Part shown: positions 1 to 64,000 of the stretch, one piece after another
Layout: every line of letters begins with the position of its first letter
Numbering within the stretch: the stretch's first letter is position 1
Sequence record: PZ445440.1
Source of the DNA: a phage
Length of the DNA stretch: 64,000 nucleotides
Reading direction: 5' to 3' (one strand)
Made by a program: the position numbers and the translations under genes
Notes under the pieces: generated by a model
Told to the model about the DNA's origin: nothing
Database searches by the model: none
The model's input: the letters and a program-made list of their open reading frames with translations, nothing else

Positions 1-1836
<1,836 letters not shown>

Positions 1837-1866
1837 ATAAAATAAAGCAAATTAAGAGGAATTAAA

Positions 1867-3849
1867 ATGGCACTTCTCTCTCCGGGCGTTGAGCTCAAAG
1901 AAACTACTGTACAGAGTACGGTAGTTAATAACTCCACTGGTACTGCTGCCCTGGCTGGAAAATTCCAATGGGGACCGGCATTTCAGATTAAACAAATCAC
2001 CGACGAAGTTGCGTTGGTTGATATGTTTGGTACTCCTAACACAGACACCGCAGATTATTTCATGTCTGCTATGAACTTCCTTCAATATGGTAATGACCTT
2101 CGTGTTGTACGCGCTGTTGATCGTGATACTGCTAAGAACTCATCTCCTGTGGCAGGAAACATTAATTTTACTATTTCTTCGGCTGGCACCAACTACAGAG
2201 TCGGTGATAAAGTTGTAGTTAAATATTCTACAGATATTATCGAACCGGACGGTGAAGTTACTTCAGTCGATTCTGACGGTAAAATTTTGAATATCTTTAT
2301 TCCTTCAGGTAAAATTATCGCTAAAGCGAAAGAAATCGGCGAATATCCTGAATTAGGTTCAAACTGGACTGCCGAAATGTCTGGGTCTTCTTCTGGCCTG
2401 TCTGCAGTAATTACTATTGATTCTGTTGTAATGGATTCTGGTATTCTGTTGACTGAAGTTGAAACTTCAGAAGAAGCTATTACTTCTCTAACTTTCCAAG
2501 AATCTATTAAAAAATATGGCGTCCCAGGCGTAGTTGCTCTTTATCCTGGCGAACTTGGCGACCAGCTCGAAATTGAAATCGTATCTAAAGCAGACTATGA
2601 CAAAGGTGCTTCGGCCCAGTTAAAAATTTATCCTGATGGTGGTACTCGTGCATCTACTGCTAAAGCAATCTTTGGGTATGGCCCACAGACTGATGACCAA
2701 TATGCAATTATCGTTCGTCGCAACGACGCGGTAGTCCAGAGCGTAGTTCTTTCTACTAAACGTGGTGAACGCGATATTTATGGTAGCAATATCTTCATTG
2801 ATGATTTCTTTGCTAAAGGCGCAAGCAATTATATTTTCGCTACGGCACAAGGTTGGCCAAAAGGTTTCTCTGGCGTAATCAAACTGAATGGTGGCTTATC
2901 ATCTAATGAAACGGTTGAAGCCGGTGATTTAATGGAAGCTTGGGATTTGTTTGCTGACCGTGAATCGGTTAATGCACAGTTGTTTATTGCTGGTTCTTGT
3001 GCTGGTGAATCTTTAGAAGTTGCTTCTACAGTTCAGAAACATGTTGTAGCAATTGGTGATTCTCGTCAAGATTGCTTGGTTCTTTGCTCACCGCCACGTG
3101 CAACTATAGTCGGTATTCCTGTTAATCGTGCAGTTGATAATCTGGTTGATTGGCGTACAGCGTCAGGAACTTACACTGATAATAACTTTAATATAAGTTC
3201 TACTTATGCTGCTATTGATGGTAACTATAAATATCAATATGACAAATATAACGATGTGAATCGTTGGGTTCCATTAGCTGCTGATATCGCCGGTCTTTGT
3301 GCTCGAACAGACAATATTTCTCAGCCTTGGATGTCTCCAGCCGGTTATAACCGCGGACAAATTCTTAACGTTATTAAGCTTGCAATTGAAACTCGTCAAG
3401 CACAACGAGATCGTTTGTATCAGGAAGCTATTAACCCTGTTACTGGTACCGGTGGTGATGGATATGTTCTGTACGGTGATAAAACTGCCACTTCTGTTCC
3501 TTCGCCATTTGACCGTATTAACGTACGTCGTTTGTTTAACATGGTTAAAACGAACATTGGTTCAGCATCCAAATATCGCCTATTTGAATTGAACAACGCG
3601 TTTACCCGTTCTTCTTTCCGTACAGAGACTTCTCAATATCTACAGGGTATTAAAGCTCTTGGTGGTGTATATAACTTTAAAGTTGTTTGTGATACTACCA
3701 ATAACACCCCAGCAGTTATCGACCGTAATGAATTTGTAGCTACTTTCTACTTACAACCTGCCCGCTCGATAAATTATATTACGTTGAACTTTGTAGCAAC
3801 AGCAACTGGCGCTGATTTCGACGAACTGATTGGTGCTGTAGGTGGCTAA
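1867..3849 (+). CDS. 18: Contractile tail sheath protein gp18
   Basis: 660 aa, length and position as T4 gp18; SD AAGAGGA upstream. Confidence 0.95.
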   Translation: MALLSPGVELKETTVQSTVVNNSTGTAALAGKFQWGPAFQIKQITDEVALVDMFGTPNTDTADYFMSAMNFLQYGNDLRVVRAVDRDTAKNSSPVAGNINFTISSAGTNYRVGDKVVVKYSTDIIEPDGEVTSVDSDGKILNIFIPSGKIIAKAKEIGEYPELGSNWTAEMSGSSSGLSAVITIDSVVMDSGILLTEVETSEEAITSLTFQESIKKYGVPGVVALYPGELGDQLEIEIVSKADYDKGASAQLKIYPDGGTRASTAKAIFGYGPQTDDQYAIIVRRNDAVVQSVVLSTKRGERDIYGSNIFIDDFFAKGASNYIFATAQGWPKGFSGVIKLNGGLSSNETVEAGDLMEAWDLFADRESVNAQLFIAGSCAGESLEVASTVQKHVVAIGDSRQDCLVLCSPPRATIVGIPVNRAVDNLVDWRTASGTYTDNNFNISSTYAAIDGNYKYQYDKYNDVNRWVPLAADIAGLCARTDNISQPWMSPAGYNRGQILNVIKLAIETRQAQRDRLYQEAINPVTGTGGDGYVLYGDKTATSVPSPFDRINVRRLFNMVKTNIGSASKYRLFELNNAFTRSSFRTETSQYLQGIKALGGVYNFKVVCDTTNNTPAVIDRNEFVATFYLQPARSINYITLNFVATATGADFDELIGAVGG

Positions 3850-3961
3850 TAAGACGCCTGATGGGCTATTTCGGTAGCCCATATAAATATAACTATATCG
3901 TTTAAAATTAATTCTATGGGCATCTGGTTAATCCTAAGCCCATATTACTACAGAGGCTAAT

Positions 3962-4453
3962 ATGTTTGTAGATGACGTAACTCGTGCCTTCGAATCAGGT
4001 GATTTCGCTCGCCCTAACCTGTTCGAAGTAGAAATCTCTTATCTTGGGCAAAACTTTAGCTTCCAGTGTCGTGCTACGGCTCTTCCTGCTGCGATCGTTG
4101 AAAAGGTTCCTGTTTCTTATATGAACCGTAAAATTAACGTGGCTGGTGATCGTACATTCGATGATTGGACTATTACAGTAATGAACGATGATGCTCATAG
4201 CATTCGTCAGAAATTTGTTGATTGGCAAGGTATTGCAGCAGGACAAGGTAATGAAATTACCGGTGGTAAACCTGCTGAATATAAAAAGACTGCTATCGTT
4301 CGTCAATTTGCTCGTGATGCTAAAACGGTCACTAAAGAAGTTGAAATTGTCGGCTTGTGGCCTACTAACGTCGGTGAAGTATCTCTTGATTGGGATTCGA
4401 ATAACGAGATTGAAACGTTCGAAGTAACTCTTGCTCTTGATTGGTGGGAATAA
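3962..4453 (+). CDS. 19: Tail tube protein gp19
   Basis: 163 aa as in T4; late promoter TATAAATA at 3882-3889. Confidence 0.95.
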   Translation: MFVDDVTRAFESGDFARPNLFEVEISYLGQNFSFQCRATALPAAIVEKVPVSYMNRKINVAGDRTFDDWTITVMNDDAHSIRQKFVDWQGIAAGQGNEITGGKPAEYKKTAIVRQFARDAKTVTKEVEIVGLWPTNVGEVSLDWDSNNEIETFEVTLALDWWE

Positions 4454-4537
4454 TCTGGTTGGGGAGAAATCCCCAGCTTCCCGTGATGACGGAGAAGTCC
4501 ATATAAATATAACTATAATTCCCATTCGGAGAATACA

Positions 4538-6109
4538 ATGAAATTTAATATCTTAAGTTTGTTTGCTCCATGGGCAAAAATGGACGAACGTGATTACAAA
4601 GACCAAGAAAAAGAAAATTTAGAATCTATCACCACACCAAAATTAGACGACGGCGCTAAAGAATACGAAGTATCTGAAAATGAAGCACAGCAAACATATA
4701 ATGCTATGTTTCAGAGAATGTTCGGTAGCCAAGAACCAGGGCTCAAATCAACGCGTGAATTAATCGATACGTATCGAAATTTGATGACGAACTATGAAGT
4801 GGATAATGCAGTCTCTGAAATAGTTTCCGATGCTATCGTATATGAAGATGATACAGAAGTCGTTTCTATAAATTTAGACAACACAAAATTTAGTCCAAAT
4901 ATCAAATCAATGATGTCGGATGAATTTAACGAAGTGTTAAATCATTTATCTTTCCAACGTAAAGGTTCAGATCATTTTAGACGTTGGTATGTGGATTCTC
5001 GAATTTTCTTCCATAAAATTATTGACCCTAAACGCCCTAAAGAAGGTATTAAAGAGCTTCGTCGTTTAGACCCACGTCAAGTTCAATATGTCCGTGAAGT
5101 TATTACAACCACTGAAGCCGGTGTTAAAATAGTCAAGGGTTATAAAGAATATTTCATTTATGACACATCACACGAATCTTATGCTTGTGATGGTCGCATA
5201 TATGAAGCTGGCACAAAAATAAAAATCCCTAAAGCCGCAATTGTTTATGCCCATTCTGGTTTAGTTGATTGTTGTGGTAAAAATATCATTGGTTATTTGC
5301 ATCGGGCTATTAAGCCGGCGAACCAATTAAAACTTCTTGAAGATGCCGTCGTAATTTATCGTATTACTCGTGCTCCTGATCGTCGTGTATGGTACGTTGA
5401 TACAGGTAATATGCCTTCAAGAAAAGCAGCAGAACATATGCAACATGTTATGAATACGATGAAAAACCGTATTGCATATGATGCTACTACAGGCAAGATT
5501 AAAAACCAGCAGCATATTATGTCGATGACCGAAGATTATTGGTTACAACGACGTGATGGTAAAGCAGTAACAGAAGTTGATACATTACCGGGTGCAGATA
5601 ATACTGGAAATATGGAAGATGTACGTTGGTTCCGTAATGCGCTTTATATGGCTTTACGTATTCCTATTACCCGTATTCCAAGTGACCAAGGTGGTATACA
5701 GTTTGATGCTGGTACTTCTATTACACGAGATGAATTGTCGTTTGGTAAATTTATTCGTGAGCTGCAACATAAATTTGAAGAGATATTCCTAGACCCGCTT
5801 AAAACTAATTTAATTCTTAAAGGAATTATTACAGAAGACGAGTGGAATGATGAAATAAATAATATTAAGATAAAATTTCATCGGGATAGTTATTTCTCGG
5901 AATTAAAGGATGCTGAGATTCTGGAGCGTCGTATTAATATGCTTCAGATGGCCGAACCATTTATTGGTAAATATATTTCTCACAGAACAGCTATGAAAGA
6001 TATTCTTCAGATGTCTGATGAGGAAATTGAACAAGAGGCTAAGCAAATTGAAGAAGAGTCGAAAGAGGCTCGTTTCCAAGACCCCGACCAAGAACAAGAG
6101 GATTTTTAA
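4538..6109 (+). CDS. 20: Portal vertex protein gp20
   Basis: 523 aa; strong similarity to recalled T4 gp20; late promoter at 4502-4509. Confidence 0.95.
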
Positions 6110-6345
6110 TGGACGATTTAATTCAAGCTATTAAATCAAACGACCTCGTTGCTACTCGAAAGTTTTTTGAAAGTGCAATGGCAGAAAAAACGGTTCGTTT
6201 GATTGAAGCACGCAAAGCAGAAATCGCTTCTCAATTTTTGATTGAAGGCGAAGAACCTGAAGAAGAAAAGAAAGCTAAAGCTTCGGAAGACGACGCTGAT
6301 GAAGGCGATGACGACGAAGACGAAGATGATGAGGACGATGAATAA
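6109..6345 (+). CDS. 67: Prohead core protein gp67 (acidic C-terminal D/E tail)
   Basis: 78 aa, poly-D/E C-terminus, position between 20 and 68. Confidence 0.8.
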
Positions 6346-6770
6346 TGTATCTTATCCCTGAATCTTATGAATTGGTACTCGAAAATGTCGAAGCACTTAT
6401 TCCTGAAGCACAGGGCCGAATCGATGCATTGTCTTCTGCTCTCGATATTGACGATATAAATACTATTATCGAGAACATGCTTGAAACTGAAACGGATTTA
6501 GCTGTTGCAATGGCTTCCATTATTAATGAAGAACAGTTAAATGAGTTTATCGTTAAACATGTTTCTTCTCGTGGTGAAGTCACCCGCACTAAAGACCGTA
6601 AAACTCGTGAACGTAACGCGTTCCAAACCACTGGTCTTTCTAAAGCAAAACGTAGACAAATCGCTCGTAAGGTCGTTAAAGCTAAAAAAGCTAACCCTTC
6701 AGGCCAAGTTAAAGGCTTGCGTAAGCGTAAAAAGGCTCTTAAACGTCGTAAAGCATTAGGATTAAGCTAA
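6345..6770 (+). CDS. 68: Prohead core protein gp68
   Basis: 141 aa, basic C-terminus, syntenic with T4 gene 68. Confidence 0.8.
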
Positions 6771-7411
6771 TGAATAAACCCGAGTTACTTATTGAAACTT
6801 GGGGTCAACCCGGTGAGATTATTGATGGCGTTCCAATGTTGGAATCTCATGATGGAAAAGATTCTGGCTTAAAACCAGGGCTTTATATAGAAGGTATTTT
6901 TCTTCAGGCAGAGGTTGTTAACCGAAATAAACGTTTATATCCTAAACGCGTTTTGGAAAAAGCAGTAAGTGACTATATTAAAGAACAAGTCGCAACCAAA
7001 CAAGCCCTTGGAGAATTAAACCATCCACCTCGCGCAAATGTTGACCCTATGCAAGCCGCTATCATTATTGAAGATATGTGGTGGAAAGGAAACGATGTAT
7101 ATGGACGCGCTAGAATTATTGAAGGCGACCATGGTCCCGGCGATAAATTAGCTGCTAATATACGAGCTGGTTGGATTCCAGGTGTTTCCTCTCGTGGTCT
7201 TGGTTCTTTAACCGACACCAATAAAGGGTACCGTATCGTGAACGAAGGATTTAAATTAACCGTCGGTGTAGATGCCGTATGGGGACCTTCTGCTCCAGAT
7301 GCTTGGGTTACTCCTAAACAAATATCAGAATCAGAAAATTCGGTGGAAACCACCAAAAACAGTGCTGATGAAGCATTTAAAGCTCTCGCAGAGAGTTTAA
7401 AAGCATTATAA
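6770..7411 (+). CDS. 21: Prohead core protease gp21
   Basis: 213 aa, syntenic; start overlaps stop of 68. Confidence 0.9.
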   Translation: MNKPELLIETWGQPGEIIDGVPMLESHDGKDSGLKPGLYIEGIFLQAEVVNRNKRLYPKRVLEKAVSDYIKEQVATKQALGELNHPPRANVDPMQAAIIIEDMWWKGNDVYGRARIIEGDHGPGDKLAANIRAGWIPGVSSRGLGSLTDTNKGYRIVNEGFKLTVGVDAVWGPSAPDAWVTPKQISESENSVETTKNSADEAFKALAESLKAL

Positions 7412-7444
7412 ATAATAATGTAATCTAAACCACAGGACACTAAA

Positions 7445-8257
7445 ATGATCAAAGAACAACTTTTGAAAGAAGCTCAGAACATCGAGACTTCAGTTGCTCT
7501 TAATAGTGTTTTCGAATCAGTAGAACTGTCTCCGGACGTTAAAGCTAATTTCAGCACTGTATTCGAAGCCACCGTTAAGCAGGAAGCAGTCAAACTGGCT
7601 GAATCTCATATCAAAGCCATCGCCGAAAAGGCTGAAGAAGAAGTTGAAAAGGCCAAAGAAGATGCTGAAGAGAAAGCTGATAAAAAATTGGCTGAACAAG
7701 CTTCTAAATTCCTAGACCATCTTGCAAAAGAATGGCTCGCAGAAAACCAAATCGCAGTTGATAAAGGCATTAAAGCTGATTTGTTCGAATCCATGCTTGG
7801 TGGTCTGAAAGAACTGTTTGTTGAACATAACGTTGTTGTTCCAGAAGAATCTGTAGATGTTGTAGCAGAAATGGAAGAAGAGCTGGCCGAACATAAAGAA
7901 GAAACCGCTCGTTTGTTCGAAGAAGTTACCAAACGTGATGCATATATCAATTACGTTCAGCGTGAAACCGCTATTAATGAAAGCGTAAAAGACCTGACTG
8001 AATCTCAGAAAGAAAAAGTTATTGGCCTGGTTGAAGGTATGGATTATTCTGACGCATTTGGTACTAAGTTAACTGCTATTGTAGAAATGGTTAAAGGTTC
8101 TACTAAAGAAGAAGCCGCTATTACCGAAAGTATAAATACAGTTGACAATGACGCTGCCGGTCTTAATTTTGTTGCCGAAGCAGTTGACACTACCACAACT
8201 CAGGTAGAACAGAATTCTAATGTAAGTTTATATGCGAAAGTCGCATCTCGTTTCTAA
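7445..8257 (+). CDS. 22: Prohead scaffold protein gp22
   Basis: 270 aa, E/K-rich coiled-coil character; late promoter at 7407-7414. Confidence 0.9.
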   Translation: MIKEQLLKEAQNIETSVALNSVFESVELSPDVKANFSTVFEATVKQEAVKLAESHIKAIAEKAEEEVEKAKEDAEEKADKKLAEQASKFLDHLAKEWLAENQIAVDKGIKADLFESMLGGLKELFVEHNVVVPEESVDVVAEMEEELAEHKEETARLFEEVTKRDAYINYVQRETAINESVKDLTESQKEKVIGLVEGMDYSDAFGTKLTAIVEMVKGSTKEEAAITESINTVDNDAAGLNFVAEAVDTTTTQVEQNSNVSLYAKVASRF

Positions 8258-8274
8258 TTTAAAGGTTAACACAA

Positions 8275-9831
8275 ATGACTACTATCAAAACTAAAGCTCA
8301 GCTCGTAGACAAATGGAAAGAACTGCTGGAAGGTGAAGGCCTGCCGGAAATCGCTAATAGCAAGCAGGCTATTATCGCTAAAATCTTCGAAAACCAGGAA
8401 AAAGATTTCGAAGTATCCCCTGAATATAAAGACGAGAAAATCGCTCAGGCATTTGGTTCTTTCTTGACCGAAGCTGAAATTGGTGGTGACCACGGTTATA
8501 ATGCTCAGAACATCGCAGCAGGTCAAACCTCTGGTGCAGTAACCCAGATTGGGCCAGCAGTTATGGGTATGGTTCGTCGTGCTATTCCTAATCTGATCGC
8601 TTTTGATATTTGTGGTGTTCAGCCTATGAACAGCCCAACCGGTCAGGTATTTGCTCTCCGTGCAGTATATGGTAAAGACCCTATCGCTGCTGGCGCTAAA
8701 GAAGCTTTCCATCCGATGTATGCCCCAGACGCGATGTTCTCTGGTCAGGGTGCTGCTAAGAAATTCCCAGCTCTGGCTGCTGACACTACTACTGTTGTAG
8801 GTGATATCTATACTCACTTCTTCCAGGAAACTGGTACTGTATATCTGCAAGCTTCTGCCGTCGTAACACTTGATTCTAGTGCTAAATTAGATGCAGAAGT
8901 TAAGAAACAAATGGAAGCTGGTGCACTGGTAGAAATCGCTGAAGGTATGGCTACTTCTATCGCTGAACTCCAGGAAGGTTTCAACGGTTCTACCGATAAC
9001 CCATGGAATGAAATGGGCTTCCGTATCGACAAACAAGTTATTGAAGCTAAATCTCGTCAGCTGAAAGCAGCTTACTCCATCGAATTGGCACAAGACCTCC
9101 GTGCAGTACACGGTATGGATGCTGATGCTGAACTGAGCGGTATTCTGGCTACAGAAATTATGCTAGAAATCAACCGTGAAGTTGTTGATTGGATTAACTA
9201 CTCTGCACAGGTTGGTAAATCTGGTATGACCCTGACTCCGGGTTCTAAAGCTGGTGTATTTGACTTCCAGGACCCGATTGATATCCGTGGTGCTCGTTGG
9301 GCCGGTGAAAGCTTTAAATCTCTGTTGTTCCAGATTGATAAAGAAGCAGTTGAAATTGCTCGTCAAACCGGTCGTGGTGAAGGTAACTTCATTATCGCTT
9401 CCCGTAACGTAGTTAACGTACTGGCTTCAGTTGATACTGGTATTTCTTACGCTGCACAGGGTCTGGCTTCTGGTTTTAATACCGACACTACTAAGTCCGT
9501 ATTTGCCGGTGTACTCGGTGGTAAATACCGCGTATACATCGACCAGTATGCTAAACAGGATTACTTCACCGTTGGTTACAAAGGCGCTAACGAAATGGAT
9601 GCAGGTATTTACTATGCTCCTTACGTTGCACTCACCCCACTGCGTGGTTCCGATCCTAAGAACTTCCAGCCGGTAATGGGCTTTAAAACTCGTTACGGTA
9701 TCGGTGTTAACCCGTTTGCTGAAAGTTCCCTGCAGGCTCCAGGTGCTCGCATCCAGTCCGGTATGCCGTCTATCCTGAACAGCCTTGGTAAGAATGCTTA
9801 CTTCCGCCGTGTATATGTAAAAGGCATCTAA
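8275..9831 (+). CDS. 23: Major capsid protein gp23
   Basis: 518 aa; T4 gp23-like; followed by strong UUCG hairpin terminator. Confidence 0.95.
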   Translation: MTTIKTKAQLVDKWKELLEGEGLPEIANSKQAIIAKIFENQEKDFEVSPEYKDEKIAQAFGSFLTEAEIGGDHGYNAQNIAAGQTSGAVTQIGPAVMGMVRRAIPNLIAFDICGVQPMNSPTGQVFALRAVYGKDPIAAGAKEAFHPMYAPDAMFSGQGAAKKFPALAADTTTVVGDIYTHFFQETGTVYLQASAVVTLDSSAKLDAEVKKQMEAGALVEIAEGMATSIAELQEGFNGSTDNPWNEMGFRIDKQVIEAKSRQLKAAYSIELAQDLRAVHGMDADAELSGILATEIMLEINREVVDWINYSAQVGKSGMTLTPGSKAGVFDFQDPIDIRGARWAGESFKSLLFQIDKEAVEIARQTGRGEGNFIIASRNVVNVLASVDTGISYAAQGLASGFNTDTTKSVFAGVLGGKYRVYIDQYAKQDYFTVGYKGANEMDAGIYYAPYVALTPLRGSDPKNFQPVMGFKTRYGIGVNPFAESSLQAPGARIQSGMPSILNSLGKNAYFRRVYVKGI

Positions 9832-9855
9832 TCTTAATTGATTAAATCTTATTTT

Positions 9856-9873
9856 GGGAGACTTCGGTCTCCC
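9856..9873 (+). terminator. Stem-loop GGGAGACUUCGGUCUCCC followed by U-run (gene 23 terminator)
   Basis: perfect 7-bp GC-rich stem with UUCG tetraloop, then ATTTTTGG. Confidence 0.7.
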
Positions 9874-9883
9874 ATTTTTGGTT

Positions 9884-10153
9884 TTATTTCTGTGCAATTT
9901 CGATGTAAGTTTTCAAAATATTTTGCCAATTAGGCATACCTTCTTGGACATATGCCGGAGAACCGTCTTTGTTTTTGAATGATGCAAGTTTATCAGTGGC
10001 CCAATAACCTTTAGCTCGAGCTTCAGAATCAACTTTCATCCATACTTTGTTGAAGGCATTACCATTAACTTTTGCACCATATTTTTCTACTAACTTAACT
10101 GCTTCAGCTTCCAGAACTTTTAAAGTATCTCGTAAGAAACGTGCTTTAGTCAT
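9884..10153 (-). CDS. Hypothetical early protein, 89 aa (at the locus between 23 and 24)
   Basis: ORF on opposite strand to flanking late genes; T4-type early promoter at 10184-10213. Confidence 0.6.
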   Translation of the reverse strand: MTKARFLRDTLKVLEAEAVKLVEKYGAKVNGNAFNKVWMKVDSEARAKGYWATDKLASFKNKDGSPAYVQEGMPNWQNILKTYIEIAQK

Positions 10154-10183
10154 TTTGTTTACTCCTCTGTAGTTGATAAGTCT

Positions 10184-10213
10184 ATAGTATCACATACCAA
10201 ATACGTTGTAAAC
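10184..10213 (-). promoter_or_regulatory. T4-type early (sigma70) promoter: GTTTAC -35, 17-18 nt spacer, TGnTACTAT -10
   Basis: reverse complement reads GTTTACAACGTATTTGGTATGTGATACTAT. Confidence 0.6.
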
Positions 10214-10219
10214 AATCTT

Positions 10220-10227
10220 TATAAATA
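10220..10227 (+). promoter_or_regulatory. Late promoter TATAAATA for gene 24
   Basis: exact TATAAATA about 28 nt upstream of the gene 24 start. Confidence 0.7.
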
Positions 10228-10254
10228 ATCTATATCACATAAGGAAAAAATGCA

Positions 10255-11538
10255 ATGAGTAAAATCCAAAAATTATTGCGTGAATCTACAACGTCTACTA
10301 GCAACTCAATTGGTCGCCCAAATCTCGTTGCTTTGACTCGCGCTACGACTAAATTAATATATTCTGACATTGTAGCAACACAAAGAACTAATCAACCTGT
10401 TGCTGCTTTTTATGGTATCAAATATCTTAACCCAGATAACGAATTCACATTTAAAACCGGTGCTACTTATGCAGGCGAAGTTGGATATGTAGACCGAGAA
10501 AAAATTACTGAGCTCACAGAAGAATCAAAAGTCACACTAAATAAAGGTGATTTTTTCAAATATAATAATATCGTCTATAAAGTGTTAGAAGATACACCAT
10601 TTGCAGATATTCAAGAAAGTGATCTAGAATTAGCTCTTCAGATTGCAGTCGTTCATTTAAAGGTACGGTTATTTTCAGATGCAGCGGTAACAAGCAAATT
10701 TGAAAGCTCTGATAGCGAAATTTCTGATGCAAGATTCCAGATTAATAAATGGCAAACTTCAGTCAAATCTCGTAAACTTAAAACTGGCCTCACGGTCGAA
10801 TTAGCGCAAGATTTGGAAGCGAATGGATTTGATGCCCCTAACTTCTTAGAAGATTTGCTTGCTACTGAAATGGCAGATGAAATTAATAAAGATATTCTTC
10901 AGTCTTTAATTACTGTATCGAAACGTTATAAAGTTACTGGAATTACTGACACCGGATTTATTGACTTGAGTTATGCATCAGCTCCAGAAGCAGGTCGTTC
11001 ATTATATCGAATGGTGTGTGAAATGGTATCACACATTCAAAAAGAGACAACTTATACTGCAACGTTTTGTGTAGCCTCAGCTCGTGCAGCTGCTATTCTT
11101 GCTGCTTCTGGTTGGTTAAAACATAAGCCAGAAGATGACAAGTATCTTTCACAAAATGCTTATGGATTCTTGGCAAATGGATTACCTCTTTACTGCGATA
11201 CCAACAGTCCGTTAGATTATGTTATTGTGGGTGTTGTAGAAAATATCGGCGAAAAAGAAATTGTAGGGTCCATCTTTTATGCTCCATACACTGAAGGAGT
11301 AGATTTAGATGACCCGGAACATGTTGGTGCTTTTAAAGTTGTAGTTGATCCAGAAAGCTTGCAACCGTCTATTGGATTATTGGTTAGATATGCTTTATCG
11401 GCAAATCCTTACACGGTAGCAAAAGATGAAAAAGAAGCGAGAGTAATTGATGGCGGGGACATGGATAAAATGGCAGGACGTTCAGACTTGTCTGTTTTAC
11501 TCGGTGTTAAATTGCCTAAAATTATTATAGATGAATAA
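10255..11538 (+). CDS. 24: Capsid vertex protein gp24
   Basis: 427 aa, same length as T4 gp24; gp23 paralog. Confidence 0.9.
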   Translation: MSKIQKLLRESTTSTSNSIGRPNLVALTRATTKLIYSDIVATQRTNQPVAAFYGIKYLNPDNEFTFKTGATYAGEVGYVDREKITELTEESKVTLNKGDFFKYNNIVYKVLEDTPFADIQESDLELALQIAVVHLKVRLFSDAAVTSKFESSDSEISDARFQINKWQTSVKSRKLKTGLTVELAQDLEANGFDAPNFLEDLLATEMADEINKDILQSLITVSKRYKVTGITDTGFIDLSYASAPEAGRSLYRMVCEMVSHIQKETTYTATFCVASARAAAILAASGWLKHKPEDDKYLSQNAYGFLANGLPLYCDTNSPLDYVIVGVVENIGEKEIVGSIFYAPYTEGVDLDDPEHVGAFKVVVDPESLQPSIGLLVRYALSANPYTVAKDEKEARVIDGGDMDKMAGRSDLSVLLGVKLPKIIIDE

Positions 11539-11546
11539 ACGAAAAA

Positions 11547-11562
11547 GGGACCGTAAGGTCCC
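11547..11562. terminator. Bidirectional terminator hairpin GGGACCGUAAGGUCCC flanked by A-run and T-run
   Basis: sits between convergent gene 24 (+) and rnlB (-). Confidence 0.65.
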
Positions 11563-11570
11563 TTTTTTTG

Positions 11571-12569
11571 TTATGATACTAATTCAATCCATGCAGGACG
11601 CAGAACATCTTGCACCATTCGGACTAATTCTTTCTTAACAAGATTCGGATTATCGGATGATGTTAATACAATACCTTCACGAGAAGTTTCTTCCAGAATA
11701 TCTTGAACGGTCAATCCCATCACTTTGCCGAAATCTTTTGGCGTTACAGTCCCAATCTTAGAAATCACATTATTAACACGATTTAATGTAACATAACAAG
11801 CTAGAACATCAAGCAAGTTTTTGTCAATTTCGGTTAATGGAACCTGAGTTTTAATAGGCTTATCAGACTTTTTCTTTTCACTGAATTTAGAGTTCTTGCA
11901 CTTAATAGCTACACGAGTACCGTTTGGCAGCCATTTAGGGAAACAAGGCTTCAGAACATAACCTTCTGCCGTATTATCGCCAATAACATTAGCGTCAAAT
12001 ACACAATTATTTGCTTCTACAAGGTCTTCTGACGCAGTAGCATTATAAGCGGCTAAGACAGAATCAAGGTCATTTGGAATCATGATAAGAGCATCAAATG
12101 TGCCACGTCCAAGCATTGGTGCCATTTTAAAACCGAATTCATTACAGAAATCTTGCATTTCATAATCGGTCAAATACGTATTATCACCACTTTCTGTATT
12201 GATAAGGATATCGAACACATAAAAATCTTTTTCACCGTAGTCAACACCTTTCTGGATTCCACCACCAGCGAATTCACCGAATACTTGATATGATACGGCT
12301 CGAGCTGTGTACATGAATTCCTGAACGGCTTTAATAGCTTTATCATACTTCTTGAGTACGATTTCATAACCATAAAAATCTTCTGCTGGAAGAATAGGGC
12401 CTGTGCGCTTGGCGCATGTGACGTTGTCACGTTCAATTATTAACGAGAAGTTGGTCCCATGGATTTTCTCACGTGCTACCCAAACGCCAGTAGTCAAACC
12501 ATTAGTGTAGAGTTTTTCAATAAACTTAGAGTTGTAGTGGTTTTCAAGACTGCTGTATTTCTTAAACAT
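11571..12569 (-). CDS. rnlB: RNA ligase 2 (Rnl2)
   Basis: 332 aa; N-terminus [21 protein letters not shown] and KIHGTN nucleotidyl-transferase motif match T4 Rnl2. Confidence 0.9.
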
Positions 12570-12660
12570 AAATCACCATTATAAATAATAATATCAAAAT
12601 AATTAGCAGAGACTCTGTCTCTGACCCGATGTTTAATTTGAATGGATAGAACCTAGATTC

Positions 12661-12686
12661 ATTATACCATCAAAAAATGTAAAGCA
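12661..12686 (-). promoter_or_regulatory. Middle promoter (MotA box TGCTTTACA about 12 nt upstream of TATAAT -10) for rnlB
   Basis: reverse complement reads ATGCTTTACATTTTTTGATGGTATAAT. Confidence 0.5.
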
Positions 12687-12688
12687 TA

Positions 12689-12940
12689 TTAGAACTTGAT
12701 TTCTATCCAATGACCATCACGCTGGTCGTGATTAATTTTATACTGAAAGCCATTATCACGTAACCACTGCCCGACTTGCTCAGTGATAGTTAAATCATTC
12801 TTTGATGGATAGTACGTGAATTGTGTCTGGCCTTTATCAGCGGCTTTCTCTGCCATCACAGAGAAGTTAGTAATAAAATCACTCAACAAATTAGCTTTAG
12901 TGGCCAGAGCCCTTTCTCTTAATTCCTGTGCAAAACTCAT
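12689..12940 (-). CDS. Hypothetical protein, 83 aa
   Basis: ORF in conserved position between hoc and rnlB; start overlaps stop of upstream ORF. Confidence 0.5.
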   Translation of the reverse strand: MSFAQELRERALATKANLLSDFITNFSVMAEKAADKGQTQFTYYPSKNDLTITEQVGQWLRDNGFQYKINHDQRDGHWIEIKF

Positions 12941-13143
12941 TTCTTCACCTTTTTGTTAATAAAACGTTTACGGTATACGACTTTTTCTTTTGCTTTAAAC
13001 TTTGACCGAGCTGTCTCGGCTTTAGTCCATAGTAATCCAACTTCTTTAGGTTGTAAACCAATTTTTTGAGCAATTTCTACGAATGAAAATCCCGCCTCAT
13101 GTAATGTATAAACTTCAACTTCAGCTCTCATAATCAATCCCAT
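12937..13143 (-). CDS. Hypothetical small protein, 68 aa, possible HTH, basic C-terminus
   Basis: segment FSFVEIAQKIGLQPKEV resembles a helix-turn-helix. Confidence 0.45.
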   Translation of the reverse strand: MGLIMRAEVEVYTLHEAGFSFVEIAQKIGLQPKEVGLLWTKAETARSKFKAKEKVVYRKRFINKKVKK

Positions 13144-13212
13144 ATTATTTGGTTTGTGCCATTATATACATCAATCTCAAGTTGTGTTTTGTATGCTTTA
13201 AAAACGAAGAAA

Positions 13213-13226
13213 GGGGCCGAAGCCCC
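13213..13226 (-). terminator. Hairpin GGGGCUUCGGCCCC downstream of hoc
   Basis: GC stem with UUCG loop on the - strand transcript, followed by U-rich tract. Confidence 0.6.
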
Positions 13227-13232
13227 TTACGA

Positions 13233-14363
13233 TTATGGATATGTATAGATGATACCAGTTTCCAAAGCAGTTTTATGGATGATGTATCCATTACGTGATT
13301 CTTGAACATCAACTTCTGGATAGTCTTTCATCATCTTCTGAAGAGTGTAACGATGCAGGTAGTATTTACTATCTGGATCTTCAGTTTTCCAATCTTTACC
13401 TTCTTCAGTCATTTTTTGGATTTCATCCATAACCCACCAACCACACCAGATGTAAGCTGAAGTACGATGTGGAAGAGGATGAACATAAGGTAGTTCACCT
13501 TCTGGTTCTGGAGCAACTTTATCAGTTACCTGAACTTGACCTTCTGCTGTAATAGTTTTGCTATCATAGTCATCTGCAGTAACGACGGCAGTCACTTCAA
13601 TAGTTTGACTTCCAATAGATGAGGTATCAACGGTATAAACATTAGTTGACCCTTCTACAGGAGAAGAATCTTTCTTCCATGAATAAGTAATTTGTGCCTG
13701 TTCCGGTGCATCAGTGACATTAGCGGTAAATGTAGCTGAAGCATCTTGCTGAACGTTAATAGAAGGAGGAGTCAATGTAACCTGTGGATTCATTTTCTTC
13801 TTATTAACCGTTAATGATACTTCATTCGAAGTAACTTCCTTTGCATCATAATCTGTCGCGGTTACTTGAGCCACACACTTAATTCTTTTTACCCCGCTTT
13901 CGGCAGGAGTGTAATTGAATGTAGCGTTAGTTGCTTCGCCCACAGGAGAACCGTCAACGTACCATTGATAAGTAGCGTTTGCGCCTGATGGCTGTGAAGC
14001 TAAAGCGGCAGTAAATTCAATAGCTGTTCCGATTACTCCAGCGCCAGGGCTATTAGGAGTTACAGCTAAGGTAGTCGTTTGTGTCTTGTTTTGAACTGTG
14101 ATAGTTGTAGAAGCTTCTGCTGTTTCAGCTTCAGCTTCTGGAACTGTATTTGTTGCAACTACTTTAATAGTCTTTTGACCTGCAGGTCCTTTTAGTACAT
14201 AACTAAAAGTTGCTTCAGCTCCATCTTGCGGAACATCATCTACAGTCCAAGCATATGTAATAGTTCCACCTCCAGTTTCACCACTGGGAGTAGCAGTAAA
14301 CTGCTTAGTCTCATCTATAACTCCAGTAGGGGTTTTAGGAGTTATATCAACTGTAAAAGCCAT
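13233..14363 (-). CDS. hoc: Highly immunogenic outer capsid protein Hoc (Ig-like repeats)
   Basis: 376 aa, same length as T4 Hoc; repeated T/V-rich Ig-like segments. Confidence 0.85.
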   Translation of the reverse strand: MAFTVDITPKTPTGVIDETKQFTATPSGETGGGTITYAWTVDDVPQDGAEATFSYVLKGPAGQKTIKVVATNTVPEAEAETAEASTTITVQNKTQTTTLAVTPNSPGAGVIGTAIEFTAALASQPSGANATYQWYVDGSPVGEATNATFNYTPAESGVKRIKCVAQVTATDYDAKEVTSNEVSLTVNKKKMNPQVTLTPPSINVQQDASATFTANVTDAPEQAQITYSWKKDSSPVEGSTNVYTVDTSSIGSQTIEVTAVVTADDYDSKTITAEGQVQVTDKVAPEPEGELPYVHPLPHRTSAYIWCGWWVMDEIQKMTEEGKDWKTEDPDSKYYLHRYTLQKMMKDYPEVDVQESRNGYIIHKTALETGIIYTYP

Positions 14364-14372
14364 AAGTTATCC

Positions 14373-15041
14373 TTATTTTAATGTTACGAAAGAAGAATTA
14401 CGAGTTTCACGAATTAGAACTGATCCATCGCGATTAATATAATAAATTAAGCTAAATAATGTTTGGTGAGCAGAAGCGTGCACAAAACTGGTTGGGCGAG
14501 ATTTCCAATCTGGAGTTTCGGCTATCCATTGATAAATCCACCAAGGAACAGTAACATATCCTGGGCCTTTGCCTAATTTAATGAGTGTAGGACTAAAATT
14601 TTCAGGCAGAACAAAATTTACTTCTTTATTTACTTCTGGCTCAGGCTCTTTTTCAGATTCAACAACCTGAGTAATTGCTTCTTCGAATTTATCATGGTCG
14701 AATTCTTTTTCTTGTTCGACAACTTCTAATACTTCAACTTGTTCTGTTGGAGAATCAAACAACAGAATAGCTTCTTCTTTAACTTCTTCATTGGTGAAAT
14801 TAACACCGTCCACATCATCTGCGGCAGTAATTAAATCAGTGATAGATAATCCATCAGTTTCAGGTAATGGTTCATCAGCCAGTGCGTTAAGAGCTTCTTC
14901 GATATCAATAACAATATTATCGAATGATTTTGATTTCTTAACACTAATGCCAAATTGTTCCGCGTATTCAAACAGTTTAGCTTTGGCTTCCTTTTTATCA
15001 GAAAGAGCACGTAACTCTTCAATATAGTCTTTATCGATCAT
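14373..15041 (-). CDS. inh: Inh, inhibitor of prohead protease
   Basis: 222 aa; syntenic between hoc and uvsW; acidic. Confidence 0.75.
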   Translation of the reverse strand: MIDKDYIEELRALSDKKEAKAKLFEYAEQFGISVKKSKSFDNIVIDIEEALNALADEPLPETDGLSITDLITAADDVDGVNFTNEEVKEEAILLFDSPTEQVEVLEVVEQEKEFDHDKFEEAITQVVESEKEPEPEVNKEVNFVLPENFSPTLIKLGKGPGYVTVPWWIYQWIAETPDWKSRPTSFVHASAHQTLFSLIYYINRDGSVLIRETRNSSFVTLK

Positions 15042-15054
15042 GATATTTCCTCAT

Positions 15055-15062
15055 TATAAATA
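15055..15062 (+). promoter_or_regulatory. Late promoter TATAAATA upstream of uvsW
   Basis: exact consensus. Confidence 0.6.
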
Positions 15063-15091
15063 TAACTATATTTATTACATGGTAATTTGAC

Positions 15092-16606
15092 ATGACTGAC
15101 ATTAAAGTACATTTTTATGATTTTAGTCACGTGCGCATTGAATGCGACGAAAGTACGTTTTACGAACTTCGTGACTTTTTTAGCTTTGAAGCTGACGGGT
15201 ATAAATTTAACCCAAAATATCGCTATGGGCAATGGGATGGTAGAATTCGACTTTTAGATTACAATCGTTTGTTACCATATGGACTTGTAGGACAAATAAA
15301 AAAGTTCTGTAACAATATGAGTTATTCTGTATGGATTGACCCTAAAATCTTTGAGACTGAAGACCTTACCAGGGAAGATTTTGACGCATGGCTTTCTAAA
15401 CAAGAAATTTATTCAGGCAACGCCAAAATCGAACCGCATTGGTATCAAAAAGATGCAGTATATGAAGGACTAGTTAATCGTCGTCGAATTTTAAACCTTC
15501 CGACATCAGCAGGTAAATCACTAATCCAAGCACTTTTAGCTCGGTATTATCTAGAGAACTATGAAGGTAAAATTCTCATTATCGTCCCTACAACAGCATT
15601 GACAACCCAGATGGCTAATGATTTTGTTGATTATCGCTTGTTTAGTCATTCGATGATTAAGAAAATTGGCGGTGGTGCCGATAAAGCGGACAAATCTAAA
15701 AACGACGCTCCAATTATTGTTGGCACATGGCAAACAGTAGTTAAGCAGCCTAAAGAATGGTTCTCTCAGTTCGGTATGATGATGAACGATGAATGCCACT
15801 TAGCAACAGGCAAAAGTATTTCTTCAATCATCTCAGGATTAAATAATTGCATGTTTAAATTCGGTTTATCCGGCTCATTAAGAGACGGAAAAGCCAATGT
15901 AATGCAGTACGTAGGCATGTTCGGCGAAATCTTCCGTCCTGTTAGCACGTCTAAATTAATGGAAGATGGACAGGTAACTGAGCTTAAGATTAATAGTATT
16001 TTCCTTCGTTATCCGGACGAATTCACCGTTAAATTAAAAGGTAAAACATACCAAGAAGAAGTTAAAATTATCACCGGACTAAAACGACGTACAAAGTGGA
16101 TTGCTCAACTTTCAGTCAAATTAGCTAAGAAAGACGAGAACGCCTTTGTAATGTTTAAACACGTTACGCACGGTAAAGAAATATTTGAAGCTATTAAAGA
16201 GCTTGGATACGAAAAAGTTTATTACGTATCAGGTGAAGTTGATACTGAAACACGTAACGCGCTTAAAGTCATGGCAGAAAATGGTAAAGGCATTATTATT
16301 GTCGCATCATATGGAGTATTCTCTACTGGTATTTCAGTCAAGAATCTTCATCATGTTATTTTTGCCCATGGTGTTAAATCAAAAATTATCGTACTTCAAA
16401 CCGTAGGTCGTGTGCTTCGTAAGCATGGTTCTAAAGCTGTTGCTACAGTTTGGGATCTCATCGACGATGCAGGTGTAAAACCTAAATCATTAAATACTAA
16501 AAAGAAGTATACTCATCTTAATTACTTGTTAAAACACGGTATTGATCGTATCCAACGTTACGCTGATGAGAAATTTAACTATGTAATGAAAACAATTAAT
16601 TTATAA
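15092..16606 (+). CDS. uvsW: UvsW RNA-DNA and DNA-DNA helicase (SF2)
   Basis: 504 aa; near-identical to recalled T4 UvsW; Walker A PTSAGKS, DECH box. Confidence 0.95.
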   Translation: MTDIKVHFYDFSHVRIECDESTFYELRDFFSFEADGYKFNPKYRYGQWDGRIRLLDYNRLLPYGLVGQIKKFCNNMSYSVWIDPKIFETEDLTREDFDAWLSKQEIYSGNAKIEPHWYQKDAVYEGLVNRRRILNLPTSAGKSLIQALLARYYLENYEGKILIIVPTTALTTQMANDFVDYRLFSHSMIKKIGGGADKADKSKNDAPIIVGTWQTVVKQPKEWFSQFGMMMNDECHLATGKSISSIISGLNNCMFKFGLSGSLRDGKANVMQYVGMFGEIFRPVSTSKLMEDGQVTELKINSIFLRYPDEFTVKLKGKTYQEEVKIITGLKRRTKWIAQLSVKLAKKDENAFVMFKHVTHGKEIFEAIKELGYEKVYYVSGEVDTETRNALKVMAENGKGIIIVASYGVFSTGISVKNLHHVIFAHGVKSKIIVLQTVGRVLRKHGSKAVATVWDLIDDAGVKPKSLNTKKKYTHLNYLLKHGIDRIQRYADEKFNYVMKTINL

Positions 16607-16632
16607 GGGCTTCGGCCCTTAGGAGATAAAAA

Positions 16633-16866
16633 ATGGTACTTGAATTTAAACAATTTTTATACGAAGCATCTATTGACGAATTCATGGGTAAAATTGCTAG
16701 TTGTCATACCTTAGAAGGGCTTGAAGAATTGGAAGCTTATTATAAGAAACGTATAAAAGAAACGGAATTAAAAGATACAGATGATATTTCTGTCAGGGAT
16801 GCCTTAGCAGGTAAGCGTGCCGAACTTGAAGGCGACGATGATGAGGATGTGGAAGAAGACTTCTAA
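16633..16866 (+). CDS. uvsW.1: UvsW.1 small acidic protein
   Basis: 77 aa immediately downstream of uvsW, as in T4. Confidence 0.7.
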   Translation: MVLEFKQFLYEASIDEFMGKIASCHTLEGLEELEAYYKKRIKETELKDTDDISVRDALAGKRAELEGDDDEDVEEDF

Positions 16867-16924
16867 TTAAAAAAAGGCCCGACCTTTTTGGAAGGGCCAA
16901 AAACCATAGGCAAAAAAGGTAACA

Positions 16925-17092
16925 CTATAGTAAAAGTTGGGTTTCATTCAATTGCTCTTCTGAACTTTCTGAAACCGGCAATTGTTGGACATAGTTATAA
17001 CAAGGACCAGGATGTGCTGGGCCTTTGTCTGTTTCAACAACCAATGCAGAATCGATTGGAGTTTTACAGACAACACAAATCTTATCTGACAT
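16925..17092 (-). CDS. uvsY.-2: UvsY.-2 homolog, 55 aa, Cys-rich (CxxC...C)
   Basis: hand-translated MSDKICVVCKTPIDSALVVETDKGPAHPGPCYNYVQQLPVSESSEEQLNETQLLL; below the 60-aa cutoff of the ORF track. Confidence 0.6.
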   Translation of the reverse strand: MSDKICVVCKTPIDSALVVETDKGPAHPGPCYNYVQQLPVSESSEEQLNETQLLL

Positions 17093-17121
17093 GATTGCCT
17101 CCTAAGTTGAAATTACATATC

Positions 17122-17129
17122 TATTTATA
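17122..17129 (-). promoter_or_regulatory. Late promoter (TATAAATA on - strand)
   Basis: TATTTATA on + strand, upstream of uvsY.-2. Confidence 0.5.
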
Positions 17130-17349
17130 CAACTCTCATATGCATATCAATGCCCATATCTTTAGAATAAAAATATTCATCAAGATATCCGGCAAATTTT
17201 CCTTTAATATAAAGGACATCTTCGCCACAAGGGTGGTCTGCCAGGATACGAATATCCTGACGACGTAGACGATACTTTTCCATTAAGAATTTAATTTCAG
17301 TTTCAAATTCTTCATCATTATTAAAGGCATCTTCAATTGAATAACGCAT
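17125..17349 (-). CDS. uvsY.-1: UvsY.-1 small protein
   Basis: 74 aa, immediately downstream of uvsY as in T4. Confidence 0.7.
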   Translation of the reverse strand: MRYSIEDAFNNDEEFETEIKFLMEKYRLRRQDIRILADHPCGEDVLYIKGKFAGYLDEYFYSKDMGIDMHMRVV

Positions 17350-17762
17350 TATTGCCCCGCTTCAAATTCTCGCATATCTTGAATATGTTTAAGTGCAAAA
17401 CTACGAGATTTAACTGCGTCAAGTGCACCACTACAGAACTCAAGTAAAATTCCCCAGTATTGTAAAGTAGTCTCTATTTTAAGCACATCTTTATCTGCAG
17501 CCAGGACAGTTTTCATTTCAGATTTCTCGTATCGGTCCATACTGAATTCATCACCGTCACCTCGTCCCGAGTAGTAGTCTAATCTTGCTTTTAGAGCAGT
17601 TTTCTTCTGAGTCTCTATACGCAACATTTCTTTACGAATAAATGAGTGCTTACGTAGCCATTTGCTGTATAACTTAACATTATTCGCTGTCTCATATTGC
17701 AACTTTGTCGTATCAATAGCTAAGTCTGCGTCTAACTCTTCCTGTAAATCTTCCAGCTTCAT
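17349..17762 (-). CDS. uvsY: UvsY recombination mediator protein
   Basis: 137 aa from internal Met (MKLEDLQEEL...); the 164-aa track ORF is an upstream extension. Confidence 0.9.
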   Translation of the reverse strand: MKLEDLQEELDADLAIDTTKLQYETANNVKLYSKWLRKHSFIRKEMLRIETQKKTALKARLDYYSGRGDGDEFSMDRYEKSEMKTVLAADKDVLKIETTLQYWGILLEFCSGALDAVKSRSFALKHIQDMREFEAGQ

Positions 17763-17842
17763 AATATTCTCTCTTTTAACTAATAATCTCCCGGCTGTAT
17801 CGGAAGGACCTAAAACCATTATACATAGGTTGCCTTGAAGCA

Positions 17843-18241
17843 TTACACTCTATTGCTTGATGCTAACTGAAGTTTGATTTGTTCGATATCATCAGGGTTA
17901 TCTACGACCGAAAATCTAATCTCTACTATAACTGTATAGTCATCATATACTGGCGTTACACTTACAGAAAGTTTGTCGATGCGTGGCTCATAGTTACGAA
18001 CAGCTGCCTGGATATTACGCTCAATCGTATCGGCTGTAAGTGGTGTCATGTTCTCGAAAAGTTCATCAACCAAATCGCATCCAAATTCAGGGTCGAAGGG
18101 GCGTGAGCCTTTTCTAGTTGTCACTATACCAAGAAGACTATTTTTAATAGAACGAAGTCCTACAGAACGAGCAACGTCCTTGTTCCAATCCATACGCATT
18201 TCTGGGTCGATATCTGAATAAAGTTTATTGATATTAGACAT
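17843..18241 (-). CDS. 25: Baseplate wedge protein gp25
   Basis: 132 aa, same as T4 gp25. Confidence 0.9.
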   Translation of the reverse strand: MSNINKLYSDIDPEMRMDWNKDVARSVGLRSIKNSLLGIVTTRKGSRPFDPEFGCDLVDELFENMTPLTADTIERNIQAAVRNYEPRIDKLSVSVTPVYDDYTVIVEIRFSVVDNPDDIEQIKLQLASSNRV

Positions 18242-18867
18242 TATAGTAACTCAAAGAATTCTTTGAGGCCTCGTATTGTGTGAACGTGTGACGCCCCACA
18301 TTTGGGACATTTAATAGGGGTTGCCAGATAAATTGATGGCGATACCAAAAGATTTTTAATATTGATCATGTCATCTTCTGTTATAAGGCCGTAAAGGTCG
18401 TTTATTTCTGCTTCAGTTAAATCTTCAACAGGGATGGACTCTCCATTGACAAAAACAGCCTCAATACATGAAGCAATCATTAATGCGATATTTTTATCAT
18501 CAAATAATTTAGGTTGACGGAACTTAATTTTAATACCACTAAACGAATACCAGGGATCGGCCTGTTCATCTAATTGAGTGTGCAATAAATTCATATAGAC
18601 TTGAAATGAATGCCCACAGGAACAATTCCAGGTGTGTTCTTGATTCACTTCACCTAACGAATGTGCCCACAGATTTACCAACAATAACTCGGCTTCTTGT
18701 TTAGTCAAGTTTTTAGCATTAGAGCAATTAGTGATAATATTGTTCACTGTTGATTCAATAGTACCGGTAGCCCGCGCACCTATGAGTCCTAAATATTCTT
18801 TTAAAGTAAAGGCTCTACAATTCACTTCTTTATCGCCTAAACGTACGGTAAACGTATATTTGTACAT
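18241..18867 (-). CDS. 26: Baseplate hub protein gp26
   Basis: 208 aa, same as T4 gp26. Confidence 0.9.
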   Translation of the reverse strand: MYKYTFTVRLGDKEVNCRAFTLKEYLGLIGARATGTIESTVNNIITNCSNAKNLTKQEAELLLVNLWAHSLGEVNQEHTWNCSCGHSFQVYMNLLHTQLDEQADPWYSFSGIKIKFRQPKLFDDKNIALMIASCIEAVFVNGESIPVEDLTEAEINDLYGLITEDDMINIKNLLVSPSIYLATPIKCPKCGASHVHTIRGLKEFFELL

Positions 18868-18885
18868 GTTAACTCCTTTATTGTG

Positions 18886-18897
18886 TATTTATAAATA
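18886..18897. promoter_or_regulatory. Overlapping divergent late promoters in palindrome TATTTATAAATA (genes 26/25 on -, gene 51 on +)
   Basis: TATTTATA 18886-18893 and TATAAATA 18890-18897. Confidence 0.6.
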
Positions 18898-18914
18898 ATA
18901 GAAAAGGAGTAATT

Positions 18915-19667
18915 ATGGCTAATATAATTCGTTGTAAATTACCGGATGGTGTTCATCGTTTCAAGCCGTTCACCGTGGCGGATTATAGAGACTTTTTACT
19001 AGTTAGAAATGATATCGAACATCGTTCACCACAAGAACAAAAAGAAATAATTGCCGATCTGATTGATGATTATTTTGACGAGTACCCTAAAACATGGCAA
19101 CCATTTATATTCCTGCAAGTTTTTGCAGGCTCTATAGGCAAAACAAAAGTTCCCGTTATTTTCACTTGCCCTAAATGCTCTAAAGAAAAAACTGCACCAT
19201 TTGAGATATATCAAAAAGAACTAGTCGAACCTGAACTTGATGTTGCTGGTATAAAAATACGTTTTTCTTTCCCTGAAAAGTTTTATGATAACAAGGCATT
19301 AATGATAAGTGAAAACATAAAAGAAATATATTATAATGGTGAATGGTATCCATGGAATGATTTGACTGAAGAGAACCAAATCCAAGTAATAGAAGCAATA
19401 GACATTGACTCGCTCGAGAAGGTTATTGCTTCTATGAACCCTATTAATTTGACCCTTAGATTAGGTTGTTGTGAACGTCATGTTAAAACATATACTGATA
19501 TCTTAGAGGTTTTTAAATTGTTAGTTAACCCTGATGAGATTTTTACATTCTATCAGATAAACCATTCACTAGTAAAGAGTCAATACACATTGGATTCTAT
19601 TATGCAAATGATTCCTGTTGAACGTGGTATTGCTTTAACATTAGTAGAAAAGGACCATAAAAAATGA
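18915..19667 (+). CDS. 51: Baseplate hub assembly catalyst gp51
   Basis: 250 aa, syntenic. Confidence 0.9.
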
Positions 19668-20836
19668 CAGTATTCCAACGTCCAGGATATCCTAACTTAA
19701 GCGTTAAATTATATCAAGATTATTCGGCTTGGCAAGAAAATAGATACGTTGAACTCGCAGCAACAATAACAACTTTAACCATGCGAGATTCGCTATATGG
19801 AAGAAATGAAGGGATTCTTCAATTTTATGACACTAAAAACATCCACACTAAAATGGATGGTAGACAGATAGTCCAAATCTCTGTTTCAAATTCAAACACA
19901 CCTCTCCAAGTTAGAACTCGAATTTACGGATGTAGACATTATTCTGTGTCTGTGGACTCAAAAGGTGACAATATTATTGCAATTGAGCTTGGAACAATAC
20001 ATTCTATAGAGAACCTTAAATTTGGGCGACCATTCTTCCCAGACGCAGGAGAATCTATACGTGAAATGTTAGGTGTCATATATAAAGACCGTACGTTAAT
20101 TACTCCGCCAATAAACACTATTAATGCTTATGTTCCTGATATTCCTTGGACAAGCACATTTGATGATTATTTGGCATATGTCAGAGAATTAGGACTTGCT
20201 ACAGCGAGTGATAAGTTCGTATTCGTATGGCAAGATATTTTAGGCGTAAACATGATTGACTACGATACTCTTATTGGACAGGAAGGCATTAAGATGATTG
20301 TAGGCGAGCCAAATACCGTAGGTCAGTATATTCAAGAGCTTGAGTATCCATTAGTATGGGATTTCACCTGGATGACTAAAGCTAACCAATTTACAAGAGA
20401 CCCTATTAAAAACGCCACGATATTCGCCCATTCATTTTTAGATACATCTATTCCGGTTATTGTTACAGGCGATGGTGATAATGCTATTGTTGTGTCAAGA
20501 TCCGGTGGATATTCCGAAATGACCTATCGTAATGGATTTGAAGAAGCAAGTCGTCTTCAGACAATGGCCCAATATGACGGATATGCTAAATGCACTACTA
20601 CAGGCAATTTTAACATAACTCCTGCTACTAAAATTATATTTGTTGACCAAAAGAACCAATTCAAATCCGAATTTTACGTGGATGAAGTTATTCATGAGTT
20701 ATCAAATAACAACTCACAAACTCATCTGTACATGTTTACCAACTCAATGGTGTTAGAACCTGTTAACCCAGTTAAGGTTAAAAATGAACTTAAATCTGAT
20801 TCTACCTCTAAAGAAAATAATTCTACCGCAGTCTAA
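19664..20836 (+). CDS. 27: Baseplate hub protein gp27
   Basis: 390 aa, syntenic. Confidence 0.9.
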
Positions 20837-21317
20837 TAAAAAGGTAATGATTCCTAAATTAGGGCTCAAACATTATAATCTTTTAAAGGACGTTAAAGGT
20901 CCTGACGAAAACATGAAAATCTTAGCTGATTCTATTTGTAAAAATATGAGTCCGGCAGATTTTGATTTTGCATGTCTACACATATTGGAATTTAATAACA
21001 AACTTAAGTCTGAAGTTGAAAAAGATGGATTCACTTATAAACTAGATGACGTCTATGTATGCCAACGAACAGAATTCCAATTTCAAGGTAATACTTTTTA
21101 TTTTAGACCCCCAGGCAAATTTGAACAATTCGCTACAATCAGTGAAATGCTATCAAATTGCTTAATAAAAGTTAATGACGAAGAGAAAGAAATTTCTTTC
21201 CTTGAGATGCCTGCTTTTGTAATCAAATGGGCAGAAGACCTTTCGACAACTATTGCTATTCCAGGCCCTAATGGCCCTATTAAGGGTATAGCAGAAATTA
21301 TTGGATTGCTTGAATGA
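20784..21317 (+). CDS. 28: Baseplate hub distal protein gp28
   Basis: 177 aa; overlaps end of gene 27 as in T4. Confidence 0.85.
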
Positions 21318-23086
21318 AACCTGAAGAAATGAAATCCATGCGTAGAAATAAGGTCATTGCCGATAATAAACCACAAAAAGTAGCTGCAACAGCAGCTACC
21401 GATTCATTAGAAGCATTGAATAACATTTCATCAAAACTAGACGATGTCCAAGCCGCGTCCGAACTCACATCACAAAGTGTAGAAGATAAAGGCAATGGAA
21501 TTATTGAATCAATTGGAGACTTAAAGAATTCGACAGATAATACTGCTGAAGGCACAGAGCTTATCGCAGAAGTTATTGAAAAACAAACTGAAGTCACTAA
21601 AAGTATAAACGAAGTTTCTAGTGCAATAAGCTCTAAGTTAGACCGATTAGCTACATTATTAGAGCAAAAATTACAAACATCTACCGCTGTTCAAAATACA
21701 GGAGGCACCTCTCTTGAAGTAATTGAGAACGCTATACCTGTTAAAGTGGTTGAGAATGAAACTTCTGATGAGTTGTTTAAAGCATTACCTACACCTGAAA
21801 AGATTGATAATAAGCCAGACGAAGATTTCTTCCCAGCCCCGGTTCAAGAAAGTGCTAATTCTACTTCCGATTCTAAAGGCGGAATTAGCTTTAAATTGAG
21901 CGATAAAATTGCAATGCTCACCAAAACAGTTCAAACCGGGTTTAATAAATCAATATCAATTTCAGACAGAATTGCTGGAATGCTTTTCAAATACACTATA
22001 ACGGCCGCTATTGAAGCAGCAAAAATGGCTGCGCTTATTCTTGGTATTGTTATCGGTATTGATTTATTGATAGTCCATTTCAAATATTGGACAGACAAAT
22101 TCACTTCTGCCTGGGATTTATTTGATGAAAACTTTACTAAATTCTCCGATGAAGCTAAAGAGTGGGGTAAATTCTTAAGTGATATATTCACTTCTATTGA
22201 CTCGATAAAACAATTGTGGGAAGCTGGAGACTGGGGTGGTTTAACCGTTGCTATTGTCAAAGGTGTAGGAACAGCATTAATGAACTTAGGTGAACTAATT
22301 CAATTAGGAATGGCTAAACTCTCCGCGTCTATATTGCGTGCTATAGGTTTTGGTGATACCGCAGACGAAATAGAAGGACGTGCTTTAGAAGGATTCCAAG
22401 AAACTACTGGGAACAAATTAAAGAAAGAAGACCAAGAGAAAGTCGCTAAATATCAAATGAAACGTGACGATGGGGAATTAGGAACCGTTTCTAAAGGTCT
22501 TGATATGTTACAACGCGGCAAAACATTCGTTACTAACTGGGTTCGTGGTAATGACAATAAAGAAGAGTTTAGTACAAGTGATGAGCGCGCTGCGGAATCA
22601 GCAAAATTAAAAGAGTTACCTGAAGAGGAACGTAAAGAGGCGTACATAAAAGCGAATGAAACTCGTGCTGCACTAGTTAGATTTGAGGATTATATCGATA
22701 AAATCGATATGACTAATCCGGAAAATGCTAAAAACGTCGAGAAGTCTTATGCTGATTTAAGTAAACTTATTAAAGACCCTGAACTTAATAAAACTCCTGT
22801 TGTTAAAAAGGAAATAGATGCTAGATTTGAAAAGCTAAATAATAAAATGGCTGAAGCCAAAAAGACTCAGACAACAGTTAAGCCTGAATCTTCGACTAAA
22901 TCTCCGGAAGCAAAACAAGTTCAGTCAATAGAGAAAGGACGTGCTTCTGAATCTAAACAACAGCAACCGGTAGCGGCGATTAGTAACACAAATAATGTCG
23001 TCAAAAAGAATACCGTAGTCCAGAATATGACCCCTGTAACAAGTACAACGGCTCCTGGAATTTTCCATGCTACCGGTGTTAATTAA
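21314..23086 (+). CDS. 29: Baseplate hub / tail length determinator gp29
   Basis: 590 aa, same as T4 gp29. Confidence 0.9.
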   Translation: MKPEEMKSMRRNKVIADNKPQKVAATAATDSLEALNNISSKLDDVQAASELTSQSVEDKGNGIIESIGDLKNSTDNTAEGTELIAEVIEKQTEVTKSINEVSSAISSKLDRLATLLEQKLQTSTAVQNTGGTSLEVIENAIPVKVVENETSDELFKALPTPEKIDNKPDEDFFPAPVQESANSTSDSKGGISFKLSDKIAMLTKTVQTGFNKSISISDRIAGMLFKYTITAAIEAAKMAALILGIVIGIDLLIVHFKYWTDKFTSAWDLFDENFTKFSDEAKEWGKFLSDIFTSIDSIKQLWEAGDWGGLTVAIVKGVGTALMNLGELIQLGMAKLSASILRAIGFGDTADEIEGRALEGFQETTGNKLKKEDQEKVAKYQMKRDDGELGTVSKGLDMLQRGKTFVTNWVRGNDNKEEFSTSDERAAESAKLKELPEEERKEAYIKANETRAALVRFEDYIDKIDMTNPENAKNVEKSYADLSKLIKDPELNKTPVVKKEIDARFEKLNNKMAEAKKTQTTVKPESSTKSPEAKQVQSIEKGRASESKQQQPVAAISNTNNVVKKNTVVQNMTPVTSTTAPGIFHATGVN

Positions 23087-23094
23087 GGATTATT

Positions 23095-24204
23095 ATGATT
23101 AGTGTAAAAGAAATAGTAGTAGATGCAAAGGATTTAAATAAAGCAATCCCAGTCTCAGAAAGTGCTGGGCAAAGCACTAAAACCGAAACAACTACTAAAA
23201 CTTATGTTGCTCAATTTCCTACAGGAAGAGCAGCCGGAAATGACTCCACAGGAGACTTCCAGGTAACAGACCTTTATAAGAATGGATTATTATTTACCGC
23301 GTACAATATGTCTGCACGCGATTCAGGATCCCTCAGGAATTTACGTCCAGCATACGCCGGGACTTCATCTAACGGTATCATATCAGATTTAACTGATAAT
23401 GTGAAAGATGCAGTGACTAAATTCTCTAATGGGTTGCTTCCTGCTGGAGCTAATAAATCTACCATAAATAAAACTCCTGTTGCTAATATACTTTTGCCGC
23501 GTTCCAAATCTGACGTTGATACAACTTCACATCGTTTTAATGATATCGGTGATAGCCTTATTACTAAAGGTGGAGGTACTGCTACAGGTGTTTTAAGTAA
23601 CATTGCCTCTACGGCAGTTTTTGGCGCATTAGATTCTATTACTCAAGGGCTTATGGCTGATAATAACGAACAGATTTATACGACTTCTCGTAGTATGTAT
23701 GGTGGTGCTGAGAACCGTACTAAAGTCTTTACATGGGATTTAACTCCACGTTCAACTGAAGACCTTATGGCTATTATAAACATTTACCAGTATTTTAACT
23801 ATTTCTCATATGGTGAGACCGGTAAATCACAGTACGCCCAAGAGATTAAAAGTTATTTAGATGAATGGTACCGTTCAACGTTTATTGAGCCTATGACGCC
23901 AGACGATGCAGTAAAAAATAAGACATTGTTTGAAAAGATTACTGCGTCATTAACAAATGTATTAGTTGTAAGCAACCCTACAATTTGGATGGTTAAAAAC
24001 TTTGGACACACATCTAAATTTGACGGGTTAACTGATGTATTTGGCCCATGTCAAATTCAAAGCGTACGTTTTGATAAAACTCCAAATGGACAATTTAATG
24101 GTCTTGCTGTTGCTCCTAACTTACCGTCAACATTTACGTTAGAGATAACAATGCGAGAAATTATTACATTAAACCGTTCTTCACTTTATGCGGGGACTTT
24201 CTAA
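23095..24204 (+). CDS. 48: Baseplate tail-tube cap gp48
   Basis: 369 aa, syntenic. Confidence 0.9.
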   Translation: MISVKEIVVDAKDLNKAIPVSESAGQSTKTETTTKTYVAQFPTGRAAGNDSTGDFQVTDLYKNGLLFTAYNMSARDSGSLRNLRPAYAGTSSNGIISDLTDNVKDAVTKFSNGLLPAGANKSTINKTPVANILLPRSKSDVDTTSHRFNDIGDSLITKGGGTATGVLSNIASTAVFGALDSITQGLMADNNEQIYTTSRSMYGGAENRTKVFTWDLTPRSTEDLMAIINIYQYFNYFSYGETGKSQYAQEIKSYLDEWYRSTFIEPMTPDDAVKNKTLFEKITASLTNVLVVSNPTIWMVKNFGHTSKFDGLTDVFGPCQIQSVRFDKTPNGQFNGLAVAPNLPSTFTLEITMREIITLNRSSLYAGTF

Positions 24205-25166
24205 TGTACTCTTTAGAAGAATTTAATAACCAAGCTATAAATGCAGATTTCCAACGAAACAATATGTTTAGTTGTGTATTTGCTACTACCCCATCGACCA
24301 AATCATCTTCACTAATTTCGTCAATTGGTAGTTTTGCTTATAATAACTTAGGGTTGGATTCTGATTGGCTAGGATTGTCTCAAGGTGATATCAATCAGGG
24401 TGTAACAACCCTGATTACAGCAGGAACACAGAAATTAATTCGAAAATCGGGTACAAGTAAATATCTGATTGGAGCAATGAGCCAACGTACGGTACAAAGC
24501 TTGTTAGGTGAGTTCACGGTAGGAACTTATCTGATAGATTTCTTCAATATGGCATATAATAATACAGGTTTAATGATTTATTCTGTAAAAATGCCTGAGA
24601 ACCGATTATCTTATGAAACGGATTTCAACTATAACTCACCGAACATCCGAATTACCGGCCGAGAAATGGACCCATTAGTAATAAGCTTTAGAATGGATTC
24701 CGAAGCATCTAACTTTAGAGCAATGCAAGACTGGGTAAACTCAGTCCAAGACCCTGTAACAGGTCTTCGCGCTTTACCACAAGACGTCGAAGCAGATATT
24801 CAGGTTAATTTACATGCGAGAAATGGTTTACCACATACCGCTGTCATGTTCACTGGATGTATTCCTGTTAGTGTCTCTTCTCCTGAGTTAACGTATGATG
24901 GTGATAATCAGATAACAGTTTTTGACGTAACATTTGCTTATCGCGTTATGCAATCAGGTGCTGTAAATAGACAGGCTGCTTTAGAATGGCTGGAATCAGG
25001 ACTTATTAGTAGTGTTTCAGGAATGTTTGGAAATAATCAGAATGATTCTGGGCTAGGAAGTGCAGTATCAAGACTTTCTAGATTAGGTGGGACTGCTGGA
25101 GGTGTGTCTAATATAAACACATTGACAGGTGTGGTGAATTCTGCGTCAAGAGTTTTAGGACTATAA
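24204..25166 (+). CDS. 54: Baseplate tail-tube initiator gp54
   Basis: 320 aa, syntenic. Confidence 0.9.
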   Translation: MYSLEEFNNQAINADFQRNNMFSCVFATTPSTKSSSLISSIGSFAYNNLGLDSDWLGLSQGDINQGVTTLITAGTQKLIRKSGTSKYLIGAMSQRTVQSLLGEFTVGTYLIDFFNMAYNNTGLMIYSVKMPENRLSYETDFNYNSPNIRITGREMDPLVISFRMDSEASNFRAMQDWVNSVQDPVTGLRALPQDVEADIQVNLHARNGLPHTAVMFTGCIPVSVSSPELTYDGDNQITVFDVTFAYRVMQSGAVNRQAALEWLESGLISSVSGMFGNNQNDSGLGSAVSRLSRLGGTAGGVSNINTLTGVVNSASRVLGL

Positions 25167-25171
25167 GAAAA

Positions 25172-25188
25172 GGGAGACGTTGTCTCCC
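25172..25188. terminator. Hairpin GGGAGACGUUGUCUCCC between convergent gene 54 and the alt cluster
   Basis: 7-bp GC-rich stem, flanked by AAAA and TTT. Confidence 0.6.
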
Positions 25189-25197
25189 TTTAGTGGT

Positions 25198-25491
25198 TTA
25201 TTTACGGAATGAAAGGAATGCTGGTGCTCGGAACGGAGTATCATCTTTAGAGTATTTAACTAATACGACCATTGGTACCTCTGTTTCTAAATGACCTGTC
25301 ACTACACCGATAAAAATTTGATCAGTGTGCTCAGGATCACGAAAGTTTTTAAGAGGTTCCATAGCAATATGGAATGCACCTGGGAATACTCGATTCAATT
25401 CGTCAATCACAGCTTCGTTAAAAGCATCATCCGCTGGGATAACATCTTCAACTACTAGTTCTTGACCATTAAAGCGAAGCATAGATTTCAT
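25198..25491 (-). CDS. Hypothetical protein, 97 aa (alt-downstream small ORF)
   Basis: start moved to MKSMLRFNG preceded by GAGGA; early promoter at 25521-25550. Confidence 0.5.
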   Translation of the reverse strand: MKSMLRFNGQELVVEDVIPADDAFNEAVIDELNRVFPGAFHIAMEPLKNFRDPEHTDQIFIGVVTGHLETEVPMVVLVKYSKDDTPFRAPAFLSFRK

Positions 25492-25520
25492 AACGTTTTC
25501 CTCATGTTGTTGATGGGATG

Positions 25521-25550
25521 ATAGTATCACACATCCATGTGTTTGTAAAC
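25521..25550 (-). promoter_or_regulatory. T4-type early promoter
   Basis: reverse complement GTTTACAAACACATGGATGTGTGATACTAT. Confidence 0.55.
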
Positions 25551-27637
25551 TATCCTTGGACAAATTTAAACGGAACCGATTCTAAATCCATTAAAGACGC
25601 TAACAATTTCAATCCTTTAGGAGCACTAGTTTTTTCTACAAATGAGGAGAACGATACCGGCTCATCTGATTCGATTTCACCCGTCATAGCAACCACCTCG
25701 CCTGTTTCCATGAGAACATCACCATCGTAAATGACAGCTTCATCCAACTGGTCTGAGGACATAACTTCAGCTTGAATAAATTTAAGGTTAGATTCTAAAC
25801 CTGCACCAGTGTCAGATGACGCATCTGTAATTTTATTTATCTGCAAGAGAATGCCTCTAGGCAAAATAATTTCTTGCTCATTAGGGTGATTACTCAACTG
25901 TCCCGGATAAATCACGTTAACTTTATGAGCGCCATCAATAGCCCATCCAACGTTAACACGGATTTGTTCTGGCGCATGCATAGCTGTTCTTACTTGACTA
26001 GGAGAAATAGTAACACCTTCGTCGTTATTGTCAATGTTAAGCTCTTTGCGAACTTCTTCAGGAGCAAGTCCAAGGGCAACGTTCTCTTTAAACCCGCCGA
26101 AAATAATAGGAGCTAGTGAAGTGGAAACATAGTTTCTGAAGTAGAATACCTTATTTTTAACCATTGCTTCGTAAATAGGCATTCTGATAGACTGAGCTCT
26201 ATATAACGTTAGTCCTTCAGGTAAACGGTCTCCATTTAAAAACGCAGAATCAAGACCATCAATAGCGCGTTTAACTTCATCTTCATCCGCAACATCGTAA
26301 AAATCTGGTTTATAACGACCTAACAACATATTATTGATATCGGTATACGCAGAAGAGGCATATTCACGAATAGCTCGTTTTTCAGCAACAGAGTATTGTT
26401 TAGGGTCCCGATTCATTGTTATATTAAAGGTGCCTCTAGCCGATTCTCGTGCATAAGTATACATCACATTAGACAAGAACGCTGATTTACGTTGTTTCCA
26501 AGTTTTTTCAGATACTTCAGCTAAAACATCGTCGGCCAGTTGGAAATTATCACGTCTAAAATCTTCAAACCATTCGTCTCTAATAGAGTCTGCAATTTCG
26601 TTTGCAGCTTCAACAAAAGCAGCTAATGCTTTAACAGATGTTGTTTTTTCAGTTTTAATTTTCTTAGCAAACTTTTCTAAAGCCGGCTTAATAACACTAC
26701 CATAAGAAACTTCATCAGCAAATCTAAAGGATTCATCAATACGATTATAAATCTTATTTTCGATATCAGCAACTAAAGTGCCTTTTGCTGTGGATGATGC
26801 TTGGGCTAGTACGATTTCATATGCTTCAGGAAGTAATTCGGCTGTAGCCGGGCCACTAACTTCTTTAGCAGAATTTTCGTATTTCTGGAATAACTCACCT
26901 TCTTGGCGGTCAGCTTCTAAAGATTGACTTGCTGCAATAGCACGACGAGAAATTTTAGTACGAGCAATAACAGGCTTATCTTTACGTTTTTCTTCTACAG
27001 CAGCAATAGAACCAGCGATAGCCGTTTCTTTAGTGACTTTTTCGCCGGTCTTTTTACTCACATAAACTTCGCCAACATCAGAATCTACTTTCGCGTACAA
27101 CTCTGTGTTAATGTTAGGGATGCCTTTAATATCTTCAATGTTGGCATTTTTACGAACCATCATCACATAGGTGTGTTTACCTGTGAATTGATACATTGCC
27201 GACAATACTTTAAAACGACCACCGGTTTTAGTAGAAACTAAACGAGCAAGAAGAGTTTGAAGTTGTTGTCCACGTCCTTTCAATTTCTTGGTAGGGAATC
27301 GGAACAGAACCGCATCCATACGAAGAGCTTTAACCTGTTCATATACTGTATTGAAAATGGTGTTGATTGCATCAATAGGAGCAGGACCAAGGCCGTTTTT
27401 CAATTCAGCGAGATTACCCTTTTCAGACAGACTCATAATAACAACATGAGCGTATTTGTCGCCAAGTTTAACTTGTTTTACAGCATCGCCTTCAGAAAGG
27501 TAAGAGAATAAACGAACTACAATATTTGTATCAACATCACCAATTTTCCAGACTTGTGGAACTTTAGCTTTAGGGTTCAAATTGACGACAGGAAGACTGC
27601 CTTCAGATTCAAACACTTCATTTAATTGTTCAGACAT
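25550..27637 (-). CDS. alt: Alt ADP-ribosyltransferase (packaged, modifies host RNA polymerase)
   Basis: 695 aa; synteny with T4 alt; candidate R/S-T-S/E motif around FRNYVSTSLAP. Confidence 0.85.
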   Translation of the reverse strand: MSEQLNEVFESEGSLPVVNLNPKAKVPQVWKIGDVDTNIVVRLFSYLSEGDAVKQVKLGDKYAHVVIMSLSEKGNLAELKNGLGPAPIDAINTIFNTVYEQVKALRMDAVLFRFPTKKLKGRGQQLQTLLARLVSTKTGGRFKVLSAMYQFTGKHTYVMMVRKNANIEDIKGIPNINTELYAKVDSDVGEVYVSKKTGEKVTKETAIAGSIAAVEEKRKDKPVIARTKISRRAIAASQSLEADRQEGELFQKYENSAKEVSGPATAELLPEAYEIVLAQASSTAKGTLVADIENKIYNRIDESFRFADEVSYGSVIKPALEKFAKKIKTEKTTSVKALAAFVEAANEIADSIRDEWFEDFRRDNFQLADDVLAEVSEKTWKQRKSAFLSNVMYTYARESARGTFNITMNRDPKQYSVAEKRAIREYASSAYTDINNMLLGRYKPDFYDVADEDEVKRAIDGLDSAFLNGDRLPEGLTLYRAQSIRMPIYEAMVKNKVFYFRNYVSTSLAPIIFGGFKENVALGLAPEEVRKELNIDNNDEGVTISPSQVRTAMHAPEQIRVNVGWAIDGAHKVNVIYPGQLSNHPNEQEIILPRGILLQINKITDASSDTGAGLESNLKFIQAEVMSSDQLDEAVIYDGDVLMETGEVVAMTGEIESDEPVSFSSFVEKTSAPKGLKLLASLMDLESVPFKFVQG

Positions 27638-27692
27638 AGTGTTTTCCTTTTAGTAATAATTTATATTTATGCCAAAAAGAGCCCGAAGGCTC

Positions 27693-27902
27693 TTAATCCA
27701 CAATCGGGAGCAAAGTACGATAAACTTCAAAATTAGGGCCTTTTTCGTACTTATCGAAATTGTCCATAAAAATATGATAGGAATCGTTATTAGGAAAATC
27801 TAATATAATCTGAGAGCAAGAGGTGGAAACATCTCCACCATCCTTCTTAGCTACAATAACTGTTTCTAAATAAGCTTTCATTATAAACCTGTCTGGGACC
27901 AC
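27693..27902 (-). CDS. Hypothetical protein, 69 aa
   Basis: small ORF between ligase and alt. Confidence 0.45.
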   Translation of the reverse strand: MVPDRFIMKAYLETVIVAKKDGGDVSTSCSQIILDFPNNDSYHIFMDNFDKYEKGPNFEVYRTLLPIVD

Positions 27903-29374
27903 GGTCCAAATACGTCTTCAAACGAATCCGCTTCTGTTTTATCAAAACGGAACCCTTTAATAATTGGGAGGAAAATACCTACAGTGCCTTCACGGCCTTT
28001 AGAATGAACCCAACCATTACATTCACAATCAGCAATACGTCCAATTAATTTACCTTCACGAGCTTCGGTCATTAATCGTTCACGGTCTAAATCATGACGC
28101 TCGTCTAAAGGAATAAGAACCTTTACACCATCAACTGTTTTATGAGTTGTATCTTTAAACCCTGAACCACAATCGGTTGTAATACGACGACAACGTGATA
28201 CGAGTTCGACACCACCTAATTTGTTAGGGTCTTTAGAGTGTTCATAGTATCCTACAACTTCTAAAGCGATATCAATAACTTCTTTAAATTTAATTAGGTT
28301 CTTAGAACGTTTGTTTTCCCAATATGAATCACGGTTTTTAAGGATAATACCTTCAAGACCTTGGTCAACATATTTTTTATAAACCACTTTAGCTTCGTCA
28401 AGATTACGAACTAACTGATTTTCAATTGGCTCAATTCGTTTAAAGCCTTCAGCCATATTTTCAAGAGCAGCAAAACGAACATCATATTTCTGACCTTTAA
28501 TTTTGCCATCAGAATAGACTTCATCTAAAGGAACATAGTCCCAGGCTTGAAGAACCATACCTTCCGCTTCTTTAGGAGAAATAGTCCCTTGAAGAGATTT
28601 ATTTGCTAAACCATTTGAAGTGCTACGGTCTGCAACTTGTACTTCTTCGGATTCTTCATTATCACCAAATAAGAACGACAGGTCATTTCCTGAGCTCACA
28701 GCCTTTTTAATATCAAATGAATGGTAAACTAATTCACCGTCGATTAAAACCCCATTAGGGTGTCTTTCACGAGCTTCTTTAGTCATTTCCATTAGTTCAT
28801 CCGCTAATAGAGTAAGACCATGGTATTCGTTACCGGCACGAGAAAAGAATTGAACACCATCATCGCGAACTTCAGCGAAACAACGAGCACCATCGGCTTT
28901 TAATTGAGCAAATGCGGGCCATTTAATATTTTTAGTAATCAATTTCTCATCGTATGCAGATGCTAACATCTGTGGCTGCAATTGAATAAGTCCAGGCCAC
29001 ACCTTATTCGCGATAGACACTGAAGCACCTACTTCAAGGTCGCGCATCATTACACGACGAAGGACTTCTACATCGTCAGGTTTACCGTCAGCGATATAAC
29101 CCATGAGCTCTTTAATTGCAGCATTACCGGTGAGTTTACGAGTGGCTAATGTGAACTCAATAAAATCCAACATGTCATCTAATTCAAGAAGACCATACGC
29201 TTGAGACCTTTCACCTGGTCCTGGCCATTTCTTAATATAATACTGGATACCGCGTGCATATGTTAAACGATACACACGTTCAAGTAATTTATTGTCCTTA
29301 TTTTTCTTAAGGATTTCTTGTTTTGTTTTAGTAGAACCGATCGCAGCTATTTGGTTTAAAATATCTAAAATCAT
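27881..29374 (-). CDS. 30: ATP-dependent DNA ligase gp30
   Basis: 497 aa; KADGAR adenylation motif; T4 ligase-like. Confidence 0.95.
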   Translation of the reverse strand: MILDILNQIAAIGSTKTKQEILKKNKDNKLLERVYRLTYARGIQYYIKKWPGPGERSQAYGLLELDDMLDFIEFTLATRKLTGNAAIKELMGYIADGKPDDVEVLRRVMMRDLEVGASVSIANKVWPGLIQLQPQMLASAYDEKLITKNIKWPAFAQLKADGARCFAEVRDDGVQFFSRAGNEYHGLTLLADELMEMTKEARERHPNGVLIDGELVYHSFDIKKAVSSGNDLSFLFGDNEESEEVQVADRSTSNGLANKSLQGTISPKEAEGMVLQAWDYVPLDEVYSDGKIKGQKYDVRFAALENMAEGFKRIEPIENQLVRNLDEAKVVYKKYVDQGLEGIILKNRDSYWENKRSKNLIKFKEVIDIALEVVGYYEHSKDPNKLGGVELVSRCRRITTDCGSGFKDTTHKTVDGVKVLIPLDERHDLDRERLMTEAREGKLIGRIADCECNGWVHSKGREGTVGIFLPIIKGFRFDKTEADSFEDVFGPWSQTGL

Positions 29375-29640
29375 TTGATGTCCTCGATTTTGGTTACGGT
29401 TCTATTATAAGCCACTTCATCTAGAAGCGATTTCAGCGTTTTCTGATAAGTGGTAATCCATTTACCAAGCCCTTCAACGTAGTATTCTGAAATGTAGATG
29501 AACCCTTGTTCAACACACTCTTTAAATATTTCTGCGTCTTTTACTGAACGAAACAATGGCCGGTCTCGAAAGAACATGTTAACGTGACCGTAGTCACGTG
29601 TGGTATTTTTGCCATCTGTAATATCATGAACTACAAACAT
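29371..29640 (-). CDS. Hypothetical protein, 89 aa
   Basis: start/stop coupled to ligase. Confidence 0.5.
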   Translation of the reverse strand: MFVVHDITDGKNTTRDYGHVNMFFRDRPLFRSVKDAEIFKECVEQGFIYISEYYVEGLGKWITTYQKTLKSLLDEVAYNRTVTKIEDIK

Positions 29641-29649
29641 AATTAACCC

Positions 29650-30474
29650 TTAACAATTTATAGACCAAGTCCATTTAGACGAATCTAAAGGAAAGTTTTG
29701 AATCGTCCACCACGGCTGCATATCAGTTGGTCCTGGGGTTCGCCAGGTATATGGAGTACGTGTTGTCGAGGGGCCACCAATTTGATTAGGCCATGCGCCT
29801 GGACTTGTTGCACCAGATTCTTTAAGCAAATCAGCCAATCGTTTTAAAAGGTCTTCACGATCTGAATCTGAATTATGCCCAGGTGGAACCAAACGAGATT
29901 CAATATCATCCCACGTGTGTACACGTTGTGCAGTGCGAGGAATATCATCACGTTCACCACGAGCCAACCAATAAATCGGTACATTGAGAATTTCTGCCGC
30001 ATGGTCACAGTGATGAGCTAAATCGTCAACGTAACAAATCACGTTATATTTTGTTTTAGCTAGTTCAAATAATTGTTCCTTTGAAGAATCATGTCCACAC
30101 ATCATTACTTCAGAAAAGGCGCCTGGGAACAAAGCATTCAAATTAAATTGTCTATTCAATCGAGCATCAATTGAATCACCTAGCGCCGTCACGGCTACAA
30201 AATTATAGTCTTCTTTTAGTTTATTGATAACTCGAAGAGCATCCGAATAAGGCGCTAAGTAACGAATAAAATCAGAGCGATTATATTTTTCTATTAATTG
30301 TTTACCAAGGTTATCGTCGGTATTGAACAGTTTACCAGGAGAAATAAATTTTTCGTCCTGAATCATTTTTAAAATATGTTCTAATGGAAGGTTATATTTT
30401 TGGGCAAAATAAGGAAGTCCAGATTGCCAGCTTAAACATACACCATCAATATCAGTCAAAATAGTAGGCTTCAT
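29650..30474 (-). CDS. HAD-superfamily phosphatase-like protein (DxDGV motif I), Trp/Pro-rich C-terminal tail
   Basis: N-terminal ILTDIDGVCL matches HAD motif I. Confidence 0.6.
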   Translation of the reverse strand: MKPTILTDIDGVCLSWQSGLPYFAQKYNLPLEHILKMIQDEKFISPGKLFNTDDNLGKQLIEKYNRSDFIRYLAPYSDALRVINKLKEDYNFVAVTALGDSIDARLNRQFNLNALFPGAFSEVMMCGHDSSKEQLFELAKTKYNVICYVDDLAHHCDHAAEILNVPIYWLARGERDDIPRTAQRVHTWDDIESRLVPPGHNSDSDREDLLKRLADLLKESGATSPGAWPNQIGGPSTTRTPYTWRTPGPTDMQPWWTIQNFPLDSSKWTWSINC

Positions 30475-30938
30475 AGAGAATCTCTTAATAGGTTTAACAC
30501 ATTAATAAATTCAGCTTCGGTTAGTATTGTATCATCTTTTGTTAGACCACTAGCCATGCTGTGCTTCAAAACTTTTCCTTTCGAGGCTTGTAATGCATCA
30601 CGAAAGCCCTTGTTTTGGATCGCTGCTTCAAAATATGCATTTGTGTATAATTCTTTCCACGCTTCGGAGTATCTTGAAAATGGAACTCCTAACCAGAAGA
30701 GAGTCCCACGGTCCTGAGCTCTTGCATAAGACCTTCCAGCTTGTTGGGCGGCAAGCCCAGATAACCCAAATATACGTCTTTGTTGTTCAACATTTTTCAC
30801 CTTGCATCCTTGGAGAAATCCTTCAAGACCTCCAAATTGAATACCATCCATAACGAAAGGCCATTGAGCAAAGTTACTTAATGCACATGACGGCCACTTG
30901 AAATTACTTCTTATTTCTAATTCAGACATCTTTAACAC
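30471..30938 (-). CDS. YbiA/NADAR-like (DUF1768) protein
   Basis: LSNFAQWPFVMDG resembles the FSNFAAWP signature of E. coli YbiA as recalled. Confidence 0.55.
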   Translation of the reverse strand: MLKMSELEIRSNFKWPSCALSNFAQWPFVMDGIQFGGLEGFLQGCKVKNVEQQRRIFGLSGLAAQQAGRSYARAQDRGTLFWLGVPFSRYSEAWKELYTNAYFEAAIQNKGFRDALQASKGKVLKHSMASGLTKDDTILTEAEFINVLNLLRDSL

Positions 30939-31140
30939 TTATAATTTCAACATCAGCCCAATGACCGTATCCAGGTATACGGTCTTCGATAGATAAATTT
31001 CCATCATTTTTAGGCATTTTAATTGACGTAACGTATGGTTCTAAACGGTTTTCTGCATAATATGGAAAAACGTCAGTCACACGATAAGTAACTTCGATCA
31101 TTTCTGTACCAAACAATTTCTGCATCAGTTTCTTAAACAT
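30922..31140 (-). CDS. Hypothetical protein, 72 aa
   Basis: ORF in compact early operon. Confidence 0.45.
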   Translation of the reverse strand: MFKKLMQKLFGTEMIEVTYRVTDVFPYYAENRLEPYVTSIKMPKNDGNLSIEDRIPGYGHWADVEIISVKDV

Positions 31141-31141
31141 A

Positions 31142-31336
31142 TTATCCTCGCTTTAAACATTTGATTACAGACAGTTCTTGGCTCATGCGGACGTCTTCAG
31201 TTCCATCAACCCACAGGACTGCATAGGCTTCTTTAATTACATTACCGTTAATTTTAAAAGCAGGTAAAACCTTTGAAATCATTCCGGGGATACCTATACC
31301 TTTTAACTGGACAGTTTGTGATAAGAATAGTTGCAT
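31142..31336 (-). CDS. Hypothetical protein, 64 aa
   Basis: ORF in compact early operon. Confidence 0.4.
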   Translation of the reverse strand: MQLFLSQTVQLKGIGIPGMISKVLPAFKINGNVIKEAYAVLWVDGTEDVRMSQELSVIKCLKRG

Positions 31337-31623
31337 TAGAACCTCATCTGAAATCCGTGTGATTTAACATTACCGCCATAGATGTCAGAGGTATTGACTT
31401 CACGTGCGGCGCTAGGGTCGATATTAATATCATGGTTGAGCTTAGTGATTGCTAGGGTATCACGACCGTTAACAGTACGGAATTCTACCGGGCACACAAC
31501 ATCAGCATAAGCCTTAATGGATTCACGAGTAGGTTGTTTGTCGACAGGAACGTCTTTACCTGCTTTAGAGAAAACAACTTCACAGAAATTTTTACGGGTA
31601 TCAAAATAAGTGGTCATAAACAT
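31336..31623 (-). CDS. Hypothetical protein, 95 aa
   Basis: start moved to MFMTTYF after GAGGAAAA; longer track ORF would read through hairpin 31639-31654. Confidence 0.45.
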   Translation of the reverse strand: MFMTTYFDTRKNFCEVVFSKAGKDVPVDKQPTRESIKAYADVVCPVEFRTVNGRDTLAITKLNHDINIDPSAAREVNTSDIYGGNVKSHGFQMRF

Positions 31624-31638
31624 AATATTTTCCTCAAA

Positions 31639-31654
31639 GGAGGCCGAAGCCTCC
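31639..31654 (-). terminator. Hairpin GGAGGCUUCGGCCUCC
   Basis: GC stem, UUCG loop; possible terminator or RNA stability element. Confidence 0.5.
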
Positions 31655-31664
31655 ATTTTTAAGA

Positions 31665-32030
31665 TTAGATATCGAATTCGTTCAGAACTACATCAAAGAT
31701 TGCTTCCAGGTGTTCAGGTTTAGCTCGGTTACTCAGGATATGACGAATCCAAGTTTTAACCAGAAGTTTACGATTAACACCGTTCCAGCAAGGATGAGTA
31801 CCTAAATCACGTTGACGGAAATCGTCATCTAATGCAATTTTGAAGTTGGAACCTTCCATCGTGATTGAAACCGTGATGCCATTTTCAAATCGCATATAAA
31901 CGTAATTAGGAGTCATATACTGCTCAATTTCACATACTGAACCATTTTTATGCTTCCACAAACAAACCGTATCGATAGAACCAGCGATACCGTTAGAAAC
32001 GTATTTGCGTTCGAAGTTGGTGTAGTTCAT
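31665..32030 (-). CDS. Hypothetical protein, 121 aa
   Basis: start moved to MNYTNFERKY after GGAGAATAAA; early promoter just upstream. Confidence 0.45.
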   Translation of the reverse strand: MNYTNFERKYVSNGIAGSIDTVCLWKHKNGSVCEIEQYMTPNYVYMRFENGITVSITMEGSNFKIALDDDFRQRDLGTHPCWNGVNRKLLVKTWIRHILSNRAKPEHLEAIFDVVLNEFDI

Positions 32031-32103
32031 TTTATTCTCCAGATGTTTAAGTTGTTTGTTGGTACAGGTATATAATAACATATCCTGTACCAAAGTAAAT
32101 ATT

Positions 32104-32475
32104 TTATTTGATTTTTGTCCACTTAGCTGAATCAATAACACCTTTTGCTTTAATCTTCTCGATTAATGACTCTGCGCGATTTCTGGCATTTTCGTACCAT
32201 ACAACATCTTCAGAGTAACCAGTTTCTTCATCTTCGTAAGTTTTAGAACGAATACAGCCATAAACTGTAGAATTCAGACGGTAAATTTCACCGGTGAAAA
32301 AGTTTTCGATTTCGATATAATAACAAAAATCGTCTGAAGGGCCATCAGGAGTTGTACAATAAACCACATCACCTTGAACTGAACGAACCATCCACTGTAA
32401 CTCGTTAACAACTTGAGATTTATATCCATCATGGTCACGGCATTTAATTGTAGCATTTAAATTGATAATGTTCAT
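32104..32475 (-). CDS. Hypothetical protein, 123 aa
   Basis: GGAGAATAAA RBS; early promoter 32517-32545. Confidence 0.5.
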   Translation of the reverse strand: MNIINLNATIKCRDHDGYKSQVVNELQWMVRSVQGDVVYCTTPDGPSDDFCYYIEIENFFTGEIYRLNSTVYGCIRSKTYEDEETGYSEDVVWYENARNRAESLIEKIKAKGVIDSAKWTKIK

Positions 32476-32516
32476 TTTATTCTCCGGCTGTTTTATTGAT
32501 TAGATGGTACAAGTCT

Positions 32517-32545
32517 ATAGTAACACATCCTACAGGAGAGTAAAC
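32517..32545 (-). promoter_or_regulatory. T4-type early promoter
   Basis: reverse complement GTTTACTCTCCTGTAGGATGTGTTACTAT. Confidence 0.55.
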
Positions 32546-32580
32546 ATCTTTTTAAACTTTTTCTGCCCTAAACGCACAAA

Positions 32581-32598
32581 AGGGAGACCGAAGTCTCC
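32581..32598 (-). terminator. Hairpin GGGAGACUUCGGUCUCCC (RNA from - strand), identical to the gene 23 terminator
   Basis: exact 18-mer repeated at 9856 and 47584. Confidence 0.6.
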
Positions 32599-32604
32599 CT
32601 AAAA

Positions 32605-32784
32605 TTATGCAACAACCTTTCCAAAACGAGAAGCATCATCTCGAAGAACTGCACGTGCTCTGCGCATGATCTTCTCAATGGTTTGATTAATACGAGAGTT
32701 CGACCCACGCTTGTATCCAGCGCGTTTAGAGGTACCATCAACTTTCTTTTCAACTGCTTTCTTTGCTTTAGCTTGTTTTGCCAT
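32605..32784 (-). CDS. Hypothetical small basic protein, 59 aa
   Basis: hand-translated MAKQAKAKKAVEKKVDGTSKRAGYKRGSNSRINQTIEKIMRRARAVLRDDASRFGKVVA; not in ORF track; no clear SD, so tentative. Confidence 0.35.
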   Translation of the reverse strand: MAKQAKAKKAVEKKVDGTSKRAGYKRGSNSRINQTIEKIMRRARAVLRDDASRFGKVVA

Positions 32785-33078
32785 TATAAATTCTCTTTAA
32801 ATGAAAATGCAGGACTTATTGACATTGCCTGCGCAAGCCCTCAAGGGGAACATAGGTTTTGGATATTTAACGACAGGATAACCATAAACCCGTCATCATA
32901 CCAACCACGACTTAGACAGATAACCTTTTTCTGACGCGTGATAGTACAAAATACATTCAAGAGGTACACCGTAAAACTGCCGGGGCCTTAAAACTATAAT
33001 GATTCGCAAATCATTAATCAGACAGTTCGACGGCTCCTCGATTTTCTAGCCGCACTAAGGTAGCGAATCACCTAAAAC

Positions 33079-33327
33079 TTATTTAAGGGTAATAACAAAA
33101 TGACGTACTGCTTTACGAGCTGCAGAAGCCAAAGGCTTAGCATATTTCAGTTCATCTTTTGCTTCCAGTTCAGAAGCCAAAGCTGCCTGTACCGGGTTCA
33201 GATGTTTGAAATAACGCAGGATTTCCAGTGCTTCGGCTTCAACATCAATTGACGCGCCGTAGTTTTCGTGACCGTTATTCCATGCGTTTCGTTGCAGTTC
33301 AAGAGCGTGTTGTAATTGTTTAATCAT
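33079..33327 (-). CDS. rIII: rIII lysis-inhibition accessory protein
   Basis: 82 aa, near-identical to recalled T4 rIII (MIKQLQHALELQRNAWNNGHENYG...). Confidence 0.9.
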   Translation of the reverse strand: MIKQLQHALELQRNAWNNGHENYGASIDVEAEALEILRYFKHLNPVQAALASELEAKDELKYAKPLASAARKAVRHFVITLK

Positions 33328-33451
33328 TTTAAATTCTCAATTCGAGATAATATTTAGTAGCCACGTTCGTCTGAATTTCACCTTCTTTCGACAAGTCTCT
33401 CAGTTGTAGGCTACCGCTTAGAAGAGTGTTCTCTTCATATAGTTATTTATA

Positions 33452-33784
33452 TCACTTATAAAGACACGGAATAGCTTTATAGTGGCATGTTACGAATTTC
33501 TGTTTAATTTCTTTAGGTTGTTTAAGTCCCAAAGCCACAAATGGATGTGGAACATTTCGAATTTGTCCAACTGGTAGTGGAGTCAAATCACCGACTTCAA
33601 CAAAACCTTCAGGAACATCAGGACCTACAGAATGAACTACACATAGTTCAGGAACTTCACCTTGAACACGTTTACCAATCACGAGTCCTGATTCGGTAAC
33701 TTCTTCATCACCTGCTTGAGCGGGTTCAGAAACCAGAATGACATATTCACCAACAGCACGAATTGGGAGTTGTACTTCAGACAT
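33452..33784 (-). CDS. 31: gp31 co-chaperonin (GroES analog)
   Basis: 110 aa, near-identical to recalled T4 gp31. Confidence 0.9.
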
Positions 33785-33814
33785 CTTATTTCCTTGTTGT
33801 TTGACGATAGATTA

Positions 33815-33839
33815 ATAATACCATACTATTCGTAAAGCA
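33815..33839 (-). promoter_or_regulatory. Middle promoter (MotA box TGCTTTA + TATTAT) for gene 31
   Basis: reverse complement ATGCTTTACGAATAGTATGGTATTAT. Confidence 0.5.
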
Positions 33840-33841
33840 TA

Positions 33842-34150
33842 TTACATAAGAAGCAAACGTTCTACCGGAGTACCGTCAACCGAAATTACTTTATCAAGGC
33901 GGAAAGAACGCCACTGACCTAACTTGGTATCGAATGCTCGAACTGATTCACGAGGTTCAGAACGAACTTCTGTTGCCGGATTGTTATTTTCATATTTGAC
34001 TTCAAGTTCATCGCGCGAAGCAAACATAGTGCGTACCTCACCGTTAGCCTTTTCAAATACAACACAATGAACGCCTACAGACAGAATAGTTTTAATACGT
34101 TCACGAAGAACCATAGTTTCTTGTTCAGTTAAAATCATATTATTCACCAC
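33842..34150 (-). CDS. Hypothetical protein, 102 aa
   Basis: ORF between cd and 31; overlaps cd end. Confidence 0.5.
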   Translation of the reverse strand: MVNNMILTEQETMVLRERIKTILSVGVHCVVFEKANGEVRTMFASRDELEVKYENNNPATEVRSEPRESVRAFDTKLGQWRSFRLDKVISVDGTPVERLLLM

Positions 34151-34721
34151 AAAAGTTTCGGATTTGTTCCCAATTCAGAGAACGAAGATTATTACGAGAG
34201 TACTGAATTACTTCAATACCAGCTTGTTTAAGAATGTCTGTCCAATTTTCAGGAGACCGGTCATATAATTCTGCATATACAACCTTTTTAATGCCTGACT
34301 GTGTGATAGCTTTAGTGCAATCAGGACACGGAGAAAGCGTAGTATATAACGTAGCACCTTCAATAGAATTACCTTTACGAGCAGCAAACAAAATTGCATT
34401 CAATTCCGCATGGATTTCGTTATTAGCAGACCATGCACTATGAGCGGCCCGATGTTCTTTAGCCAAAACAAAATTATCTGCCCGTCCAAATGCTGTAGTG
34501 CCTTCTTTATGCCCAGCAACGATGACCGGGCTTGGTTTATTCTTCAACCAACCTTGTTCGGTAGCATGGTCACAACAGTTTGTACCACCTGAAGGAGACC
34601 CATTATAACCCGTAGAGATAATGCGCCCATCTTTTTCAATGACGGCACCAACTTTCCATGAACAACATTTTGATTCTTGAGAAATCAAATAAGCAATTTG
34701 AAGATATGTGCTAGCTTTCAT
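34140..34721 (-). CDS. cd: dCMP deaminase
   Basis: 193 aa; zinc-binding HAE and PCxxC motifs; matches T4 Cd. Confidence 0.9.
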   Translation of the reverse strand: MKASTYLQIAYLISQESKCCSWKVGAVIEKDGRIISTGYNGSPSGGTNCCDHATEQGWLKNKPSPVIVAGHKEGTTAFGRADNFVLAKEHRAAHSAWSANNEIHAELNAILFAARKGNSIEGATLYTTLSPCPDCTKAITQSGIKKVVYAELYDRSPENWTDILKQAGIEVIQYSRNNLRSLNWEQIRNFCGE

Positions 34722-35713
34722 TATTGAACCTTATTAATATAAGTTAACAGCTCTTTAGTTTGTTCCCAACTGATGCACGCATCGGTAACGGAAACGCCAT
34801 AGGACATATTATCAGAAATTTTTTGATTTCCTTCATGTAGGAATGATTCTATCATAATTCCTTTGACCAAATCATTAGCTGCTAAATTTTTACCAATACC
34901 AATTTGATTGCTATAATGCCCATCAGCGTTTGCATGGCTACAGTCAACCATTACATAATGATTCAGACCTACTGCCCTTGCTTTGTTAGAAGCTTCTTGA
35001 ATATCAGAAGAATGATAGTTCGGGCCGTTGGTCCCGCCACGCAATACGATATGCGTATTCTGATTACCTTCAGCTTCAACAATGCCTACAGTACCATCGA
35101 CGTCCATACCCATATACCGATGAGGCCAGGCGGCACTATACATCGCGTCTGTAGCTACTTTAATAGAACCATTAGTTGCGTTCTTGAAGCCTACGCACAT
35201 CGGTAGACCTGAAGCAATTTCACGATGTGTCTGACTTTCAGTCGTACGGGCGCCAATAGCAACCCATGAGAAAATACCAGAAAGATACTTAATCGTGAAT
35301 GGGTCTAATACTTCAGTTGCTAATGGAAGTCCCATACGTAGAAGTTTACGACACAATGTTCGTGCAACTATAAGTCCGTGGTTCATATCAAAACTTCCGT
35401 CAAGATATGGATCATTTACAAGACCTTTCCAACCTACGGTAGTTCGAGGCTTTTCAAAATAAACGCGCATCACTAACAGAACATTAGGAAGACGAGTTTG
35501 AAGTTCAGCCAGACGTTTGCCGTATTCAACAGCAGCAATAGGGTCATGAATTGAACAAGGACCTACAACAATAAGTTTGCGTGGGTCTTCACCGTTCATA
35601 ATCGAATTAACTTGTTCGCGATGAGAAGCCACTTGTGAGGCGTAAGCTTCCGACAAAGGAATAATCTCGGCCAGTTCTTTTGGAGAAATAAGTTTTCCGA
35701 CGACAGGTAACAT
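34721..35713 (-). CDS. 3-deoxy-D-arabino-heptulosonate-7-phosphate (DAHP) synthase, class I (AroF/AroG-like)
   Basis: 330 aa; motifs GPCSIHD, MRVYFEKPRTTVGWKGL, GARTTESQTHRE, VGFKN, VDCSHAN, EGNQ, YGVSVTDACISWE; stop overlaps cd start (TAATG). Confidence 0.85.
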   Translation of the reverse strand: MLPVVGKLISPKELAEIIPLSEAYASQVASHREQVNSIMNGEDPRKLIVVGPCSIHDPIAAVEYGKRLAELQTRLPNVLLVMRVYFEKPRTTVGWKGLVNDPYLDGSFDMNHGLIVARTLCRKLLRMGLPLATEVLDPFTIKYLSGIFSWVAIGARTTESQTHREIASGLPMCVGFKNATNGSIKVATDAMYSAAWPHRYMGMDVDGTVGIVEAEGNQNTHIVLRGGTNGPNYHSSDIQEASNKARAVGLNHYVMVDCSHANADGHYSNQIGIGKNLAANDLVKGIMIESFLHEGNQKISDNMSYGVSVTDACISWEQTKELLTYINKVQ

Positions 35714-35833
35714 AACAATCCTTAGGAGATATAAACAGATTCTGATTCAACAATACCTTTAACCGGATTAGACAGGCTAAGTTGGTAGTGCTCAGATTTA
35801 TGACCATTCTCGATAGTAATGAGATAGCTCTCA

Positions 35834-36070
35834 TTATAGTGTTCCATATACTCGAGTTGCTTCAACAAGACCATCACTGCCTAATTTAAGATTAGTAATT
35901 TGGTCACCATCTTTAGGATTAACGATTATGAGAAAAGAACGTGGAGATTCTTGAATAACTCGTAATGTTGCATCTTGGAAACGTTCAGACACTTTATTGA
36001 TGAGTGCTTGAGCAAATTCTTTTACTTTAATCTGAAATTCGTGTACTGTAATTGGGTTTTCACTTAGCAT
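35834..36070 (-). CDS. Hypothetical protein, 78 aa, first gene after early promoter upstream of DAHP synthase
   Basis: ORF plus early promoter at 36099-36128. Confidence 0.5.
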   Translation of the reverse strand: MLSENPITVHEFQIKVKEFAQALINKVSERFQDATLRVIQESPRSFLIIVNPKDGDQITNLKLGSDGLVEATRVYGTL

Positions 36071-36098
36071 TTCTATTTCCTCATTTGTTGGTAGAGTT

Positions 36099-36128
36099 AT
36101 AGTATCACAACTCTACGGTGTTGTAAAC
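36099..36128 (-). promoter_or_regulatory. T4-type early promoter
   Basis: reverse complement GTTTACAACACCGTAGAGTTGTGATACTAT. Confidence 0.55.
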
Positions 36129-36404
36129 TTAAATTGCAAAACATTTAATTTCTTGTGAATCGAAATCAACTTCGCACTGAATTACTAGTTCAGCATCAAG
36201 TCCAAACACAACAATCACATGAGCCGAGCTGGGCAACAGTGTAACAGACACAGAATCCACTTGGTCAGGCACCAACGTATTCAAAACGTAGAGTAGTTCA
36301 GAGTGGATCTTAAGCTCGGTAGCCGTGTCCAGCTTATCAAAGAAATGATTTGCGATAATCTGACTAAAAACGACCTTTACAATTTCAGAATATTTAGGGA
36401 ACAT
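36129..36404 (-). CDS. Hypothetical protein, 91 aa
   Basis: ORF in pseT-cd interval. Confidence 0.45.
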   Translation of the reverse strand: MFPKYSEIVKVVFSQIIANHFFDKLDTATELKIHSELLYVLNTLVPDQVDSVSVTLLPSSAHVIVVFGLDAELVIQCEVDFDSQEIKCFAI

Positions 36405-36411
36405 AATTACC

Positions 36412-36636
36412 TCAGTGTACAGTATTTACTTTAACACGAACAACAAATTGCTCGGTCGGTTCGCCTACAGGAACAAACTCTACATGATATTCGCCTTTGT
36501 AACGAGTATTCAGGTCGTTACGAATTTCGGTAAGCTTGTTGATTAATGTAGAACTCATATTAAGTCCCACTAGTTTACGAAGCATTTTGTATGCTTCATC
36601 TTCGATTTCATGATGTTTATCGCACATAGTTTTCAT
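36412..36636 (-). CDS. Hypothetical protein, 74 aa
   Basis: ORF in pseT-cd interval. Confidence 0.45.
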   Translation of the reverse strand: MKTMCDKHHEIEDEAYKMLRKLVGLNMSSTLINKLTEIRNDLNTRYKGEYHVEFVPVGEPTEQFVVRVKVNTVH

Positions 36637-36807
36637 TTAACCATTCAATTGCCTGGTCGACGTTATCAAATATACCACCGTCCAAACGTTCTTCATACTC
36701 ATAGTCCAGCACATCAATACCGAACTGTCCATTTACTAAAGGCCAGGCTACAAACAAATATTCTTTATGCTGTTCGATGGCCTCAATCACTTCATATAAT
36801 CGTTTCA

Positions 36808-36808
<1 letters not shown>
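36617..36808 (-). CDS. Hypothetical protein, 63 aa
   Basis: ORF coupled to pseT stop. Confidence 0.4.
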
Positions 36809-37894
<1,086 letters not shown>

Positions 37895-37895
<1 letters not shown>

Positions 37896-38194
37896 TATTT
37901 TATTCCTAAGAAAGTTTCAAGAATACGAATGTTATGCTCGCGCCGGTCTTTATTAATTTCAGCAACGTTTTTATTAATTGACGTACTTCTAACGTTTGAA
38001 GAAATAAATTTAATCATATGACTTTTGAGTTGTTGCAAATCCAACCCTTTTTCTTTAGCAGCTTTACGAAGAGCTTTACCTGCTTCATCTAGTGCCTTTG
38101 CTGCATCTTTGTCATAATTGCCAAGTGACATTCCACGGCAGATATCAATATACTCATCAGACCGTTTGATGTAATTCTCTAGTAATGTTTTCAT
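37895..38194 (-). CDS. Hypothetical protein, 99 aa
   Basis: ORF following early promoter 38223-38252. Confidence 0.45.
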
Positions 38195-38222
38195 TTAGAT
38201 TTCCTCAATTATCCATAGGAGC

Positions 38223-38252
38223 ATTATACTCTGCTCCTGAGAGTTTGTAAAC
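38223..38252 (-). promoter_or_regulatory. T4-type early promoter with consensus TATAAT -10
   Basis: reverse complement GTTTACAAACTCTCAGGAGCAGAGTATAAT. Confidence 0.6.
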
Positions 38253-38476
38253 TATTTTACTAAAGATTCAATATACTCGTGAAGAGCTTTAGTCGCTACT
38301 GCCCACTTATTCTGATATTCATTTTTCAGATTAGCACGAGACTGAACTAACAAGCGGTCATTAGTCGGAGGCAAAGATTCTAATCGTTGAATCTGACGAC
38401 CATAAATCATAGCCGCCATTTCAGAGTCATAGATAAGTCCTTTAAGGTATTCATGCTGTTCTTTAGTCATTGACAT
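38252..38476 (-). CDS. Hypothetical protein, 74 aa
   Basis: ORF downstream of spanin pair. Confidence 0.45.
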   Translation of the reverse strand: MSMTKEQHEYLKGLIYDSEMAAMIYGRQIQRLESLPPTNDRLLVQSRANLKNEYQNKWAVATKALHEYIESLVK

Positions 38477-38757
38477 TTTTCCTCTTTTAAACCACTACGA
38501 TAATAACATAACATAGTCTTCTGGTCATGTACATATCTTTTTACGTCGTTTAACCAGATACGAAATTCTTGAGAGTCTTCAAACGGCATTCCAACCCACG
38601 GATTACCATCAATAACCTTTACTTGCCATTTCTGGTTATATTCAACAATAGATTCAGGCCATTGCGGATGTAAAGTTTCTTTAGGGCTTAAGGGCACATC
38701 CTGGGCACATCCAGCCAAAATGCCAATAGATAATACAACTGCGGTTAATTTAATCAT
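38467..38757 (-). CDS. Outer-membrane spanin (o-spanin, Rz1-like lipoprotein)
   Basis: signal peptide with lipobox LAGC; directly follows i-spanin-like gene; position of T4 pseT.2. Confidence 0.6.
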   Translation of the reverse strand: MIKLTAVVLSIGILAGCAQDVPLSPKETLHPQWPESIVEYNQKWQVKVIDGNPWVGMPFEDSQEFRIWLNDVKRYVHDQKTMLCYYRSGLKEEKCQ

Positions 38758-39110
38758 TCTGAGAGCTTCCTGAGGTCTTCTGCAAAGGAATCGAAGGACC
38801 TGTTGATTTGTTTTTCGACCAATCCTGGCTTACTTGCCACCACGTTCTTCTTCTTCGAATCCTGACGGAGCTTTTCATTTTCGGCCTTAAGTTGGTCAAC
38901 TAAAACACGGTTCTTATAAGTCATTTCTTCGATTGACTGATATTGAACCTTGAAGTCGTCTAATACTTTAGCATTGTTTTTAGCGGTCTCTTTGACAGAA
39001 GCTAATTCAGTATTCAACGAATCAACTTTGTTGTTTAAGACAACTATTGTTACCGTAGAAACTAGAGCAAAAGCTGCTACTATAGCATAAATCGGATTTA
39101 CTTTAAGCAT
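38754..39110 (-). CDS. Inner-membrane spanin (i-spanin, Rz-like)
   Basis: N-terminal transmembrane segment then charged coiled-coil; position of T4 pseT.3. Confidence 0.6.
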   Translation of the reverse strand: MLKVNPIYAIVAAFALVSTVTIVVLNNKVDSLNTELASVKETAKNNAKVLDDFKVQYQSIEEMTYKNRVLVDQLKAENEKLRQDSKKKNVVASKPGLVEKQINRSFDSFAEDLRKLSE

Positions 39111-39598
39111 GTTTTAATAATCTCAATGATTTCATCTCGGGATAATCCATTGATAAGAACGGTTTTCAAACCATCACACTGGATTTTGTACGATTCAAAC
39201 AATACACACAACTCTTCTGCTGTATGATACGGGCTTGAAATTCCGAGGCGGTTGAATTTGTCGGTAAGAGGGTCGCAAATAATGTAGAATTTTATACCTG
39301 CGATATGTACGTTTGGTTGACTAATATTAATGAACACATTAGCGTCGTATTTAGTCAAATTGTTTTGAAGAAATTCTACCATGGCATTAACTGCTTCCGG
39401 CATTGCTTCACGTTTCTCTTCAGCGTATCGGGTGGAATACTCTTTTTGTTTTACTTTCTTTTTAAGATTTTTGGCTAGTGTAACACGTAGGTCAGTAAGA
39501 TAACCAACTGGACGTCCTTTCTTAAAGACTCGGATTCCGTCAGTTGTGTCTCCAAAAGCGGTTACGACCATATCGTTAGTAATCAATTGCATATTCAT
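39098..39598 (-). CDS. alc: Alc, inhibitor of host transcription on cytosine-containing DNA
   Basis: 166 aa, syntenic with T4 alc. Confidence 0.8.
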   Translation of the reverse strand: MNMQLITNDMVVTAFGDTTDGIRVFKKGRPVGYLTDLRVTLAKNLKKKVKQKEYSTRYAEEKREAMPEAVNAMVEFLQNNLTKYDANVFINISQPNVHIAGIKFYIICDPLTDKFNRLGISSPYHTAEELCVLFESYKIQCDGLKTVLINGLSRDEIIEIIKTCLK

Positions 39599-39628
39599 AA
39601 TTTTCTCCTCGGGTTGTTGTTAAAAGCC

Positions 39629-39658
39629 ATAGTAACACCTTCCTTGGTGTTTGTAAAC
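39629..39658 (-). promoter_or_regulatory. T4-type early promoter upstream of alc
   Basis: reverse complement GTTTACAAACACCAAGGAAGGTGTTACTAT. Confidence 0.55.
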
Positions 39659-39660
39659 CA

Positions 39661-40794
<1,134 letters not shown>

Positions 40795-40811
40795 TCAGTT
40801 AGTTTTTTTAA

Positions 40812-40841
40812 ATTGTACCACAATCCTTGTGGTGTGTAAAC
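40812..40841 (-). promoter_or_regulatory. T4-type early promoter upstream of rnlA
   Basis: reverse complement GTTTACACACCACAAGGATTGTGGTACAAT. Confidence 0.55.
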
Positions 40842-41251
40842 TACTTTTTCTTATGTTGGATATTCCAAGGCGGGTTGAACTTTTTGATAAAAAGTGGTTC
40901 TTCAAGGTCCATTGTTGCGATGGTCATTGAACCAAGTTCGTTGGTGACTGAAAGGTCAAAACATTGGCGGGCCCAGAATTCAACCTTTTTGCCTTGCATT
41001 AAGGCATCCAAAATCATAAGTGATTTTCTTGAATCTGAAGTCTGGTCTTTTCGATTTATGGCTGTTCGATAATAGTTAATGCGTTTCTTTAAATTCTTGG
41101 TTTTACCAATATACACAAGTTCGTCATCTATAGCAATAGCGTATATGACATTTTTCTTATTAGGGACATCGACTGTTTTAATTGTTGCATCTTCTAATAG
41201 CTCCAATTCTGTATATTTAATAAAGGAATATTCGGCGGCAATATCTTTCAT
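40841..41251 (-). CDS. denA: Endonuclease II (DenA)
   Basis: 136 aa, same as T4 DenA; GIY-YIG-like YIGKT segment. Confidence 0.9.
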   Translation of the reverse strand: MKDIAAEYSFIKYTELELLEDATIKTVDVPNKKNVIYAIAIDDELVYIGKTKNLKKRINYYRTAINRKDQTSDSRKSLMILDALMQGKKVEFWARQCFDLSVTNELGSMTIATMDLEEPLFIKKFNPPWNIQHKKK

Positions 41252-41259
41252 AATAAAGT

Positions 41260-41273
41260 GGGACCGAAGTCCC
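41260..41273 (-). terminator. Hairpin GGGACUUCGGUCCC between nrdB and denA
   Basis: GC stem with UUCG loop. Confidence 0.5.
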
Positions 41274-41277
41274 GTCC

Positions 41278-42456
41278 TTAGAAATATTTTTTGTATGAAT
41301 TGATTACATTTTGGTCTACATCATTATCAATTTGTGCGACAAGATAAGAACTGATTTCAACTTCCTGAGGAGCTGCTTGAACTAAATCGGAATTCAGATA
41401 TTCACGAATCCATGGAATAGGATGGCGAGTTGATACGTCTTTAAGTGGACAAGGTAGACCACAACTACGCATACGAGATACAGTAAGGTAATCCACAAAT
41501 TCGCTTAGAATTTTAACATTTAGCCCTGGCAGAGCACCATCTTTAAACAAGTGTTCAGCCCATTCTTTTTCTTGAGCATTAACTTCCATAAAGATATCAA
41601 CGGCTTCTTTCTCACATTCTTTTGTGATCTGAACCCACTCATCACCATCTTCACCGTCTTGTAAAGCACGAATAATATATTGAGTGCCTTTAAGGTGAAG
41701 CTGTTCATCACGTGCGATGAACTTCATAATCTTCGCATTACCTTCCATAATTTCCATATTTTTATGGAAGTTGAAAGTACAAGCAAAAGATACATAAAAA
41801 CGAATAGCTTCCAAGGCGTTAATAACATGCAGGCAGAGATAAAGAGATTTCATTAGCTCACGCTTCCAATATGTCTCATGCTCAATAGCATCTTCAATAA
41901 CGTCTTCGTCTGCATTAATTTCTTTTTGGTATTCGATATCAGCTTTAGCATTTTCCCAATAACGAGTTTTAACTAAGACATCGTCGTAATAACGTCCGAT
42001 AGATTCAGCACGTTTCATAATAGCTTCGTCTAATACAATTTCATCAAATACCTTCGATGGATCGGTATAAAGATTTCGCATGATATGAGTATATGAACGG
42101 GAGTGAATAGTTTCACTGAAAGTCCATGTAGCAACCCATGTATCTAATGAAGGGTCTGAAAGCAATGACATAAGTACCGCAGATGGTGCCCTGCCTTGGA
42201 TAGAATCTAATAATGATTGATACTTAAGGTTGTTGGTAAAGATATTCTGTTGGAACTGAGGAAGCTTATTGAACTGGGCTGAATCCAGCATCAGGTTTAC
42301 TTCTTCTGGGCGCCAAAAGAACGAGAGTTGCTTTTCGATAAGCTCTTCAAAAACTTTATGACGTTGGATATCGTAACGTGCAAGACCAAGACCAGAACCA
42401 AAGAACATCGGTTCATTCAAAACATCGACTTGTTGTGTATTAAAAACTGTACTCAT
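41278..42456 (-). CDS. nrdB: Ribonucleotide reductase small subunit NrdB (intronless)
   Basis: 392 aa continuous ORF; di-iron and tyrosyl radical motifs. Confidence 0.95.
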   Translation of the reverse strand: MSTVFNTQQVDVLNEPMFFGSGLGLARYDIQRHKVFEELIEKQLSFFWRPEEVNLMLDSAQFNKLPQFQQNIFTNNLKYQSLLDSIQGRAPSAVLMSLLSDPSLDTWVATWTFSETIHSRSYTHIMRNLYTDPSKVFDEIVLDEAIMKRAESIGRYYDDVLVKTRYWENAKADIEYQKEINADEDVIEDAIEHETYWKRELMKSLYLCLHVINALEAIRFYVSFACTFNFHKNMEIMEGNAKIMKFIARDEQLHLKGTQYIIRALQDGEDGDEWVQITKECEKEAVDIFMEVNAQEKEWAEHLFKDGALPGLNVKILSEFVDYLTVSRMRSCGLPCPLKDVSTRHPIPWIREYLNSDLVQAAPQEVEISSYLVAQIDNDVDQNVINSYKKYF

Positions 42457-42511
42457 TATATTTTCTCACTTAGTTATTAACTCATCCATGAGTAAATTAT
42501 AATCAAAAGAC

Positions 42512-44767
42512 TTAAAGCTTACAAGCAGAACAATCTTCAGCTTTAGGTGTTTCTAATTCATAGTCATCTGTACCTGACCCATCACGGGTGTTATGATAGT
42601 AGAGGTTTTTTCCGCCAAAGTACCAAAAGTAAAGCAGATCGTCAAGCATTACTGACATTGGCACTTTACCTTTCTCAAATACTGCAGGGTCATAGTAAGT
42701 ATTAGCAGAAGCAGATTGGCACACCCATTTCAACATGATAGCAACTTGGGTCAAATAAGGTTTATTACCTTTCTTAGCAAGTTTCCACGCATAGTCGTAA
42801 AGACTCATGTTATGTTCGATATTAGGAACAACCTGTCGGAAGTTGCCTTCTTTAGATTCTTTAATACTTACTGGACCGCGTGGGGGCTCAATCCCGTTTG
42901 TAGAGTTTGATACTTGACTGCTTGACTCACAAGGCATGAGTGCAGACAACGTTGAGTTACGAATTCCATGTTCTTTGAGTTCAGCTCGAAGTTCTTCCCA
43001 GTCGCAGACGTAGTTCGGGGCTGCGATTTGGTCAATCTTTTTATTGTACCAGTCGATAGGTAATTCGCCTCTAGACCATTTAGTGTCTGAATAATACTCG
43101 CAAGGTCCTTTTTCTTTGGCGAGTTTGATTGAAGCTTTGATAAGGCCATATTGCAATCTCTCAAACAATTCATGAGTCAAATCGTTAGCGTCTTCATATG
43201 AAGCAAAGTTAGAAGCTAACCATGCAGCATAGTTCGTCACACCGACACCGAGATTTCGACGCTTTTTAGCTTTTAAAGCTTCTGGAACCGGATAATCTTG
43301 ATAGTCTAACAGGTTATCAAGTGCACGTACTTGTACTTCAGCAAGTTCATTAATTTTATCTTGGTCTTGCCAATCAAATTTATCTAATACAAAAGCAGAT
43401 AATGTGCATAAACCGATTTCAGCATCAGGACCATTCACATCATTAGTTGGAATAGCGATTTCACAACATAAGTTACTCTGACGAATTGGAGCTTTTTCAC
43501 GAATAAATGGAGTGTAGTTATTCGTGTTATCAACAAACTGTGGATAAATTCGAGCAGTACCAGAACGTTCAGTCATGAACAATTCAAAGAGTTCTAGTGC
43601 TTTGATTCTTTTCTTTCTGATTGTTGGGTCTTTTTCAGCTTTCTCATAAAGCTCACGGAATTTATCTTGATCTTCAAAAAACGAGTAGTATAATTCGCCT
43701 GACATTTCGTGAGGGCTAAATAAAGTAATATAATCATTTTTACCAAGGCGTTCCATCATAAGGTCATTAATTTGAATTCCGTAGTCCATATGTCGAATAC
43801 GGTTTTCATCCACGCCTTTGTTATTTTTCAGAACTAATAGGTTCTCTACTTCTAAGTGCCACATCGGATAATACGCTGTAGCAGCACCACCACGAATACC
43901 ACCTTGAGAACAAGATTTTACTGCAGTTTGGAAATGTTTCCAGAATGGAATAACACCTGTATGTCGAACTTCACCCATACCGATCTTAGAACCTTCTGCA
44001 CGAAGCATGCCAACGTTGATACCGATACCAGCTCGTTTAGAAATATATTCAATAATTGACGCCGAAGTTTTGTTAATAGATTTTAACGAATCACCTGCTT
44101 CAATAACTACACAACTAGAGAACTGGCGAGTTGGAGTACGAGCACCTGCCATAATTGGGGTTGGCAATGAAACTTGATGAGTAGAAACAGCATCATAAAA
44201 ACGAATAATATGTTTCAAACGGTCATGAGTTTCGTCTTGATGTAAGGCCATACCAATAGCCATGATAGCAAACTGGGGAGTTTCATAAATCTTACCAGTT
44301 GTTTTATCTTTAACCAGGTATTTTTCTTTAAGCTGCATAGCACCAGCATAAGTCAGGTCAAAATCTCGCTCATGTTTAATCCGAGAATCAAGATAAATGA
44401 TTTCTTCTGCAGAATATCTAGACAACAACTCAGGATCGTATTTGCCTTCATTAACACAGTAAGAAATATGGTCGATAAAAGCAGGCGGTTCAAACTGCCC
44501 ATATACATCTTTACGAAGTGCAAACATTAATCCTTTAGCAGCAACATATTGATAGTCAGGTTCTTCGACAGAAATCGAGTTAGCTGCAACTTTAATACAA
44601 ATCTTCTGAATATCTTTGGTGCTCATCCCATCGACAAGATGGGTCTTAATTTCTTCGTACAATTCATATGGGTCGATTTGTGTTCCTTCACATTGCCAAG
44701 TTAAGACTTGAATAATTTTCTGTGCATCAAAATTTTGGGATACACCACTGCTCTTAGTTACTTGCAT
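42512..44767 (-). CDS. nrdA: Ribonucleotide reductase large subunit NrdA
   Basis: 751 aa; class Ia RNR motifs. Confidence 0.95.
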   Translation of the reverse strand: MQVTKSSGVSQNFDAQKIIQVLTWQCEGTQIDPYELYEEIKTHLVDGMSTKDIQKICIKVAANSISVEEPDYQYVAAKGLMFALRKDVYGQFEPPAFIDHISYCVNEGKYDPELLSRYSAEEIIYLDSRIKHERDFDLTYAGAMQLKEKYLVKDKTTGKIYETPQFAIMAIGMALHQDETHDRLKHIIRFYDAVSTHQVSLPTPIMAGARTPTRQFSSCVVIEAGDSLKSINKTSASIIEYISKRAGIGINVGMLRAEGSKIGMGEVRHTGVIPFWKHFQTAVKSCSQGGIRGGAATAYYPMWHLEVENLLVLKNNKGVDENRIRHMDYGIQINDLMMERLGKNDYITLFSPHEMSGELYYSFFEDQDKFRELYEKAEKDPTIRKKRIKALELFELFMTERSGTARIYPQFVDNTNNYTPFIREKAPIRQSNLCCEIAIPTNDVNGPDAEIGLCTLSAFVLDKFDWQDQDKINELAEVQVRALDNLLDYQDYPVPEALKAKKRRNLGVGVTNYAAWLASNFASYEDANDLTHELFERLQYGLIKASIKLAKEKGPCEYYSDTKWSRGELPIDWYNKKIDQIAAPNYVCDWEELRAELKEHGIRNSTLSALMPCESSSQVSNSTNGIEPPRGPVSIKESKEGNFRQVVPNIEHNMSLYDYAWKLAKKGNKPYLTQVAIMLKWVCQSASANTYYDPAVFEKGKVPMSVMLDDLLYFWYFGGKNLYYHNTRDGSGTDDYELETPKAEDCSACKL

Positions 44768-44854
44768 ATATTCCTCAGTATAGGTTGATAGACATTACTC
44801 CAAACGGGATAGTATTTATCCCGTTAATTTATTATACACTTTTAAACTGAAGCG

Positions 44855-45109
44855 TTAATTATTCTTAGCAATAATTTCTTTGTATTCTTTAGGAGTCAAG
44901 ACTGTGATATCGAAATAAACCATTGGTTCTTTTTCCATACCGTAACCACCACAAAATTCACGATATTCATAAATTCGTTCATGTGAATAACAAACGAATC
45001 GTTCACCTTTAACTGTGATTTCACTATTTGGTGAAGGGATATCTAGTTCGGTAGGATTTTTCATTTCAAAAATTGTGGTGCCATATGAATTAATAAAACG
45101 TAAAATCAT
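44855..45109 (-). CDS. Hypothetical protein, 84 aa
   Basis: ORF between td and nrdA. Confidence 0.5.
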   Translation of the reverse strand: MILRFINSYGTTIFEMKNPTELDIPSPNSEITVKGERFVCYSHERIYEYREFCGGYGMEKEPMVYFDITVLTPKEYKEIIAKNN

Positions 45110-45110
45110 T

Positions 45111-45971
45111 TTATACCGCCATTTTAGCTTTGATAACTGGATGTGATTCGTAATTTTTAAGAACGAAATCAGAATGTGTCATTGTTCCGGTAACCCAGTC
45201 CATTTGGATTTTTGTAGGCCAATTCTCAAAATTACTAGGCCAATTAATTTCAAGAGAACATAACTCTTTAGGTTCACGACGAAGAACTTCTTTGCATTGT
45301 TCTACATGATTGCTGTAGATATGCGTGTTGCCGCCCGAGAACACTAAATCACCCGGGATAAGATTACACATCTTCGCTACAATATGCGTCAAGGCAGCGT
45401 ACGAGGCAATGTTGAATGGCAGGCCCAAGAAAACATCTACACTGCGTTGATACCATTGTAAATCAAGATGCCCATTACGCACATTAAATTGATAGAACAT
45501 ATGACAAGGAGGAAGAGCCATTTGGTCAATTTCGGCTGGGTTCCATGCAGAAACTATTTGACGACGATCATTAGGAAGAGCTTTAATACGGTCGATAGTT
45601 TTGACCAATTGGTCTACACCACCAAAATCACGCCATTGCTTACCATAAATAGGACCAAGTTCACCACTATGATATCCAAGGTCTTTTGCCTGATTTTCAT
45701 AGTTGTCGTCCCAAATAGTTTTACCTTGAATAAGACTACCATGAGTACGAATACGCAAATCATTAACATTGGTAGAACCAGACATGAACCACAGTAACTC
45801 GGCAATACAAGCTTTCCATGCTAATTTCTTAGTTGTTACCGCAGGGAATCCTTTAGTCAGATCCCAACGTAATTTAGTTCCGAACAGGGCAATAGTGCCG
45901 GTACCTGTACGGTCGTCTGTTTCATAACCATTTTCTAGGATATCATTAATCAGGTATTGGTATTGTTTCAT
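45111..45971 (-). CDS. td: Thymidylate synthase (intronless)
   Basis: 286 aa continuous ORF, same length as spliced T4 TS; catalytic Cys region LPPCH. Confidence 0.95.
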   Translation of the reverse strand: MKQYQYLINDILENGYETDDRTGTGTIALFGTKLRWDLTKGFPAVTTKKLAWKACIAELLWFMSGSTNVNDLRIRTHGSLIQGKTIWDDNYENQAKDLGYHSGELGPIYGKQWRDFGGVDQLVKTIDRIKALPNDRRQIVSAWNPAEIDQMALPPCHMFYQFNVRNGHLDLQWYQRSVDVFLGLPFNIASYAALTHIVAKMCNLIPGDLVFSGGNTHIYSNHVEQCKEVLRREPKELCSLEINWPSNFENWPTKIQMDWVTGTMTHSDFVLKNYESHPVIKAKMAV

Positions 45972-46555
45972 TTATATACGCTCTCAGTAATTTCGGTGAG
46001 TTCATCGATTCTGTAGTAATGAGATTCTACCATAGAACGTTGAAGCATAATATCCTGGACGAAATCTTTATCAAGTTGAACATCTGAATTAACACGACAT
46101 TTCTTAATGATTTTAGTCATCACAATTTCATCAGCATAAGGCAATGCTTGTTTAAGTAGAGCAGGACCGCCGATAACAGATACATCAACATGTTCAGTAG
46201 AAAGTTTAAACGGTACGTCGGTTGAAGGGCTAAACAAGTTAATTTCACCACCAGTCACCAAGGTAATAAATTCAGATTGGGTGATATAGAACCGTGCAAG
46301 TTCGTTGGTTTTAGTCCTAGGCAGTTTTCTGGCCATATCAGTGACAACCACATGAGTACGATCTGGGAGTAGACGAGGTAATGATGCAAATGTATTAGCA
46401 CCCATAACCATTACAGTGTTTTTAGTGCGAGCAACAAAGTTACTCATATCTTGTTTGATATGCTTCCATGGAAGTCCATCACCTAATCCAAAAGCATATT
46501 CCAGTTTATCATCAACTGTTTTAGATGGTGCGCATGCGAATACTAATTTAAGCAT
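45968..46555 (-). CDS. frd: Dihydrofolate reductase
   Basis: 195 aa from MLKLVFACAPSK; GLGDGLPW motif; track ORF carries a 28-aa upstream extension. Confidence 0.85.
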   Translation of the reverse strand: MLKLVFACAPSKTVDDKLEYAFGLGDGLPWKHIKQDMSNFVARTKNTVMVMGANTFASLPRLLPDRTHVVVTDMARKLPRTKTNELARFYITQSEFITLVTGGEINLFSPSTDVPFKLSTEHVDVSVIGGPALLKQALPYADEIVMTKIIKKCRVNSDVQLDKDFVQDIMLQRSMVESHYYRIDELTEITESVYK

Positions 46556-46796
46556 TTTTAAGTCCTTTAATAACTTTTTGGATTTGTGATTTAGAAGAAA
46601 CCAAATCAGTCTGGATTTGACAACCATCGGTTGGGTCAAATATTATAACACAAACGCGAGGTTTTGTTGTGTATCGCCCGGACAAATCAAATGCGTCACC
46701 AATGAATTCGGCCAAATCCGGATGGTCTAAATTAACTGAAGTATAAACTTCATATCCGACATCAGCGCCTTGAGAGTATTCAACAACAACATTCAT
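46548..46796 (-). CDS. Hypothetical protein, 82 aa
   Basis: ORF upstream of frd, 8-nt overlap. Confidence 0.45.
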   Translation of the reverse strand: MNVVVEYSQGADVGYEVYTSVNLDHPDLAEFIGDAFDLSGRYTTKPRVCVIIFDPTDGCQIQTDLVSSKSQIQKVIKGLKNA

Positions 46797-46798
46797 AA

Positions 46799-47062
46799 TT
46801 ATTTCCTCAGATTTTTCTTAACAACTTTCCAATCAGCTTTAAACGATTCAACATCAGAGTGGTGAATCCAGAATCCTGCACTTTCACCATCTTCGTAGAG
46901 TGGACATCCATCACATTCTTCGTTCCAACCCATTTCACGTAAAGCTTCTTCAGCTTGTTCAAGGAGTTCAGCGTCTTTACCAGCGATGTTGAAGTACCAT
47001 TTACCTCTAACTTCAGAATCTTTGATGCTCTGGCGTTGCAATCTCATTTTATTCTCCTTCAC
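46799..47062 (-). CDS. Hypothetical protein, 87 aa
   Basis: ORF. Confidence 0.45.
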   Translation of the reverse strand: MKENKMRLQRQSIKDSEVRGKWYFNIAGKDAELLEQAEEALREMGWNEECDGCPLYEDGESAGFWIHHSDVESFKADWKVVKKNLRK

Positions 47063-47108
47063 TTTTATTTGATAGGGCTACTATAACATAGCCCTATCTT
47101 GTTGTACA

Positions 47109-47501
47109 CTACTTTTTAAAAGTTTTTTGCAAAAGTTTGATGATTTCGTCGACGTTGGTTTCATCTACGATACAATGGATTTTTGTTACACCTAAAGTTA
47201 TACCTTCGTTAGTAGGTTGAGGCTTTACTAAATCTACCTCAGTAAAGTATTTGAACTCGTCAGGATAAATCTCAAAATAAGTTTCAATTTCACCACCGGC
47301 AGAACATACAGTACCATCTTCCATAGTTACACTTACTACGTTTGACGTATCGCTATCATAATCAGGTTCCATTCCGTTTACAACAAAACTGGGCCCGTGG
47401 AGTTCAATCAATTTTAACATCTTAGCGTTATTGTGTGGTGCTTCTTGAACAAAGTCGTCTTTAAATAAAGGGTTAATGATATAAGATTTTCCAATTTCCA
47501 T
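47109..47501 (-). CDS. Hypothetical protein, 130 aa
   Basis: ORF following early promoter 47530-47558. Confidence 0.5.
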   Translation of the reverse strand: MEIGKSYIINPLFKDDFVQEAPHNNAKMLKLIELHGPSFVVNGMEPDYDSDTSNVVSVTMEDGTVCSAGGEIETYFEIYPDEFKYFTEVDLVKPQPTNEGITLGVTKIHCIVDETNVDEIIKLLQKTFKK

Positions 47502-47529
47502 TTTGATTTCCTCATGTTGTTGATAGGTT

Positions 47530-47558
47530 CTATACTAACACATCTAGGGAAGAAGTAA
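47530..47558 (-). promoter_or_regulatory. T4-type early promoter
   Basis: reverse complement GTTTACTTCTTCCCTAGATGTGTTAGTAT. Confidence 0.55.
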
Positions 47559-47583
47559 ACAACTTTTTCGACAATTTACAGAT

Positions 47584-47601
47584 ACTCAAAAGGGAGACCG
47601 A
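47584..47601 (-). terminator. Hairpin GGGAGACUUCGGUCUCCC downstream of gene 32 (third copy of the 18-mer)
   Basis: identical to 9856-9873 and 32581-32598. Confidence 0.65.
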
Positions 47602-47615
47602 AGTCTCCCAATTTA

Positions 47616-48518
47616 TTATAGACCAGCTAACAGGTCATCGAGGTCGCCATCATCAGAGGATGAGGTAGAGCTCATGAAGTCATCTTCAGTTTTTGCAGAA
47701 CTAAAGGCTTCCATGTCTTTATCAAAATCGTCAAGGTCAGAAGCAACTTTATCTGCAACAGAAGCTGCTGCGGCTGCTGCACCACCAAGAGCGGCAGTAC
47801 CAAGAACCTTAGCGAAAGATTCATTTAATTTTTCAAAGGATTTGAACTGGTCTTTAGCCGTCAAAGTAGTAAGGTCTACCATCTGGTCATATAGTTCTTT
47901 CTGGAATGCTTCGTCATTAATACGAGGAATTTCAGATTGACCCAAGAATTTAGATTCGTCATAGTTGCTAAAACCGGAAACCTGCTTAGCTTTCAGAACG
48001 AAGTTAGCACCTTCAAATGGGCAAGTAACATCAACTGGAGTTTCACCCATTTCGGTATCAACTGCAATCATTGCATTGATTTTGTCCCAAATCTTTTTAC
48101 CGAAACGATATTTAAATACTTTACCTTCGTTATCTGGAGCTTGAGGGTCTTTAACAACCAGAATATTGGCCCAATAAGAGGTTTTACGTTTCAGTTGAGA
48201 ATATTCAGCTTTGTTGGTATTGTACAGGTCATTTTTACTAATGTACTGACATACAGGACAAGAGTCGTAATCACCATGTGTAGAAGAGCAATTTTCAATA
48301 TACCATTTACCATTTTTCTTGAAACCGTGGTTAACAAGAATTGCAAATGGTAGTGCATCATCAGTTTTTGCTGGCAAGAAACGAATTACCGCTTGACCAT
48401 TACCGGATGCATCTAGCTTCAGCTTCCATTCGCCTTTATCTTCTGAAGAGAAACCTTTGTTACCATTCAGTTTAGCCATTTGAGCAGCGAGGTCAGCAGT
48501 AGATTTACGTTTAAACAT
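47616..48518 (-). CDS. 32: Single-stranded DNA-binding protein gp32
   Basis: 300 aa; essentially matches recalled T4 gp32, including acidic C-terminus. Confidence 0.95.
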
Positions 48519-48640
48519 GGATTATTACCTTTTATTTAGATTATTTAATTTATTTACTTACAGTTGGTTGCTACGACACTTATACCTCGTAGCTGGTATG
48601 ATTTATTTATAAAGTAATTTTAACACACAAGAAATAAAGC
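48519..48640 (-). promoter_or_regulatory. Gene 32 mRNA leader / translational operator region
   Basis: AU-rich tract before the ATG, hairpin GCUACGA...UCGUAGC (about 48570-48595), late promoter TATAAATA at 48604-48611. Confidence 0.55.
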
Positions 48641-49294
48641 TTAATACTTACATGATTTGATTGTTTCTATGAACAATTTCTTAGCAGCATTTCCATCGAT
48701 TTGAAGTATTTTTCGATATGCCTTTAATTTGGTAGAATAATTTTGCCAGACTAAATTGTCAGTAAGTTCATCATGCTTATCTATAATATTCAAGAATGAA
48801 TCCAACAACAAGAAGGTTTCAAACGAAATTATATTGCTTTGTAGCAATTTAAATATGTAGCTCGACTGAACTTTATTATTATAATCAAATATCTCTTGAA
48901 GCGCACTAACTTCCACTTTCTTACTGAAATAGTAGATGTTACGCACATCTTCAGCAAACGTCTCCTTGGCTTGTTTGAGACGTCCAATATATTCCCTATA
49001 GAAAACTAATGCATCAGCGTCTGATATCTCACCAATCCATGCATCTTGGTTAGCAACTAAGTTACTGATGAATATCAAAGTGAGTTCCTTTAACTTATAT
49101 TTCTCTGCTAGTTTCTCAAAGAAATATTTATCTCGGCGTTTTTGATACGCATTATCCGAAACACGCATGCACCAGTTATATTTGATTACGTCATACCGAC
49201 CATTAAAATGTTGTTTGCACATCAAGTATAGTTTGTATACCGATTTTCCATTAATATAACGTTCTCCGTCAGGAGGCATGCGTATTTTAATCAT
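48641..49294 (-). CDS. 59: Helicase loader gp59
   Basis: 217 aa, same length as T4 gp59; strong similarity. Confidence 0.9.
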   Translation of the reverse strand: MIKIRMPPDGERYINGKSVYKLYLMCKQHFNGRYDVIKYNWCMRVSDNAYQKRRDKYFFEKLAEKYKLKELTLIFISNLVANQDAWIGEISDADALVFYREYIGRLKQAKETFAEDVRNIYYFSKKVEVSALQEIFDYNNKVQSSYIFKLLQSNIISFETFLLLDSFLNIIDKHDELTDNLVWQNYSTKLKAYRKILQIDGNAAKKLFIETIKSCKY

Positions 49295-49629
49295 AATAAG
49301 AAATCTAACGTATTAGTTTTTTCACCACGAGCAACTGATGGGCGAAGCATGTTTTCGTCAATTGCTTCGCTTGTAATTTTTTCAACAATTCCTGTAGGAA
49401 TAAATTTAGCAAATTGTGTTTCTGGAATAGAATTTTCTTCCAAGAAAGCAGTTGTTGCTTCTAAATAAGACATACCAAATTGTTCAACCATGGATTCGAT
49501 AATGAATCCGTTTTCTTGTCGGTCAAGCAATTTAGCGATATCATCTTTATCATGTTTTACTGCTAATTCTTGTTCAGATAAACCGGCCTCATCAACCGGT
49601 TTAATATCACTTAGTGAAAACTGTGTCAT
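49291..49629 (-). CDS. 33: Late transcription co-activator gp33
   Basis: 112 aa, near-identical to recalled T4 gp33. Confidence 0.9.
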   Translation of the reverse strand: MTQFSLSDIKPVDEAGLSEQELAVKHDKDDIAKLLDRQENGFIIESMVEQFGMSYLEATTAFLEENSIPETQFAKFIPTGIVEKITSEAIDENMLRPSVARGEKTNTLDFLL

Positions 49630-49876
49630 AAAGCTCGACTACCTCTTCGTTTTCAGCTTCAAATTGGTCACGAGCGTCTTTATGATAAAGAGCCAACAAA
49701 CGATTAAACATTTTTCCATCTACGCCAAGCTCTTCTTTAGCGCGAGTACGAATGTCTTTAATCAGTTCATTATAACCAGAAATTTTAAGTTTGTTATCGG
49801 AAGCTTCCTTGACTAGTTTAGCCAGTTCTTCACCATGCACATCTTGATTAAATTCAACCGCTTCTTTCTTAGCCAT
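49607..49876 (-). CDS. dsbA: DsbA double-stranded DNA-binding protein
   Basis: 89 aa from MAKKEAVEF with GAGG RBS; track ORF extends 6 codons upstream. Confidence 0.75.
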   Translation of the reverse strand: MAKKEAVEFNQDVHGEELAKLVKEASDNKLKISGYNELIKDIRTRAKEELGVDGKMFNRLLALYHKDARDQFEAENEEVVELYDTVFTK

Positions 49877-49883
49877 GTTTACC

Positions 49884-50801
49884 TCAGAATTCATTAATTA
49901 CACTTGTTAATTTAGAAAGACCCGATTTTACAAAGTATGAATAAATCTTGCCTTTAGGTTGTGGTTTATACGAGTTATAATACTCTATAATGGTTGAAGC
50001 AATATTATCAGGGATATAATCAAAATCAATGAGAACCAAATTTTCTTGATACCGTTTATATTCTTCTGCACTTAATAATACTTCAGCTTGAGAACGGTCA
50101 TTGGCAATTGCTTCAATAATCGTTGTTTTCATGCTCGGAGTTCGTTCACCATCAACTCTGGTAAACCAGAAGTCGCCACGAACTCGAACAGATGCAACAC
50201 CATCTTTACGGTCGCCTTTAAGAATTTTAGTCATGCAATCAATTTCGGCAGAACCATTCTTAATTTTAACCCATTTTTTCTGTGGTGGCGACCACTGTTT
50301 AACGTTAGGGTATTTGTGTAATTGTGTAAAGTCGCCATCTGATGCAACAATACACACCTTATGACCAGCTAATGACAAATATTTAGTTAATACACCGATA
50401 TGGTCATCCGCTTCATATTTGTCAATATCCATTACAACGTATGGCATGTATTTCTTAATCTCATCAACAACTTGATGGAGTGCAGTAAAATATCCTTCCC
50501 AATCCCACTTTGAAGCTTCACGATCGGTTTTACGATTTTTCTTGTAATAGTAAGCAAAGTCACGTCGCCAATAACCTGAAGTAGCATTATCCATACACAA
50601 TACAAATTTTGTATAGCCTTGCCTACGGAACATCACTACGTTTTTACGAATTGAATTCAAGATTACATGGCGAACCATCGGAACAGTAATTTTATCGCCG
50701 TCTTCAAAGTTGTTTAATGCGGCTGCCAATGCAATGTTACTAAAGTCGGCAAGCGCAATACCTTCTTTGTAATCTTCATCCAACATCATTTCTAAATCCA
50801 T
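49884..50801 (-). CDS. rnh: RNase H (5'-3' exonuclease / flap endonuclease)
   Basis: 305 aa, same as T4 Rnh; strong similarity. Confidence 0.95.
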   Translation of the reverse strand: MDLEMMLDEDYKEGIALADFSNIALAAALNNFEDGDKITVPMVRHVILNSIRKNVVMFRRQGYTKFVLCMDNATSGYWRRDFAYYYKKNRKTDREASKWDWEGYFTALHQVVDEIKKYMPYVVMDIDKYEADDHIGVLTKYLSLAGHKVCIVASDGDFTQLHKYPNVKQWSPPQKKWVKIKNGSAEIDCMTKILKGDRKDGVASVRVRGDFWFTRVDGERTPSMKTTIIEAIANDRSQAEVLLSAEEYKRYQENLVLIDFDYIPDNIASTIIEYYNSYKPQPKGKIYSYFVKSGLSKLTSVINEF

Positions 50802-50834
50802 ATGAACCTCTTGTTCAGTTAGTCAACTTGGACT

Positions 50835-50864
50835 ATAGTAACATACTAGTTCGAAAGCGTAAAT
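50835..50864 (-). promoter_or_regulatory. Early promoter for rnh
   Basis: reverse complement ATTTACGCTTTCGAACTAGTATGTTACTAT. Confidence 0.5.
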
Positions 50865-50879
50865 AGTCTTTTACTCATT

Positions 50880-50887
50880 TATAAATA
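50880..50887 (+). promoter_or_regulatory. Late promoter TATAAATA for gene 34
   Basis: exact consensus about 35 nt upstream of start. Confidence 0.7.
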
Positions 50888-50921
50888 GTAAAATAGAACA
50901 CATAATGATAAGAGGACTACC

Positions 50922-53900
50922 ATGGTTGACATCAAACGTAAGTTCAGGGCCGAAGACGGTCTTGACGCAGGCGGTGATAAGATAGTTAACGTTGCGCTTG
51001 CTGACCGCACAGTTGGCACCGATGGCGTGAACGTTGACTTTTTGGTGCAAGAAAACACCGTACAGAATTATGACGATACGCGCGCGTATACAAAAGATTT
51101 TATTGTTCTTTATGATAATCGTTTTTATCAAGCTTTAAGTGATATTCCAGCTCCGGCAGGCCCTTTCTCTTTGGCTAAATGGAAGGCAACTCGTACAGAT
51201 GCAGAATGGATTACAGTTCAAGGCGGAGATTTCCAATTATCAGTAGGTAACTCTATTGCGGTTGATACTTCAGCTGGCACTGATATTAATTTCACTTTGC
51301 CTCAAAATCCTTTAGATGGCGATACAGTTATTTTGTCTGATATTGGTGGTAGAGTAGGCTATGTAAAAGTTCAAATTACTGCAGAGGCTCAAAGTATTGT
51401 AAACTTTAGAGGACAACAGGTTCGTTCAGTTTTAATGACGCACCCAAAATCTAAAATGGTCTTCATTTTTAGCAACCGCCTATGGCAAATGTATGTTTCT
51501 GATTACGAACGTAATGCAGTCACAGTAACTCCTGCTACGCCGTATCAGGCGCAACCTAATGATTTTATCATTCGACGTTTTACATCAGCCGCTCCTATTA
51601 ATATTACATTGCCTCGTAATGCTAATAACGGCGATATTATTAATTTAGTGGATTTAGACAAATTAAACCCATTATATCACACAATTGTCAAAACTTACGA
51701 TGAAACAACTTCTATACGAGAAGCTGGTGTTCATGTAGCAGAAGGACGTAATACTGCGGAAGCATTCTTTGTTTATGATTCTGCCAATAGTTTATGGCGT
51801 GTTTGGGAAGGTGACCAGAAATCTCGTTTACGTATAGTTCGTAATGATACTGATTTACGCCCTAATGAAGAAGTTCTTGTTTTTGGAACTAATAATGATA
51901 CAATCTCGACGGTAAATCTTACTTTGCCTACAGATATTTTGTCTGGCGATACTGTTAAAATATCGTTGAATTATATGCGTAAAGGGCAAACTGTAAAAAT
52001 TAAAGCTGCTGAAGGCGATACAATTGCTAGCAGTATTTCTTTATTACAGTTCCCAAAACGTTCGGAGTATCCACCTGATGCACAATGGGTTTCTGTTAGT
52101 GAGCTGGAATTTAATGGTGATACTTCGTATGTACCTGTACTTGAGTTAGCTTATATAGAAGATTATTCATCTGAAACAAAATATTGGGTAGTTCAACAAA
52201 ACACCGTAACCGTTGAACGAGTCGATGCATCGAGCAATACAACTCGAGCTCGTTTAGGTGTTATTGCTCTTGCTTCTCAAGCGCAAGCAAATGTTGATTT
52301 AGAAAATGCTCCTGGTAAAGAACTGGCTATTACTCCGGAAACATTAGCAAATCGTACAGCAACTGAAACTCGTCGTGGTATTGCTCGTATTGCAACAACT
52401 GCACAAGTTAACCAGAATACCGATTTTGCATTCCAAGACGACTTGATTATTTCTCCTAAGAAATTGAACGAACGTACAGCAACTGAAACCCGTAGAGGTG
52501 TTGCTGAAGTTGCAACTCAGGCTGAAACTAATGCTGGAACAGATGATACCACTATTATTACTCCTAAGAAATTGGATGCCCGTCAAGGTTCTGAAGTTTT
52601 ATCTGGTATTGTAAAATACACATCTACGACTGGTACTACAGCTGCTACTATTCGTGGTAATGCTGGGACTAATGTTTATAACAAAGCCGTAGATAATTTA
52701 ACTATTTCTCCAAAGGCTCTTGACCAGTATAAAGCTACCCCTACTCAGCAGGGTGCAGTAATTCTTGCTATTGAAAGTGAAGTTATCGCTGGCGAATCAC
52801 AAGCAGGTTGGGCTAATGCTGTAGTGACCCCTGAAACTCTGCATAAGAAAACTTCTACTGATGGACGTATTGGTTTAATTGAAATTGCTACGCAAGTAGA
52901 AACTAACACTGGAACTGATTATACTAGAGCAGTAACGCCTAAGACGTTAAATGATAGGAAAGCTACGGAAGGATTATCTGGCATAGCTGAAATTGCTACG
53001 CAAGTTGAATTTGATACTGGAACTGATGATACTCGTATCTCGTCTCCACTGAAAATTAAAACTCATTTTGATTCTTCTGACCGTACCAGTGTTAATTCTG
53101 ATTCCGGACTTATTGAAGAAGGAACCTTGTGGAACCATTATACTCTTGATATTTCTAAAGCAAATGAAACACAACGTGGTACACTTCGAGTAGCGACCCA
53201 GGCAGAATCTAATGCAGGAACTTTAGATGATGTTCTTATTACTCCTAAAAAGCTTTTAGGGACTAAGTCCACTGAAACATCTGAAGGCGTAATTAAGGTT
53301 GCTACTCAGGCTGAAACTGTAACAGGAACTTCTGCTAATACTGCTGTATCACCTAAGAATTTAAAATGGATTGTTCAATCAGAACCGTCATGGACTGCTA
53401 CTACGGCAATTCGTGGATTCGTTAAAACTTCATCTGGTTCTATTACATTTGTTGGTAATGATACAGTTGGTTCAACACAATCTTTAGAATCATATGAGAA
53501 AAATAGCTATGCGGTGTCACCATATGAATTAAACCGTGTACTTGCTAACTACTTACCGTTGAAAGCTAAAGCAGCTGATAGTAATTTGTTAGATGGTCTA
53601 GATTCTCTTCAGTTCATCCGTAGAGACATCGACCAGACGGTTAATGGTTCTTTAAGTCTTACTAAACAGACCAACCTGAGTGCTCCTTTAGTATCTACAA
53701 GCACTGCTTCTTTTGGTTCCGAAGCATCTGTTACTCGTAGATTAACTCTTAATGACTCTAGCGGTTCCGAAATAGTTTTCACTAAAGGAACCCAATCTCT
53801 TAGTAATAAAGAGAATTTCGTTGTTAGAGCATGGGGTAATAGCGCTACAGATGGTGCCCGTGATACAGTATTTGAAGCGGGTGACGAAACCGGATACCAT

Positions 53901-54755
53901 TTCTATTCTCAGCGCGCTGCTGATAATAGAGTATCATTTAATATTAATGGAACACTTTATTCAACAGGTATTGTTTCTACAAATGGATTAAATGTTACAG
54001 GTGTTTCTACCTTTACAGGGCCTATTAGTGCTACAGGCGAAATTGTTTCTAGTTCTCCTATTGCATTCAGAGCTATTAACGGTAACTATGGTGTTATGCT
54101 TTATAATGCTGGTAACAGTTCTTATATTGCATTAACTAACTCAGGTGACCAGACCGGGACGTTTAATAACTTACGCCCGATCACGATTAACAACGCCACA
54201 GGCTTAGTTCGTCTTGACAATGGTGTTCAAATCACAAGTGGTGCAACAATAACTACCGGTGGGTTAACTGTAAATAACAGAATTATTTCTAACGGCGTTA
54301 AAACTGCCACTGTTTATACCGATAAACCAACAGCTTCTACTGTAGGTTTTTGGTCTATTGACATTAACGATTCTGCTGTATATAGCCAATTCCCTGGATA
54401 CTGGACGCGTGATAACAAAGGTAACCGTGACCAAGAAATTAAATATCCTGGTACTTTGACTCAATTTGGTAATAGCTTAGATTCGCTTTATCAGGATTGG
54501 ATTTGTTATCCTACAGGTGCAAATGGCGGTAGTATTCGTTATACTCGTACCTGGCAGAAAAATAAAGATGCTTGGACTTCATTTGCAATGGTATTTGATA
54601 GTGGCAACCCACCTTCACCTAGCGATGTCGGTGCTATCCCATCTGATAATGCTGTTATTGGAAACCTTACTGTTCGAGACTTCTTACAATTAGGAAATGT
54701 GAGAATTGTTCCAGACCCGGTTAACAAAACAGTTAAATTTATATGGGTTGAATAA
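50922..54755 (+). CDS. 34: Long tail fiber proximal subunit gp34
   Basis: 1277 aa; repeat-rich; position after rnh. Confidence 0.95.
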   Translation: MVDIKRKFRAEDGLDAGGDKIVNVALADRTVGTDGVNVDFLVQENTVQNYDDTRAYTKDFIVLYDNRFYQALSDIPAPAGPFSLAKWKATRTDAEWITVQGGDFQLSVGNSIAVDTSAGTDINFTLPQNPLDGDTVILSDIGGRVGYVKVQITAEAQSIVNFRGQQVRSVLMTHPKSKMVFIFSNRLWQMYVSDYERNAVTVTPATPYQAQPNDFIIRRFTSAAPINITLPRNANNGDIINLVDLDKLNPLYHTIVKTYDETTSIREAGVHVAEGRNTAEAFFVYDSANSLWRVWEGDQKSRLRIVRNDTDLRPNEEVLVFGTNNDTISTVNLTLPTDILSGDTVKISLNYMRKGQTVKIKAAEGDTIASSISLLQFPKRSEYPPDAQWVSVSELEFNGDTSYVPVLELAYIEDYSSETKYWVVQQNTVTVERVDASSNTTRARLGVIALASQAQANVDLENAPGKELAITPETLANRTATETRRGIARIATTAQVNQNTDFAFQDDLIISPKKLNERTATETRRGVAEVATQAETNAGTDDTTIITPKKLDARQGSEVLSGIVKYTSTTGTTAATIRGNAGTNVYNKAVDNLTISPKALDQYKATPTQQGAVILAIESEVIAGESQAGWANAVVTPETLHKKTSTDGRIGLIEIATQVETNTGTDYTRAVTPKTLNDRKATEGLSGIAEIATQVEFDTGTDDTRISSPLKIKTHFDSSDRTSVNSDSGLIEEGTLWNHYTLDISKANETQRGTLRVATQAESNAGTLDDVLITPKKLLGTKSTETSEGVIKVATQAETVTGTSANTAVSPKNLKWIVQSEPSWTATTAIRGFVKTSSGSITFVGNDTVGSTQSLESYEKNSYAVSPYELNRVLANYLPLKAKAADSNLLDGLDSLQFIRRDIDQTVNGSLSLTKQTNLSAPLVSTSTASFGSEASVTRRLTLNDSSGSEIVFTKGTQSLSNKENFVVRAWGNSATDGARDTVFEAGDETGYHFYSQRAADNRVSFNINGTLYSTGIVSTNGLNVTGVSTFTGPISATGEIVSSSPIAFRAINGNYGVMLYNAGNSSYIALTNSGDQTGTFNNLRPITINNATGLVRLDNGVQITSGATITTGGLTVNNRIISNGVKTATVYTDKPTASTVGFWSIDINDSAVYSQFPGYWTRDNKGNRDQEIKYPGTLTQFGNSLDSLYQDWICYPTGANGGSIRYTRTWQKNKDAWTSFAMVFDSGNPPSPSDVGAIPSDNAVIGNLTVRDFLQLGNVRIVPDPVNKTVKFIWVE

Positions 54756-54763
54756 GAGGTTAT

Positions 54764-55888
54764 ATGGAAAAATTTATGGCAAGGTTTGGACAGGGATACG
54801 TCCAAACGCCGTTTTTATCGGAAAGCAATTCAGTTAGATTTAAGCTAAGTATAGCGGGTTCATGCCCGCTTTCAACAACTAATCCGTATATTTTGTTCCA
54901 AAACGAGCCTTTAGGGTTGCAGTCTTTTGGTATTGGACTAAATGTTAGGGTGATAAATCCGGAAAATGGAACTATAGTTGATAGTAAATTATACAATTTT
55001 GCGCCTACAAATAATGCAACTTCAGCTGCATTTATTTCGTTTGTTAATACATACGCAGATAATTTCATTTTCGCATTTATTTCCAATAACAAATTTAATT
55101 TGCCACCAGAAATAATTGAATGGTTTAAAGCTGCTGGGAGTTCAGTTATACCGTCAATTGAAGTTGCTAGTCTTGTTGATATTTCATATTCAGCGTTTTA
55201 TGTTTCAGGTAAAAATACTATTGCATTAGAACACATAAAATACAGTAATAAGAAAACAATTTCTGATTACGCAACTCCATTAGATATTGTATATGACTCT
55301 ATTGCTGATATAGGTGCTACCGGCTATCCTAGACGTACATATGAAGCTCTAGAAACGTTTTTATCTCCTGTTGGAGGAACTAACAATGAAATAAAAAGGA
55401 TGCCTACGTCATCCCTTGTTACTCCTATCGCAAACTATGGATTAAAGCCTACAGATTTTCTTTATTTGAAATTTCAATTAACGGCTGATGAAGAATTATT
55501 AGAGGAAGGAACCACAAGACTTTCAATTCGTTTCTTTAAGTCTCCATCTAGCTCTCCTATATCATCTAAAGATATAAACTTTGATGGAATTGCCGGGGAG
55601 TGGAAGCTATATGAAGAATACGTTGAAATACCAGCTGAAGCTGATGGCTTTACAGTATATTGTTACCGTACGGCCTCAGTCGGTCAAGGTGGACTAAGAA
55701 ATGTTATTTTCACTGAAGTATCATGTAACGGAAGTATAGCAAAACCCGCTGAGTTTGGTATAAACGGTATTCGTGTTAATTACATTGATGAATCATTAAC
55801 CGGTAATGATATAATGGACTTGCCTACTCAGTTATCTAACGACACAGGTAAGGTATTTGGGCAGGAATTTAAAGAGTACACAGAATAA
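54764..55888 (+). CDS. 35: Long tail fiber hinge protein gp35
   Basis: 374 aa, syntenic. Confidence 0.9.
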   Translation: MEKFMARFGQGYVQTPFLSESNSVRFKLSIAGSCPLSTTNPYILFQNEPLGLQSFGIGLNVRVINPENGTIVDSKLYNFAPTNNATSAAFISFVNTYADNFIFAFISNNKFNLPPEIIEWFKAAGSSVIPSIEVASLVDISYSAFYVSGKNTIALEHIKYSNKKTISDYATPLDIVYDSIADIGATGYPRRTYEALETFLSPVGGTNNEIKRMPTSSLVTPIANYGLKPTDFLYLKFQLTADEELLEEGTTRLSIRFFKSPSSSPISSKDINFDGIAGEWKLYEEYVEIPAEADGFTVYCYRTASVGQGGLRNVIFTEVSCNGSIAKPAEFGINGIRVNYIDESLTGNDIMDLPTQLSNDTGKVFGQEFKEYTE

Positions 55889-55906
55889 AGGAGACTTCGG
55901 TCTCCT
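55889..55906 (+). terminator. Hairpin AGGAGACUUCGGUCUCCU after gene 35
   Basis: UUCG-loop stem followed by TTTT; late promoter at 55914-55921 follows. Confidence 0.6.
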
Positions 55907-55947
55907 TTTCGCGTATAAATACTTTAATATTAATAAGGAGACACGAA

Positions 55948-56604
55948 ATGGCCGATTTAAAAGCCGGAAGTACAGTTGGTGGTTCCGTCATATGGCATCA
56001 AGGCAATTTTCCTTTAATGCCAGCTGGCGACGACATCCTATATAAAACATTTAAATTATACACCGAATATAACAAGCCAAAAGCGGCTGATAACGATTTC
56101 GTATCTAAAGCAAATGGTGGGACATATCTCAAAAAGGTAATCTTTAACGAAGGTATTTCAGTCAAAACAGCAGATGACCAAACGAATGGTATTTTTTCTG
56201 GTGGTGGTGACGCCGCGACATTCGACCAAACAAACATGGATATTGTTTCGTGGTATGGTATTGGGTTTAAATCATCTCAAGGTACAGGTGAAAGAACTGT
56301 TGTAATTGATACTCGCACCGGTAATATAGGTTCTAAAGGCGTTATTGAAGCATCTCAATTCAGAGCCACAACGTTAGCACCTTTAAATAATTACGACCTT
56401 ACTCGCAAAGATTATGTTGATAGTCAAATAAATACAGTTAATGCTAATGCAAACTCTAGGGTATCACGCTCTGGAGATATGATGACCGGCGCTCTAACCG
56501 CCCCAAACTTTTTCTCACAGAATCCTGCATCTCAACCCTCACATGTTCCACGATTTGACCAAATTGTTATTAAGGATTCTGTTCAAGATTTCGGCTATTA
56601 TTAA
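55948..56604 (+). CDS. 36: Long tail fiber distal connector gp36
   Basis: 218 aa, syntenic. Confidence 0.9.
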   Translation: MADLKAGSTVGGSVIWHQGNFPLMPAGDDILYKTFKLYTEYNKPKAADNDFVSKANGGTYLKKVIFNEGISVKTADDQTNGIFSGGGDAATFDQTNMDIVSWYGIGFKSSQGTGERTVVIDTRTGNIGSKGVIEASQFRATTLAPLNNYDLTRKDYVDSQINTVNANANSRVSRSGDMMTGALTAPNFFSQNPASQPSHVPRFDQIVIKDSVQDFGYY

Positions 56605-56612
56605 GAGGACTT

Positions 56613-59600
56613 ATGGCTACTTTAAAACAAATACAATTTAAAAGAAGCAAAACTGCAGGAGCACGTCCTGCCGCTTCAGTATTAGCCGAAGGTGAATTGG
56701 CTATAAACTTAAAAGACCGTGTACTTTTTACTAAAGATGACCAAGGAAATATTATTGATCTGGGTTTTGCTAAAGGCGGTAGTATTGACGGGAATGTTAT
56801 TCATACAGGTAATTATAACCAAACTGGCGATTATACTTTAAATGGCACCTTCACTCAGACAGGTAATTTTAATTTAACTGGTATTGCTCGAGTAACTCGC
56901 GATATTATTGCCGCTGGGCAGATTATGACTGAAGGCGGAGAACTTATTACAAAAAGTTCAGGTACGGCACATGTTCGTTTTTTCGATGGCAATAGCCGCG
57001 AACGTGGAATCATTTATGCCCCGGCTAATGATGGATTAACTACACAAGTACTTAATATCAGGGTTCAAGACTACGCCGCTGGTAGCGAAAGCACTTATGC
57101 ATTTTCAGGCAATGGACAATTTACTTCACCTGAAGTATCGGCATGGAAATCTATGTCAACTCCTCAGATTTTGACTGACAAAGTCATTACAGACGGGAAG
57201 AAGGCCGGTGATTACGACATCTATTCATTAGCAAATAATAATTCTAACACAGATAAAAATAATTTACGTGTCGTACGTACCGACCCGGCGGCCGCAATGC
57301 TCCATGAAATTTGTGAAAACAACGGCATCAGTTGGTATTCTGGTTCAACCCCTACTGATTATATGTTATCTTTTGCTTATTCCGGCGGTTTTCAAGCAGG
57401 CCATTCGATTGCAGTAGGTATGGAATCAGGGCCTATGACATATTCAACCTTAGGTAAAGGTTCTATTGTTCTTGGGGATAATGATACTGGATTTAAATGG
57501 CATCAAGACGGATATTATTTCAGTGTTAATAATGGAACAAAAACGTTTTTATTTGGTCCTAGCGAAACAACTAGCCTAAGAAAATTTGTAGCCGGATATT
57601 CTACTAATGGAACCGATTTAACTACTCCTCCAACTGAAAACTATGCTCTTGCTACTGTTGTGACATATCACGATAATAACGCGTTTGGAGATGGTCAGAC
57701 TCTTTTGGGATATTATCAAGGCGGTAATTATCATCACTATTTCCGTGGTAAGGGTACCACAAACATTAATACTCACGGCGGTTTGTTGGTTACTCCTGGT
57801 AATATTGATGTTATCGGCGGTTCTGTTAATATAGATGGTAGAAATAATTCTTCTACACTAATGTTTAGAGGCAACACAACAGGATACAGCTCGGTTGATA
57901 ATATGGATATTAAAGTTTGGGGTAATACGTTTGTTGATCCAAGCGGAGGTATCCGTAAAAACATTATGGAAATTTCTGATGCAACTAGCTGGATGAGCTA
58001 TATTCAAAGACTTACTACTGGCGAAGTAGAAATGAACGTTAATGGTTCATTTGAATCATCTGGTGTTACTGCTGGAGATAGAGGAGTTCACACAACAGGC
58101 GAAATTTCATCTGGTGCAGTGAATGCTCTTCGTATTTGGAACGCAGATTATGGAGTCATTTTTAGACGTTCAGAAGGAAGTCTTCATATTATTCCAACTG
58201 CTTATGGCGAAGGCAAAGATGGCGATATCGGTCCACTTCGTCCGTTTAGTATGTCTTTAGATACAGGTAAGGTCGTTATTCCTGACCTAGATTTGAGTCA
58301 TACAACTTTTGCTGAAAATGGTTTTATTAAATTCGGTGGGCATGGAGCAGGCGCTGGTGGTTATGACATTCAATATGCTCAAGCGGCTCCTATTTTCCAG
58401 GAAATTGATGATGATGCTGTAAGCAAATATTATCCTATTGTTAAACAGAAGTTTTTAAACGGTAAATCCGTTTGGTCTTTAGGTACCGAAATTGAATCAG
58501 GTACATTCGTTATTCATCATCTGAAAGAAGATGGTTCACAAGGCCATACATCAAGATTTAATATGGATGGTACTGTTAATTTCCCTGATAATGTTCTGGT
58601 CGGCGGTGATATTAACATGAAAGGCGTGATGACTTTTGACGCCGGACGTTTAGGATCACGAGATTATTTTAAATTTAACCATTGGGGTGATAGTAATAAT
58701 GCTCGTGATAACATCATCCAGTTAGAAGATAGTCAAGGCGCTCATTTTTCCACTGAACGTACTTTAGCGACAGGTGCAATTAAAACTCGTTTCTTTGGCG
58801 AAACATTTACTGATGGTACATTATACCTAAATCAGATGAATAATAGCTCTGAACGATTCCATATCAATAATTGGGGAAATTCAGAAGTTGGTCGCGCGGC
58901 GGTGGTGGAAGTCGGTGATTCCAAAGGTTATCACTTCTATACAGAACGCAGGACAGATAACAGTTTGACGTTTGATGTTGCTGGCACTTTTACCGTGCAT
59001 GGATCTAGCGGGATCACTATCAAAAACTCTGCTGGCGCTCGCCGCATCTGGTTTAAAGATGATAGCGAATCGGAAAAGGCTGTTATCTGGGCTACAGATG
59101 AGGGTATTTTACATATACGAAATAATTATGGGGGTTCATTTAGTCATCACTTCCAGGGTGCAATGATTCTAGCGGGAGAGCGTGTTCCATATAATAGTGA
59201 ATACGCTCTTATCCGTGGTAATATTTCCGGTGGTGCATGGGTAGACTGGCGAGATCGTCCGGCTGGATTGTTGGTAGACTGTCAGGACTCACGAAATCAA
59301 GCATATAACATTTGGAAAGCTACTCATTGGGGCGAACAGCACATTGCGGCGATGGGTGTTCATGCTGGTGGTGGTAATCCTCATGTTGTATTGCATGTGG
59401 GTGGGAGTGATTATGCATTTGGATTTAACGGTGATTTTACTGCTGGCGCTGCTGTATATTGTAACGACGTTTATATTCGTTCTGACCGTCGTCTGAAAAT
59501 TAATGTTGAAGACTACGAAGAGAATGCGGTAGATAAGGTAAATAAACTCAAAGTTAAAACCTATGATAAAGTTAAATCTCTTTCTGACCGCGAAGTTATC

Positions 59601-59834
59601 GGCCATGAGATTGGTATTATCGCACAGGATTTGCAAGAAGTATTACCGGAAGCTGTTAGCACTTCTAGTGTCGGATCTCAGGATAACCCAGAAGAAATTT
59701 TAACAATTTCTAACTCTGCTGTGAACGCGCTTTTAATTAAGGCCATTCAGGAAATGAGCGAAGAAATTAAAGAATTGAAAACGCCTCTCTTTACTAAAAT
59801 TGCTCGCAAAATTAGTAAATATTTTAAATTCTAA
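56613..59834 (+). CDS. 37: Long tail fiber distal subunit gp37, T2-type with C-terminal intramolecular chaperone-like domain
   Basis: 1073 aa; N-terminus matches T4 gp37; C-terminus has S-D-R-R-L-K autocleavage-like motif instead of T4 His-box tip. Confidence 0.9.
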   Translation: MATLKQIQFKRSKTAGARPAASVLAEGELAINLKDRVLFTKDDQGNIIDLGFAKGGSIDGNVIHTGNYNQTGDYTLNGTFTQTGNFNLTGIARVTRDIIAAGQIMTEGGELITKSSGTAHVRFFDGNSRERGIIYAPANDGLTTQVLNIRVQDYAAGSESTYAFSGNGQFTSPEVSAWKSMSTPQILTDKVITDGKKAGDYDIYSLANNNSNTDKNNLRVVRTDPAAAMLHEICENNGISWYSGSTPTDYMLSFAYSGGFQAGHSIAVGMESGPMTYSTLGKGSIVLGDNDTGFKWHQDGYYFSVNNGTKTFLFGPSETTSLRKFVAGYSTNGTDLTTPPTENYALATVVTYHDNNAFGDGQTLLGYYQGGNYHHYFRGKGTTNINTHGGLLVTPGNIDVIGGSVNIDGRNNSSTLMFRGNTTGYSSVDNMDIKVWGNTFVDPSGGIRKNIMEISDATSWMSYIQRLTTGEVEMNVNGSFESSGVTAGDRGVHTTGEISSGAVNALRIWNADYGVIFRRSEGSLHIIPTAYGEGKDGDIGPLRPFSMSLDTGKVVIPDLDLSHTTFAENGFIKFGGHGAGAGGYDIQYAQAAPIFQEIDDDAVSKYYPIVKQKFLNGKSVWSLGTEIESGTFVIHHLKEDGSQGHTSRFNMDGTVNFPDNVLVGGDINMKGVMTFDAGRLGSRDYFKFNHWGDSNNARDNIIQLEDSQGAHFSTERTLATGAIKTRFFGETFTDGTLYLNQMNNSSERFHINNWGNSEVGRAAVVEVGDSKGYHFYTERRTDNSLTFDVAGTFTVHGSSGITIKNSAGARRIWFKDDSESEKAVIWATDEGILHIRNNYGGSFSHHFQGAMILAGERVPYNSEYALIRGNISGGAWVDWRDRPAGLLVDCQDSRNQAYNIWKATHWGEQHIAAMGVHAGGGNPHVVLHVGGSDYAFGFNGDFTAGAAVYCNDVYIRSDRRLKINVEDYEENAVDKVNKLKVKTYDKVKSLSDREVIGHEIGIIAQDLQEVLPEAVSTSSVGSQDNPEEILTISNSAVNALLIKAIQEMSEEIKELKTPLFTKIARKISKYFKF

Positions 59835-59840
59835 CAACAA

Positions 59841-59855
59841 GGGGGAAATGCCCCC
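59841..59855 (+). terminator. Hairpin GGGGGAAAUGCCCCC after gene 37
   Basis: 5-bp G/C stem followed by TTTGG. Confidence 0.5.
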
Positions 59856-59870
59856 TTTGGAGTATAAATT

Positions 59871-60650
59871 ATGGCAGTAGTTGGAGTTCCTGGCTGGATT
59901 GGAAGTTCAGCCGTAAATGAAACGGGTCAGCGCTGGATGAGTCAAGCAGCTGGTCAATTAAGATTGGGTGTTCCTTGCTGGATGAGTCAATTTGCAGGTC
60001 GCTCAAGAGAAATAATTCACACACTTGGAGCAGACCATAACTTCAATGGTCAATGGTTCCGAGATAGATGTTTTGAGGCAGGTAGTGCACCTATAGTGTT
60101 TAATATCACCGGAAATTTAGTATCATATAGTAAAGATGTTCCATTATTCTTTATGTATGGCGATACACCAAATGAATATGTTACTTTGAATATTCATGGT
60201 GGAGTTCATATGTGGGGACGAGGTGGTAACGGCACTGTAAACGGAAACCCAGGCACAAATGGCGGCGATGTAATCCAAAATGATATCGGCGGAAGACTTC
60301 GTATTTGGAACTATGGCGTTATTGCATCAGGTGGCGGTGGTGGTGGTGCAGTGTCATTACAGAATAGCTGGGCGCCAAATGCTACAGCAGGTGGCGGTGG
60401 CGGCAGACCATTTGGCCTCGGTGGTGGTGGCGTTAATTGGCCTGGCGGTAATGCTAGTTATGACGCCCCGGGCGGTGCCGGTTACACTTCCCAATTCGGC
60501 GGTGGTAATGGTGGCGATGCTGGGGGTCGGGGCGGAGATGGATGGGGTAATCACTTATCTAGATCTGGCGGTGGTGCTCCTGGCAGAGCAGTATTCGGAA
60601 GTTCACCGTCATGGGGTGCTACAGGCACAATCTACGGCTCCTGGATTTAA
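59871..60650 (+). CDS. 38: Receptor-recognising adhesin gp38 (T2-type, glycine-rich motifs)
   Basis: 259 aa; [12 protein letters not shown]-terminus; multiple GGGGG tracts separating variable segments. Confidence 0.85.
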
Positions 60651-60668
60651 ACGATATTACCTCTCAAT

Positions 60669-60676
60669 TATAAATA
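60669..60676 (+). promoter_or_regulatory. Late promoter TATAAATA for holin gene t
   Basis: exact consensus 20 nt upstream of ATG at 60696. Confidence 0.65.
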
Positions 60677-60695
60677 TTGATAAATGGGAGGTAAT

Positions 60696-61355
60696 ATGGC
60701 AGCACCAAAAGTATCATTTTCGCCTAGTGATATTTTATTTGGGTTGCTAGACCGCATTTTCAAAGATAACGCCTCTGGAAATATTCTTATTTCAAGAGTT
60801 GCTGTTGTAGTTCTTTTGTTCCTAATGGCACTAATATGGTACAAAGGGAATATTTTTATGGATTATTACGTGAGGTCGAAATATGATACTTACACAGAAG
60901 TAATTCAAAAAGAAAGAAATACACGATTTGAATCTGCGGCTTTAGAACAACTACAAATAGTCCACGTCACATCAAGGGCGGATTTTAGTTCGGTGTATTC
61001 TTTCAGACCTAAAAATCTAAATTATTTCGTCGACCTTATTGCGTATGAAGGTAAGTTACCTAGCACAGTAACTGAAAAATCTATGGGAGGATTTCCTGTT
61101 GATAAAACGACAGCAGAATATTCGGTCCATTTAAGTGGACTTCACTTTACTTCTAAAACAGATTTTGCTTTCTTACCTACAAAATCAAAAACTCCGGAAC
61201 TGGTGTATATGTATAGTTGTCCTTACTTCAATTTGGATAACATATATGCTGGAACTGTTTCTATGTATTGGTATAAGGGGTCGGATGTGTTAAATGAAGA
61301 ACGCTTGGCTGCAATATGCAACCAAGCAGCAAGGATATTAGGGCGGGCTAAATAA
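60696..61355 (+). CDS. t: Holin T
   Basis: 219 aa from MAAPKVSFSPSDILFG; strong similarity to recalled T4 T; one N-terminal TM segment. Confidence 0.9.
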   Translation: MAAPKVSFSPSDILFGLLDRIFKDNASGNILISRVAVVVLLFLMALIWYKGNIFMDYYVRSKYDTYTEVIQKERNTRFESAALEQLQIVHVTSRADFSSVYSFRPKNLNYFVDLIAYEGKLPSTVTEKSMGGFPVDKTTAEYSVHLSGLHFTSKTDFAFLPTKSKTPELVYMYSCPYFNLDNIYAGTVSMYWYKGSDVLNEERLAAICNQAARILGRAK

Positions 61356-61628
61356 TTAGTTGTTAGAATACATCGTCAAATGGCGATAAATATTTTCAAA
61401 ACCTTCATTGAATTCACTAATCAGTGTTTTCTTTTCTTCGGCAGTTAAATTTGTAATTAGTTTTCTGAACGAATTCTGATTTAGCTGCCGACCATCTTTT
61501 TTAATTCCAATCTCATTCAAGAATCCGATGAAATTTGCTCGGTCTTCAACAATATCTTCCCTCGAGAATTTAATCAAAATAGAAGCAACCGTAATAATTT
61601 CACGTACAATTTCAATATCTTTATTCAT
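61356..61628 (-). CDS. asiA: Anti-sigma70 protein AsiA
   Basis: 90 aa; near-identical to recalled T4 AsiA. Confidence 0.9.
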   Translation of the reverse strand: MNKDIEIVREIITVASILIKFSREDIVEDRANFIGFLNEIGIKKDGRQLNQNSFRKLITNLTAEEKKTLISEFNEGFENIYRHLTMYSNN

Positions 61629-61674
61629 AACGTTTTATTCATTCCATTTGGTTGATATGAGTATAGTACCATTA

Positions 61675-61890
61675 TCAGTGTTGATTGTAAACAGCTTTTT
61701 CTACACTTTTAACGTAATCAGTGTAGTCTTCCTGTTCATACGAGTGTAAGGCCAAGAACGTGGCTAATAGTTCATTATAGACTAAAGCCTCACGCCCACG
61801 TTCTGCCTCTACTACGTTCTGTAGATTATGGCTCATATCATTCCTTATAACTATCAATGTAGTCCTGTATGTCAAAGAATGACATTTCAT
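61675..61890 (-). CDS. Hypothetical protein, 71 aa
   Basis: ORF in asiA-motA interval. Confidence 0.4.
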   Translation of the reverse strand: MKCHSLTYRTTLIVIRNDMSHNLQNVVEAERGREALVYNELLATFLALHSYEQEDYTDYVKSVEKAVYNQH

Positions 61891-62125
61891 ATTCTAGGAC
61901 ATTAAGAGCCCGTTCTTCAGTATAGTCAGAACCAAATACGATAGTGATTTCACCAGGCTTCATGTGATTGAAATCGACACTAAAAGGAATACGAGAACAT
62001 ACTTCGTCTGCCATATCTACAACAACACTACGATACACTTCTCGGTTAACCTGATAAAGCTCTGCAAGTTCTTCACATCGAATAACAAGTTCAGTGGCAG
62101 GATTTTCTTTGATTTTAGTAAGCAT
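61838..62125 (-). CDS. Hypothetical acidic protein, 95 aa (possible Arn-like; unverified)
   Basis: D/E-rich ORF in the position where T4 carries arn. Confidence 0.4.
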   Translation of the reverse strand: MLTKIKENPATELVIRCEELAELYQVNREVYRSVVVDMADEVCSRIPFSVDFNHMKPGEITIVFGSDYTEERALNVLEYEMSFFDIQDYIDSYKE

Positions 62126-62199
62126 AGTCTTTACCCTTATGTTTTTGTTTGCGTTTAGATTGAAGTTCTGATTTCTTCTTATCCTTATGGACAGAAGCC

Positions 62200-62427
62200 T
62201 TATTGAAATCGTGTTTTGCTACAAGATTGTTCATAATGATTTATAACCTCATTTAAACATTTATCGGTAAAAGAAAACTTTTTAGCCACAGAACATTCGA
62301 TGATGTGTTCTTTCAAATCTTTAGAGTCAGTATAACCCATCTCAGTAATAAAGCGGCGAATTAAAGCTTTATTCTTATCATTAACAGAATTAAAATAATC
62401 TGCTTTAGAATCAATTATTCTCATCAT
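62200..62427 (-). CDS. Hypothetical protein, 75 aa
   Basis: ORF. Confidence 0.4.
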   Translation of the reverse strand: MMRIIDSKADYFNSVNDKNKALIRRFITEMGYTDSKDLKEHIIECSVAKKFSFTDKCLNEVINHYEQSCSKTRFQ

Positions 62428-62692
62428 CTAATTTCCTTAATTGATATTGCAACGAGCTAATAATTTCTTCGTTCATTTTAATATACATGTCACGCAAGAA
62501 AGGTTTTAACCCATCACGAATAATTGCTAATGTATCACCTTTACATAAATTGACCAAATAAGGGTGCTCTAAAGCGTCCCAACCAGGCTGATTAGCATAC
62601 ATACCATAGTTTTCTTCCATCATATGATTAAGACGTTTGATATCTTGGATACGTGATTCAATAGCATCTTTCTGGAGTTGTTTAATATTCAT
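62411..62692 (-). CDS. Hypothetical protein, 93 aa
   Basis: ORF. Confidence 0.45.
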   Translation of the reverse strand: MNIKQLQKDAIESRIQDIKRLNHMMEENYGMYANQPGWDALEHPYLVNLCKGDTLAIIRDGLKPFLRDMYIKMNEEIISSLQYQLRKLDDENN

Positions 62693-63153
62693 TAATAAAG
62701 GTCCTCTGAATAAAGTTCTTTCTCACTTCCACCACGTTCAATACGTACCTGTCCAGCATACGTTGCAATAATCATTGCTTCTTCACGCGTCCAGTAATTA
62801 GAGTATTGGTCAATAAAACCTTGGTCGTCACCACAAACTTGTTGCGAGACTAATTGAGGACCAACTATATCAAGTACTTCAGCCATATCTTTAGAGTAAT
62901 GACGAACTCCAGGAATAACCAGAGTTCCGCCGCTCTTCAATTTAAATCTATTAGCTGCACATACTATAACACGTTGAACTTTTTGGTCATTGTTCCAATA
63001 GCACGTTTGCCAACAGATTTCAGGAACTTCATTCATTATATCATCAGCAGAATAATTATAACCGTAGGACTGGAATTTTTCTGCTAGACTTTCAGGAGTC
63101 TCACGAGACAAGGCCAAATCTAATAGCTCTAAACGTTCTTTAAATGATTTCAT
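62692..63153 (-). CDS. Hypothetical protein, 153 aa
   Basis: ORF, coupled start/stop with neighbours. Confidence 0.5.
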
Positions 63154-63479
63154 TTAAACCATTCCTTAATACGTTGCCAAATAGATTTTTGTGCTTGTTT
63201 ATTTACACCAATCGAACGAATAACCGGTTGTGACTGCTGATATTCTTTATAATCTTCTTTATAGATTTCGTAAGCTGCATCAACAAATGAACTGATCGCT
63301 GCCATATAGTTTTTACGAAGGCCAAATGGCGCATCATTATTTTCACGAATAACCGTATATTGGCCTGCTTTAATCTTTACAATTGTCCCTAAATAAGCCC
63401 CGTGGTACCAAATATCCCATCCTTCCTGAGTAGGTTCTGCACATTTACGAAGTTCGTTAATAATATTCAGCTTATTCAT
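63150..63479 (-). CDS. Hypothetical protein, 109 aa
   Basis: ORF immediately downstream of motA. Confidence 0.45.
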
Positions 63480-63489
63480 TATGTATTCC

Positions 63490-64000
63490 TCACAGTACGT
63501 TAGTTACAAGGGTAATGATTTCTTTGGACACATTAGGGAAGTCAATGTAAGTATATTTACCACCGATCTTAATCTTAACATCATTTTCAAGAGAAGTAAA
63601 CAGCTTTGATTCAGTTTCTGACATGTTGTATGCAAAGATTCTAAGAGCGCCATCTCGTCGAATTTCAATTTGGCGAATACCTAGAACTCGTTTTGCAAAT
63701 CGAACTTCCAAGTTACTACGGTTTTCACCAATTTCTTTAACTTCGACTTTATCTTTAATATTTTCAAAAACAAAGTTTGCCAGTTCATGCATTTCAGGAG
63801 TAACTCCACGGGCTTTTCTGGTGTTACGTTTCTGAAGAAGTTCTGGAGCATTTTCTTGGGCAAAGAGGTCTGCAGCTTTTTGGATAATATCCATTGCTTC
63901 GCCTGTTGCTACAAGTCCATCACCGGATTTTTCGACTAAACCTTTCTTAATCAATACACCAATGTTAGAGTTAACAACCGATGCATTGTATTCTGCTTCC
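63490..64000 (-). CDS. motA: MotA middle-transcription activator, partial (N-terminus beyond window end)
   Basis: reading frame continues to the window edge; VVNSNIGVLIKKGLVEKSGDGL matches recalled T4 MotA; the track Met is a TTG inside the gene. Confidence 0.85.
   Translation of the reverse strand, partial: EAEYNASVVNSNIGVLIKKGLVEKSGDGLVATGEAMDIIQKAADLFAQENAPELLQKRNTRKARGVTPEMHELANFVFENIKDKVEVKEIGENRSNLEVRFAKRVLGIRQIEIRRDGALRIFAYNMSETESKLFTSLENDVKIKIGGKYTYIDFPNVSKEIITLVTNVL

Follow-up and report, generated by a model that had tools for sequence, protein, structure and literature searches.

The window, by which we mean the whole 64,000-nt stretch of phage DNA (PZ445440.1) whose positions are used throughout, is identical (100%) over 34000–37800 to Escherichia phage ChristianSchoenbein (Bas46, MZ501056.1, Mosigvirus phapec2). 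The annotation of MZ501056.1 lists pseT, three small hypotheticals, hypotheticals of 78 and 41 aa, a 'putative aldolase' and a dCMP deaminase, all on the (-) strand of the window; our own assignments for the part of this region examined here are given in Table 1. Neighbouring ORFs abut or overlap from cd.2 through the 41-aa ORF and the DAHP synthase gene to cd. The initial annotation of this DNA described a 78-aa ORF followed by the synthase, and both ORFs are indeed present, but it missed the 41-aa ORF that intervenes.

Table 1. Features of the cd.3–cd region, in window coordinates.
Feature	Position	Strand	Remarks
cd.3 orthologue (DUF7355)	36129..36404	(-)	gene upstream of promoter; diverged allele
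T4-type early promoter (predicted)	36099..36128	(-)	reads GTTTACAACACCGTAGAGTTGTGATACTAT; GTTTACA-N17-TACTAT
Inverted repeat GTAGAGTT / AACTCTAC	36091..36116	(-)	encloses -10; putative stem-loop part of PeSL-type cassette
cd.2 orthologue, 78 aa	35834..36070	(-)	Pfam DUF7320, phrog_1504
41-aa ORF, bas46_0049, phrog_15876	35722..35847	(-)	chimeric remnant between cd.2 and DAHP synthase
Direct repeat, left copy ATAATGAGAGCTA	35825..35837	(-)	13 nt; bounds 1113-bp insert
Class I-alpha DAHP synthase, 330 aa	34721..35713	(-)	PF00793; putative cassette cargo
Direct repeat, right copy ATAATGAAAGCTA	34712..34724	(-)	overlaps cd start codon
cd (dCMP deaminase)	34140..34721	(-)	PF00383, E 2.4e-26, and public annotation

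The near-consensus early promoter that the initial annotation had placed ahead of the 78-aa ORF is borne out at 36128–36099, and stands far above chance when the phage-specific pattern is used to find it. Its parts are a -35 element GTTTACA (36128–36122), a TG (36107–36106) and a -10 element TACTAT (36104–36099), which as sigma-70 hexamers read TTTACA-N17-TACTAT with an extended -10 of the TGn type (TG, one base, then the -10). The stop codon of the cd.3-like gene (36131–36129) adjoins the motif directly, the 22 nt upstream of the promoter form a UP-like region of about 86% A+T, and downstream lie a Shine–Dalgarno GAGG (36082–36079) and the cd.2 ATG at 36070. This is the layout of T4 early promoters (UP/-35/TGn/-10), which are used by the unmodified host polymerase immediately after infection. 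Transcription is predicted to start at the A at 36092, 7 nt after the -10, on the assumption that the number in the T4 promoter name Pe133295 (see below) is a start coordinate; the leader would then be 22 nt long and include the GAGG.

How far such a motif exceeds chance depends on the pattern that is searched. Scored against the plain Escherichia coli consensus the promoter reaches 9 of 12, and such sites number 33 in the window against 29 expected from shuffled sequence, so that a generic sigma-70 scan fails to set it apart from chance and a phage-specific pattern is needed. With GTTTAC-N18-TAYWAT there are eight matches against 0.11 expected (100 shuffles), all eight on the coding strand, and the looser GTTTAC-N17-19-TAnnnT finds 12 candidates on the (-) strand of the window and none on the (+) strand. 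These 12 GTTTAC-type candidates have in common a GGA near -20 and a TGTG before the -10, and TACTAT is their most frequent -10 element.

A promoter is already recorded at this site in coliphage T4, where a note in NC_000866 mentions 'the early promoter Pe133295 between cd.2 and cd.3'. Judged by alignment and gene order, the promoter at 36128–36099 is the orthologue of Pe133295. Aligned with one another, the window, T4 and RB14 have in common GTTTAC, a GTAGAGTTGTGATAYTAT core and a AAATGAGGAAA ribosome-binding region, and T4 and the window are alike in the site itself (just after the cd.3 stop and ahead of cd.2), in the GTTTAC -35, TGn and TAYWAT -10 elements, in the enclosing inverted repeat and in the same ribosome-binding region. 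They differ in the -10, which is TATTAT in T4 and TACTAT in the window, in the base after GTTTAC (T in T4, A in the window), and in what follows, which is cd.2–cd.1–cd in T4 and cd.2, the 41-aa ORF, DAHP synthase and cd here. In the published T4 time course cd.2 is early in both RNA and protein, whereas cd.3, cd.4, pseT, cd.1 and cd are early as RNA and middle as protein; early Cd.2 protein with middle products from the upstream cd.3 and cd.4 fits a promoter directly before cd.2.

The start of cd.2 itself varies among these phages. Near its 5′ end the T4 gene (locus L003, about 5262–5275) has one extra G relative to RB14 and the window, so that the frame of the conserved ATG stops early, and the annotated protein, which begins at a GTG further downstream, differs at its N-terminus. 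The RB69 gene (locus L014, about 7490–7503) has AGG in place of the conserved ATG, and an upstream ATG is annotated as its start.

The inverted repeat around the -10 places this promoter near a class of element described in T4-like phages as promoter-early stem-loops, or PeSLs, which consist of an AT-rich region, an early promoter and a stem-loop followed by a Shine–Dalgarno sequence and start codon, the stem-loop lying mostly between the hexamers or overlapping the -10 (Arbiol et al., 2010, PMC2839356; Comeau et al., 2014, PMC4122927). PeSLs mark sites of module exchange, and some of those of RB49 and phi1 acted as strong promoters and as terminators in reporter assays (PMC2839356, PMC4122927). 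The promoter at 36128–36099 matches the T4/PST PeSL consensus TTTACW-N17-TAYWAT given in the same two studies. Folded as RNA, the repeat (36116–36091) has a free energy of -12.6 kcal/mol (z -4.9), a value equalled by none of 200 shuffles. T4, RB14 and RB69 retain the stem, apart from two one-sided changes that leave G-U pairs. It is not followed by a U-run, and of the window's 12 promoter candidates only two (36128 and 38252) have a hairpin beyond that of shuffled sequence. An alignment fold among the orthologues found no compensatory pairs in the stem, so that conservation of the stem is inseparable from conservation of the promoter; scans of IMG/VR with Cd.2 yielded two and then 14 loci, mostly of Dhakavirus, whose variation is too small for a covariation test. 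A search of Rfam with 35500–36500 gave no match.

At the level of sequence, then, the promoter and its stem-loop have every feature by which PeSLs are recognized. The likeness extends from the AT-rich region, early promoter, stem over the -10, Shine–Dalgarno plus ATG and intergenic position to the surroundings, as the element adjoins indels and allele replacements between relatives. Straight after the promoter, RB14 and the Dhakavirus and Gaprivervirus genomes have an extra ORF of 175–184 aa, for which Pfam returned no match. On the other side, cd.3 is 60–70% identical in nucleotide sequence to RB69 and to a metagenomic Mosigvirus locus (L016) inside the gene, with 96–100% on its two flanks and 90–100% from the promoter onward, and the right-hand boundary of this diverged cd.3 allele coincides with the promoter/PeSL, which looks like cassette replacement. 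The junction at which the synthase is inserted is that of the cd.2 stop and cd start, not the PeSL.

Elements of the same design occur elsewhere. A stem of unrelated sequence, CCGGAAGT / ACTTCCGG, surrounds the -10 of a promoter between pseT and the next gene in three phages, Edwardsiella PEi20, Klebsiella F48 and Kosakonia 305. The Kanagawavirus and Marfavirus PeSLs with this stem (loci L004, L005 and L012, at 1681, 1675 and 1442, respectively) lie between pseT and a cd.4-like gene, one gene block further upstream than the element described here, and provide the early promoter nearest to the synthase of those phages. Within the window, a second PeSL-like element at 38223–38252 (-), GTTTACAAACTCTCAGGAGCAGAGTATAAT, has a GGAGCA / TGCTCC stem around its -10 (-13.7 kcal/mol, equalled by 2 of 200 shuffles) and precedes an ORF of 99 aa, a 'putative homing endonuclease' in the public record.

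The 78-aa product of the first gene behind the promoter matches DUF7320 over its full length (E 1.5e-35, 121.5 bits against a Pfam gathering cut-off of 27) as well as phrog_1504, and is 66–74% identical to the Cd.2 proteins of T4, Dhakavirus and Gaprivervirus in alignment (about 70–72% to T4 and RB14 by tblastn); it has the same position as T4 Cd.2 and shows no notable difference from it. That this ORF should be conserved in related phages, as the initial annotation expected, is amply confirmed by tblastn, which finds Cd.2 in about 800 phage records. In a confident AlphaFold model (pLDDT 89) a single long helix lies against an antiparallel sheet of four strands, a predicted fold that is generic and provides no link to DAHP synthase.

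Gene order across the T4-like phages shows that neither the promoter nor cd.2 is tied to the synthase. Between cd.3 and cd, T4 has the early promoter, cd.2 and cd.1; RB14, IME281 (Dhakavirus) and CJ20 (Gaprivervirus) have the promoter, the extra 175–184-aa ORF, cd.2 and cd.1; and RB69, which belongs to Mosigvirus as does the window, has only the promoter and cd.2. In PEi20 (Kanagawavirus) and F48 (Marfavirus) cd.3 adjoins or overlaps cd.2, which leaves no promoter between the two genes, and the synthase and cd follow; X20 (Winklervirus) carries cd.3, cd.2, the synthase, a cd.1 homologue and cd; Kosakonia phage 305 carries cd.3, cd.2 and cd; and SdyM_006 (Bragavirus) has an ORF other than DUF7320 followed by the synthase and a cd.1 homologue. 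Searches of Pfam with cd.1 and with the Bragavirus ORF upstream of the synthase gave no match. The description of the promoter as 'dedicated' to the synthase unit is therefore unsupported on two counts: the same promoter occupies the same place in T4, RB14 and RB69, all three of which lack the synthase, and in Kanagawavirus, Marfavirus and Winklervirus the synthase sits in the same slot, but behind a cd.3 and cd.2 that adjoin or overlap, so that the two have no promoter between them. By these comparisons the cd.2–cd interval is a variable slot: some phages have nothing in it, others cd.1, the synthase or the two together. Among Dhakavirus genomes in IMG/VR, a comparison of loci L019 and L020 with L017 and L018 shows cd.1 present in some and absent in others, and cd begins 6 nt after cd.2 where cd.1 is absent; the slot is thus polymorphic within more than one genus.

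The 41-aa ORF between cd.2 and the synthase holds a record of how this slot was filled. It matches positions 44–76 of DUF7320 (E 1.2e-6, 28.8 bits against the cut-off of 27) and is 44–47% identical to the C-termini of Kanagawavirus and Marfavirus Cd.2, against 26% to the adjoining Cd.2. Its codons 1–6 are the 3′ end of the resident cd.2 read out of frame, and the remainder is the C-terminal half of a foreign cd.2, so that the ORF is an insertion scar and probably no real gene; the 41-aa 'hypothetical protein' annotated across Mosigvirus genomes is thereby explained. A direct repeat of the form ATAATGA[G/A]AGCTA, with copies that match at 12 of 13 nt, flanks the 1113-bp segment that contains the scar ORF and the synthase. 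On either side of this segment RB69 agrees with the window; what it lacks is precisely these 1113 bp, and it has a single repeat copy, ATAATGAAAGCTA, in which the cd.2 stop overlaps the cd start. The simplest reading of these junctions is that a segment comprising the 3′ half of a cd.2, the synthase gene and a cd start came from a relative with the order cd.2–DAHPS–cd and that microhomology allowed it to be joined in where cd.2 meets cd; RB69 would either never have had the segment or have lost it between the repeats. Under insertion and deletion alike, the mobile segment includes neither the promoter nor the intact cd.2. The synthase can in this way be placed in time, as a cassette dropped into the variable cd.2–cd slot.

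Taken together, these comparisons lead us to a history that we hold to be probable: the window phage would have inherited a T4-family PeSL early promoter together with cd.2, and the synthase would have arrived later as a 1.1-kb cassette downstream of them. It is extremely improbable, in our view, that the promoter motif is instead a chance match in AT-rich DNA and that the unit is transcribed only from upstream promoters at 38252, 39658 and 40841. The score of 9 of 12 in a generic scan without excess over shuffles would be in keeping with such a match, but the abundance and uniform coding-strand orientation of the phage pattern, the intergenic position with Shine–Dalgarno and ATG, the base-for-base conservation with a recorded T4 promoter, and the early T4 Cd.2 protein beside middle cd.3 and cd.4 products all argue against it. 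A different question is whether the inverted repeat acts as DNA, that is, as an operator for a dimeric phage or host repressor and not as an RNA stem-loop. The repeat brackets the -10, a classic operator position, and in T4 the shut-off of early promoters, a few minutes into infection, does not depend on AsiA; set against this, promoters of the same design in other genera have unrelated arms (CCGGAAGT / ACTTCCGG), the two changes that separate the orthologues leave G-U pairs, as expected of RNA but not of a DNA half-site, and such a repeat is found at only two of the 12 promoters of the window, so that we regard an operator as unlikely.

Two further alternatives concern the synthase. The initial annotation suggested that the 78-aa protein could be a partner or regulator of the enzyme, and one might suppose along the same lines that the promoter evolved for the synthase or came with it. 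The cd.2 and synthase genes are adjacent and co-oriented, and Kanagawavirus, Marfavirus and Winklervirus likewise have a cd.2 homologue immediately before the synthase. This association nevertheless dissolves on wider sampling: T4, RB14, RB69, Dhakavirus and Gaprivervirus have promoter and cd.2 without the synthase, the roughly 800 records with Cd.2 compare with 213 phage records with the synthase, Bragavirus has a synthase with no DUF7320 gene upstream, the boundary of the insert falls after cd.2, and the predicted fold of Cd.2 is generic. We consider a partnership, or a promoter made for the synthase, very unlikely, and adjacency here is no evidence of one. To the possibility that the cassette is ancestral in Mosigvirus and was lost from RB69-like phages through the 13-nt direct repeats we give appreciable weight, though less than an even share: the 12-of-13-nt repeat flanks the segment, RB69 has exactly one copy, and about 140 records have a synthase at least 95% identical. 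Against an ancestral cassette, the half cd.2 left as a scar beside a complete and differently related cd.2 shows that the segment was at one time imported from a Kanagawavirus/Marfavirus-type relative. Ancestral presence would change only the date of import and would leave the conclusion on the promoter unaffected.

Under the history we favour, in which promoter and cd.2 are inherited and the synthase is a later cassette, the following course of events may be proposed. Straight after infection, host sigma-70 RNA polymerase would use the AT-rich upstream region, GTTTACA, TGn and TACTAT, and transcription from near 36092 would run through cd.2, the 41-aa ORF, the synthase and cd. Only in transcripts that come in from promoters further upstream would the hairpin enclosing the -10 form, and, by analogy with the PeSLs that have been assayed, it may attenuate this read-through; if it does, the promoter at 36128–36099 would set the level of the unit. 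The 1113-bp cassette from a cd.2–DAHPS–cd relative would have entered right at the point where the stop of cd.2 meets the start of cd, in the slot that in T4 holds cd.1, leaving half a cd.2 as a scar and bringing the synthase under a pre-existing promoter.

The initial annotation further held that the synthase is expressed immediately after infection, and here the part that stands is early co-transcription, which is likely, while a 'dedicated' promoter is not supported. The synthase ATG (35713) is 379 nt downstream of the predicted start, and neither a terminator-like site nor a MotA-type promoter was found from 36100 to 34140 (-), in a scan for middle promoters that used a strict pattern and that deviant MotA boxes could escape. 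With neither of them intervening before cd ends, the synthase is likely to be expressed prereplicatively. The T4 middle promoter Pcd has a mapped start at 132839, inside cd.1; inspection by eye showed no obvious MotA box for this start, and we use only its position inside cd.1. As cd.1, and with it Pcd, is absent here, the early promoter plus read-through would probably be what chiefly drives synthase and cd alike. The two genes therefore most likely belong to the prereplicative set, with transcripts from the early promoter and from any read-through; homology with T4 is the ground on which promoter use, start site and timing in the window phage are predicted. Beyond cd, the first MotA-type middle promoter found, a good match (ATATGCTTTAC-N-TATTAT, 33816–33842, (-)) orthologous to T4 P31, lies before gene 31, and a late-promoter-like TATAAATA occurs at 33451 (-) before rIII.

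The cargo of the cassette is a recognizable class I-alpha enzyme (PF00793, E 5e-75; phrog_5045) whose closest match among solved structures is E. coli AroF (6agm, E 5e-105). The motifs GPCSIHD, KPRTT, GARTTESQ, GFKN, LRGG, DCSH, IES and TDACI of E. coli AroF/AroG are conserved in the phage enzyme, and its individual metal and PEP ligands we take to be those of the AroG structure. Its N-terminus is about nine residues shorter than that of AroF. Specifically, three AroG residues reported either to contact the inhibitor or to confer feedback resistance when mutated, P150, Q151 and S180, correspond to Ile141, Lys142 and Pro171 in the phage synthase, and Ile, Lys and Pro are invariant at these positions in the phage enzymes of five genera, compared over the window and its homologues at loci L004, L005, L006 and L007. 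The canonical aromatic amino acid feedback site (P150, Q151 and S180 of AroG plus the N-terminal segment) is thus not present in the phage synthase, and it is reasonable to infer that the enzyme has lost classical feedback inhibition, a property that can be tested. Our search of the literature found no study dedicated to phage DAHP synthases.

As a finding in itself, the promoter is of little importance: it is the re-identification of a recorded T4 early promoter and of a known, conserved gene, and is useful for annotation. Considerably more tentative is the possibility that the loss of the feedback site in this clade of phage synthases and a resident immediate-early promoter, next to cd, combine to let the phage feed the shikimate pathway without regulation already in the first minute of infection. 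We find this possible but doubtful. If true, a single PeSL would drive both synthase and cd in the absence of cd.1 and its middle promoter, and infection could be supplied with chorismate-derived folate for dTMP and hm-dCMP synthesis, or with aromatic amino acids.

Follow-up and report, generated by a model that had tools for sequence, protein, structure and literature searches.

Organization of the long-tail-fibre locus

The window, by which we mean the whole 64,000-nucleotide stretch of DNA that was analyzed, matches the genome of Escherichia phage ChristianSchoenbein (Bas46, MZ501056), a Mosigvirus, at 63,998 of its 64,000 positions. Two adjacent genes near its right end encode the distal part of the long tail fibre: gp37, the distal subunit, which is a 1073-residue precursor (56613..59834; phrog_1699), and gp38, a fibre-tip adhesin of 259 residues (59871..60650). 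Both lie on the plus strand, as do all features described here, and their coordinates are those given in an initial annotation made from the sequence. The region that they span shares 4037 of 4038 nucleotides with MZ501056. The two differences from that genome are non-synonymous, gp36 S128G (56329) and gp37 H811R (59044), and the gp38 protein is unchanged. The locus is thus the ordinary, already published fibre tip of coliphage Bas46 and holds nothing new, since MZ501056 annotates both genes in the same way, as distal subunit Gp37 (bas46_0079) and as Gp38, ‘adhesin tip for distal long tail fiber’ (bas46_0080).

Open reading frames with Pfam and PHROGs matches place the pair among gp34, gp35, gp36 and holin t. 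The nearest upstream gene encodes gp36, the connector at the distal hinge to which gp37 is joined (55948..56604; PF03903, E 1.3e-29; Gp36 in MZ501056). A late-promoter motif, TATAAATA, precedes gene 36 at 55914..55921 and is likely the start of a 36-37-38 late transcript; an exact search of the plus strand found no further copy downstream before 60669, and the record of phage fPS-2 has a late promoter predicted at the corresponding position. The next copy (60669..60676) would serve holin t and delimits the cassette on its right side. Genes 37 and 38 are separated by a GC-rich hairpin (59838..59859; fold energy -14.7 kcal/mol), followed by a GGAG ribosome-binding site (59859-62) and the gp38 start codon. 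Hairpins differing in sequence occupy the same place in T4, T2, T6, fPS-2, Shf125875 and others.

The distal subunit and its cleavage site

The match of gp37 to phrog_1699 (1297 bits) covers residues 1-1068. Alignment to T4 gp37 by BLASTP is limited to residues 1-636, at 35% identity, and the C-terminal 437 residues gave no alignment to that protein. The HxH motif, present eight times in T4 gp37 (six as GxHxH), is absent here, which bears out the initial claim that a T4-style His-box tip is lacking. Within the shaft, residues 449-546 (57957..58250) resemble the C-terminal trimerization domain of gp34 (PF21446, E 1.2e-8), and residues 414-558 match the T4 gp34 structures 4UXE and 5NXF (E about 1e-12). 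The distal tip of the mature protein, residues 807-956 (59031..59480), is variable. Its identity to Bas46 is 96% in SQ17 and 73% in FL33 but only 17-24% in T2, T6, fPS-2, Shf125875, Bas38, Bas35 and Bas45, and at the nucleotide level the region has no homology to Shf125875 or Bas38.

At residues 957-962 (59481..59498) lies the motif S-D-R-R-L-K, which the initial annotation had likened to an intramolecular chaperone autocleavage site. The comparison is borne out by homology. A Peptidase_S74 profile (PF13884, E 1.2e-14) scores 54.7 bits (cut-off 22) over residues 957-1015 and starts exactly at S957, and the motif aligns with SSDRRIKK of phage S16. In S16, cleavage has been reported between two serines, DLNVS^SDRRIKK (PMC7917993), and Trojet et al. 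reported that gp37 of T2 and T6 is cleaved and then capped. By homology, the autocleavage site in Bas46 is predicted to be R956^S957, where S957 and K962 would form the Ser-Lys pair, and the C-terminal 117 residues (957-1073; 59481..59831) are predicted to be an intramolecular chaperone released after trimerization. This domain matches 6F45_A (E 3.7e-11) and, more weakly, a phage tail fibre (8JOV) and MYRF (7DC3). Its length falls in the range spanned by T2, T6 and other relatives (99-117 residues); its sequence is 72% identical to that of T6 versus 41% for T2. A 16-residue basic tail, TPLFTKIARKISKYFKF, is shared with T6 and missing in T2, Bas45 and S16, and the chaperones of Shf125875 and Bas38 end in a different tail.

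Conservation around the cleavage site extends to the DNA. The pattern VYIRSDxRxK occurs in 10 of 10 phages compared that have a gp38 adhesin and is absent from T4. A 24-nucleotide island encoding (C)NDVYIRS (59462..59485) is matched at 100% identity by Shf125875 and Bas38, neither of whose flanking sequences can be aligned, and the nucleotide alignments of fPS-2, T6 and T2 start at 59462-59467. Among 10 aligned phages the island shows 0-2 changes, synonymous sites included, and this almost invariant stretch forms a homology boundary.

The gp38 adhesin

Two Pfam families cover gp38 from end to end, PF21721 at residues 1-42 (E 1.4e-20) and PF05268 at residues 47-259 (E 2.3e-83). Among solved structures it matches the receptor-binding domain of PP01 gp38 (PDB 9V85, E 1.6e-73) and S16 gp38 (6F45_D, E 5.5e-48). 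The PF05268 and 9V85 matches are far above chance level, and the three-dimensional fold of gp38 is taken from its 49-65% sequence identity to solved adhesins. The N-terminal attachment domain (residues 1-42; 59871..59996) contains three tryptophans, W9, W22 and W37, in nearly invariant columns; the role of these residues is taken from S16 gp38 (PMC6851490). This domain shares 98% of its residues with T6 and Bas35, 76% with Bas38 and Shf125875, and 67% with T2.

The specificity domain (residues 116-259; 60216..60647) has the form proposed initially, an adhesin in which glycine-rich motifs alternate with hypervariable segments. Glycine accounts for 65 of the 259 residues of gp38 and for 51 of the 144 residues of this domain, with 14 runs of two or more glycines. 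Among 11 aligned adhesins the glycine columns are invariant and the intervening segments vary, the variable stretches including residues 122-130, 160-173, 188-200, 203-209 and 223-232. The GC content of the domain is 0.56, versus 0.38 for the window, because of its GGN codons.

Mosaicism of the tip cassette

Mosaicism of the tip relative to the rest of the phage had also been proposed, with a ‘T4-like’ remainder. The mosaicism is real: the cassette has been swapped between genera. It reaches 85-100% nucleotide identity to some Tequatrovirus phages, and its flanks only 65-80%. The description of the remainder needs revision, since the backbone is RB69-like (Mosigvirus) and its DNA identity to T4 is only about 70-80%; it is therefore not T4-like in the narrow sense. 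Homology boundaries fall at the gene 36/37 junction, the cleavage-site island, about residue 110 of gp38 and the end of gene 38. On the left, the boundary is a conserved stretch at about 56400-56800, made up of the 3' end of gene 36 and the 5' end of gene 37, which is 92-100% identical in all T-even phages compared. On the right, identity to the Tequatrovirus phages FL33 and fPS-2 drops from 92-97% to 65-77% at about 60650-60700. The term ‘T2-type’ can likewise be kept for the architecture of the module only. Attachment domain and chaperone are both of T6 subtype, and the specificity domain falls in the RB69/OmpF group, so that, by allele, gp38 joins a T6-type attachment end to an RB69/OmpF-type specificity end.

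Proposed mechanism and receptor

Taken together, the locus very probably encodes a standard T-even receptor-binding fibre end of the gp38-adhesin design, working as follows. The gp37 precursor would be expressed, probably under the late promoter that precedes gene 36, and its Peptidase_S74-type chaperone would aid the folding of three chains into the fibre. The chaperone would then detach itself by a cut between R956 and S957 that relies on S957 and K962, laying bare a trimeric end formed by the conserved NDVYIR strand. By analogy with S16 (PMC7917993, PMC6851490), this strand is predicted to carry gp38, one copy of which would dock through its three-tryptophan N-terminal domain and remain in the virion. 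Upstream of NDVYIR, the mature gp37 tips of Bas46 and S16 lack homology, and docking geometry is therefore assumed to depend on the last strand only. The C-terminal domain of gp38 would then present variable loops on a glycine-motif scaffold for binding to the outer-membrane porin OmpF. Of this picture, the gene identities, domain boundaries and allele relationships are established by the present analysis; cleavage, 3:1 docking and loop-mediated binding are modeled on S16, T2 and PP01. The observation underlying the initial annotation is thus confirmed and its interpretation supported, with content that was already known.

The choice of OmpF draws on both experiment and comparison. The BASEL study gives OmpF as primary receptor for Bas46, as well as for Bas38 and Bas47 (S5 Table, PMC8594841), which already answers the question of receptor specificity posed by the initial annotation; the assay shows that Bas46 infection needs OmpF, its readout being infection and not direct contact between gp38 and OmpF. 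FL33, FL34 and FL31 are OmpF dependent, fPS-2 uses OmpF (PMC7917993), and Trojet et al. found that RB69 and RB51 need it. Comparison of the gp38 segments with adhesins of known receptor gives the same answer. The specificity domain is 97-99% identical to those of the OmpF-dependent phages Bas38, FL33 and fPS-2 and to that of Shf125875, but only 47-56% identical to those of T2, T6, Bas35, Bas45, PP01 and S16, which represent Tsx, OmpA, OmpC and FadL types. Over its full length, gp38 is 99.2% identical to that of fPS-2 and about 91% identical to those of RB69 and RB51. Among the phages compared, receptor class tracks the C-terminal domain of gp38 rather than gp37. For instance, the gp37 tips of Bas38 and Shf125875 are only 20-23% identical to that of Bas46, yet their gp38 specificity domain is 99% identical, and OmpF is used by Bas38 and by Bas47, a 97%-identical relative of Shf125875.

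It is conceivable, though on balance doubtful, that the adhesin sees more than OmpF and that LPS core, FhuA or TolC may also be needed, in which case the name ‘OmpF adhesin’ would describe it only in part. RB69 and RB51 required FhuA and a full LPS core in addition to OmpF (Trojet et al.), fPS-2 required LPS core together with OmpF on Yersinia (PMC7917993), and FL33, FL34 and FL31 dropped by at least one log on a tolC mutant, the TolC effect for FL33 being minor. For Bas46, the BASEL table has the entry ‘LPS (deep core)’ one column after the primary receptor, and the study found an intact LPS inner core to be required by all tested Mosigvirus isolates, but attributes this dependence to the short tail fibres and not to gp38 (PMC8594841). 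Defects in LPS and tolC also have indirect effects on porin levels, a point that Trojet et al. make for LPS. Such co-receptors would refine the OmpF-adhesin model rather than contradict it.

Two further readings concern the proteins themselves. It is very unlikely that the 117 C-terminal residues of gp37 escape removal and remain part of the tip in the virion, their S74 match being a degenerate, inactive relic. The basic tail that T2, Bas45 and S16 lack, together with the divergent tails of Shf125875 and Bas38, could be taken to favor this, but T6, whose gp37 is reported cleaved, has the same tail. The Ser-Lys pair is also intact and canonically spaced, the same motif is cleaved in S16, and docking of S16 gp38 needs the cleavage-exposed end (PMC7917993, PMC6851490). 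That gp38 serves assembly alone, as a non-structural chaperone like that of T4, with the gp37 C terminus itself binding the receptor, is more improbable still: near-identical genes are labeled ‘long tail fiber assembly chaperone’ or ‘assembly catalyst’ in several GenBank records, and gp38 of T2-like phages is also said to aid assembly before staying on the fibre (PMC7917993), but these labels are a carry-over from T4 gene naming, and against this reading stand the lack of similarity to T4 gp38 (E 0.99), the full-length match to adhesin families, the 49% identity to S16 gp38 seen on the gp37 tip in crystal 6F45, the tracking of receptor class with gp38, and a gp37 without a T4-type tip.

Comparison with known systems

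Most T-even phages have an adhesin-bearing fibre of the kind favored here, T4 being the exception (PMC3157838, PMC6851490). The same architecture is found in S16 (PDB 6F45; Dunne et al. 2018, as described in PMC6851490), in which a trimeric gp37 end with an SDRRxK chaperone likewise carries one gp38, itself built from a three-tryptophan attachment domain and a glycine-motif specificity domain. S16 differs in its target, Salmonella OmpC, with a specificity domain 48% identical to that of Bas46 and different variable segments; upstream of the last strand, its mature gp37 tip shows hardly any similarity, and its chaperone is nearer the Shf125875/Bas38 subtype. Among solved structures the best match is PP01 gp38 (PDB 9V85; PMC12892980), which conserves the glycine lattice motifs and shares 89% identity over its beta-helix part. 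Its specificity domain, however, carries other loops and is only 53% identical; the target of PP01 is OmpC on E. coli O157.

T2 and T6, the classical adhesin-type T-even phages (Drexler 1986 and Riede 1987, both cited in PMC3157838), share the gene order, the reported C-terminal processing of gp37 and a gp38 with glycine motifs and hypervariable segments. Their specificity domains are 56% (T2, FadL/OmpF) and 49% (T6, Tsx) identical to that of Bas46, and T2 gp37 is 1341 residues long with a 99-residue chaperone of another subtype. T4 has the same locus position and about 90% identity over the first 60 residues of gp37, but its gp37 ends in a needle tip with His-x-His iron sites and without the S74 chaperone motif, and its gp38 is unrelated. 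Beyond the T-even phages, Peptidase_S74 domains (PF13884, ‘Chaperone of endosialidase’; MYRF) likewise sit C-terminal, after a trimeric fibre, with a serine at the domain start and a lysine five residues on. In endosialidases the released end is itself the functional tip, whereas in Bas46 it would be the docking site for a separate adhesin.

Organisation of the gp37/gp38 locus

The long tail fibre distal subunit gp37 (1073 aa) is encoded at 56613-59834 and the fibre-tip adhesin gp38 (259 aa) at 59871-60650, both on the + strand and both found in the ORF list and by Pfam and PHROGs. From the start of gp37 to the stop of gp38, they account for the exact extent flagged in the initial annotation, whose observation here is confirmed and whose interpretation is supported. 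The ORF list places ORFs of 1277, 374 and 218 aa before gp37 and a holin-sized ORF after gp38, and Pfam together with PHROGs gives the order of the locus as gp34, gp35, gp36, gp37, gp38 and holin t. Gene 38 lies directly 3' of gene 37 and 5' of t, an order that is the same in T2, T6, FL33, fPS-2 and the BASEL relatives. By megablast, the 4038-nt locus matches 657 records and has a full-length match in MZ501056, the record of the Mosigvirus Bas46 (Escherichia phage ChristianSchoenbein) of the BASEL collection, with 4037/4038 positions identical (given as 100.0%). There, gp37 is labelled 'long tail fiber distal subunit Gp37' and gp38 'adhesin tip for distal long tail fiber Gp38'. The locus has been published before, with its annotation and its receptor, and has been characterised experimentally.

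In GenBank, gp34 of Bas46 (bas46_0076; 310-4143 of the MZ501056 sequence piece) is noted as 'long tail fiber proximal subunit Gp37', which is a slip, and gp34 is likewise mislabelled Gp37 in the Bas35 and Bas45 records. The proximal hinge connector gp35 (54764-55888) carries at aa 58-131 a Pfam match to PF15711, ILEI (E 6.5e-7, 30.2 bits vs a cut-off of 27), an unexpected family name in such a protein, being that of an interleukin-like EMT inducer domain. The mechanical ORF of holin t begins at ATG 60684, which falls within the ribosome-binding-site region; a GGAGG ribosome-binding site stands immediately 5' of ATG 60696, the GenBank start (219 aa). A 156-aa ORF on the + strand (60280-60750), in another frame over gp38, was judged to be an artefact of GGN composition and not a gene. 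On the opposite strand, a 65-aa ORF (60357-60554) likewise falls within GGN-rich sequence (GC 0.56) and looks like a composition artefact.

Within 50000-61500, the + strand carries three exact TATAAATA late-promoter motifs: one at 50880, ahead of gene 34, one at 55914, ahead of gene 36, and one at 60669, ahead of t. Since the motifs stand only before these genes, genes 36, 37 and 38 probably share a single late transcript. Genes 37 and 38 are separated by 36 nt, within which a GC-rich hairpin (59838-59859, -14.7 kcal/mol) precedes GGAG. The position and stem-loop form of this hairpin are kept in T4, T2, T6, fPS-2, Shf125875, Bas38 and others, with differing stem sequences: GGGGG/CCCCC in the window and, in T4, GAGGGGC..GCCCTTC closed by a CTTCGG loop. 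It is possible that the hairpin serves as an RNA stability or translational-coupling element.

The gp38 adhesin

Pfam assigns aa 47-259 of gp38 to PF05268 (279.8 bits vs a cut-off of 25, E 2.3e-83; profile 1-218/218) and aa 1-42 to PF21721, Gp38_N (73.4 bits vs a cut-off of 25), and phrog_2056 matches at E 2e-110. Among solved structures, gp38 matches 9V85, identified as the receptor-binding domain of PP01 gp38 (PMC12892980), at E 1.6e-73 and chain D of 6F45, the S16 gp38, at E 5.5e-48. Matches to solved structures at this level (E 1e-73 and 5e-48), together with Pfam, settle the family membership. Reading gp38 as a T4-type chaperone was rejected, T4 gp38 showing no similarity to the gp38 of the window (E 0.99).

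The initial annotation described gp38 as glycine motifs separated by hypervariable segments, and this description holds, with a full-length PF05268 match and an 11-sequence alignment behind it. Invariant glycine columns include G116-G121, G154-G159, G174-G178, G182/G185, G212-G215 and G238, and the segments between the invariant runs are variable; glycine makes up 65/259 residues overall and 51/144 in aa 116-259. In the attachment domain, W9, W22 and W37 are nearly invariant columns. In S16 gp38, three tryptophans plug into the end of gp37, the glycine-rich motifs form a polyglycine-II lattice and the distal variable loops are the proposed binding site (PMC6851490); gp38 of the window matches the published tryptophan and glycine-motif features. 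Sharing 65% of its aligned residues with 9V85 and 49% with 6F45_D, gp38 would be expected to adopt the polyglycine-II sandwich fold. By analogy with its close homologues, it would also be placed at the fibre tip of the Bas46 virion.

The C-terminal domain and shaft of gp37

The C-terminus of gp37 matches PF13884 (Peptidase_S74) at E 1.2e-14 (54.7 bits vs a cut-off of 22). The match spans aa 957-1015 (profile 1-57/58) and the domain continues to the stop codon. SDRRLK occupies aa 957-962 (nt 59481-59498), with S957 as the first profile position. K962 follows five residues downstream of S957, a Ser/Lys pair of the type that we take to be catalytic in the Peptidase_S74 family. The pair is kept in 10/10 adhesin-type gp37 compared (T2, T6, Bas35, Bas38, Bas45, SQ17, Shf125875, fPS-2, FL33 and the gp37 of the window), as is the longer motif VYIRSDxRxK, which lies 99-117 residues from the end and is absent from T4 gp37. 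Against chain A of 6F45, the S16 gp37 tip, the C-terminal domain aligns at E 3.7e-11 with SDRRLK facing SDRRIK, and YIR-SDRRLK aligns to SSDRRIKK of S16. Weaker matches of this domain are to 8JOV, another phage tail fibre, and to the self-cleaving domain of MYRF (7DC3).

S16 gp37 loses its last 113 residues by autocleavage between the two serines of DLNVS^SDRRIKK, and DVYIR^SDGRLKI of the fPS phages has been aligned to this site (PMC7917993). T2 and T6 gp37 are reported to be cleaved (PMC3157838), and that paper, by Trojet et al., cites Drexler et al. 1986 for the processing of T2 gp37. The earlier suggestion that gp37 ends in a chaperone-type site at SDRRLK agrees with these data, as the motif opens the PF13884 match and aligns to the S16 cleavage site. 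Cleavage itself is predicted from sequence to fall at R956^S957 and to release 117 residues, and we infer autocleavage in Bas46 gp37 by analogy.

The initial annotation was also right that gp37 lacks a T4-style His-box tip. A BLASTP alignment to T4 gp37 covers only aa 1-636 (35% identity, with near-identity over the first 60 residues) and leaves the C-terminal 437 aa unaligned. It stops at T4 aa 743, and no similarity to T4 aa 744-1026 is found in the gp37 of the window. There are 0 HxH motifs in gp37, vs 8 (6 of them GxHxH) in the T4 gp37 tip, and with no alignment to that tip, a T4-type His-box tip was rejected. Along the shaft, aa 414-558, 683-710 and 751-780 include a domain related to the C-terminal trimerisation domain of gp34 and repeated 'WGN...(D/E)xxGxHFY' segments, which align with one another and with T4 gp37 aa 478-517. 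This pattern points to duplication of domains within the shaft.

Mosaicism and exchange boundaries

Nucleotide identity to relatives was measured tile by tile (300 nt). Flanking DNA (gp34-gp36, t, asiA and beyond) is 94-100% identical to the Mosigvirus relatives SQ17, Shf125875 or both, and 65-82% identical or unalignable vs the Tequatrovirus phages T4, T2, fPS-2 and FL33. Between ~56500 and 60700 this pattern is reversed, with FL33 and fPS-2 at 85-100% in most tiles. The claim of a tip module that is mosaic relative to a T4-like remainder can therefore be kept in its first half only: flank and cassette identities do reverse, but the backbone is RB69-like.

Within the cassette, the patchwork is finer. 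In gp37, 57100-57700 is 98% identical to Shf125875 and 77-87% to SQ17, and 58600-59800 is 98-99% identical to SQ17 and absent from Shf125875. Shf125875 and Bas38 (AugustSocin, MZ501052) show zero nucleotide homology over 58608-59870 save for one 24-nt island. At the protein level, the distal tip of gp37 (aa 807-948) shares 96% identity with SQ17, 73% with FL33 and 17-24% with the others. The gp37 chaperone falls into subtypes, with identities of 96-100% to FL33 and SQ17, 70-74% to T6, Bas35 and fPS-2, ~40% to T2 and Bas45, and ~33% to Shf125875 and Bas38. The gp38 attachment domain groups in parallel (98% to T6, Bas35 and fPS-2; 76% to Shf125875 and Bas38; 67-69% to T2 and Bas45), in agreement with the report of Trojet et al. 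that each gp37 C-terminal subtype is paired with one gp38 N-terminal subtype (PMC3157838). The specificity domain follows neither of them and assorts on its own.

Mosaicism is also seen outside the cassette. The N-terminal part of gp34 (50800-52300) is a second mosaic patch, at 69-78% to SQ17 and 98-99% to Shf125875; from 52300 on, both are at 94-100%. Bas38, classed as a Tequatrovirus, is 97-100% identical to the window through holin t and asiA (4000-5630 of its sequence piece vs 59870-61500 of the window), a region where other Tequatrovirus phages are at 65-79%; its inter-genus exchange therefore extends past gene 38.

Four boundaries can be drawn. The left one lies at ~56400-56800, at the end of gene 36 and the start of gene 37, where identity is 92-100% in every phage compared, and the right one at 60650-60700, where gene 38 ends and the t promoter lies. 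Of the two internal boundaries, one is at ~60199, or gp38 aa 110, where many megablast matches stop (query ~3587), and the other is the 24-nt island at 59462-59485, coding for (C)NDVYIRS. Across ten phages the island shows 0-2 nucleotide changes, synonymous sites counted, with both sides fully diverged, and several pairwise alignments start or stop exactly there. Plain constraint at the protein level fits this invariance. Our own tentative reading, which also fits the data and which we hold to be less likely than not, is that the DNA is near-invariant because it acts as a recombination linker for cross-genus swaps of a 'chaperone + gp38 attachment domain'. If the island is such a linker, this unit could be exchanged independently of the upstream fibre tip, and there would be an exchange point beyond those at the gene 36/37 junction, at ~aa 110 of gp38 and at the gene 38/t boundary. 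A similar 'tight cut' has already been remarked for the fPS phages (PMC7917993).

Two substitutions relative to MZ501056

Base by base (63,388 bases compared), the window has 0 differences from MZ501056 in 1-50000 and 2 in 50613-64000. Both are non-synonymous A-to-G changes, at 56329 (gp36 S128G) and 59044 (gp37 H811R). Since gp36 site 128 is S in SQ17, Shf125875, fPS-2, FL33 and Bas38 and gp37 site 811 is H in SQ17, the G128 and R811 of the window are derived. gp36 and gp37 make up ~6% of the window, and the chance of two random hits both falling there is ~0.4%. The pair could mean that the stock is fibre-adapted or that the window comes from a sister isolate. An exact-product look-up with the R811 gp37 found no contig with the same protein.

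Receptor specificity

The receptor class was addressed by comparing gp38, segment by segment, with adhesins of known receptor, as the initial annotation had proposed, taking aa 116-259 as the specificity domain. Receptor assignments are those of the BASEL S5 Table and S8 legend, PMC12032242, PMC7917993 and PMC12892980. The OmpF group stands at 97-99%: 99% for Bas38 and fPS-2, 99% for Shf125875 (listed in BASEL as most closely related to the OmpF phage Bas47) and 97% for FL33. The other classes stand at 47-56%, with 56% for T2 (FadL/OmpF), 53% for PP01 (OmpC), 49% for T6 and Bas35 (Tsx), 48% for S16 (OmpC) and 47% for Bas45, which stands for the OmpA class in place of the K3, Ox2 and M1 adhesins. 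Over its full length, gp38 is 95.0% identical to that of Bas47 and ~91% to those of RB69 and RB51, phages that require OmpF, FhuA and a full LPS core (PMC3157838).

In the BASEL S5 Table, infection by Bas46 is reported to depend on OmpF, its listed primary receptor, and with the OmpF-group identity of gp38, the receptor question is already answered. A full-text literature search pairing 'Bas46' with 'gp38' returned no paper, and the BASEL main text does not carry the phage name. Direct contact between gp38 and OmpF in Bas46 may be proposed from its close homologues. More generally, aa 116-259 of gp38 show which receptor class a T-even phage belongs to, with identities of 97-99% within the OmpF group and ~50% to other classes. 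The fibre tip is put together from pieces that can be exchanged separately, which helps host-range prediction and engineering.

Comparison with known systems

Only two points are mildly new, namely the invariance in DNA of the island at the cleavage site and the pair of substitutions in tail-fibre genes that separate the window from the deposited genome. As a discovery the locus counts for little; in practice it is of value as a clear worked example. Among T-evens, the adhesin design is the common one (PMC6851490, PMC3157838), and the T4 tip has its textbook alternative in the Bas46-type adhesin fibre tip.
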